From: Pseudidiomarina andamanensis
GTDB taxonomy: Bacteria; Pseudomonadota; Gammaproteobacteria; Enterobacterales; Alteromonadaceae
NCBI RefSeq assembly: GCF_009734345.1
Contig: NZ_CP032551.1
Location: forward strand, 1,710,001-1,742,000
Reading direction: 5' to 3'
Length of the DNA: 32,000 bases
Positions 1 to 32,000 of this stretch are shown one piece after another (position 1 is the stretch's first letter; every line of letters begins with the position of its first letter). The notes under the pieces are model-generated. The model was not told where the DNA came from. It searched no databases and saw nothing but the letters and a program-made list of their open reading frames with translations. The position numbers were made by a program, and so were the translations under genes.

Positions 1-260
1 TCTTTCTTGGCGAAGGTAGTGATGGCTACAGCCGTATCGGTCGTGTTCTCACTGCACAGTCGGTTCGTCGTTTGGGGTTGGGTCGCGAGCTAATGCAACG
101 CGCACTGGATGTTTGCCATACCTATACACCACAACTGCCAATTCGCTTAGGCGCCCAAGTGTATTTGCGCGCATTCTATGAAAGCTTTGGCTTTGTTGCC
201 ATTAGCGAAGAATACTTGGAAGACGACATTCCGCACATTGATATGGAACGTCAACCATGA
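1..260 (+). CDS. GNAT family N-acetyltransferase (ElaA-like), C-terminal fragment; 5' end lies outside the window
   Basis: Frame 3 is open from the window edge. The translation ...GRVLTAQSVRRLGLGRELMQRAL... carries the GNAT acetyl-CoA binding motif (R-x-x-G-x-G). The stop overlaps the next start (ATGA at 257-260). Confidence 0.6.
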   Translation, partial: FLGEGSDGYSRIGRVLTAQSVRRLGLGRELMQRALDVCHTYTPQLPIRLGAQVYLRAFYESFGFVAISEEYLEDDIPHIDMERQP

Positions 261-937
261 GCGACACCCCATCCGACAGCGCCTTCGTTCTTGAACAAAG
301 CGCGGAAGGGTTACAACTACGTTGGTTAGACCAACCAAAAATGCACCCGCTGCGCATTGATTTCTTAACTGGTAAAACCGCCTTTCGTGCGGCGCAAGCG
401 CGCATCAAAGATGAAGCCATTGCGCGTGCCTGTGGTCTTAGCAAACTAAAAAACCCAAGCATTTTAGACGCAACGGCAGGCCTAGGTCGCGATGCGCAAG
501 TGTTAGCACAATTAGGCGCAACCGTTGGCTTAAACGAACGCCACCCGATTGTGAAGCAGCTACTTGCCGACGCCTTAACACGGTTACATCAAGCCATGCC
601 AGAGTGGCAGCATCGGCTATACTTGGTAGACGTAAGCAGCTTAGACGACATTGAAGACGACAGCTTTGACGTGGTTTATTTGGACCCGATGTACCCTAAA
701 GGTGATCGCAAAGCCAAAGCAGCCGTAAAGAAAGACATGCAAATGTTTCAGCAGCTTGTCGGCGCCGATGAAGATGCCGATGAATTGTTGCAACCTGCGC
801 TACGAATAGCTCGTCAGCGGGTGGTGGTAAAGCGCCCCCAGCATGCTGACTTTTTAGCGGGTGTTTCGCCGCATGCCCAAGTGGTTAGCAAGAAACACCG
901 CTTTGACCTTTATTTTCCGGAGCAACATGATGATTAA
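257..937 (+). CDS. rsmJ: 16S rRNA (guanine1516-N2)-methyltransferase RsmJ
   Basis: 226 aa, collinear with E. coli RsmJ/YhiQ as I recall it. Shared motifs: ILDATAGLGRDA (SAM binding), VVYLDPMYP, VVVKRP, HRFD. Confidence 0.85.
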   Translation: MSDTPSDSAFVLEQSAEGLQLRWLDQPKMHPLRIDFLTGKTAFRAAQARIKDEAIARACGLSKLKNPSILDATAGLGRDAQVLAQLGATVGLNERHPIVKQLLADALTRLHQAMPEWQHRLYLVDVSSLDDIEDDSFDVVYLDPMYPKGDRKAKAAVKKDMQMFQQLVGADEDADELLQPALRIARQRVVVKRPQHADFLAGVSPHAQVVSKKHRFDLYFPEQHDD

Positions 938-1412
938 AACGAATGACAGAATTCCTGCTGGTACGCTAACTGCGCTTGGCGAAGTAGGTATGCAGCAATT
1001 TAACCCTGCTGAGTTATTTGCCAAAGGCACCCACGTGTTATTTGCCGTACCGGGCGCGTTCACTCCAACCTGTTCTGAAAAGCATTTACCAAGCTTTGTG
1101 AAGCACGCCAATGACTTGCGCGCGCAAGGCGTTCAAACCATTGCTTGCGTGGCGGTCAACGACGCTTTTGTGATGAAAGCTTGGGGCAAGGCGCTAAATG
1201 TTGATGATAGCGTGATGCTGCTTGCAGACGGCGATGCGTCGTATCACCAACAATTGGGTTTAATTAAAGAAACCGGCAGCTTTGGCGGTACCCGCGCTGA
1301 GCGATATGCCATGGTCATTACCGACGGCGTTATCACCCATTTGTTTGTTGAAGACGAGAAAACCTACGGCGTCAGTAGCGCTGAGCACGTGCTCGAAGCC
1401 CTGCAAGGTTAA
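927..1412 (+). CDS. Prx5-type (atypical 2-Cys) peroxiredoxin
   Basis: Has the PGAFTPTCS peroxidatic-Cys motif and a Prx5-like length. I chose ATG 927/930 (MMIKTND) because GGAG lies at 918-921. The ORF-track start at 861 would overlap rsmJ by 77 nt. Confidence 0.85.
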   Translation: MMIKTNDRIPAGTLTALGEVGMQQFNPAELFAKGTHVLFAVPGAFTPTCSEKHLPSFVKHANDLRAQGVQTIACVAVNDAFVMKAWGKALNVDDSVMLLADGDASYHQQLGLIKETGSFGGTRAERYAMVITDGVITHLFVEDEKTYGVSSAEHVLEALQG

Positions 1413-1416
1413 TGCC

Positions 1417-2607
1417 GTGTCGCAGTCTGTCGTACATGATGTGATTGTGATTGGGGCCGGCGCTGCTGGCCTGCATTGTGCGGCAACTGCAGCAAAGCGT
1501 GGTCGACGGGTACTGGTGCTCGATCACGCCAAGCAAGCCGGTAAGAAGATTTTGATCTCGGGCGGTGGTCGCTGCAATTTTACCAATATGTACGCCAGCC
1601 CCGAGAATTACCTCTCTGAAAATCCGCATTTTTGTAAATCGGCACTAAGCCGTTATACCCAGTGGGATTTCATTGGGTTAGTCAACGATTACGGTATTGC
1701 CTACCACGAGAAAACACTCGGGCAGTTATTTTGTGATAACAGTGCCAAAGATATCGTCAATATGTTGATGAAAGAGTGCAGCAAACACGGCGCCCACGTG
1801 CAATTACGCACCGAAGTATTAAGCGTCGAGCACACGGCTGATGGCTATGTGGTGAATACCTCGCAGGGATTGTTGCAAGCTGAAAAAATTGTTGTTGCTT
1901 GTGGCGGGTTATCCATGCCAAAACTCGGCGCAACCCCGCTCGGTTATCAGCTCGCCGAACAATTTGGTCACCGTATTGTGCCCGTGCGTGCAGGGTTAGT
2001 ACCGTTTACCCTGCATGAGACTGACAAGCAACGCTACGCCGAACTCTCTGGGCTCTCGGTTGATGTCGTTGCCAGTAATCAGCGCGCCAGCTTCAAAGAG
2101 GCCATGTTGTTCACCCATCGCGGCGTGTCAGGTCCTTCCATGCTACAAATTTCGTCATATTGGCACCCTGGCGAACCTGTAGAAGTCAATCTGCTTCCTA
2201 ACGAGGACGCGTTCGCTAAACTTAATGAGCTGCGCCAGAGCCGACCGCGGATGAGTTTACGCACCGCCGTTCAGGAATGGTTTCCCAAACGCCTTGCACT
2301 CACCTTGTGCGAGCAGTATCAGTGGCCGGATAAGAATCTTGCTGACTGCAATAATGCGCTACTTCAACAAGTTGCGGACACCCTGCACCAATGGCCCTTA
2401 AAGCCAAATGGCACGGAGGGCTACCGTACTGCAGAAGTCACTCTCGGTGGCGTTGATACCGACGAAGTGAGTTCGAAAACCATGGAAAGCCGCTTGCAAC
2501 CCGGCTTGTATTTCATTGGTGAAGTACTCGATGTCACCGGTTGGTTAGGTGGTTACAATTTCCAGTGGGCGTGGTCGAGCGGCTGGGTTTGCGGCGAGAG
2601 CGTTTAA
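1417..2607 (+). CDS. NAD(P)/FAD-dependent oxidoreductase, YhiN/HI0933 (BaiN-like) family
   Basis: N-terminal Rossmann motif DVIVIGAGAAGL, GGGRCNFTN, and a C-terminal GGYNFQWAWSSG motif typical of HI0933-like flavoproteins. I chose GTG 1417, just after the peroxiredoxin stop at 1412. The ORF-track start at 1282 lies inside the upstream gene. Confidence 0.8.
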   Translation: MSQSVVHDVIVIGAGAAGLHCAATAAKRGRRVLVLDHAKQAGKKILISGGGRCNFTNMYASPENYLSENPHFCKSALSRYTQWDFIGLVNDYGIAYHEKTLGQLFCDNSAKDIVNMLMKECSKHGAHVQLRTEVLSVEHTADGYVVNTSQGLLQAEKIVVACGGLSMPKLGATPLGYQLAEQFGHRIVPVRAGLVPFTLHETDKQRYAELSGLSVDVVASNQRASFKEAMLFTHRGVSGPSMLQISSYWHPGEPVEVNLLPNEDAFAKLNELRQSRPRMSLRTAVQEWFPKRLALTLCEQYQWPDKNLADCNNALLQQVADTLHQWPLKPNGTEGYRTAEVTLGGVDTDEVSSKTMESRLQPGLYFIGEVLDVTGWLGGYNFQWAWSSGWVCGESV

Positions 2608-2728
2608 CCCGCTTTATCACTGCAGCGAAAGAAAACGTCATGGTCTGTGATCTACGCAATTGTGCATTCAGTACTATACTCAACACTAAGAACTGTTTTC
2701 ATACTGCTTCACTCTGGAGAATTCCCCC

Positions 2729-3556
2729 ATGAAAAAGTCTATCGGTTTACTGTCTGCCCTGGCGCTATCCACCCTGTGTTCTCAAACCGTATTCGCGCAG
2801 GACGAAAAAGCGGCGCTAGTCCCGCTACCTTCACTTGACGATTTTACGCGGGGTGACGATGGTTGGGCGGTCGGCCTTGGCTTGGGTGTTGAATATGAAT
2901 CAGCGTATGAAGGTTCTGATGAATTCGGCTTCGAAATCGACCCTGCTGGCGCGGTACAATGGCGCACAGGTGACAATATCTTCTACTTCGCCGGTGAAGC
3001 GCTAGGTTGGCGCGGTCTTCGCGATGACGTCTGGTTGTTTGAAGCTACCGTGGGTTTCGATGAAGGCCGTGAAGAGGCTGATTCGGACGACGGCCGCTTG
3101 AATGGCCTCGGCGACTCAGATGAAGGAGCTGAATTTGTGCTGCAAGCGCGCCGTGCCTTTAATGCCGACTGGCGTTATTGGCTTGATGGTCGCATCATCG
3201 CGAGCGAAGACGGAAATCTCGGTTTGTTTGGCGTCGGTCGTCGTTTCGGTGAGCAAAACGATGGCACTGGTTCTGAATTAGCGGTTGTTGCCGTTTTTCA
3301 CGATAGCGATCGTGCCAATAAAGATTTCGGCATTACCGCCGCACAATCAACCGCATCAGGTCTACCTGCCACCAACTTAGATAGTGGCATTCGTTCGGTT
3401 GGGGTGCATTATAATTATCGTCAATATGTTGCCGAAAACTGGCTGATTTTCGTTGAAGGCCTTTATGAGCACTACCTGGGCGATGTTGCGGATAGCCCGA
3501 TTACCCGGAACAACTATGAAGCCGAATTAGGCGTCGGTTTCATCTACATATTCTAG
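2729..3556 (+). CDS. MipA/OmpV family outer-membrane protein
   Basis: Signal peptide MKKSIGLLSALALSTLCSQTVFA-QD, alternating beta-strand pattern, and a C-terminal aromatic residue (GVGFIYIF). It carries an acidic insert, EGREEADSDDGRLNGLGDSDEGAE. GGAG lies 9 nt upstream. Confidence 0.7.
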   Translation: MKKSIGLLSALALSTLCSQTVFAQDEKAALVPLPSLDDFTRGDDGWAVGLGLGVEYESAYEGSDEFGFEIDPAGAVQWRTGDNIFYFAGEALGWRGLRDDVWLFEATVGFDEGREEADSDDGRLNGLGDSDEGAEFVLQARRAFNADWRYWLDGRIIASEDGNLGLFGVGRRFGEQNDGTGSELAVVAVFHDSDRANKDFGITAAQSTASGLPATNLDSGIRSVGVHYNYRQYVAENWLIFVEGLYEHYLGDVADSPITRNNYEAELGVGFIYIF

Positions 3557-3617
3557 ATCACTCGACGTATCGCTCAGGCTAGCAAAGTTTAAGGGTACTC
3601 TGCATTCCTGAGCGAAT

Positions 3618-5009
3618 TTAAAGGGCGCGAGCGCGAAAGCGTTTGCCCTTAATTTTATCGTTATTGATGAGGTTGAGCGCGTGCTTGGCAGCGCCCTGTT
3701 CAACGGTAACAAACGCCCAATTACTCTGAACTTTAATTTTTCCAATGTGTTGCATGGTGAGCTTATTATCGCGCGTCAGTGCGCCAACAATATCACCAGG
3801 GCGTAATTTGTCTTTCTTGCCGCCACTTAACTGTAACGTCACCCAGTCCGATTGCAGTGGTTTGCTCGCTGCTGGTGCAGTCGGTAATGGCTGCAACTGA
3901 ATCGGCTTGGCAAAATCATCTTCCAACAGACGCAACTTGTAGTCATCTTGAGCACCCACTAGGGTTATTGCGAGCCCTTCGGCGCCAGCACGACCGGTAC
4001 GACCAATGCGGTGGGTATGGGTGTCAAGATCATGGGCAATATTCACGCTAATTACCAAATCGAGTTCGGCAATATCAAGCCCGCGGGCCGCAACATCTGT
4101 CGCCACCAACACGCGAGCACTGCCGTGACTAAATTGCACCATGGTTTGATCACGATCTTTCTGTTCAAGGTCACCATGTAGCGCGAGCGCACTAAAGCCT
4201 TTGCCAATAAGCTTATCCGCTATTCGCTGTGCTTCCGCTTTGGTATTGCAGAACACCATGCAGTTTTGTGGCTGCTGGTTCAATAAGATTTGCTGCACCG
4301 CATACGCCGAATCGGTGTCATCTAATTGGTAAAACACTTGGCTTATTTTAGCTTGAGTTGGCGCTTCAGCTACTTTGAGCAGTTGCGCATTCTTCGATAC
4401 TTGTTCAGCTAACTGTTTAATACCCTTTGGATAAGTCGCACTAAATAAAAGGTTCTGACGGGAATTCGGCGTTTTCGCGACAATTGCACGAAGCTCATCT
4501 TGAAAGCCCATTTCGAGCATTCTATCGGCTTCGTCTAGCACTAATGTTTGCAGCTTGGCGAAGTTCAGACGGTTTTGATTCACATGATCAAGTACACGCC
4601 CAGGCGTTCCTACCAATACATGAGCACCGTGCTCTAACGAGGTTATTTGGTGCCGTGTTGGTACCCCGCCACAAAGCGTCAATACCTTTAAGTTCGCCAT
4701 GTTCTTGGCGAGCTTACGAATCGCTTCAGCCACCTGCTCAGCCAGCTCGCGGGTTGGGCACAGTACTAAGGCTTGTGGCGCAAATTCAGTCACATCAAGT
4801 TTGGCGAGTATTCCCAAAGCAAATGCGGCGGTTTTGCCGGATCCTGTTTGTGCCTGTACCACCACATCATCACCGCGCAGTATCAACGGCAAACTCATCG
4901 CTTGAACCGGTGTCATCTGCTGATAACCTGCCTCGTTTAAGCTTTTGAGAAGCTCGTCATTAAGACCGACTTCTGAAAATTGTTGGATGACCGGCGTTGT
5001 GTTTGACAT
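3618..5009 (-). CDS. dbpA: ATP-dependent RNA helicase DbpA (DEAD-box helicase with a C-terminal DbpA RNA-binding domain)
   Basis: Motifs: Q motif, AQTGSGKT, PTRELA, DEAD (LDEADRML), SAT, HRIGRTGRAG, and a C-terminal RRM-like tail (GKKDKLRPGDIVGAL...). I chose the start at M17 (MSNTTPV). Confidence 0.85.
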   Translation of the reverse strand: MSNTTPVIQQFSEVGLNDELLKSLNEAGYQQMTPVQAMSLPLILRGDDVVVQAQTGSGKTAAFALGILAKLDVTEFAPQALVLCPTRELAEQVAEAIRKLAKNMANLKVLTLCGGVPTRHQITSLEHGAHVLVGTPGRVLDHVNQNRLNFAKLQTLVLDEADRMLEMGFQDELRAIVAKTPNSRQNLLFSATYPKGIKQLAEQVSKNAQLLKVAEAPTQAKISQVFYQLDDTDSAYAVQQILLNQQPQNCMVFCNTKAEAQRIADKLIGKGFSALALHGDLEQKDRDQTMVQFSHGSARVLVATDVAARGLDIAELDLVISVNIAHDLDTHTHRIGRTGRAGAEGLAITLVGAQDDYKLRLLEDDFAKPIQLQPLPTAPAASKPLQSDWVTLQLSGGKKDKLRPGDIVGALTRDNKLTMQHIGKIKVQSNWAFVTVEQGAAKHALNLINNDKIKGKRFRARAL

Positions 5010-5072
5010 GGTGGGGTTCTTCTTGATCGGAAAATGAGGCGCAATTATAACAGACATGTACTGATTAATTGC

Positions 5073-5759
5073 TTAGATTTCTCGAATGGCGTGAGCCCAT
5101 AGCTTGGCCGCTTTCGGCGATGGGTGGAAACCATCCTCTGCCATATAATCGGGCTCAAATGGAAAATTCAATGCGAGATACTCACACTCATTTTGTTCGC
5201 AGTGACGTTGCAATGCGTTATCTAAACGGCGAGCCTGCTGGCCAATAAACCAACGCAGCGGCTGCGGCAATGCAGGAAATTTATGCATGGGTGGCAATGC
5301 CGTAAACACAATACGCTTTGCACCGCGTTGTTCCCGCAAATGCTGTGTGAGCGCTTGTAAATCATGACGCCAATTGATGAGCGAGGTACGCCGAGTCACA
5401 TCATTCACCCCTGCCGAAATTAATACCAAATCAAATGGCTCGGTCTCAGGTTGTTGCTGCGCTAACTTTAAAATACCCGCACAAGTTAAACTTGATTGCG
5501 CCCATAATTGCCAATGCACTTGATACTGTTCTGCCGCTCTGGCAACCAAATGACCACACACCGCTTCGTCTTGTGTAGCACAACCAACGCCTGCAGCAGC
5601 AGAGTCGCCAAGAACAAGTAATCGAAAATGGTTACTTTCACCCTGAACACCCGCACGAGCGCCTGTCGCTTCAGGCAAACGTAAGGTATTTTTGCGTACT
5701 TGCCGTCCTTGCCATATCAGCAAGGGCGCCAGTAGAACTATTGCGAGTTTCTGTAACAT
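5073..5759 (-). CDS. SGNH/GDSL hydrolase family protein with an N-terminal membrane anchor or signal
   Basis: Block I LVLGDSAAAGVG, block III GVND, and a C-terminal D-x-x-H (EDGFHPS). It begins 14 nt after the upstream DsbA-like gene ends. Confidence 0.7.
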   Translation of the reverse strand: MLQKLAIVLLAPLLIWQGRQVRKNTLRLPEATGARAGVQGESNHFRLLVLGDSAAAGVGCATQDEAVCGHLVARAAEQYQVHWQLWAQSSLTCAGILKLAQQQPETEPFDLVLISAGVNDVTRRTSLINWRHDLQALTQHLREQRGAKRIVFTALPPMHKFPALPQPLRWFIGQQARRLDNALQRHCEQNECEYLALNFPFEPDYMAEDGFHPSPKAAKLWAHAIREI

Positions 5760-5772
5760 TGATTACTTCACA

Positions 5773-6501
5773 TTACTGCGCGACGGCTTGTTGAACAACT
5801 TGTTTCAACTCAGCATATTCAACGTAACCTGGAATGGTTTGTCCGCCAACCATAATTGCCGGCGTTCCACGCAATTGAAAATCAGAGAATACCCGATAGT
5901 TACGCTCAATAATGGTTGGCGTCGCCTTCGGGCTATCTAATTGCGAGCGGGTTCCGGTTTTACGCGCAATTTGTTCGAGCGATTTACCGGTATGCAGACC
6001 GTTCTTTTTATAGAGTAGTTCATGCACTTCAGCAAACTGCTCACGCTGATTCTGCCATACATTCAAGGCAAAGTTTGCTGGGTTCAAGTTGCCCCCCTGT
6101 ACACTTTGCTGACGCAGTGGTACCAATACATTAATCACTTTCACTTGTGGAAATTCTTCCACCAACTTCTGCAAGTGCGGCTCTAAACGTTTGCAGTATG
6201 GGCAATCATAATCTGTAAAGACAATAACCGGCACAGAGCCATTCTCAGCGCCAAACCATGGGTGTGCATCATCGTTATCAAGTAGCCACTTACCGTGATC
6301 ACGCTGCGCCTGCTCGGCCGTTTTTTTGCTTGCAATGTATTGCTGCAAGCTATTTAACACACTTGGAATAACTTCTGGGTTTTGCTTCAGTAACTCGTTA
6401 ATTTGCTCAAGTTGCTGGGTTTGATTTCCTGCTTGTTGTGCACTCGCGGCTGCGCTGACAACAAACAATATCGAAAATACTGTGCTTAAAAGGTACTTCA
6501 T
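5773..6501 (-). CDS. Periplasmic DsbA-family thiol:disulfide oxidoreductase (ScsC/DsbG-like)
   Basis: Signal peptide MKYLLSTVFSILFVVSAAASA-QQ, active site CPYC (DYDCPYCKRL), and a cis-Pro loop (GTPAIMV). The start at M17 overlaps the upstream stop. Confidence 0.75.
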   Translation of the reverse strand: MKYLLSTVFSILFVVSAAASAQQAGNQTQQLEQINELLKQNPEVIPSVLNSLQQYIASKKTAEQAQRDHGKWLLDNDDAHPWFGAENGSVPVIVFTDYDCPYCKRLEPHLQKLVEEFPQVKVINVLVPLRQQSVQGGNLNPANFALNVWQNQREQFAEVHELLYKKNGLHTGKSLEQIARKTGTRSQLDSPKATPTIIERNYRVFSDFQLRGTPAIMVGGQTIPGYVEYAELKQVVQQAVAQ

Positions 6502-7007
6502 AACTTCTCCAATTTTTGCATCAATTGCGCCCACTTCAGACGCAACCATAAACCAGCCGGCGTTGATGCACCGGTGGTATACGAAACAATCTCGCCGTCG
6601 GCAATAATCACGACCGTTGGGGTCGCGTTAATTTGCCAACGACGTGCTAATTCACCGGTATTATCGTTTACTGTCGCAAACTGATAATCGTGGTGCCGCA
6701 AATAGCTGTTTACCCGGGCATCATTGCCAGAGCGAATAGCGATACTCATCACCTCATGATCACCGTCAAGCCAGTTGATGGATGGCGAAACCCAATCACA
6801 CACAGGGCACCAGGTTGCCCAAAAGTACAATAAGACGGGTTGTTCATGACTGCGCGCGAGAACATCGTGCTGCTGTTCTTCAATCGTGACGACTGAAAGC
6901 GCATCAATTGGGCCGGATGGCAAACCACGACTGCGCCAGCTATCCACCGCAAAACTTATGGCAATAAAAATGGCAAGATAAACGGCTAATTGCTTAAGGA
7001 ATTTCAT
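6498..7007 (-). CDS. Membrane-anchored TlpA/ResA-like thioredoxin (ScsD-like)
   Basis: One N-terminal TM helix, then a thioredoxin fold with WATWCPVC. It is translationally coupled to both neighbours by 4-nt overlaps. Confidence 0.75.
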   Translation of the reverse strand: MKFLKQLAVYLAIFIAISFAVDSWRSRGLPSGPIDALSVVTIEEQQHDVLARSHEQPVLLYFWATWCPVCDWVSPSINWLDGDHEVMSIAIRSGNDARVNSYLRHHDYQFATVNDNTGELARRWQINATPTVVIIADGEIVSYTTGASTPAGLWLRLKWAQLMQKLEKL

Positions 7008-9076
7008 TGGCGTGCCTGCTCAATTGCTTCAAGTACAGCGTTATCGGTTAGTATCACTGGCAACGCAATACCATTCGGTGCCCCGGGCCCATATACTTGA
7101 TTAAATGGCACGCCGTAACGGTTATAGCTACGCAAATAGTCGGTGATTTGCTCACTTGGCCGCGTCCAGTCGCCCTGCATAAGCACGATATCATCCGAGC
7201 GCAAAGCACTCGCTACCGGCTCTTGTAACAACACACCAATTTTATTCGCTTTGCAGGTCACACACCAATCAGCAGTAACATCCACAAATACCACTTTGCC
7301 TTGGGTAACTGCGTTGGCAATGGCGTTTGGCTGCAGTGGCTGCCAAGCATGTTCCTCTAGCTGCTTCGGATGGCTCGTCCAACTACTGAGTAGCAAGCCA
7401 ACACCGCTCAGCAACACCGTGACAGCGATGGCACCAATCACGCCCGCTTGCCCGAATCGACGGTAGGCTAATACCAGCGCCACTACCACAAATACGGCAA
7501 CAATGAATGCGAACACGCCAGTGCTGACATGGTTGCTTAGCAAGCTAATTAGCCATGCTGTGGTCAGCAACAATAGCAACGCAAATATCCGATTCACCCA
7601 TTTTAACCATGGGCCGGGTTTGGGGAGCTTCATTGCCACGCTTGGCCATACCGCAACGGCTAGCCATGGCAAAGCCATACCCGCGCCTAGGGCCACAAAA
7701 ATAAGCAGAAGCTGTACGTTTGACGCCGCTAAGGCAAACGCGACGGCTGTGCCTAGAAACGGCGCAGTGCAAGGCGTTGCTAGCAAGGTGGCGAACATAC
7801 CTTGAATGAAGTGCCCGAGTGTTGATTGGTCACCGCGGGTAGCTACCCACTGCTGCATACCCTGCGGCAGTTGAATGGTCCATAAACCACTCACGGAGAG
7901 AGCAAACAGGCCAATCACCAATGCCATGCCCCCAATAAAATACGGGTTCTGAAACTGAATGCCCCAACCAATGGCGTGTCCACCTAGCTTCAGTAGCATC
8001 AACATGACTGCCAGAATGACAAACGAGGTAATAATGCCAAGTGCGGAAGCGATAAATTGACGACGTACCTGACCACGCCCACGCTCAGCAATAATTACCG
8101 ACTGTAGTTTTAATCCTAGTACCGGTAACACACATGGCATGATATTTAGGATCAAACCGCCCAGCAACGCAAGTGGCAGCATCATCCACCAGCTTGTTGA
8201 CTCCGCAGGTTGCTGCACGCTACCCGCAATCGCTTCGGCGCTCATTTCTGCACGAATCAGCTTATCCGCTATGGTCACCTGGAGTGTCTCTCCAGTTAAT
8301 TCAGGCTGTTCGAGCCAATGCGAAATTGCAAACCGAGCGGTTAACTCATTGCCTTGTTTCTGCTGCTCTAATAACGCAATAGTGAGATCAGCATAATCGT
8401 CACGCAAACTATCCACAAAAATACGTGGTTGTTGCCATTGCTTAGTATTCGTCACCGTCACCGCTAACTGTTGCTGCGACGCCGACCAAACCATTTCCGA
8501 CACGCTAAGCTGTGGGTGATCACGATGCGGCAACGCACTTTGCGCTTGTTCATAGGCAAATAGCGCATCCATGTCGGCATTCAACTCACTTGGCATAAAG
8601 TTGAGAGCGAGTGGAAAGTCAGAAATTACGCAAATATTGGTACAGCTGGCTAAGGTCAGTAACCCTTGCAAGCTAACTGGCTGTTGCCAATCTGCCACGC
8701 TAATTTGCAGCGGGAAATTGATATCGCCTTGGTAACCTACCGTTTCGATGCCCTGCACGTCAAAACGTTCAGGCACTGGAAAGCGCCAAGAAATATCAGT
8801 GATATTACTGGAATCAGCTTGCCATGCCAGTTGCGGGGGCACGCCACCTTCACCGGGCGTTCGCCAATAGGTTTTCCAATCATCCGCGAGCTTTACCTGC
8901 AATAAGGCAGTTACTTGCTGTTGTTCAGAATTGGTTTTTCCCGGAATTAGCAACCGCACCTGAACTGGTGGGTGCTCTTCAAGTTGAATCCAGTCCGTCG
9001 CAACTTGAGCTTGGGCGCTAGCACTTAGCAGCCACAGCAGCATCGCAGCCAACCAGATTTTTGAAATGTATTTCAT
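7004..9076 (-). CDS. DsbD-family protein-disulfide reductase (ScsB-like): three domains, namely N-terminal periplasmic, CcdA-like TM core and C-terminal thioredoxin
   Basis: 690 aa with a signal peptide. N-domain Cys pair SCTNIC, TM-core cysteines in IMPCVLPV and ATPCTAPF, and a C-terminal thioredoxin WCVTCK. Confidence 0.85.
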   Translation of the reverse strand: MKYISKIWLAAMLLWLLSASAQAQVATDWIQLEEHPPVQVRLLIPGKTNSEQQQVTALLQVKLADDWKTYWRTPGEGGVPPQLAWQADSSNITDISWRFPVPERFDVQGIETVGYQGDINFPLQISVADWQQPVSLQGLLTLASCTNICVISDFPLALNFMPSELNADMDALFAYEQAQSALPHRDHPQLSVSEMVWSASQQQLAVTVTNTKQWQQPRIFVDSLRDDYADLTIALLEQQKQGNELTARFAISHWLEQPELTGETLQVTIADKLIRAEMSAEAIAGSVQQPAESTSWWMMLPLALLGGLILNIMPCVLPVLGLKLQSVIIAERGRGQVRRQFIASALGIITSFVILAVMLMLLKLGGHAIGWGIQFQNPYFIGGMALVIGLFALSVSGLWTIQLPQGMQQWVATRGDQSTLGHFIQGMFATLLATPCTAPFLGTAVAFALAASNVQLLLIFVALGAGMALPWLAVAVWPSVAMKLPKPGPWLKWVNRIFALLLLLTTAWLISLLSNHVSTGVFAFIVAVFVVVALVLAYRRFGQAGVIGAIAVTVLLSGVGLLLSSWTSHPKQLEEHAWQPLQPNAIANAVTQGKVVFVDVTADWCVTCKANKIGVLLQEPVASALRSDDIVLMQGDWTRPSEQITDYLRSYNRYGVPFNQVYGPGAPNGIALPVILTDNAVLEAIEQARQ

Positions 9077-9151
9077 AAAGTTATCTCATGTATTCATGGG
9101 TACTTATTGCACATATAAACGATGTGCGCACAGAGTTAATTGATGTCTGTG

Positions 9152-9520
9152 TTATTCATTGAATACACAAAATAGAAGGTGGGGACGACGTCGCCGATAA
9201 CTTGGCGGCGCCTGTGCATAGCCAACAAAAAAGTGGCGGATAATAATCAGTAAGGTAATGCCGACAAATAACGATACCGCAGCGCCACCATCCAAAATAT
9301 TAAAGTGCGCTTGTTGCAATAATTGCGATGAGCTATCGCACTCGGCCACCACCACCGTGTTATTGATATCACCAGCCGTACTAGCTTGGTTATGATGCTG
9401 CGACTGCGGGCAGCTTGCCGCTACCCAACCACTTTGTTGGCCCCAACACAAAAACAGCACGCAAAATACCGCCATGAGGGCGGTATAAGCTCGTTTTTTG
9501 TCAGCACCAAATCGCAACAT
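9152..9520 (-). CDS. Hypothetical small membrane protein (2 predicted TM segments; Cys- and His-containing loop)
   Basis: 122-aa ORF with hydrophobic stretches ALMAVFCVLFLCW and AAVSLFVGITLLIII. The loop holds CPQSQHH and ECD. It occupies the position of scsA relative to the scsB-like gene. I recognise no family with confidence. Confidence 0.4.
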   Translation of the reverse strand: MLRFGADKKRAYTALMAVFCVLFLCWGQQSGWVAASCPQSQHHNQASTAGDINNTVVVAECDSSSQLLQQAHFNILDGGAAVSLFVGITLLIIIRHFFVGYAQAPPSYRRRRPHLLFCVFNE

Positions 9521-9533
9521 AAACCTCGTAACT

Positions 9534-9606
9534 CGTTATTCGTTGTTCCTTATCGGTTATTCGTGGTTTGCTTTTTCGAGTAACGAATAACGATTATCGA
9601 ATAACG
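9534..9606. repeat. 2+2 inverted array of a 9-mer (CGTTATTCG x2 / CGAATAACG x2) that could form a long imperfect hairpin
   Basis: CGTTATTCG at 9534-9542, GGTTATTCG at 9555-9563, CGAATAACG at 9584-9592 and at 9598-9606. It sits between the SDR stop (9610) and the start of the small membrane protein (9520). Confidence 0.6.
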
Positions 9607-9609
9607 AAT

Positions 9610-10380
9610 TTAACTGGCGCCCATGCCGCCGTCGACGCGATATTGGCAACCAGTGATAAATGCACTTTCTTCAGACGCCAAAAACAACACTAAGTTCGCA
9701 ACGTCTATCGGCTCACCATAATGCTGCATTGGAATGATTTGTTCAAATTGACTTTGCACTTCTTTCGCGTGACCCGGATTCATTGCCTCTTCAATAGCTC
9801 GCATCATGCGGGTATGAATTGGTGACGGGTGTACTGAGTTAACACGCACACCAAATGGCGCAGCTTCAAGTGCGGCCGATTTGGTTAAGCCAACTACCGC
9901 ATGTTTTGATGCAACATAAGGGCTCATGTTGCCAAAGCCGTCTAGCCCAGCCACTGATGACATGTTAATTATGCTTCCTGACTTGGCCTTTAGTAGGTGA
10001 GGTAACGCATATTTCATACCAAGAAAAACGCCACGAACGTTCACCGCTATCACGCGATCAAAGTGCTCAGCTGTTTGTTCGTGAACCATTGCCGGTTTGC
10101 ATTCAATACCAGCGTTATTCACCAACACATCGAGGCGTCCGAAATGAGCTATTGTGGCTTGAATAAACTTTTGTACGTCGGTTTCGTTCGATACGTCGGC
10201 AGCGACGCTATACACACGTTCAGCATGGCCGAGCTCTTGTTCGGCGGAATCCAAATCAGACTGATGTAAGTCAACAAGGCAAACTTTCGCGCCTTCACGC
10301 AAAAATAGTGCCGCGGTAGCTAGGCCGATGCCAGCGGCACCGCCGGTAATAATGGCAACTTTATCTTCAAGACGGGGCAT
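9610..10380 (-). CDS. SDR family NAD(P)-dependent oxidoreductase
   Basis: TGGAAGIG cofactor motif, NNAG, and the catalytic S...YxxxK (YVASK). I chose the start at M10 (MPRLEDKVAIITGG). Confidence 0.85.
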   Translation of the reverse strand: MPRLEDKVAIITGGAAGIGLATAALFLREGAKVCLVDLHQSDLDSAEQELGHAERVYSVAADVSNETDVQKFIQATIAHFGRLDVLVNNAGIECKPAMVHEQTAEHFDRVIAVNVRGVFLGMKYALPHLLKAKSGSIINMSSVAGLDGFGNMSPYVASKHAVVGLTKSAALEAAPFGVRVNSVHPSPIHTRMMRAIEEAMNPGHAKEVQSQFEQIIPMQHYGEPIDVANLVLFLASEESAFITGCQYRVDGGMGAS

Positions 10381-10479
10381 CGCACACCTCCAGTTGTATT
10401 GGTACATGTGCGTTCAACTATAGATTAAATTTCACCCATTTTTGTGATCATTGCGAAGTTTTTTGACGTTAATCTGGTA

Positions 10480-11037
10480 TTACCAAAATAGAGCGATAAC
10501 ACCAAGAATAATAAACACCGCCGAGGCGATATAACGAGCCAAATCGAGCGGTAATTTTTGCATTAACTTACCACCGAGTAATACCACCGGCACGTTCGCG
10601 ACCATCATGCCAAGCGTTGTACCTAAAGTTACTGCAACAACACTGGTGTACTGCGCACCAAGCACAATGGTTGCTACCTGCGTTTTGTCACCAATTTCGG
10701 CAATGAAAAACAACACGGTGGTCGCGATGAAAGCGCCGTACTTGCGCACTTCATTATGCTCGTCGTTATCAGGTTTATCAGGAATCAGCACCCACAAGCC
10801 CACCGCAATAAAGCAGGCGGAAACAATATAGGTAGCGATATCCTCGGGTAGCACACCGACAATCCAACTCCCAAACCACGCAGACACAAAATGATTCAGT
10901 ACCGTGGCGACAAAGATACCCGCAATTATCGACCATTTTTGACGATACCGTGCCGCTAAAAATAAGCTTAACAATTGCGTTTTATCGCCGATTTCAGCGA
11001 GGGCAACAGTGAGAGTTGAAGTGAGAAATGCGTCCAA
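10480..11037 (-). CDS. TMEM165/GDT1 (UPF0016) family cation (Mn2+/Ca2+) transporter
   Basis: Two copies of the signature E-x-G-D-K-T (EIGDKTQ) in a duplicated 3-TM topology. The likely start is TTG at 11037 (reads MDAFLTS), 6 nt after AAGGAG. The ORF-track N-terminus (MCLLPIKC...) looks spurious. Confidence 0.8.
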   Translation of the reverse strand: MDAFLTSTLTVALAEIGDKTQLLSLFLAARYRQKWSIIAGIFVATVLNHFVSAWFGSWIVGVLPEDIATYIVSACFIAVGLWVLIPDKPDNDEHNEVRKYGAFIATTVLFFIAEIGDKTQVATIVLGAQYTSVVAVTLGTTLGMMVANVPVVLLGGKLMQKLPLDLARYIASAVFIILGVIALFW

Positions 11038-11136
11038 AATATGCTCCTTGTGGGTCGGCGCGCATTTTATCGGCAATAGACACAATCATCAACAAAGCAA
11101 TCGAACGCCCTTTGCACCACCTTTACAAATGACCGC

Positions 11137-11163
11137 GGAATAACTTGCGTTGTCCCGCCGTTA
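11137..11163 (+). promoter_or_regulatory. ECF-type promoter candidate GGAAT-N17-CGTTA upstream of the secreted repeat protein
   Basis: GGAATaacttgcgttgtcccgcCGTTA. It ends 36 nt before ATG 11199. Both elements match the sites at 14188-14213 (-) and 14222-14248 (+). Confidence 0.5.
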
Positions 11164-11198
11164 TCGAAGTGTCATTACGACATAACGGAGGAATCATT

Positions 11199-11789
11199 AT
11201 GAAAACCGTATTTAACCTAAACGTAATCGCTTTATCACTTGCTTTATCTTCAGGTGCGGCTTTCGCACAAGACGCTTCAGTAAGCGCAAATGCGTCTATT
11301 GCAGCACAGCAATCAACGTCGGTTGAGGCTGAAAACAATCGCGCTGATGCGACTACTCAAGTTTCTGCCAATGCGAATGCAAGTGCCTCGGCACAAACAC
11401 CGCAGCCATCTATGGAAGATGATGCGCCGGCAGAAGGTGAACAACCGGAAGACGAGCAAGCAGAAGAGAGTGCGGAAACCAGCGGTGAGTTGCTGGCTGA
11501 TGCTGAGCAAAACTTATCAGGTCAAGCCGATGCGTCACTTGAAACCGTAAATGGCTTGCAATCTGACGTGGTTAGCACAGTAGATGCAACAGCAAATGTT
11601 GCACAACAAACTGCGGGTGCTGTTACCGCTACAGTGAATGACACTGTGTCGTCAACTGTTTCAGGTGCTGTTGAAACCGCTTCTGAAGCTGCCGTTACTG
11701 ATAGTGTCAATGACACCATTAATAGCTCAGTGGAGTCGACCGTTGATGCTGCGGTACGCAATACCATTCGCGGCAACATTGGTAACTAA
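11199..11789 (+). CDS. Secreted low-complexity protein: Ala/Ser/Gln-rich, then acidic, then a C-terminal [V/I]-x-x-x tetrad-repeat region
   Basis: Signal peptide MKTVFNLNVIALSLALSSGAAFA-QD, with GGAGG 7 nt upstream. The acidic stretch is EDDAPAEGEQPEDEQAEESAE. The C-terminal 55 aa place V/I at every 4th residue. I recognise no family. Confidence 0.6.
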   Translation: MKTVFNLNVIALSLALSSGAAFAQDASVSANASIAAQQSTSVEAENNRADATTQVSANANASASAQTPQPSMEDDAPAEGEQPEDEQAEESAETSGELLADAEQNLSGQADASLETVNGLQSDVVSTVDATANVAQQTAGAVTATVNDTVSSTVSGAVETASEAAVTDSVNDTINSSVESTVDAAVRNTIRGNIGN

Positions 11790-11813
11790 GCACACCGGAT
11801 TGACCCTGAAGAC

Positions 11814-11845
11814 ATGGAGCTAGCCTTGCGCTAGCTCCATATTTT
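11814..11845 (+). terminator. Candidate intrinsic terminator or attenuator between the repeat-protein and barrel genes
   Basis: 11-bp perfect stem ATGGAGCTAGC / GCTAGCTCCAT with a 5-nt loop, followed by ATTTTAAT. The U-tract is short, so termination may be only partial. Confidence 0.5.
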
Positions 11846-11861
11846 AATCGGAGGAATGATC

Positions 11862-12788
11862 ATGAAAACATCAACGTTTATTCTCAGTATCACCACCGCG
11901 AGTTTATTGCCATCTATGTTGCTGAATGTTGCCATTGCCGACGAGCAACGCTTTAGCTGGCAAGGTAAGCTTGAAGCAGGATATTTGTACGATAGTAATG
12001 TGACGGTGCGCGAACTCGATACCACCACGAATGAATCCGATCAGGCCGTGCAACTCAAAGGTAGTGTATCGCTGAAATGGAATCCGTGGGCCAACTTAAA
12101 CTTGAATACCGGCGTTAACCACAGTGAAACGCTGTATCAATCGCAAGATGAATTTGATTTGGCCATTACCACCATTCATGGCGATTTGTCATACGATTTT
12201 AGCGAAATCACCGTCGGCGTGAGTCGTCACGATGCTACGGCAGATTTAGCTGACCAAGCTTTTATGGATTACCAACAAGATGCGCTTTATCTTGCGCGGT
12301 TGTGGGGAACGCGTTGGTACACACGCGTTGCCGTGCAAAACATCGAAAAATCGTTCAACCAAGTGCCTGATCGTAACGCGACTGCTGAGGCTATTGTCGG
12401 CGACGTGTATTGGTTCACGCCCTCGGCAAAGAGTTTCGTCATGCTCGGCTATACCTACCATGATGAAACCGCAACGAATCCTGAGCTAAGTTACCAAGAG
12501 CCGCAGTACCGCTTAACCTGGCAGTCTCAGACCTCAGGCTGGGGCGGCGAACATACTTGGCAAATTCATCTGCAATGGCAGCAACGTGATTACCTGGCAC
12601 CAATGCAAATTCTCGATGGTTCGACACGCGAAGAACAACGTTTGACCGCACGTGCACAATGGGATATTCCATTGACTTCAGGTTTTAAGTTTACGCCATC
12701 TATTGAGTATGTGGATAACCAATCTAACTTTGCCGATGTCGACTATGATGAGACGCTGGCCGGCATTCGGTTGAGCTACACCTTCTAA
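11862..12788 (+). CDS. Putative outer-membrane beta-barrel protein
   Basis: Signal peptide MKTSTFILSITTASLLPSMLLNVAIA-DE, alternating amphipathic strands, many aromatic girdle residues, and an OMP-type C-terminus (IRLSYTF). I chose ATG 11862 because ATG 11856 sits directly on the GGAGG. Confidence 0.55.
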   Translation: MKTSTFILSITTASLLPSMLLNVAIADEQRFSWQGKLEAGYLYDSNVTVRELDTTTNESDQAVQLKGSVSLKWNPWANLNLNTGVNHSETLYQSQDEFDLAITTIHGDLSYDFSEITVGVSRHDATADLADQAFMDYQQDALYLARLWGTRWYTRVAVQNIEKSFNQVPDRNATAEAIVGDVYWFTPSAKSFVMLGYTYHDETATNPELSYQEPQYRLTWQSQTSGWGGEHTWQIHLQWQQRDYLAPMQILDGSTREEQRLTARAQWDIPLTSGFKFTPSIEYVDNQSNFADVDYDETLAGIRLSYTF

Positions 12789-12797
12789 TTTGGTTTT

Positions 12798-14147
12798 TTA
12801 TTGCTCAGTTAAAAGGCCGAATCCGAAAATTGAATCACGACCTTTTTCACCAAGATCGATCACGCGCTGCTGAAGTAACTTTCGTACTTCAGTAGCGCTG
12901 TGCTGTGGATTCTCATGCCATACACACGCAGCCGCCGCAGTAACAACTGGTGCAGCCATCGAAGTACCAGTTTCATAGCCAACTTGGCCATCGCGTCGTG
13001 CCGTTTTAACCTGCACGCCACGAGCAGAAAACTCTACGAAATTGCCTTGATTGGCCCACCGATAAATACCGCGATTCGTATCAACTGCCGTCACTGCAAT
13101 CACCTCGTTGTAAGCTGCTGGGTAATTAGCAGGGGCCGCTGGCCCATCATTACCGGCTGCTGCAACAAGTAGAATATTTTGTTCAGAAAGACGCATCACA
13201 GCTTGCTCTAACAGTGCATTGCCTGGCCCAGTTAACGACATATTGATCACGCGAACCTGTTGTTCCGCTAGCCAGTTCAATGCTTCTAACAAAGGTAGCA
13301 ACGCAGCACCTTGCTGCATGGCATTATGGCGATGAAAAATGGCTGCGCTGTAGAGTTTAGCTTGAGGAGTTAGGCTCACATAATCGTCATGCGAGCCAAG
13401 CAAAAGGCCAGCTACAGCGGTACCATGCGCCGTAGGCTGCGCCACACCGTCCGCTAAAAAGCCTTTCTGCACAATCGGTTTATTAGCGAAGACTGGGTGC
13501 GCAACGTCAACCGCGGTATCAATCATACCAATGGTAACCGGAGCCTCGCACCAGCGCTGCTGAGCAGCTTGTGTGGAGCCTTTGACAGCTGCCATGCTTT
13601 GCGTGTCATAAACAAAATGACGCACTAAGGATGCCGCTGCAGCTTTAGGTAGCTCACGACGCAACAGTGCTTCATCATTAAATTCAGCTGGCACTTTAAA
13701 TCGCAATACCGTCATACCAACCGCTCCCAGTTGCTGCTTGGCAAGTAACTGTGCGCCCATACCTCGCAACACGTCCTCGGCTTCAGTTGAGGCAACCACC
13801 AGCCATTCGCGCTCAAGCACACGCGTGCCGTCATCGAGTGTCACCTCGGCAAATAACTCTTGATTGTTCGCGCCAAGTACCGGCAACCGCTTTAAGTTGT
13901 CATTGGTGACAGTCACAACCCCTTGATGGAGGTTTTGCACCGCCTCAGGTACACGCTGATGCAAATTTTCTTGGACGCGTTGTTGTACTTGATCGCGCAC
14001 TCGGTCAGTGGTGCGCTGAACGTCTTGAAGAACAGGCTGCACTGGATTATCAAGCACTTGCGTTAACCCTGTTGTTGGTAAAATCAACGTTAACAAGGTT
14101 AAGGTAAGGCATCGCTGTGCGAAATTACGTGCTAGTTTAATAGTCAT
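12798..14147 (-). CDS. S8 family (subtilisin-like) serine peptidase with a long N-terminal pro/repeat region
   Basis: Catalytic triad contexts: D (GMIDTAVDVAHP), H (HGTAVAGLL) and S (GTSMAAPVVTAAAA). There is an N-terminal signal-like segment. Residues about 31-78 show a [V/L]-x-x-x periodicity. Confidence 0.85.
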   Translation of the reverse strand: MTIKLARNFAQRCLTLTLLTLILPTTGLTQVLDNPVQPVLQDVQRTTDRVRDQVQQRVQENLHQRVPEAVQNLHQGVVTVTNDNLKRLPVLGANNQELFAEVTLDDGTRVLEREWLVVASTEAEDVLRGMGAQLLAKQQLGAVGMTVLRFKVPAEFNDEALLRRELPKAAAASLVRHFVYDTQSMAAVKGSTQAAQQRWCEAPVTIGMIDTAVDVAHPVFANKPIVQKGFLADGVAQPTAHGTAVAGLLLGSHDDYVSLTPQAKLYSAAIFHRHNAMQQGAALLPLLEALNWLAEQQVRVINMSLTGPGNALLEQAVMRLSEQNILLVAAAGNDGPAAPANYPAAYNEVIAVTAVDTNRGIYRWANQGNFVEFSARGVQVKTARRDGQVGYETGTSMAAPVVTAAAACVWHENPQHSATEVRKLLQQRVIDLGEKGRDSIFGFGLLTEQ

Positions 14148-14187
14148 TATGTTGTACCTCGTGCTGCGTGACAGGTGTGTACACCAT

Positions 14188-14213
14188 TAACGGTTTCTAG
14201 CAAAAAAAATTCC
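14188..14213 (-). promoter_or_regulatory. ECF-type promoter candidate GGAAT-N16-CGTTA facing the S8 peptidase gene
   Basis: The minus strand reads GGAATtttttttgctagaaacCGTTA. It ends about 40 nt before the peptidase ATG (14147). Confidence 0.45.
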
Positions 14214-14221
14214 ATATTGAT

Positions 14222-14248
14222 GGAATAAATATGCGACATAGCTCGTTA
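14222..14248 (+). promoter_or_regulatory. ECF-type (probably autoregulated) promoter candidate GGAAT-N17-CGTTA upstream of the sigma factor
   Basis: GGAATaaatatgcgacatagctCGTTA. It ends 57 nt before ATG 14305. Confidence 0.5.
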
Positions 14249-14304
14249 CCAAATTAACACAGAATGAGACGAATACTTTCATTTCAGTCAACTTGGATAG
14301 AACG

Positions 14305-14841
14305 ATGACAACTGCAAACTTGAAACAACAAATTAGCACAATACTGCCAGCCTTGCGGCGCTTTGCCTTATCGCTATGTGGCAATGTTGCAGACGCCGAT
14401 GACTTATTGCAGACCACGGTCGAGCGCCTGCTAACACGTTCAGTGCCAGACAATGCTGAGCTTATCGCTTGGGCATTTAAAGTATGCCGTAATGCGTGGA
14501 TTGATGAGCACCGGGCGCGTAAAGTTCGTGAAAATGCTGTACACAACGAACAGTTGCAAGAGTCCACCAGCGCCGACGATGTGCAGCGTATTCATAATCA
14601 ACTTGAATTAAATCAAGTGGACGCGGCAATCGAACAACTCCCGAACGAGCAGCGTGAAGCAATTGCCTTAGTTGCTATACAAGGTCTAAGTTATCGCGAA
14701 GCTGCTGAAATTCTTGAGGTGCCGACTGGTACCATTATGAGCCGATTGGCTCGCGCTCGCGCTAAATTAGCTGAATTATTGCAACACACACAAATCGCCG
14801 ACAGCGCCAGCAATCAAGGAGGGGCTCCTTATGTTCATTAA
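14305..14841 (+). CDS. ECF-subfamily RNA polymerase sigma-70 factor
   Basis: Region 2 (LRRFALSLCGNVADADDLLQTTVERLL ... WAFKVCRNAWIDEHR) and region 4 (LPNEQREAIALVAIQGLSYREAAEILEVPTGTIMSRLARAR). I chose ATG 14305; the ORF-track start at 14293 is TTG. Confidence 0.85.
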   Translation: MTTANLKQQISTILPALRRFALSLCGNVADADDLLQTTVERLLTRSVPDNAELIAWAFKVCRNAWIDEHRARKVRENAVHNEQLQESTSADDVQRIHNQLELNQVDAAIEQLPNEQREAIALVAIQGLSYREAAEILEVPTGTIMSRLARARAKLAELLQHTQIADSASNQGGAPYVH

Positions 14842-15565
14842 TGACGAAATGCTATCAGCATTCTTAGACAATGAACTCGACGCAGCTGAAACCGAGGTTG
14901 TTCGTGCACAGCTCGAACATGACGAAAAGCTCGCTGAACGCCTAGCGGCACTCGCCATGGCAGATTTACAAGTTCGCGAGCGGGTTGATGCGCTGAATTC
15001 ACAAGCTATACCAGCGCGAGTTTACAAGCTGCTTGAAGAAACCGATGAGCCAACCAATGTGGTGTCACTGAGCCGCTGGAAGATGTTAAAGAACACCGTT
15101 CAAGAGCATGTTGCGGTTGCGGCTAGCGTTGCGTTAATGATCGGTTTTGGGTTGGGCTCGTGGACATTGGCACCAACAACTGGCACCGCCGACACCGCGA
15201 TTGCCGTGGCGCTAGAAACACAGCCAAGTGGTAAACCATATGCGCTTGCTAACAATGCGACGTTTACCGGCCAGTTAACTTTTGTAGATAACCAAGGGGA
15301 TTATTGTCGCCAGTATGAACTAACCCAACAGCAAACGACTACCACGGCTATTCAGTGCCGCCGTAACGGTGCTTGGCAGCAGGTAGCGAGTCTGGAAGTT
15401 GCAACTCAATCACAGTCAGGAGGCTATCAGACGGCGACTGACAAACACATGCTGGACCCAGTTCTGGACCAGATGATGCAATCGGCGCCGTTAACGCCAG
15501 CGCAAGAGCAAGAAACACTTAACGCTGCTTGGAATTCGACTTCGAAAAACAACAAGCAGCATTAA
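14831..15565 (+). CDS. Single-pass anti-sigma factor (cognate to the upstream ECF sigma)
   Basis: It overlaps the sigma stop by 11 nt, with AGGAGG upstream. The N-terminal anti-sigma-like helix is DEMLSAFLDNELDAAE, the TM segment is VAVAASVALMIGFGLGSWTLA, and the periplasmic domain has two Cys (DYCRQY ... IQCRRNGAWQ). Confidence 0.65.
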   Translation: MFINDEMLSAFLDNELDAAETEVVRAQLEHDEKLAERLAALAMADLQVRERVDALNSQAIPARVYKLLEETDEPTNVVSLSRWKMLKNTVQEHVAVAASVALMIGFGLGSWTLAPTTGTADTAIAVALETQPSGKPYALANNATFTGQLTFVDNQGDYCRQYELTQQQTTTTAIQCRRNGAWQQVASLEVATQSQSGGYQTATDKHMLDPVLDQMMQSAPLTPAQEQETLNAAWNSTSKNNKQH

Positions 15566-15583
15566 AACCAAAGGAGAACGACC

Positions 15584-16105
15584 ATGAAAACACTGAATAT
15601 TATGTTGTTCACATTACTAAGCCTAGTACTTGTTGGTTGTAGCTCACAGCCTGATTATCGCAAAGCGGAAGGCTCCGGCTATGGCTACCAAGAAACTAAA
15701 ATTTCGGATACGCAGTACCGCGTGAGTTTTAAGGCGCGTGGCTCTGACAAAACCAAAGCGATGGATTATGCACTGCTTCGTGCCGCTGAAGTAACCTTGG
15801 AAAATGGCTACGACTGGTTTGTGGTCACACACCGTGAAACGCTCATTGACCGCGAGCGTGTGAGCCCCGAATCGAGCATTGGTTATACCAGCTCTCACGA
15901 TATGGTGACGCGCTGCGGTTTAATCTCGTGCACGACCACACATTATCCACGCGATACGTATAGCGCTGGTATTCATATTGGTGGTCGCGAATCGAGTGAC
16001 ATTGAAAGTATTGTTGAAATCAAACTGGGTAAAGGAGCACGTCCAGATACTGATTACAGTTTCAATGCGCTTGAAGTCAAAGAAAACCTCAGCCCCGAAA
16101 ATTAA
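15584..16105 (+). CDS. Lipoprotein of unknown function; last gene of the sigma operon
   Basis: Lipobox LVLVG-C at residues 15-19 and AAGGAG upstream. It resembles the small YGYxE...Y.V.F.G...DYALLRAAE-type lipoproteins (CC0125/CC1285-like), from memory only. Confidence 0.6.
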   Translation: MKTLNIMLFTLLSLVLVGCSSQPDYRKAEGSGYGYQETKISDTQYRVSFKARGSDKTKAMDYALLRAAEVTLENGYDWFVVTHRETLIDRERVSPESSIGYTSSHDMVTRCGLISCTTTHYPRDTYSAGIHIGGRESSDIESIVEIKLGKGARPDTDYSFNALEVKENLSPEN

Positions 16106-16196
16106 TCCGATCTACCCCTTGAGAGGGATCTCGAGGGTACTCCTTCAGCGCAAGGTTAATTTGTAGCCGGACTGCGTATACTGCATGCATTGATAT

Positions 16197-16210
16197 TTGA
16201 TTTTGATCTG
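16197..16210 (+). promoter_or_regulatory. FNR-box-like site (TTGAT-TTTG-ATCTG, 8/10) immediately upstream of fnr
   Basis: It matches TTGAT-N4-ATCAA at 8 of 10 positions and lies 16 nt before ATG 16226. Its position fits negative autoregulation, as is known for E. coli fnr. Confidence 0.35.
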
Positions 16211-16225
16211 CATCAGGAAAACGTT

Positions 16226-16930
16226 ATGGCGAATATGACTTCACACATTCATTGTCAAAATTGCAGCATGGCAGCGCTATGTTTACCGTATCAACTGGAT
16301 CAAGATGGTATGGCTCGCTTGGATACAATCATTCAGCGCCATAAACCGATTCACAAGCGCGACGTGTTAGTCAATGCGGGCACACCGCTGAAGTTTTTGT
16401 ACGCGGTTCGCAGCGGTTCACTTAAGTCATATACCATTGATGACAATGGCATTGAGCAAATTATCGACTTTCATCTGCCGGGTGATTTGATTGGCTTTGA
16501 TGCACTTGCCAACAGCGAACATCGGAGTTACACCCAAGCACTTGAAACCAGCATGTTGTGCGAAATTCCGGTGAGTTCATTAGATGATCTTGCGGAACAA
16601 ATGCCAGGTTTACGTCGCCAGATGTGGCGCTTGATGAGCGGTGAAATTTTTACTAGCAAGCAGTTACTCGGCACACTCAATAACCGCTCAGCACAACAAC
16701 GCTTAGCTCACTTTTTAGTTACGCTTGCCGACCGCTTTAAAGAGCGTGGCCTATCAAGTCGCTCATTCCGATTGACCATGACTCGGGCGGACATTGGCAA
16801 TTACCTTGGCTTGTCGGTTGAAACCATCAGCCGCATTTTATCTGCGTTGCAATTAGAAGGGGTAATTGACGTACAGAACAAACTAGTTAACGTGATTGAA
16901 CCAACCCGCTTGCGCGAGTTGGCTCAGTAA
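16226..16930 (+). CDS. fnr: FNR, the oxygen-sensing [4Fe-4S] Crp/Fnr-family transcription factor
   Basis: Near-collinear with E. coli FNR. Shared features: the N-terminal Cys cluster HCQNCSMAALCLP, the fourth Cys in ETSMLCEIP, and the recognition helix VETISRIL. I chose the start at MANMTSH, which follows AGGAAA. Confidence 0.9.
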   Translation: MANMTSHIHCQNCSMAALCLPYQLDQDGMARLDTIIQRHKPIHKRDVLVNAGTPLKFLYAVRSGSLKSYTIDDNGIEQIIDFHLPGDLIGFDALANSEHRSYTQALETSMLCEIPVSSLDDLAEQMPGLRRQMWRLMSGEIFTSKQLLGTLNNRSAQQRLAHFLVTLADRFKERGLSSRSFRLTMTRADIGNYLGLSVETISRILSALQLEGVIDVQNKLVNVIEPTRLRELAQ

Positions 16931-16940
16931 GTCTTCTAGC

Positions 16941-17480
16941 CTATTGGCAACCGCCACAGCAGTGGCCGTTGCCATGGTGGCCTTTCCCTGCTTCTTCAGC
17001 TTTCTTAAACAACACGCTATTTTCGATGGCGATGTGTTGGTGTAGGTCGCTGATAAATTCATTAATGCCTTCATACAACATGATCCAGCTGCCACAAGCA
17101 CCACGTGGTGCGTTACATTGGTTCGTTAACTCAAGCAGTTGGGCAATCATTTGCTCATGTTGATCATGCTCTTCTTCCATCACTGCAATTGGGCCTTGTG
17201 GATAAATACCGCCGGCAAGCATTGGGAACAGAATTTGCTCTTCTTTCATCATGTGGCTTTCAAGCTCTTGGTACATCGCTTGTAAGTGTTCGGCTAAGCC
17301 AGCTGGGCAATCGCTGTGATCGTTGTGAACATCTTCAATTTTGCGCGCCAAGTTAATTAAGTCAGGCAATTGCGCACGATGTTTTTCATGAAAATGCTCC
17401 ACCATGAATTCGGTTAGCGCTTTCTTTGGCATGGCTTGGTATACGGCAAGTGCCTCACTATGAACGGTTTGGGTCGTCAT
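16941..17480 (-). CDS. dnrN: Hemerythrin-domain di-iron protein of the DnrN/YtfE (RIC) family; it lacks the ScdA_N domain and has a C-terminal His/Cys-rich tail
   Basis: It aligns with the C-terminal two thirds of E. coli YtfE (HFHEKHRAQLPDLI, SHMMKEEQILFPML, MEEEHDQH, HIAIENSVLF). The start has an AGGAG 8 nt upstream, so the missing N-domain looks genuine. The tail reads GKGHHGNGHCCGGCQ. Confidence 0.75.
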   Translation of the reverse strand: MTTQTVHSEALAVYQAMPKKALTEFMVEHFHEKHRAQLPDLINLARKIEDVHNDHSDCPAGLAEHLQAMYQELESHMMKEEQILFPMLAGGIYPQGPIAVMEEEHDQHEQMIAQLLELTNQCNAPRGACGSWIMLYEGINEFISDLHQHIAIENSVLFKKAEEAGKGHHGNGHCCGGCQ

Positions 17481-17548
17481 AAAACTTCTCCTAGCTAATA
17501 TTTAGTCGCTGCAAGCAGCGCAATTGAGCGTATTTACCCCTTAACTGG

Positions 17549-17564
17549 TGCAATTTCGATGCCA
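17549..17564 (-). promoter_or_regulatory. sigma54 (-24/-12) promoter for dnrN
   Basis: The minus strand reads TGGCAT-CGAAA-TTGCA, with GG and GC 12 nt apart. It lies about 70 nt upstream of ATG 17480. Confidence 0.6.
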
Positions 17565-17605
17565 AAACTACCCACTTTGATTTATATCGAGTTTTTTTCT
17601 GCAAT

Positions 17606-17662
17606 GGTAAATTAAACCCAATGAAATTCGGGTCATTCAGGCCTAAAAGGGTTGTTTTTACC
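17606..17662 (-). promoter_or_regulatory. Three NorR enhancer boxes (GGT-N7-ACC) upstream of the dnrN sigma54 promoter
   Basis: GGTaaattaaACC at 17606-17618, GGTcattcagGCC at 17631-17643 (5/6), and GGTtgtttttACC at 17650-17662. Confidence 0.6.
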
Positions 17663-19219
17663 ATGCATGATGTCTCCTTACTTGAAACACTAATTGCCGA
17701 TTTAGTGACTGATTTACCAGCGGTCATTCGCTTGGAAAAAGTCGTAAAAACACTGCGCACGCATTTTCATTGTGGTGCCGTCGTGATACTCAAACACGAC
17801 CAAGATATGTTGCGTCCTATTGCCAGTATTGGCTTGGCTCGCGAAGCGCTTGGCCGTCGTTTTCTAGTGCAACAACACCCGCGCCTTGAGCGTATTCTAA
17901 GTAGTCGTGAAACCGTTCGGTTCGAACCGGATAGCAGTTTGCCTGATCCATACGATGGGTTAATTGAAGACAGCCCAGATGGTCACCTTGCCGTGCATGA
18001 TTGCATGGGCATCAGCCTCTATATTGAAGGCAAGTGCTGGGGCGTACTCACACTGGATGCACTCACACCTGGTACCTTTGATAACAGCACCATGCAGGCA
18101 TTACAACGCGCGAGCTTATTAGTAGAAGCCGCCATTCGTATGGGCTTAATTGAGCAAAACATCCGAGCGCTACGTAACAATCGTCGCGACAGTGAATACT
18201 CACTAACAAGTAACGGCACAGATAGCCAAGAAATTATTGGTCGCAGCGCCGCGTTGATGACGGTACTGCAAGAATTAGAAGTGGTTGCTGGCTCTGATTT
18301 GCCGGTATTGCTGCTCGGCGAAACCGGTGTCGGTAAAGAGTTATTTGCGCGACAGTTACACCGTTTGTCACCTCGAAACCATAAACCACTGGTGTACGTG
18401 AACTGCGCCGCACTACCGGAAACTTTAGCCGAGAGTGAATTGTTTGGACATACTCGCGGCGCCTATTCTGGAGCAACCGGCGAGCGCGCTGGGCGCTTTG
18501 ACAGCGCCGATGGCGGTACCATTTTCTTAGACGAGGTTGGTGAACTACCATTAGCCATACAAGCCAAGTTATTACGTGTGCTACAAAACGGTGAAATTCA
18601 GCGTCTTGGTAGTGATAGCTCACACAAGGTCAATGTTCGAATTGTGGCGGCGACCAATCGTGACTTAAAGCAACAAATTAAGTCTGGCGACTTCCGTGCA
18701 GATTTATACCATCGTTTGTCGGTATATCCGCTACCGATTCCGCCACTGCGCGACCGCCAAGATGATATTTCGGTGCTGGCTGGTCACTTCCTTGAGCTCA
18801 ACCGTGCACGCTTAGGCGTTCGCGCACTGCGTTTGTCGCCAACCGCAGAGCAAGCATTGCAGCGTTATGATTGGCCGGGTAACGTGCGTGAGCTAGAGCA
18901 CACTATCAGTCGTGCCGCTATCAAGGCATTAAGCTTGGGTGCGCGACGTGATGACATTGTGAGTATTGATGCCGAGCTTCTCGATTTACCTACCGCGGTG
19001 GTTCAAGCCGTAGGCGCTCAAGATCTGCCACTACCTAAAGCCAATGGCACCTTAGATGTCGGTTCGCTAAATTTAAAGAATGCCGTACAAACTGTTCAGC
19101 GTGAACTGATTCAGCAAGCGCTTGAGCATACCGACTATAAATGGACGCAAGCAGCTCGTATACTAGACCTTGATCCGAGCAACTTACACAAGCTAGCCAG
19201 CCGCTTAGGGCTGAAATAA
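17663..19219 (+). CDS. norR: NorR, the NO-responsive sigma54-dependent transcriptional activator (GAF, AAA+ and HTH domains)
   Basis: Collinear with E. coli NorR. GAF region: LPDPYDGLI. AAA+ region: GETGVGKE, ESELFGH, GAYSGA, and RADLYHRLSVYPL. C-terminal HTH. I chose ATG 17663 (MHDVSLLETL) because the ORF-track start at 17621 would place the NorR boxes inside the coding sequence. Confidence 0.85.
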   Translation: MHDVSLLETLIADLVTDLPAVIRLEKVVKTLRTHFHCGAVVILKHDQDMLRPIASIGLAREALGRRFLVQQHPRLERILSSRETVRFEPDSSLPDPYDGLIEDSPDGHLAVHDCMGISLYIEGKCWGVLTLDALTPGTFDNSTMQALQRASLLVEAAIRMGLIEQNIRALRNNRRDSEYSLTSNGTDSQEIIGRSAALMTVLQELEVVAGSDLPVLLLGETGVGKELFARQLHRLSPRNHKPLVYVNCAALPETLAESELFGHTRGAYSGATGERAGRFDSADGGTIFLDEVGELPLAIQAKLLRVLQNGEIQRLGSDSSHKVNVRIVAATNRDLKQQIKSGDFRADLYHRLSVYPLPIPPLRDRQDDISVLAGHFLELNRARLGVRALRLSPTAEQALQRYDWPGNVRELEHTISRAAIKALSLGARRDDIVSIDAELLDLPTAVVQAVGAQDLPLPKANGTLDVGSLNLKNAVQTVQRELIQQALEHTDYKWTQAARILDLDPSNLHKLASRLGLK

Positions 19220-19267
19220 GCTCAGTTCTCGGTAAGAGATTCAGAACCATAACAGGGTCGGTATTTT

Positions 19268-19663
19268 ATGAGGGTCATTTTGCGCATTTTGTTGTGGCGC
19301 ACCATTGCAATTTTGGCGTTGCTACTCGGAGTCATTGGGCTATTGCTACCGATTATGCCGACCGTACCGTTTTTGCTTGTTGCCGCATGGGCAGGCGGCA
19401 AAGGGTGGCCGGTACTTGAACAAAAGCTATTGGCACACCCTAAATACGGGCCACAAATTATTGCTTGGCGTAAATACGGTGTGGTCAAACGTCAACCCAA
19501 AGTGATTGCGTCAGTCATGATGGGAGGTAGTGCGATAATGCTTGGCTTTAGCCCGGCACCGTTTGCCGTTAAATTCGCTGTGATTGGAATTATGGCAACT
19601 GTTGCGGTATGGCTCTGGTTGCGTCCTGAAGCAGAGCCAACCACCGCAACTAAATCAGATTAG
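19268..19663 (+). CDS. ybaN: YbaN (DUF454) family inner-membrane protein
   Basis: Typical N-terminus LLGVIGLLLPIMPTVPFLLVAAW and a length of about 130 aa. It starts 48 nt downstream of norR. Confidence 0.7.
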   Translation: MRVILRILLWRTIAILALLLGVIGLLLPIMPTVPFLLVAAWAGGKGWPVLEQKLLAHPKYGPQIIAWRKYGVVKRQPKVIASVMMGGSAIMLGFSPAPFAVKFAVIGIMATVAVWLWLRPEAEPTTATKSD

Positions 19664-20868
19664 CCTGGACGCCCATCTGGGCGTGGTGTTGTTAGAATAG
19701 GCAAATACACCACTACGTACATGCTATAAGCAATTATCCATGCCGCCGCTGCAAAGACTAACCATGACATCGCCAAATCAGGCACCAACCAAGTCAGCAC
19801 AACACGCGATAATGCCGCTGAAATCACCAGTAAAAACGCCAGTGACATAATCGGCTTAGGCTGCAATGGACGACCACTGTGGCCCAGAGAAACGCGCGCA
19901 ATCATCGCCAAAATCATGTTCCCCATTGCGCCAGCGGTTAGTGCATGTAGCGCGATGGAATTGGTTATACTAGTCACCCCCAACTCACGTAACGCAAACA
20001 GCGCAAGGCCAACAGGAATAAACCAATAAGCAATATGCAACGACCATAGCAATGGTACGCGCAGGGTTATCCAAATGCGCCAGCGGAAGCAACGAATACC
20101 TAGTGCAACAGCGCTAATGCCGCACAAAGCAGCCATCACAGCGTCTGGTAATTGCGCACTAAACAAAGTGATGTTGAGGATAAAAATCAGCCATAAACTG
20201 CCAAGGCCAATGCGATCGAGCCACTCAATCGGTTGCGCTTTTTGCGTCATGGTGCCGTTAGCGGTAAACATCGGTAGCACCCGCCCACCAACAATGGCCA
20301 TCAATAAGGTGACCAGCCAAACGGCGTTTTGACTACCTAACTGCTGCAGGTCGAACCGATCACTGACTAACCCGTAGTGCATGAGGGCATTACAAAATGT
20401 GAGTAAGAACAGCACAGGCACAAAGAACAAGTTACGCTGTTGCTTGACTTGAATTAGCGGCACTGCGAGTAAAACCGCCGCCAATGGCAAGAATAACAAG
20501 TCGACTGCTGCAACCAGCCATACCGGTAGGCCGGCACCAAACAACATCAACAAGCGACCCAGTAACCAAACGGTGGTCAAAATACCTAGAGCTCGGCCAT
20601 GTGTGGCGCGCAGCCCAGTCCAGTTTTGCACTGCGGTAAGTAAGAAACCAACGACAATGGCGGCGACAAAACCAAAAATCATTTCATGGGCATGCCAAAA
20701 CATCACTTGCCCATAAACTGGCAACGAGATTTGCCCGCCAAGCACTAGTATCCACAGCAACATCGCAATGGCACTGAAACTGGCACCGAACAAAAACATC
20801 GGGCGAAATGCTTGGCGCAACAATGGCCACATCTTTTGTTCAACCTGTAAATCGGTAATTTGTAACAT
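19660..20868 (-). CDS. nnrS: NnrS family haem/copper membrane protein (NO-stress associated)
   Basis: About 12 TM segments. N-terminal FRPMFLFGA and WHAHEMIFGF motifs typical of NnrS. GGGAGAG lies upstream. It starts only 34 nt after the ubiV stop. Confidence 0.85.
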   Translation of the reverse strand: MLQITDLQVEQKMWPLLRQAFRPMFLFGASFSAIAMLLWILVLGGQISLPVYGQVMFWHAHEMIFGFVAAIVVGFLLTAVQNWTGLRATHGRALGILTTVWLLGRLLMLFGAGLPVWLVAAVDLLFLPLAAVLLAVPLIQVKQQRNLFFVPVLFLLTFCNALMHYGLVSDRFDLQQLGSQNAVWLVTLLMAIVGGRVLPMFTANGTMTQKAQPIEWLDRIGLGSLWLIFILNITLFSAQLPDAVMAALCGISAVALGIRCFRWRIWITLRVPLLWSLHIAYWFIPVGLALFALRELGVTSITNSIALHALTAGAMGNMILAMIARVSLGHSGRPLQPKPIMSLAFLLVISAALSRVVLTWLVPDLAMSWLVFAAAAWIIAYSMYVVVYLPILTTPRPDGRPG

Positions 20869-20902
20869 GAGCTCTCCCTATTTGTTTCAGCATTTGCGAG
20901 CT

Positions 20903-21781
20903 TTAATCGAGCTGTTGTACAAGCCCCGCAAGGGCCAACCAATAGCCATTGCTATCATTTTTATCCAACTTCTGCGGCGCTCCACCAGCCACGTTGGCAC
21001 GAAACTTCTCAAGCCAGTCAAAGGTTCCCACTAACTGTGGGCTTAACCGCACGACATCCACTAGCCCATCCATATTGGGAAGTTGATTGACCAGGTTGTA
21101 GCGACTACCTGACTGCGTTTGAATACCGTTGAGTACAAACACTTGTTGGCCTTCTTGACTGCTGACCGGACGCCCTTCTGGATAATTAATGCAAACCAGT
21201 TCGCACTGATCTTTCGGGCGGTTTTCTGAGCGCGCGGTAAAACAACGCCCTGACCAAGCCAATGGCATATGCCCTAATGCGAATATCTCCACTTCAAAGC
21301 AGTCACGTACATCGTGCACCATGGGTTGCTGCAGTAATTTCGCCAGCCACTCGCGCGATAACTCAACCGGCATCACCCAACGGCTCATGCCTAAGCTCAT
21401 CAATTTCCGTAATGTATGTTGGTTGTAGCAGTTAATGGCAGCGCCCGCAACGAAGGGTACTTTGTGTTCTTGCAAGTAAGGAATGGCGCCAACATCATTA
21501 GCCTCTACTAAAAACTCACCGTTGTCGCAGTATTTGCGAAGCTCACGCAGTTCCGATGGTGCCTCTAACAAGGTCATGGTTGATAAACAGACTTGCTTGC
21601 CCGCCTCGCGCAACATATGTGCAATCGCCATGTAATCATCAAATTTCAGCTCACGGCGTTTGCTGCAAACGGTTTCACCTAAATAAACGATATCCACAGA
21701 CGAGTCGGCTGCCTGTTGATAAAAGTTCTCAACCACTTGTTTGGGCCAAAAGTACTGAATTGCTCCAAGTGAAAATTTCAT
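20903..21781 (-). CDS. ubiV: UbiV (YhbV), a U32-family protein of O2-independent ubiquinone biosynthesis
   Basis: Collinear with E. coli YhbV. Shared motifs: MKFSLG, YLGETVCSKRR, ARCFTARSENRPKDQCELVC, VFVLNGIQT, VDVVRLSPQ. I chose the start at M5. Confidence 0.85.
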   Translation of the reverse strand: MKFSLGAIQYFWPKQVVENFYQQAADSSVDIVYLGETVCSKRRELKFDDYMAIAHMLREAGKQVCLSTMTLLEAPSELRELRKYCDNGEFLVEANDVGAIPYLQEHKVPFVAGAAINCYNQHTLRKLMSLGMSRWVMPVELSREWLAKLLQQPMVHDVRDCFEVEIFALGHMPLAWSGRCFTARSENRPKDQCELVCINYPEGRPVSSQEGQQVFVLNGIQTQSGSRYNLVNQLPNMDGLVDVVRLSPQLVGTFDWLEKFRANVAGGAPQKLDKNDSNGYWLALAGLVQQLD

Positions 21782-21783
21782 AA

Positions 21784-22779
21784 TTACTTCCATTTCCGGT
21801 GGTAGGCACCAAGGGTGGTTTGACTGCCCTCAGAAAGCCCTGCCAAAACATGATCCCACTGTTCTTGAACCGCAAACTGCTCTGGGTTTGCCATCACGGC
21901 ATCAATCGCTTGTCGCCAAACTTGGGTAATTTGCGCAACGTATGCCGGGCTCCGTTGACGCCCCTCAATTTTCAGCGACGCAATACCTTCTTTGTACAAC
22001 TCGGGCAGTAAACTAAGCGTATTCAGACTAGTTGGCTCTTCTAAAGCATGGTAAGTGTCATCACCAACCTTAAATCGACCTTTGCATAGTGTTGGATAAC
22101 CAGCAGTTTCATTGGGAGCAAAACGGTCAATCAGTATATTGTTGAGGCGTGACTCTAACGTGCCATCGTCTGCTTCATCCCAGCGCACATACTTAGCAGG
22201 CGAGCAGGCACCGGCGGTGTTTGGCGATTCACCGGTCATATATGAGCTTAAATAACAGCGCCCTTCAGCCATGATGCACAAGCTACCGAAAGCGAACACT
22301 TCCAGCTCAATATCGGTCGTTCTCGCTATCGCTCTTACTTGATTCATGGATAGTACGCGCGGTAAAACCACTCGACTCACGCCAAACTGTTTATAAAACT
22401 CAATCGCTGCTGCATTGGTTGCAGACGCTTGTACCGATAAGTGCAGTTCGACTTTCGGATACCGATCAGCGGCATACGCTAATACCGCCATATCAGCTAA
22501 TATCAGCACATCGGCGCCAGCTTTGACCGCCATATCGACAGCGCGACGCCAGTTTTCAAAAGTATCCGCATGGGCAAACGTATTAATCGCGACGTGAAGC
22601 TTCTTGCCATGTTGGTGCACATAACGAGCCGCTTCGGTGAGCCCAGCCTGATCAAGGTTTAACCCCGCGAAATGGCGCGCGTTGGTTTCATCTTTAAGGC
22701 CGACATAGACCGCGTCGGCGCCGTGCTCAATGGCCGCTTTTAACGCTGGCATACTGCCAGCCGGACACAGAAGTTCCAT
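21784..22779 (-). CDS. ubiU: UbiU (YhbU), a U32-family protein of O2-independent ubiquinone biosynthesis
   Basis: MELLCPAGS...ADAVYVGL N-terminus, a U32 Cys set (GSLCIMAEGRCYLS, ...GACSP, ...TLCKG), and IEGRQRSPAYV. Confidence 0.85.
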   Translation of the reverse strand: MELLCPAGSMPALKAAIEHGADAVYVGLKDETNARHFAGLNLDQAGLTEAARYVHQHGKKLHVAINTFAHADTFENWRRAVDMAVKAGADVLILADMAVLAYAADRYPKVELHLSVQASATNAAAIEFYKQFGVSRVVLPRVLSMNQVRAIARTTDIELEVFAFGSLCIMAEGRCYLSSYMTGESPNTAGACSPAKYVRWDEADDGTLESRLNNILIDRFAPNETAGYPTLCKGRFKVGDDTYHALEEPTSLNTLSLLPELYKEGIASLKIEGRQRSPAYVAQITQVWRQAIDAVMANPEQFAVQEQWDHVLAGLSEGSQTTLGAYHRKWK

Positions 22780-22830
22780 AATTATTGATCCCGTCGATAA
22801 ACATGCATTCGTAATGAGTATTATAATCCG

Positions 22831-23373
22831 ATGAAAATTTTACGGGACATTAATGGACGGCAACTTATGGTTATCCCCAAAGTAGTAGATCACTGGCAGC
22901 AGCTTATAAAAGGTTTAAATACGGCCTTGCATATTGTGCCAAAACCCTTGTCAGAACAGGTGTTAGGAGCAATGTTGAACCATGTGTTAAAGCCAGAATT
23001 ACAACAGCAAAAACTCCGGTTTTTAGTCAATCAATGGGTACAAATTGAGGTTCCCGATCTCAGCTTAGTGTTCTATGTCACTGCCGTTGCCAACCCGCAT
23101 ACCATGCGCCTGAAAGTGTCCGTGAAGCCACAACTAGCTGCGGTAACCATGCGTGGCAATAGCGCCTCGTTGGTATTGCTGATGAGTGGTCAAGTCGACC
23201 CAGACACCTTGTTCTTCCGGCGCAAACTGCTGATCAAGGGCGACACCGAATTAGGTTTATCGGTAAAGAACTTACTCGATACTATTGAGCTTGAGGGTCG
23301 CCTTCCCGGCACGCTCTATCGAGCCACTCAAGAGACCGCAACCCTCATTCTGGCAAAGCCCGAGCTGCGCTAA
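22831..23373 (+). CDS. ubiT: UbiT (YhbT), an SCP2-domain lipid/ubiquinone-carrier protein
   Basis: SCP2 signature DPDTLFFRRKLLIKGDTELGLSVKNLLD, matching E. coli YhbT. It is divergent from ubiUV as in E. coli. The start is uncertain: TATAAT at 22822-22827 sits only 3 nt before ATG 22831, so ATG 22867 (MVIPKVV) may be the real start. Confidence 0.7.
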   Translation: MKILRDINGRQLMVIPKVVDHWQQLIKGLNTALHIVPKPLSEQVLGAMLNHVLKPELQQQKLRFLVNQWVQIEVPDLSLVFYVTAVANPHTMRLKVSVKPQLAAVTMRGNSASLVLLMSGQVDPDTLFFRRKLLIKGDTELGLSVKNLLDTIELEGRLPGTLYRATQETATLILAKPELR

Positions 23374-23422
23374 ATTCCGCCGAGGCTCGGGTCGCTTATA
23401 CCCCTTCAGGTGTATCAAATTT

Positions 23423-23436
23423 TTGATCCGCATCAT
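23423..23436 (+). promoter_or_regulatory. FNR box upstream of hemN (TTGAT-CCGC-ATCAT, 9/10)
   Basis: It matches TTGAT-N4-ATCAA at 9 of 10 positions and is centred about 60 nt before ATG 23490. Confidence 0.5.
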
Positions 23437-23489
23437 ATAAACTGCGCTCAGTTATTCATCAGTAAGGGGTTTCCCCACGGGGTGTTCGC

Positions 23490-24869
23490 ATGACCAATCA
23501 CGCAAACCAAATTGTTTGGAGCCAAGAGCTCATCGATAAGTACAACATCAATGGACCACGCTATACGTCGTACCCGACCGCATTAGCGCTACACAATCAG
23601 TTTCCATTGAGTTCGATGGTGCGCACACTTGCCAACGCCCCAAAAGAATTGAGCTTATACATCCATTTACCGTTCTGTATTAAGCTTTGCTATTACTGCG
23701 GTTGTAACAAAGTCATCACCCGCCATCAGCATAAAGCTGACATTTATTTAGATTACTTGGCGAAAGAAATGGCGATGTACAAAGCCTTATTAGGTGATCG
23801 TAAATTTGAATCGGTGCACATGGGCGGCGGCACCCCAACGTTCTTAAGCGAAACACAATTGTCACGCTTAATGGACTTGCTGCACGAGCATTTCAGTTTT
23901 ACCGACAACGCAGAGTGGTCAATCGAAATTGATCCGCGTAGCTGTAGCGATGACAAGCTGCGTCACTTGCGTCACCTCGGCTTTGATCGCGTCAGCTATG
24001 GCGTACAAGATTTTGATACCAAGGTTCAAATTGCCATCAACCGCGTGCAAGACACCGACATGATCAAGCACCAAGTGGCACTAAGCAAAGAGCTTGGCTT
24101 TCGCTCAATTAATCTCGATTTAATCTATGGTTTGCCGTATCAACGGCCTGAAACTTTCGCGGCATCGATTGACCAAGTGATTGAGCTGAACCCTGACCGC
24201 GTGTCACTGTTTAGCTATGCTCACTTGCCATCGCGTTTTGCTGGGCAGCGGAAAATTGACGAGTCGAGCTTGCCAACCGCACCAATTAAATTGGAATTAC
24301 TGCAGTTGGGTATTACGAAGTTCACCGAAGCTGGCTATCAGTTCATTGGCATGGATCACTTCGCTAAAACCGACGATACCCTGGCACAGGCGCAACAGCG
24401 TGGTGAGCTGCAGCGAAACTTCCAGGGCTACACCACGTCTGGACAAGATGCGCTGTTGGGTATTGGTGCCTCCTCAATTAGCCAAATTGACGGTGTACTC
24501 TGGCAAAATGTAAAAGAGCTACCGTCTTATTACAAAGCCATTGATAACGGTACTTTGCCGATTGTGAAAGGCTTTGAGTTAAACGACGATGATCGCTTAC
24601 GTGCGGCATTGATTTCACAAGTGATTTGCCACTTTGATCTCGACATTGAAGCGTTCTTAAAAGAATGGAATATCGACGATTTTTGGTCTTATTTCGCCGA
24701 TTCTAAGCGAAAATTGGCTCCTTTTGTGGAAGATAATCTGGTTGAGTTAAACGATCAACGCTTAACTGTGACACCATTAGGCCGCCTGTGGGTGCGTAGT
24801 ATCTGTGCCTGTTTTGATGCTTATTTAGATGATGCAGCAACAGCGCCACGTTACTCCAAAGTGGTGTAA
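23490..24869 (+). CDS. hemN: Oxygen-independent coproporphyrinogen III oxidase HemN (radical SAM)
   Basis: 459 aa. Features: N-terminal GPRYTSYPTA, radical-SAM CxxxCxxC (CIKLCYYCGC), GGGTPTFL, and an HemN C-terminal domain. Confidence 0.9.
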   Translation: MTNHANQIVWSQELIDKYNINGPRYTSYPTALALHNQFPLSSMVRTLANAPKELSLYIHLPFCIKLCYYCGCNKVITRHQHKADIYLDYLAKEMAMYKALLGDRKFESVHMGGGTPTFLSETQLSRLMDLLHEHFSFTDNAEWSIEIDPRSCSDDKLRHLRHLGFDRVSYGVQDFDTKVQIAINRVQDTDMIKHQVALSKELGFRSINLDLIYGLPYQRPETFAASIDQVIELNPDRVSLFSYAHLPSRFAGQRKIDESSLPTAPIKLELLQLGITKFTEAGYQFIGMDHFAKTDDTLAQAQQRGELQRNFQGYTTSGQDALLGIGASSISQIDGVLWQNVKELPSYYKAIDNGTLPIVKGFELNDDDRLRAALISQVICHFDLDIEAFLKEWNIDDFWSYFADSKRKLAPFVEDNLVELNDQRLTVTPLGRLWVRSICACFDAYLDDAATAPRYSKVV

Positions 24870-24894
24870 CGCAGCGCTGATTTACATGCTGAGT

Positions 24895-24921
24895 TGAAGC
24901 AGGCTTAACTCGCCTGCTTCA
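24895..24921. other. 10-bp perfect hairpin at the convergent hemN/nrdD junction
   Basis: TGAAGCAGGC (24895-24904) pairs with GCCTGCTTCA (24912-24921) across a 7-nt loop that contains the nrdD stop codon. Neither side has a U-tract. Confidence 0.4.
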
Positions 24922-26741
24922 GTGCGTTCGCTTGCGCTCGAGCGCCAGCAATACTGGTGTCGTGCTGTTTACGATGGTAGTGGCGCGCTTGATGTTCTTT
25001 GCGACGTCCTGAGCTAAATGCCGACACCCGTTTCAAATAACCAATCACACGCGTCCCATAATCCACGTCTTCTGAACCACATGATGAACACTCGCATAAG
25101 GTGCGTTTATCGATGTGCTCGCAGTCATTACAGATGGTGATTTTCACGTTGATACAGAAGTAGTTGCAGCCTGTGGTTGCGGCAATATTCAGCATCGACA
25201 AATAACCATCTTCATTGAGCTTTTCGTCAAGATTTAAATGTAATGCTGAGCCACCATCCAAGAATTCAATTAACTCGTTACCGTGCATGATAAATTTATC
25301 CAATGAGTTGGTTTGCTCATCTTCAACCACATAGAAATACGAGTTGTAGCAGTCTCGTGGCACAAAGTAGCCATCTTCTCGGTCCCACTTCGCATTTTTC
25401 ACGCCAAGGTTCTCTGCCGGCACAAATTCGGTGTTGAACATATAACCGTAGTCTTGCTTCGCCCGTTTGTTGGCATCGTAAATGACTTTCAAATGACGTT
25501 GCACAAACTCAATGTAGTCGCGGTTGTTACTCGCTACCAAGCCTTGTGACTCCGCAGCTTCAACCATGCCGTTGATACCGATAGTCAAGAACTGCTTATC
25601 AAGCGAAATAAAGCCGGCATCGTAGACGGTGAGCAAGCCTGCATCTTTGTACTCTTCCATAATGCGACGATAAGCCACTTGGTACTTATGAATTTTCTCA
25701 ATTTCGGTGTTCAAATCGCGACCATCTTGCACCAAACGGTTCATATTAATGGTAATGACGTTGATAGAGCCAGTTGCTACACCGCCAGCACCCAATGTGT
25801 AACTAAAGGTATTGTCGGCAATTTCGCTACGCAAGCGACAGCATGAGGCGAGCGAATCTGCATTGGGTGATAAATACACAAAAAACGAATTCCCGTCGGC
25901 AAGCTCATGCGCAATATGGCGTGCAAACTGCTGGTCTTTGCACTGGCCTTCTTCGGTAAGCATAGCCACAGTGACTACCGGGAAGGTTAAGATGGTTTTC
26001 TTGCGTTCTTCGTTAAACCAGTGCAAGAAGAAGTCTTGCAGTTTACTCACAGATTCCCAGCTACTCTTAGTGAAGTCAGGAAATACGAAGTCACCAAACA
26101 TACTGTCAAAGTAGTGTTGGTCGTATACAGAAATATTCCAAAATACACTTTGGTAGCCACGTGCGGCAGCAGGCTGATTCAATGCGTAAACCACGTGTTG
26201 CAGGTGATTTTCAATTTCATGGCGATGGGTTTCAAGGTAGTTATCGCCATAATCACGGCGGGCAAAATGGTCGAAATAAGCCAAGAACTCAACGGTGGCT
26301 ACGGCGCCAGCAAATTGAGAAACTGACCGCAAAAACAAAGTTTACAAAAGTACCGCAGAAACTTTCGAGATGTTTCGGTGCTTTTGACTCACCGCCGAGT
26401 TTCGTCAAGCCATCACGCAAAAACGGATACATGGTGACCGACACACAGTAAGGCTTCAAACTGGTTTCGTCGTGCACGTAAATCTCGTGATCTTCAATTT
26501 GACGGATATACTCATGAGCCAAATCATCACCAAACAGTTCGCCAATTTTGGTACTGACTTGTTTGCGGTTCACTTGCACAAAAAAGTCTTTCATTAATTC
26601 CGCTTCAAGGGTCGCAATGTTCTTTTGGGTGACGTTGGCATTGGCATCCATTTTCGAACCATCAGCAGCGTTTTGTGCAGCTAAGTACTGCTTGATGAAA
26701 TCCATTTTCGCGTCAACTTGTTCAGGGTGTAAGCGCAGCAT
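24905..26741 (-). pseudogene. nrdD: Anaerobic (class III) ribonucleoside-triphosphate reductase NrdD, split by a +1 frameshift as given
   Basis: ORF 26289-26741 ends in ...SFCGTFVNFVFAVS. ORF 24905-26338 carries ...SQFAGAVATVEFLAYF..., a C-terminal Zn ribbon (CNDCEH...CECSSCGS) and the glycyl-radical motif RVIGYL. The two are contiguous NrdD sequence in different frames. The junction is at the AAA run 26320-26322 (minus strand AGTTTCTCAA). Confidence 0.8.
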
Positions 26742-26775
26742 TGTTCCTCTCCATTTATTTATTATTTATAGCCGG

Positions 26776-27228
26776 CTACGTCGTAATAAACCGGCAATTC
26801 AGTCGTTGCTGATTGCGTAAGTCGTAAAACTTCTGGTTGGTGGTGGGGCTATCTAGGCCACCAAGCTCCGCAATCCATGGCCCCGTTTTGAGGTAGGTCA
26901 AGTGTTGTTTCATTGCTAGCGACACATCGTCATAACCGGTGTATAAACACGTTTCGAGGCCGGCGTCGCGGGTCATTTTCAGCAACTCAATAAGGGCATC
27001 GGGTTGCCACTCGCCGCCGAGAAACAAAACACAGGTAATCAGGTTGCGATACTGTGCCAAACGCGTCGCGAAGTAGTCGGTAGTTAGCGCCTCACCACTA
27101 CCCACTGGCCAACTATCGACGCTGTGGCACCCTTTGCATCCCACTGGACAGCCGGTGATGGTATAGGCAAGGGAAACCTCTCCAGGAACCTCCTGAAATA
27201 CCACCTGTTCAGCACTGTATCGCAACAT
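26776..27228 (-). CDS. nrdG: Anaerobic ribonucleotide reductase activating protein NrdG (radical SAM)
   Basis: 150 aa with cluster motif CPVGCKGC and FLGGEW. It lies directly upstream of nrdD (34-nt gap). Confidence 0.85.
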   Translation of the reverse strand: MLRYSAEQVVFQEVPGEVSLAYTITGCPVGCKGCHSVDSWPVGSGEALTTDYFATRLAQYRNLITCVLFLGGEWQPDALIELLKMTRDAGLETCLYTGYDDVSLAMKQHLTYLKTGPWIAELGGLDSPTTNQKFYDLRNQQRLNCRFITT

Positions 27229-27232
27229 GAAA

Positions 27233-27279
27233 TACCTATATATTGTGTAAGGTTATTTATAAATCACCATATATTGTGT
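27233..27279 (-). promoter_or_regulatory. Tandem NrdR boxes (two 16-mers, 31 bp apart)
   Basis: tacctatatattgtgt at 27233-27248 (13/16) and tcaccatatattgtgt at 27264-27279 (14/16). Both are scored against the NrdR-box consensus acaCwAtATaTwGtgt as I recall it. Tandem boxes at about 31-32 bp spacing are the usual arrangement. Confidence 0.6.
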
Positions 27280-27309
27280 TTCAGCATAGTCTCGACACAC
27301 AAAGCTGCT

Positions 27310-27323
27310 TTGATCTAGATCAA
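27310..27323 (-). promoter_or_regulatory. Perfect FNR box TTGAT-CTAG-ATCAA upstream of nrdG-nrdD
   Basis: 10/10 match. It is centred about 40-41 nt upstream of the start site predicted from a minus-strand TATGCT -10 hexamer (27288-27283). That is a class II activator geometry. Confidence 0.65.
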
Positions 27324-27418
27324 TAAAACTACCTCCAATGGGTATACCCCAAACAAACCTTTGCTTTACCCCTTTAGCTCAATTTCTTATGGACTAGGGC
27401 TCTGCCATTCTATACGCG

Positions 27419-27474
27419 GGTAATTTCTACCGAGGCGGTTGAATTGACCGCTGAAGAATTGGGTTGATTTAACC
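27419..27474 (+). promoter_or_regulatory. Three NorR enhancer boxes (GGT-N7-ACC) upstream of norB
   Basis: GGTaatttctACC at 27419-27431, GGTtgaattgACC at 27437-27449 and GGTtgatttaACC at 27462-27474. All three are perfect. Confidence 0.65.
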
Positions 27475-27516
27475 CAGTTAAATTAAATAACCGTGCTTTT
27501 TCAGTGAGATAAAACT

Positions 27517-27532
27517 TGGCACGGGGCTTGCT
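27517..27532 (+). promoter_or_regulatory. sigma54 (-24/-12) promoter for norB
   Basis: TGGCAC-GGGGC-TTGCT is an exact match to TGGCAC-N5-TTGCW. It lies 42 nt downstream of the proximal NorR box and about 98 nt before ATG 27630. Confidence 0.7.
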
Positions 27533-27629
27533 AGACAATCGACGTGTGCGCAACCCATTCGTAACACAGCGCAAACGTGATTAAAGGGAGAATCAACAAT
27601 GCAACAACATCAACAGCCGGAGGTGCCAA

Positions 27630-29903
27630 ATGGCCGGTTATAAAAAATTATGGTGGATACTAATTGCCATTTTGGCGATTACCTTTGGTGTCCTCGGTTA
27701 TTTCGGTAAAGAAGTTTACCGTGTCGCTCCGCCTATTCCTGATCAAGTCGTGACCGAATCGGGTCAAGTACTGATGACGGAAGAGACGATTCTTGATGGC
27801 CAAACTGCATGGCAATCAGTCGGTGGTATGCAACTTGGCTCAATTTGGGGTCACGGTGCGTATCAAGCACCAGACTGGACAGCAGACTGGTTACACCGCG
27901 AGTTGTTAGCATGGTTAGAAATTACCGCGCAAAACACCTACGGCCAAAGCTATGAAAACTTAACTGAAGCACAACAAAACGCGCTGCAGTTCGAGTTAAA
28001 GCAAGCCTATCGTAATCCACAGTACAACGCTGAAACTGACACTTTAACGGTTGATGCCGTTCGTGCTGAAGCAATTGCACAAACTGCTGAGTACTACAGC
28101 CGTTTATTCAGCGATGACCTGTCACTGCGTAGTACCCGTGAAAGCTATGCAATGAAAGAAAACACGTTGCCAAGCGCAGAACGCCGCGAAGTCATGACGC
28201 AGTTCTTCTTCTGGACTGCTTGGGCCGCTGCTACTGAGCGTCCTGATAGCGACGTGACTTATACCAACAACTGGCCACACGAGCCGTTAATTGATAACAA
28301 ACCAAGCGCAGAGAACCTGATTTGGTCGTTAGTTTCAATTATCTTGTTAATTGCTGGCGTTGGTGGCTTAATTTGGGCGTGGGCATTCTTACGTGAACAT
28401 GACGAAGAAGAGCCTGAAGCACCGAAAAAAGACCCGATTAGCTTGGTCAACTTAACCCCATCACAAAAAGCACTGGGTAAATACTTGTTCTTAGTGATGG
28501 CATTGTTCATTGTGCAAATTTTCTTAGGTGGTTTCACCGCACACTACACTGTTGAAGGCCAAGAATTCTATGGTATCAACGTATCGCAGTGGTTCCCGTA
28601 CTCATTGGTACGTACTTGGCACATTCAGGCCGCACTATTCTGGATTGCAACCGGCTTCTTGGCTGCAGGTTTGTTCCTAGCACCAATCATCAACGGTGGT
28701 AAAGATCCGAAATTCCAAAAACTGGGTGTCGACATCTTGTTCTGGGCACTGGTTGTGGTTGTGGCTGGCTCGTTCATTGGTAACTACTTAGCTATTGCGC
28801 AAATCATGCCTGAGAATCTTAGCTTCTGGTTAGGACACCAAGGTTATGAGTACGTTGATTTAGGCCGTCTCTGGCAAATTGGTAAGTTCACCGGCATCGT
28901 GTTCTGGTTAGGTTTGATGTTGCGTGGCGTTATTGGCGCATTCAAACAACCTGGCGACAAGAACTTGTTGGCTCTATTAACTGCATCAGTCGTCGCGATT
29001 GGCTTGTTCTACGGCGCTGGCTTCTTCTACGGCGAACGTACTCACATCTCAATCATGGAATACTGGCGCTGGTGGATTGTTCACCTGTGGGTAGAAGGCT
29101 TCTTCGAAGTATTCGCAACTGCAGCGTTAGCATTCATCTTCCACAGCATGGGCTTAGTATCACGCCGCATGGCAACTGCAGCCTCATTGGCTTCAGCATC
29201 ATTGTTCATGCTTGGTGGCGTACCAGGTACTTTCCACCACTTGTACTTCTCAGGTACTACGACGCCAATTATGGCTGTCGGCGCGACTTTCTCTGCGCTT
29301 GAAGTAGTACCATTGGTTGTACTTGGCTACGAAGCTTGGGAAAACTGGAGCTTGCAGAAACGTGCTGACTGGATGCAACGCATCAAGTGGCCTCTCATGT
29401 GCTTTGTTGCAGTCGCATTCTGGAACTTCTTGGGTGCCGGCGTATTGGGCTTCATGATTAACCCACCCATTGCGCTGTACTACATTCAAGGCTTGAACAC
29501 CACACCGACTCACGCTCACGCAGCATTGTTCGGGGTGTATGGTTTCTTAGCGATTGGTTTCGTGCTGCTTATCTTGCGCTACATTCGTCCGAACTTCGCG
29601 TTCAACGACAAGATCATGAAAACCGCTTTCTGGTGGATGAACATTGGTCTGTGCATGATGCTGTTCACTAGCTTGTTACCAATTGGCTTCATTCAGTTCT
29701 TCGCATCGGCATCTGAAGGCTTATGGTACGCACGTAGCGAAGAGTTCATGCAACAACCATTGCTAGAAAGCTTACGTTGGATTCGTACTGTTGGTGACGT
29801 GGTGTTTATCATCGGTGGTCTTGCGGTTGCTTATCAGGTTGTCATTGGCCTGTTCGGCAAGCAAGAAGCTGAAGTTGACGCGAAACCTGTCACTGTGAAG
29901 TAA
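27630..29903 (+). CDS. norB: Quinol-dependent nitric oxide reductase (qNOR, long single-subunit NorB/NorZ)
   Basis: 757 aa. The N-terminus MAGYKKLWWILIAILAITFGVLGY is typical of qNOR. There is an N-terminal periplasmic extension followed by a 12-TM haem-copper oxidase core with conserved His residues (HHLYFSG, THAHAALFG). GGAGG lies 7 nt upstream. Confidence 0.9.
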   Translation: MAGYKKLWWILIAILAITFGVLGYFGKEVYRVAPPIPDQVVTESGQVLMTEETILDGQTAWQSVGGMQLGSIWGHGAYQAPDWTADWLHRELLAWLEITAQNTYGQSYENLTEAQQNALQFELKQAYRNPQYNAETDTLTVDAVRAEAIAQTAEYYSRLFSDDLSLRSTRESYAMKENTLPSAERREVMTQFFFWTAWAAATERPDSDVTYTNNWPHEPLIDNKPSAENLIWSLVSIILLIAGVGGLIWAWAFLREHDEEEPEAPKKDPISLVNLTPSQKALGKYLFLVMALFIVQIFLGGFTAHYTVEGQEFYGINVSQWFPYSLVRTWHIQAALFWIATGFLAAGLFLAPIINGGKDPKFQKLGVDILFWALVVVVAGSFIGNYLAIAQIMPENLSFWLGHQGYEYVDLGRLWQIGKFTGIVFWLGLMLRGVIGAFKQPGDKNLLALLTASVVAIGLFYGAGFFYGERTHISIMEYWRWWIVHLWVEGFFEVFATAALAFIFHSMGLVSRRMATAASLASASLFMLGGVPGTFHHLYFSGTTTPIMAVGATFSALEVVPLVVLGYEAWENWSLQKRADWMQRIKWPLMCFVAVAFWNFLGAGVLGFMINPPIALYYIQGLNTTPTHAHAALFGVYGFLAIGFVLLILRYIRPNFAFNDKIMKTAFWWMNIGLCMMLFTSLLPIGFIQFFASASEGLWYARSEEFMQQPLLESLRWIRTVGDVVFIIGGLAVAYQVVIGLFGKQEAEVDAKPVTVK

Positions 29904-29944
29904 CAACTTGTGTTGTTGTCCGTGGTAACCCCACGGTGATGTTA

Positions 29945-29979
29945 GCCCGAGACCTCCCAACCGTCTCGGGCTTTTTTTT
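29945..29979 (+). terminator. Rho-independent terminator of norB
   Basis: 9-bp GC-rich stem GCCCGAGAC / GTCTCGGGC with a 9-nt loop, followed by T8. Confidence 0.75.
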
Positions 29980-29986
29980 GCTTGTT

Positions 29987-30631
29987 TTAAGCCTTGTACT
30001 TCGGTGACAACAGATAACCACGCTCCGTAACATTCGCATCGCCGCCAAGGGTGAAGCCCGGCAGTAATGGCAATACTTCAATAGCGTAATTATCCTGATA
30101 GCTTGTTCGTATTTCGTCGGTATGTATGGCGAACGGTGGGCCTTTCCAATAACCTTCTGGGTATTCAACCATCACTAATAAACCGTTGGCTGCTGATGGT
30201 AATATATGTTGTAAATGGTCGATGTATTTGGTTCTGATTGCGGGCGGTAACGCCACCATGGCCGCACGATCGTACCATGCTGCCACTGTTTGCAAATGCG
30301 CTTCGCTCAGGTCAAAGAAGTCGCCTTGATAAATGCAGATACCCTCTGCGCGATACGCTGTGAAAGGGCCTTCTCGGCTGGTTCGATACGGCAAGTTATG
30401 CTCAGTGAAAAATTCTTGAATTGCCACCTCGCTCAGTTCGATACCAATGACCTGATAGCCTTGCTGAAGCAGCCATTGCATATCGAGCGACTTGCCACAC
30501 AATGGCACAAAAATTGTTGAGCCAGTTTGAGCAACTGATTGGATTTGAGCCGTTAACAACGGGTGGACATCACGGCGATGAAAGCCGATTTCCCGCTTCT
30601 GCCAGCGTTCATGCCAAAACTCATGTTCCAT
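29987..30631 (-). CDS. tpm: Thiopurine S-methyltransferase (Tpm/TPMT family)
   Basis: FWHERWQKREIGFH N-terminal signature and the SAM motif VPLCGKSLDM. I chose ATG 30631, which has GGAG 7 nt upstream. The ORF-track start at 30637 is TTG. Confidence 0.85.
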   Translation of the reverse strand: MEHEFWHERWQKREIGFHRRDVHPLLTAQIQSVAQTGSTIFVPLCGKSLDMQWLLQQGYQVIGIELSEVAIQEFFTEHNLPYRTSREGPFTAYRAEGICIYQGDFFDLSEAHLQTVAAWYDRAAMVALPPAIRTKYIDHLQHILPSAANGLLVMVEYPEGYWKGPPFAIHTDEIRTSYQDNYAIEVLPLLPGFTLGGDANVTERGYLLSPKYKA

Positions 30632-30712
30632 TTGCAACTCCGTATTCGCACATCAGAACGTTTGGCGTTAAACTATACAGTCGCAAGCGCAAACCGCAAC
30701 AATGCAGGTGTT

Positions 30713-32000
30713 ATGAATAAATTTTCAATTGTTACACGTATCGGAATCGCTCTCAGTGCCATGGTGGGATTAACTATCTTGACGCTCTTGGCTTCCTATT
30801 GGCTGTCAGAAAAAGCCGACCACGATGCGTTAGCTATTAATGTTGCGGGGTCACTGCGCTATCAAGCCTATCAGTACAGTTGGCATGTCATGCACTCGCC
30901 CGAAAAAGCTGCGACGGTTGCACAGGCACTCAACGAAAGCTGGCATCACAGTGTGTTCAATCGCTTTCAGCATGAGCAAAGTGCTCTCACCGAATTGTAT
31001 CGAACAACCCAAGCCAGTTGGCAAGGGTTTCAGCAGCGCGTCGAAAGCGGCGAGATTCCAGCCAACCGCTTAATGAATGAAATTGAACCACAAATTGATC
31101 AAATCAATGCGTTTGTCACGGCCATTCAGCAAGATGCTGAAACTCGTATTCGCTCGATTCGCTCCATTCAGGTTTTGAGTTTATTTGCCAGCATTGGCTT
31201 AGCGTTTGTTATTTTTTATTGGTTACGCACGCGTGTTCGCTATCCGTTAGAAGTGTTAACCCAAGCGGCACGCCGCATTGGCCAAGGTGACTTTACTGCG
31301 CGCGTTAAACATCCGATGCGCGACGAGCTCGGCGTATTGGCGGGTACTTTAAATAAAATGAATGAAGCCATTGGCTTTATGTATGGCAACCTTGAAAAGC
31401 GCGTGGACGAGCAGACTCAAGCCATTCAAAAATCAAATATTCGTCTGCAATTTTTGTACGACACCGCACGCATGATTATTGAGCATTCGCCGGGTTATCA
31501 CGATTTCACCGAAATTGTGAATGGCTTAAAACAAGCATCCGAAGTGGATGATATTGAGCTTTGCTTAATCACCGAAGCTGGTAACAAGCCTTATCTGCAG
31601 GTACAACCTATCGGCGCACCATTTGACCCTTGTGAAGGCGTCGACTGTAGCCAGTGTGTGAATGCCGGTGCCGGTGTTTCAATCCAGGACAATCAGCGTA
31701 TTTATCGCTTTGCCATTGAGCGTGAAGATCACAGTTATGGTGTGCTCGTGGCACGCTGTCCGTTATCAGAACAACTCAACGATTGGCAGCAACAGCTAAT
31801 TCAATCGGTTGCTGACCAGCTGGCAGTAGCTCTCAGTTTGAAACAAGAAGAGGAGCAGGTACGGCGTTTAGCGCTTATTCAAGAGCGTACGGTGATTGCC
31901 CGTGAGTTACATGATTCGTTAGCGCAAGCCCTGTCTTATTTAAAAATTCAGGTGACGCGTCTGAACAAAGCCATTGAAAAAGATAATCGTGAAGTGATTG
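30713..32000 (+). CDS. narQ: Nitrate/nitrite sensor histidine kinase NarQ/NarX family; 3' end lies outside the window
   Basis: The frame is open from ATG 30713 to the window end and is absent from the ORF track because it has no stop. Features: TM1, then the periplasmic P-box DALAINVAGSLRYQAYQ, TM2, HAMP (RIGQGDFTARV...DELGVLAGTLNKM), a Cys-containing central domain, and the H-box ERTVIARELHDSLAQALSYLK. Confidence 0.8.
   Translation, partial: MNKFSIVTRIGIALSAMVGLTILTLLASYWLSEKADHDALAINVAGSLRYQAYQYSWHVMHSPEKAATVAQALNESWHHSVFNRFQHEQSALTELYRTTQASWQGFQQRVESGEIPANRLMNEIEPQIDQINAFVTAIQQDAETRIRSIRSIQVLSLFASIGLAFVIFYWLRTRVRYPLEVLTQAARRIGQGDFTARVKHPMRDELGVLAGTLNKMNEAIGFMYGNLEKRVDEQTQAIQKSNIRLQFLYDTARMIIEHSPGYHDFTEIVNGLKQASEVDDIELCLITEAGNKPYLQVQPIGAPFDPCEGVDCSQCVNAGAGVSIQDNQRIYRFAIEREDHSYGVLVARCPLSEQLNDWQQQLIQSVADQLAVALSLKQEEEQVRRLALIQERTVIARELHDSLAQALSYLKIQVTRLNKAIEKDNREVI

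Follow-up and report, generated by a model that had tools for sequence, protein, structure and literature searches.

A conserved six-gene module with an RpoE6-like ECF sigma factor in Pseudidiomarina andamanensis and other genera

One motif, three transcription units

Why do a secreted repeat protein, an outer-membrane beta-barrel, a subtilase and a sigma-factor operon lie together behind copies of one promoter motif? We analysed a 32 kb stretch of the Pseudidiomarina andamanensis genome (the window), for which a sequence-only reading had proposed that the local ECF sigma factor autoregulates and also drives the subtilase gene and the genes for the repeat protein (rep) and the barrel. The features concerned are listed below.

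11137..11163, + strand: putative ECF-type promoter of the rep-barrel operon, GGAATAA-N-CGTTA; exact match upstream of the rep ATG at 11199
11164..11198, + strand: rep 5' leader with a small TGTC/GACA hairpin and ribosome-binding site, seen as invariant alignment columns
11199..11789, + strand: rep, from its translation; predicted signal peptide
11814..11840, + strand: GC-rich stem-loop, attenuator- or terminator-like; 11-bp stem, then a ATTTTAAT tail
11862..12788, + strand: predicted outer-membrane beta-barrel; Pfam SlipAM 33.5 bits (cut-off 22), a marginal SlipAM/DUF560 similarity
12798..14147, - strand: exported S8 subtilase; Pfam Peptidase_S8 131.6 bits, residues 204-444; predicted signal peptide
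14188..14213, - strand: putative ECF-type promoter of the S8 gene, GGAATTTTTTTT-N-CGTTA; exact match, S8 start at 14147
14222..14248, + strand: putative autoregulatory ECF-type promoter of the sigma/anti-sigma/lipoprotein operon; exact match, sigma ATG at 14305
14305..14841, + strand: ECF sigma factor, RpoE6-like; Sigma70_r2, Sigma70_r4_2 and PhyR_sigma2 matches
14831..15565, + strand: single-pass membrane anti-sigma factor; zf-HC2 match at residues 6-30, transmembrane segment 94-112
15584..16105, + strand: CC0125/CC1285-family lipoprotein; NCBIfam NF047637 at 153.8 bits (cut-off 40)

The motif GGAAT-N16/17-CGTTA matches the two strands of the window exactly three times, at the positions first proposed, and the pattern search agrees with the earlier by-eye scan that there are no further copies. 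All three sites are intergenic and oriented toward the downstream gene (rep, S8 or sigma). Dinucleotide shuffling of the window gave 0.10 +/- 0.30 matches by chance, and none of 100 shuffles gave three. The relaxed pattern GGAAY-N15-18-CGT by itself shows no excess in the window (6 observed, 6.4 expected), so the signal resides in the full GGAAT...CGTTA form.

Conservation of the motif and of the gene linkage

Across some 80 independent loci, representing 15 genera or more, motif and linkage are conserved. The motif precedes rep in 45 of 48 loci, with a spacer of 16-17 nt, and 65 of 69 sigma matches; at least three of the four sigma matches without it lie outside the module. It precedes S8 in 48 of 60 loci, where a T-run nearly always follows GGAAT, and the S8 copy is absent from the Pseudoalteromonas loci and several Paraglaciecola loci. 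Directly before the barrel gene it was found in none of 57 loci, and before the anti-sigma gene in 4 of 67. In aligned rep promoters GGAATAA and CGTTA do not vary, unlike the spacer; within Pseudidiomarina, at about 50% protein identity, the three motif positions are kept and the spacers have diverged. The positions are also kept in Alteromonas, Paraglaciecola, Microbulbifer, Marinimicrobium, Oleispira, Cellvibrio, Woeseiaceae and other groups. Across 1.24 Mb of loci the strict motif has 172 matches against 20.4 +/- 3.9 by chance, 141 of which stand immediately before the rep, S8 or sigma gene. The spacer measures 16-17 nt in all but one (15 nt) of 130 distinct module promoters, and the -35 elements of S8 and sigma stand back-to-back, 8-9 nt apart in 27 of 43 loci. 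Such conservation amounts to a strong phylogenetic footprint.

Is the linkage of the genes conserved as well? The six genes are co-localised across the loci compared despite differing flanking genes. Linkage survives altered gene orders, with rep-barrel placed downstream of the lipoprotein gene in Woeseiaceae and inverted, 3 kb off, in Simiduia litorea, and it is recovered when the search starts from barrel homologues at only about 20% identity. Rep orthologues occur in all module loci, including those of Pseudoalteromonas and Colwellia; in practically every locus rep and barrel are neighbours in the same orientation, and they relocate jointly upon rearrangement. In each complete module locus that was compared, the lipoprotein gene comes third in the sigma operon; short contigs are incomplete. 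The locus is a real, conserved module, and its six genes appear to travel as a unit in many marine bacteria. Motif conservation, the placement of the strict matches and the six-gene linkage all support the proposed local regulon, and the dependence of the three promoters on the sigma factor is strongly supported by homology and conservation.

A regulatory half with known relatives

The sigma factor is 40% identical to RpoE6 of Sinorhizobium meliloti pSymA (E = 1e-39), and its closest solved structures are 5uxx and Mycobacterium tuberculosis SigH/SigE. Homology and promoter together suggest that it belongs to group ECF26, which was reportedly defined by Staron et al. in 2009. The GGAAT/GGAAC...(C)GTT sequence is the experimentally defined consensus for SigH and SigE (PMC10012870), and ECF26 has as its hallmarks a GGAATA -35 element together with a serine-protease gene in divergent orientation and a linked lipoprotein gene, the latter two in arrangements called "widely conserved" (PMC6180224). 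Since RpoE6 is an ECF26 member with matching hallmarks, the regulatory part of the module belongs to a known, poorly characterised group. The earlier remark that the composition matches no characterised system therefore needs correcting for the sigma/anti-sigma pair with divergent protease, lipoprotein and GGAATA element; the novelty lies on the cargo side, in rep, the hairpin and the barrel-only protein.

The RpoE6-EcfR6 system of pSymA (Lang et al. 2018, PMC6180224) is the nearest relative: its anti-sigma is collinear with that of the module, its S8 gene is divergent, its promoters read GGAATA-N-CGT, and its regulon is small, local and autoregulated, with a tiny secreted Ser-rich repeat protein. 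When RpoE6 is overexpressed, SMa0142, the divergent serine protease, is induced along with SMa0146 and SMa0148 (PMC6180224). The motif is present at these pSymA genes and at the corresponding pAt genes, and by analogy with this experiment the sigma factor studied here would likewise induce its divergent protease and neighbours. Unlike the module, pSymA and pAt have no barrel, CC0125 lipoprotein or period-4 rep and instead encode an (SSN)n protein and a DUF6065 protein. The barrel is thus not intrinsically required by the ECF/protease pair, and the rep-hairpin-barrel operon and the lipoprotein are fixed parts added in the gammaproteobacterial version.

The periplasmic domain of the anti-sigma carries two cysteines (Cys159 and Cys176), and the protein aligns end-to-end with EcfR6, Cys pair included. 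Its gene begins before the sigma stop codon, an overlap that would fit translational coupling. The subtilase has an intact triad (D210/H241/S396) in a catalytic domain 44% identical to that of SMa0142; a Pfam search with its N-terminal 200 aa gave no match. The lipoprotein has the lipobox LVGC and a conserved CGLxxC, and a Ser at +2 predicts sorting to the outer membrane. Its AlphaFold2 model (pLDDT 75.8) is of the alpha/beta type and includes a long helix; no PDB neighbour was found for this fold.

The putative cargo side: rep, hairpin and barrel

Mature rep is very acidic (pI 4.05, charge -26) and rich in A/S/T/V/N/Q. Its C-terminus carries a [ST]-[VI]-x-x repeat and ends in the conserved tail ...I-x-G-x-[IL]-G-x. 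The period of four noted earlier is confirmed over the last 64 residues by a hydrophobicity peak at 3.95 (power 110.6, shuffled maximum 38.2 +/- 10.8); 17 sequences from many genera show periods of 4.0 and 2.0, not 3.6, as in a strict beta-type repeat. Pfam, NCBIfam and PDB searches with rep gave no match and no recognisable 8-stranded barrel domain. The leader consensus CGTTAtCtcagTGtca is kept across genera. The hairpin noted between rep and barrel is real, and nearly all loci have a strong hairpin after the rep stop codon, the hairpin sequences being unrelated to one another.

What kind of barrel follows? The SlipAM match spans model positions 1-288 of 288, and the AlphaFold2 model (pLDDT 90.8) predicts a 14-stranded, barrel-only protein in which a periplasmic or TPR domain is absent. 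The family comprises 901 representative clusters, and the best 150 of the 901 measure 271-355 aa. SlipAM matches 27 and BBP2_2 matches 31 of a sample of 51 members, the inspected BBP2_2 matches being confined to the C-terminal strands. Foldseek against the PDB returned generic barrels only, such as the 14-stranded channels OmpG and CymA. The barrel had been described merely as dedicated-looking; that description is corrected here to a marginal match to the Slam/DUF560 family of type XI secretion, a link that we regard as weak.

The Slam/T11SS proteins (DUF560, PF04575) include Neisseria Slam1/2, Xenorhabdus NilB/HrpB and Acinetobacter HsmA. The barrel resembles Slam in its 14 modelled strands (PMC5449769 for Slam), it matches SlipAM over its full length above the gathering score, and its gene adjoins a Sec-dependent candidate cargo. 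It differs in lacking the N-terminal TPR domain, in its ECF sigma regulation and in that only about half of its family reach the Pfam model; rep in turn is without the 8-stranded barrel/TbpBBD domain of Slam cargo. In the work of Hooda et al. no protein consisted of DUF560 alone (PMC5449769), and our literature search found no paper mentioning DUF560 together with ECF.

How the module might work

We consider it reasonably likely that the locus encodes a self-contained envelope signalling module of the ECF26 type (RpoE6-like), serving ECF-controlled export and processing. At rest, the sigma factor would be held at the inner membrane by its single-pass anti-sigma. A periplasmic or outer-membrane cue, probably sensed through the two-Cys domain and the co-transcribed outer-membrane lipoprotein, would release it, and sigma-RNA polymerase would then use GGAAT(A/T)-N16/17-CGT(T/C) promoters to transcribe rep-barrel, the divergent S8 gene and, in positive autoregulation, the sigma operon itself. 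Partial read-through of the hairpin into the barrel gene would yield much rep and little barrel. Rep would cross the inner membrane by Sec export and be threaded through, or anchored in, the dedicated Slam-like barrel by its C-terminal repeat, with its acidic, Ser/Thr-rich part facing the cell exterior. The subtilase would process or release rep and may additionally cleave the anti-sigma. The signal, the passage of rep and the substrate of the protease are what we infer in this scheme.

Gene order of this kind is familiar from hlyCABD and hasADE, where an abundant secreted product comes first, then a stem-loop, then an outer-membrane or export component expressed by read-through. Both examples are type I systems built on ABC transporters; here a small barrel is the only dedicated component, and the putative cargo would cross the inner membrane by Sec. 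Escherichia coli sigmaE-RseA-RseB/DegS likewise combines a membrane anti-sigma and a co-transcribed accessory protein on the periplasmic/outer-membrane side with an operon under its own control; its targets lie in the envelope, and its circuit includes a serine protease. The module differs from it in ECF group and promoter, in a protease that is S8 rather than S1/PDZ and whose cleavage of the anti-sigma is only proposed, and in a local regulon that appears tiny and clustered.

Could the regulon be real and the barrel an ordinary diffusion channel? The barrel would then be a BBP2/OmpG-like porin and rep a periplasmic protein (polyanionic buffer or decoy, protease substrate, or ligand of the anti-sigma or lipoprotein), both merely co-expressed as envelope-stress effectors. 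That BBP2_2 is commoner than SlipAM in the family, that OmpG and CymA are the top structural neighbours, that rep has no T11SS-type cargo domain and that the alphaproteobacterial relatives carry a secreted Ser-rich protein without a barrel all favour this account. The strict pairing and joint relocation of rep and barrel speak against it, as do the conserved attenuator, which fits cargo-like stoichiometry, and the C-terminal confinement of BBP2_2 against the full-length SlipAM match of the window barrel; we hold it to be possible, if rather doubtful. A role as a Slam-like flippase carrying the CC0125-family lipoprotein to the cell surface, with rep accessory or periplasmic, seems improbable. 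Slam members do translocate lipoproteins (PMC5449769), and the lipoprotein is constant in complete modules and has its predicted outer-membrane sorting signal. However, its modelled fold is unlike the 8-stranded barrel of Slam cargo (PMC5449769), its gene sits within the sigma operon and not beside the barrel, stand-alone paralogues exist without a barrel, and Simiduia curdlanivorans has the lipoprotein with no barrel found within the flanks compared.

That the three motif copies reflect chance or composition, or are read by a sigma factor encoded elsewhere, is very hard to credit. The relaxed pattern is unenriched, and cross-talk is conceivable because the GGAA/CGT architecture is common to ECF12, 14, 15 and 26 (PMC10012870, PMC6180224); yet the window has 3 copies against 0.10 expected, the motif is positionally conserved in dozens of genera, always beside this sigma gene, and it moves with the module into new genomic contexts. 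Might the subtilase instead be mainly a regulatory (site-1) protease acting on the periplasmic domain of the anti-sigma, closing a positive-feedback switch with rep as activator or competing substrate? Known site-1 proteases of ECF systems, DegS and PrsW, come from other families, and an effector role fits the subtilase equally well, which leaves this proposal unlikely on balance. In its favour, S8 is the gene most tightly and universally coupled to sigma/anti-sigma, through divergence and the back-to-back -35 elements, it is kept in alphaproteobacterial loci without barrel and lipoprotein, and ECF26 activation is still described as hypothetical (PMC6180224). Such a regulatory role is compatible with the export and processing scheme that we prefer, not exclusive of it.

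A shared promoter motif upstream of three transcription units

The module under study comprises six genes: rep, encoding a secreted period-4 repeat protein (11199..11789, +); the barrel gene (11862..12788, +); a gene for an S8 subtilase (12798..14147, -); and a single operon encoding an ECF sigma factor (14305..14841, +), its anti-sigma factor (14831..15565, +), and a lipoprotein (15584..16105, +). The sequence-only reading had placed three copies of GGAAT-N16/17-CGTTA in front of these genes, and exact matches were found at each position, all intergenic and gene-facing.

Predicted ECF-type promoters in the window
11137-11163, + strand: rep promoter; intergenic, faces the ATG at 11199; GGAATAA-N-CGTTA
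14188-14213, - strand: S8 promoter; intergenic, faces the S8 start at 14147 on the minus strand
14222-14248, + strand: sigma operon promoter; intergenic, faces the ATG at 14305; GGAATAA-N-CGTTA

That no further copy exists in the window was also borne out: the 32 kb hold exactly three matches versus 0.10 +/- 0.30 expected, and none of 100 dinucleotide shuffles reached three. The full form of the motif carries this signal, because the looser GGAAY-N15-18-CGT is not enriched in the window (6 observed versus 6.4 expected). A scan for sigma-70 promoters likewise gave no enrichment, with 3 found versus 6.4 expected. The S8 and sigma promoters are divergent, with their -35 elements back to back and 8 nt apart (AAAAAAAATTCC-atattgat-GGAATAAA, 14188-14248).

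Sequence on either side of the rep promoter is conserved as well. CTTTACA, invariant in the four Pseudidiomarina loci, lies at 11120-11126, ~10 nt before the rep -35, and could be an UP-like element or the site of a second regulator. On the 3' side of the -10, the rep leader (11159-11198) is conserved in Pseudidiomarina, and partially in Alteromonas and Arsukibacterium, as CGTTAtC-N3-(G/A)TGTCattacGACAtAACGGAGGAAT, including a small TGTC/GACA hairpin; candidate roles are a discriminator/start region and an element that controls translation.

Conservation of the motif

Is the promoter a property of the module or of this one genome? Sites of the form GGAAN-N15-18-CGTN lying between -260 and +120 of an ORF start were counted across independent loci from other genomes, and the motif proposed for the three units is indeed conserved upstream of rep, sigma, and S8 in orthologous loci.

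Genes with an upstream motif in independent loci
rep: 45 of 48 loci
sigma: 65 of 69 loci; at least three of the four misses lie outside the module
S8: 48 of 60 loci
barrel: 0 of 57 loci
anti-sigma: 4 of 67 loci

A strict form, GGAAT[AT][AT]-N13-16-CGT[TC], occurs 172 times in 1.24 Mb of loci versus 20.4 +/- 3.9 times in shuffles. Directly upstream of sigma, rep, or S8 are 141 of these 172 matches, and many of the remainder precede unannotated rep genes or S8 genes cut by contig ends. The consensus of 130 distinct promoters is GGAAT(A/T)(A/T)...CGT(T/C), with 16 or 17 nt between GGAAT and CGT in every promoter except one. Sigma and rep promoters read GGAATAAA, with AAA after GGAAT, and in S8 promoters GGAAT is nearly always followed by a T-run. 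Alignments within Pseudidiomarina show GGAATAA and CGTTA as invariant columns between diverged spacers, and the gap between the divergent S8 and sigma -35 elements is 8-9 nt in 27 of 43 loci. For a putative regulon, this is about as strong as comparative support can be.

The S8 gene has no recognisable GGAAN-N15-18-CGTN site in the upstream regions of the Pseudoalteromonas loci and several Paraglaciecola loci (L061-L066, L072-L077). Sigma keeps its motif in these loci, as does rep where checked; divergence of the S8 site or a rewiring of S8 regulation would account for this. In Microbulbifer loci, a fourth ECF-type motif lies directly upstream of the lipoprotein gene (L006 7929-7953; also L052, L054, and L070), which suggests separate lipoprotein expression in these bacteria.

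Linkage and distribution of the six genes

All six genes, in unchanged order, are present at orthologous loci whose barrels are 73%, 54%, and 51% identical. In the 51% case the block is kept between different flanking genes, and thus it moves as a unit. From the lipoprotein family, the same six genes were traced in Alteromonas, Microbulbifer, and Arsukibacterium loci. A genome-wide scan with the lipoprotein as sole anchor gave 386 hits; 80 loci were fetched and annotated with our own ORF caller and iterated HMMs. The full arrangement is present in Pseudidiomarina, Alteromonas, Marisediminitalea, Aestuariibacter, Paraglaciecola, Microbulbifer, Marinimicrobium, Colwellia, Pseudoalteromonas, Oleispira, Oleiphilaceae, and Cellvibrio, with rep-like genes that the HMM missed in Pseudoalteromonas and Colwellia confirmed by eye. 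The rep-barrel pair follows the lipoprotein gene in Woeseiaceae and lies 3 kb away on the other strand in Simiduia litorea, the linkage being kept in both. Starting from barrel homologues ~20% identical to that of the window also recovers the six-gene layout, and a divergent S8 gene stands at sigma in every locus long enough to show the position. The association of the six genes, suspected from the window, therefore persists across genera, changed flanks, and rearrangements. With these hits and the 901 barrel clusters described below, the gammaproteobacterial version is widespread, and it appears to form a self-contained three-promoter regulon.

The window module sits in a redox and nitrosative-stress neighbourhood (5073-9076, -, and 16226-20868), with a DsbD-thioredoxin-DsbA-like cluster on one side and FNR, hemerythrin, a NorR-like GAF/sigma54 activator, and NnrS on the other. 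Flanks of this type are also found at two other loci (L001, L004); they are absent from a third (L002) and hence are not part of the module. In an Oleispira MAG (L079, 378-3117), a second S8/sigma/anti-sigma core adjoins a complete six-gene module; the regulatory core has therefore been duplicated in tandem.

The regulator

Which sigma factor would read these promoters? The 178-aa sigma contains Pfam domains Sigma70_r2 (13-73) and Sigma70_r4_2 (103-155), with no sigma3 or sigma1, and scores 90.7 bits against TIGR02937 (sigma70-ECF; cut-off 42.9). The closest solved sigma structures are 5uxx, which we take to be an EcfG-NepR complex, and Mycobacterium tuberculosis SigH and SigE. Promoters of the latter two read GGAAT/GGAAC...(C)GTT (PMC10012870). 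The anti-sigma gene overlaps the sigma stop codon and encodes a single-pass protein with a zf-HC2-type domain, a transmembrane segment at 94-112, and a periplasmic domain with two Cys; a PDB sequence search gave no match for it.

Sigma is 40% identical over 176 residues (E = 1e-39) to RpoE6, encoded on pSymA of Sinorhizobium meliloti. The cognate anti-sigma factor, EcfR6, aligns end-to-end with that of the window, periplasmic Cys pair included, and SMa0142 of pSymA is 44% identical to the catalytic domain of the window S8. On pSymA, the motif stands before SMa0142, inside rpoE6 ahead of ecfR6, a site already proposed by Lang et al. 2018 (PMC6180224), and before two downstream genes. That no characterised system has this composition, as the sequence-only reading held, does not apply to the regulator: these homologies and the pSymA motif place the regulatory core, by sequence, in a known group, the RpoE6-type ECF26 systems. 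What appears undescribed is the pairing of rep with the barrel as effectors and the link between this pair and an ECF sigma; our literature searches found no paper mentioning both DUF560 and ECF, and no papers for ECF with subtilisin, lipoprotein, and Alteromonas.

ECF26 had >100 members when first defined, and its RpoE6 type was called "poorly characterized" (PMC3511301). Within ECF26, understanding extends no further than the sulfite-responsive members; the RpoE6 type, with its divergent serine protease, has no known signal or output (PMC6180224, PMC3511301), and no physiological role was found for RpoE6 (PMC6180224). The cross-species consensus is GGAATA at -35 and GT at -10 (PMC6180224). 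The window module resembles ECF26 systems in its GGAATA -35, its divergent serine protease, and its linked lipoprotein. Its lipoprotein, however, is of the CC0125 family and encoded downstream, and, having no Pfam match at all, lacks the "lipoprotein 15" motif of the protein encoded upstream of rpoE1 (PMC3511301). Overexpression of RpoE6 in S. meliloti induces the divergent protease gene SMa0142 and the neighbouring SMa0139, SMa0146, and SMa0148 on microarrays (PMC6180224), an experiment on the homologue that by analogy supports sigma-dependent induction of the divergent protease and neighbours in the window. Motif conservation, six-gene linkage, and RpoE6 homology all favour the original proposal that the local ECF sigma would drive rep-barrel, S8, and its own operon.

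A downstream motif gene on pSymA encodes a tiny secreted (SSN)n-repeat protein, and the Agrobacterium pAt locus holds the same set. At both loci (pSymA, L091 10384-10773, +; pAt, L089 3582-3935, -), the (SSN)n protein gene is preceded by the RpoE6-type motif, as is a DUF6065 gene. The alpha and gamma versions thus seem to have one output in common, a secreted low-complexity protein rich in Ser.

The barrel and the repeat protein

The barrel matches Pfam SlipAM (DUF560, PF04575; Slam/type XI secretion) over the full model length at 33.5 bits versus a cut-off of 22. Its AlphaFold2 model, built from a 22-sequence alignment (pLDDT 90.8, pTM 0.82), has 14 strands by DSSP; these begin at ~residue 31, immediately behind the signal peptide, and the model contains no periplasmic domain. 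Foldseek against the PDB returned generic barrels only and no Slam entry, the best TM-scores being those of the 14-stranded OmpG and CymA, and a PDB sequence search with the barrel profile gave no match. Word-indexed homology searches reached only 13-22 proteins; the size of the family became visible only by exhaustive profile search, which found 901 representative clusters, the top 150 all of 271-355 aa. Among 51 sampled members, SlipAM matched 27, BBP2_2 31, and OMP_b-brl 17. Of barrels at other loci, that of L006 had no match and that of L005 matched BBP2_2 only.

Hooda et al. report an N-terminal TPR domain in all Slams, found no protein consisting of DUF560 only, and describe an 8-stranded barrel domain common to all Slam cargo (PMC5449769). 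The window barrel is like a Slam in its 14 strands; its DUF560 HMM match is marginal, and it lacks the N-terminal periplasmic TPR domain. Nor does rep, judged by its sequence, appear to carry a C-terminal 8-stranded barrel of the TbpBBD/lipoprotein C type, and the modelled lipoprotein has an alpha/beta fold that includes a long helix. The label that fits the barrel best is that of a Slam-like family of barrel-only proteins rather than that of a Slam. None of the proteins in the non-cluster-1 (environmental) DUF560 groups has been characterised (PMC8406197), and marine DUF560 cluster 3 rarely has canonical cargo (PMC12282271). The module ties an ECF sigma to a DUF560-like barrel. This concerns the "environmental" DUF560-related barrels, for which the lack of a known function or cargo is recognised in the literature (PMC8406197, PMC12282271).

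Rep carries a signal peptide and has a mature pI of 4.05; its period-4 repeat is uninterrupted. It had no match in Pfam, NCBIfam, or the PDB, where sequence matches were insignificant (E 0.12 or worse). All orthologues share a signal peptide, an acidic body rich in A/S/T/V/N/Q and poor in aromatics and Cys, with a variable acidic spacer, and 60-100 C-terminal residues of [ST]-[VI]-x-x repeats, the tails ending in ...I-x-G-x-[IL]-G-x or ...DLxLG[LW]. Hydrophobicity spectra of the C-terminal 64 residues were computed for 17 sequences spanning many genera. They have their maximum at period 4.0, at its harmonic 2.0, or at both, which lies ~5-10 SD above shuffles in most sequences and ~3-4 SD above them in the two weakest, with almost no power at period 3.6. 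Such spectra indicate a beta-type alternating pattern, within a composition prone to beta structure, as opposed to an amphipathic helix.

The hairpin noticed earlier between rep and the barrel gene has an 11-bp stem and a ATTTTAAT tail (11814-11840), and GC-rich hairpins of unrelated sequence follow the rep stop in nearly every locus. Conservation of this attenuator, together with the lack of a barrel promoter motif, implies that rep would be made in plenty and that few transcripts would continue into the barrel gene, a predicted stoichiometry like that of a cargo and its transporter. Rfam detected nothing in 10400-16400 at E up to 0.1.

What might the rep-barrel pair do?

The signal, the export or anchoring of rep via the barrel, and the substrate of the protease we infer. 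The boldest reading, which we advance tentatively and consider rather improbable, is that rep and barrel form a so far unrecognised, minimal outer membrane export system: a TPR-less, 14-stranded Slam-like barrel would handle an acidic cargo that, instead of being a globular barrel-domain protein, has a long amphipathic beta-type period-4 repeat that inserts or threads, yielding a surface coat or fibre. An ECF26 sigma would switch on its production, and a dedicated subtilase would do the trimming. The main alternative to the proposed export leaves the regulon as it is, with the barrel serving as a simple channel and rep acting in the periplasm. Alphaproteobacterial loci without a barrel and the BBP2_2 matches within the barrel family speak for the channel, whereas the invariable rep-hairpin-barrel unit speaks against it. 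Were the pair a minimal exporter, type XI-like secretion would extend to a new cargo class and acquire a new stress-coupled regulation, and RpoE6-type ECF26 systems would have their first physiological output. The module's effectors, namely the secreted protein rep, the small barrel, and the protease, are easy to assay. The promoters, being compact and apparently orthogonal, may be of use as ECF-based genetic switches.

The S8 subtilase and the lipoprotein

S8 is exported, matches PF00082 at 131.6 bits, and has an intact triad, with D210 (DTA), H241 (HGT), N333, and S396 (GTSMA) all present. Its best PDB relatives are subtilisins at ~96 bits, its N-terminal ~200 residues had no family match, and a PADLOC search for defence systems gave only generic subtilase/IetS matches. 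The S8 N-terminus has a basic period-4 repeat of Val, and a pairing of this repeat with the acidic one of rep was considered; we rejected it, since the S8 repeat is not conserved beyond close relatives.

The lipoprotein belongs to NCBIfam NF047637 (CC0125/CC1285; 153.8 bits versus a cut-off of 40) and has the lipobox LVGC with Cys19 and Ser at +2. AlphaFold2 gives a confident alpha/beta core with two disordered loops around a conserved CGLxxC (pLDDT 75.8). It has no PDB neighbour by fold, its profile matches are insignificant (E 0.12 or worse), and literature searches on CC0125/CC1285 found only unrelated clinical papers. Its membership of the sigma operon favours a part in signalling over one as cargo. 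Stand-alone paralogues of the CC0125 family, with no sigma, protease, or barrel nearby, occur at L026, L031, L038, L045, L048-L051, and others, and some Pseudidiomarina genomes carry two adjacent copies (L032, L049).
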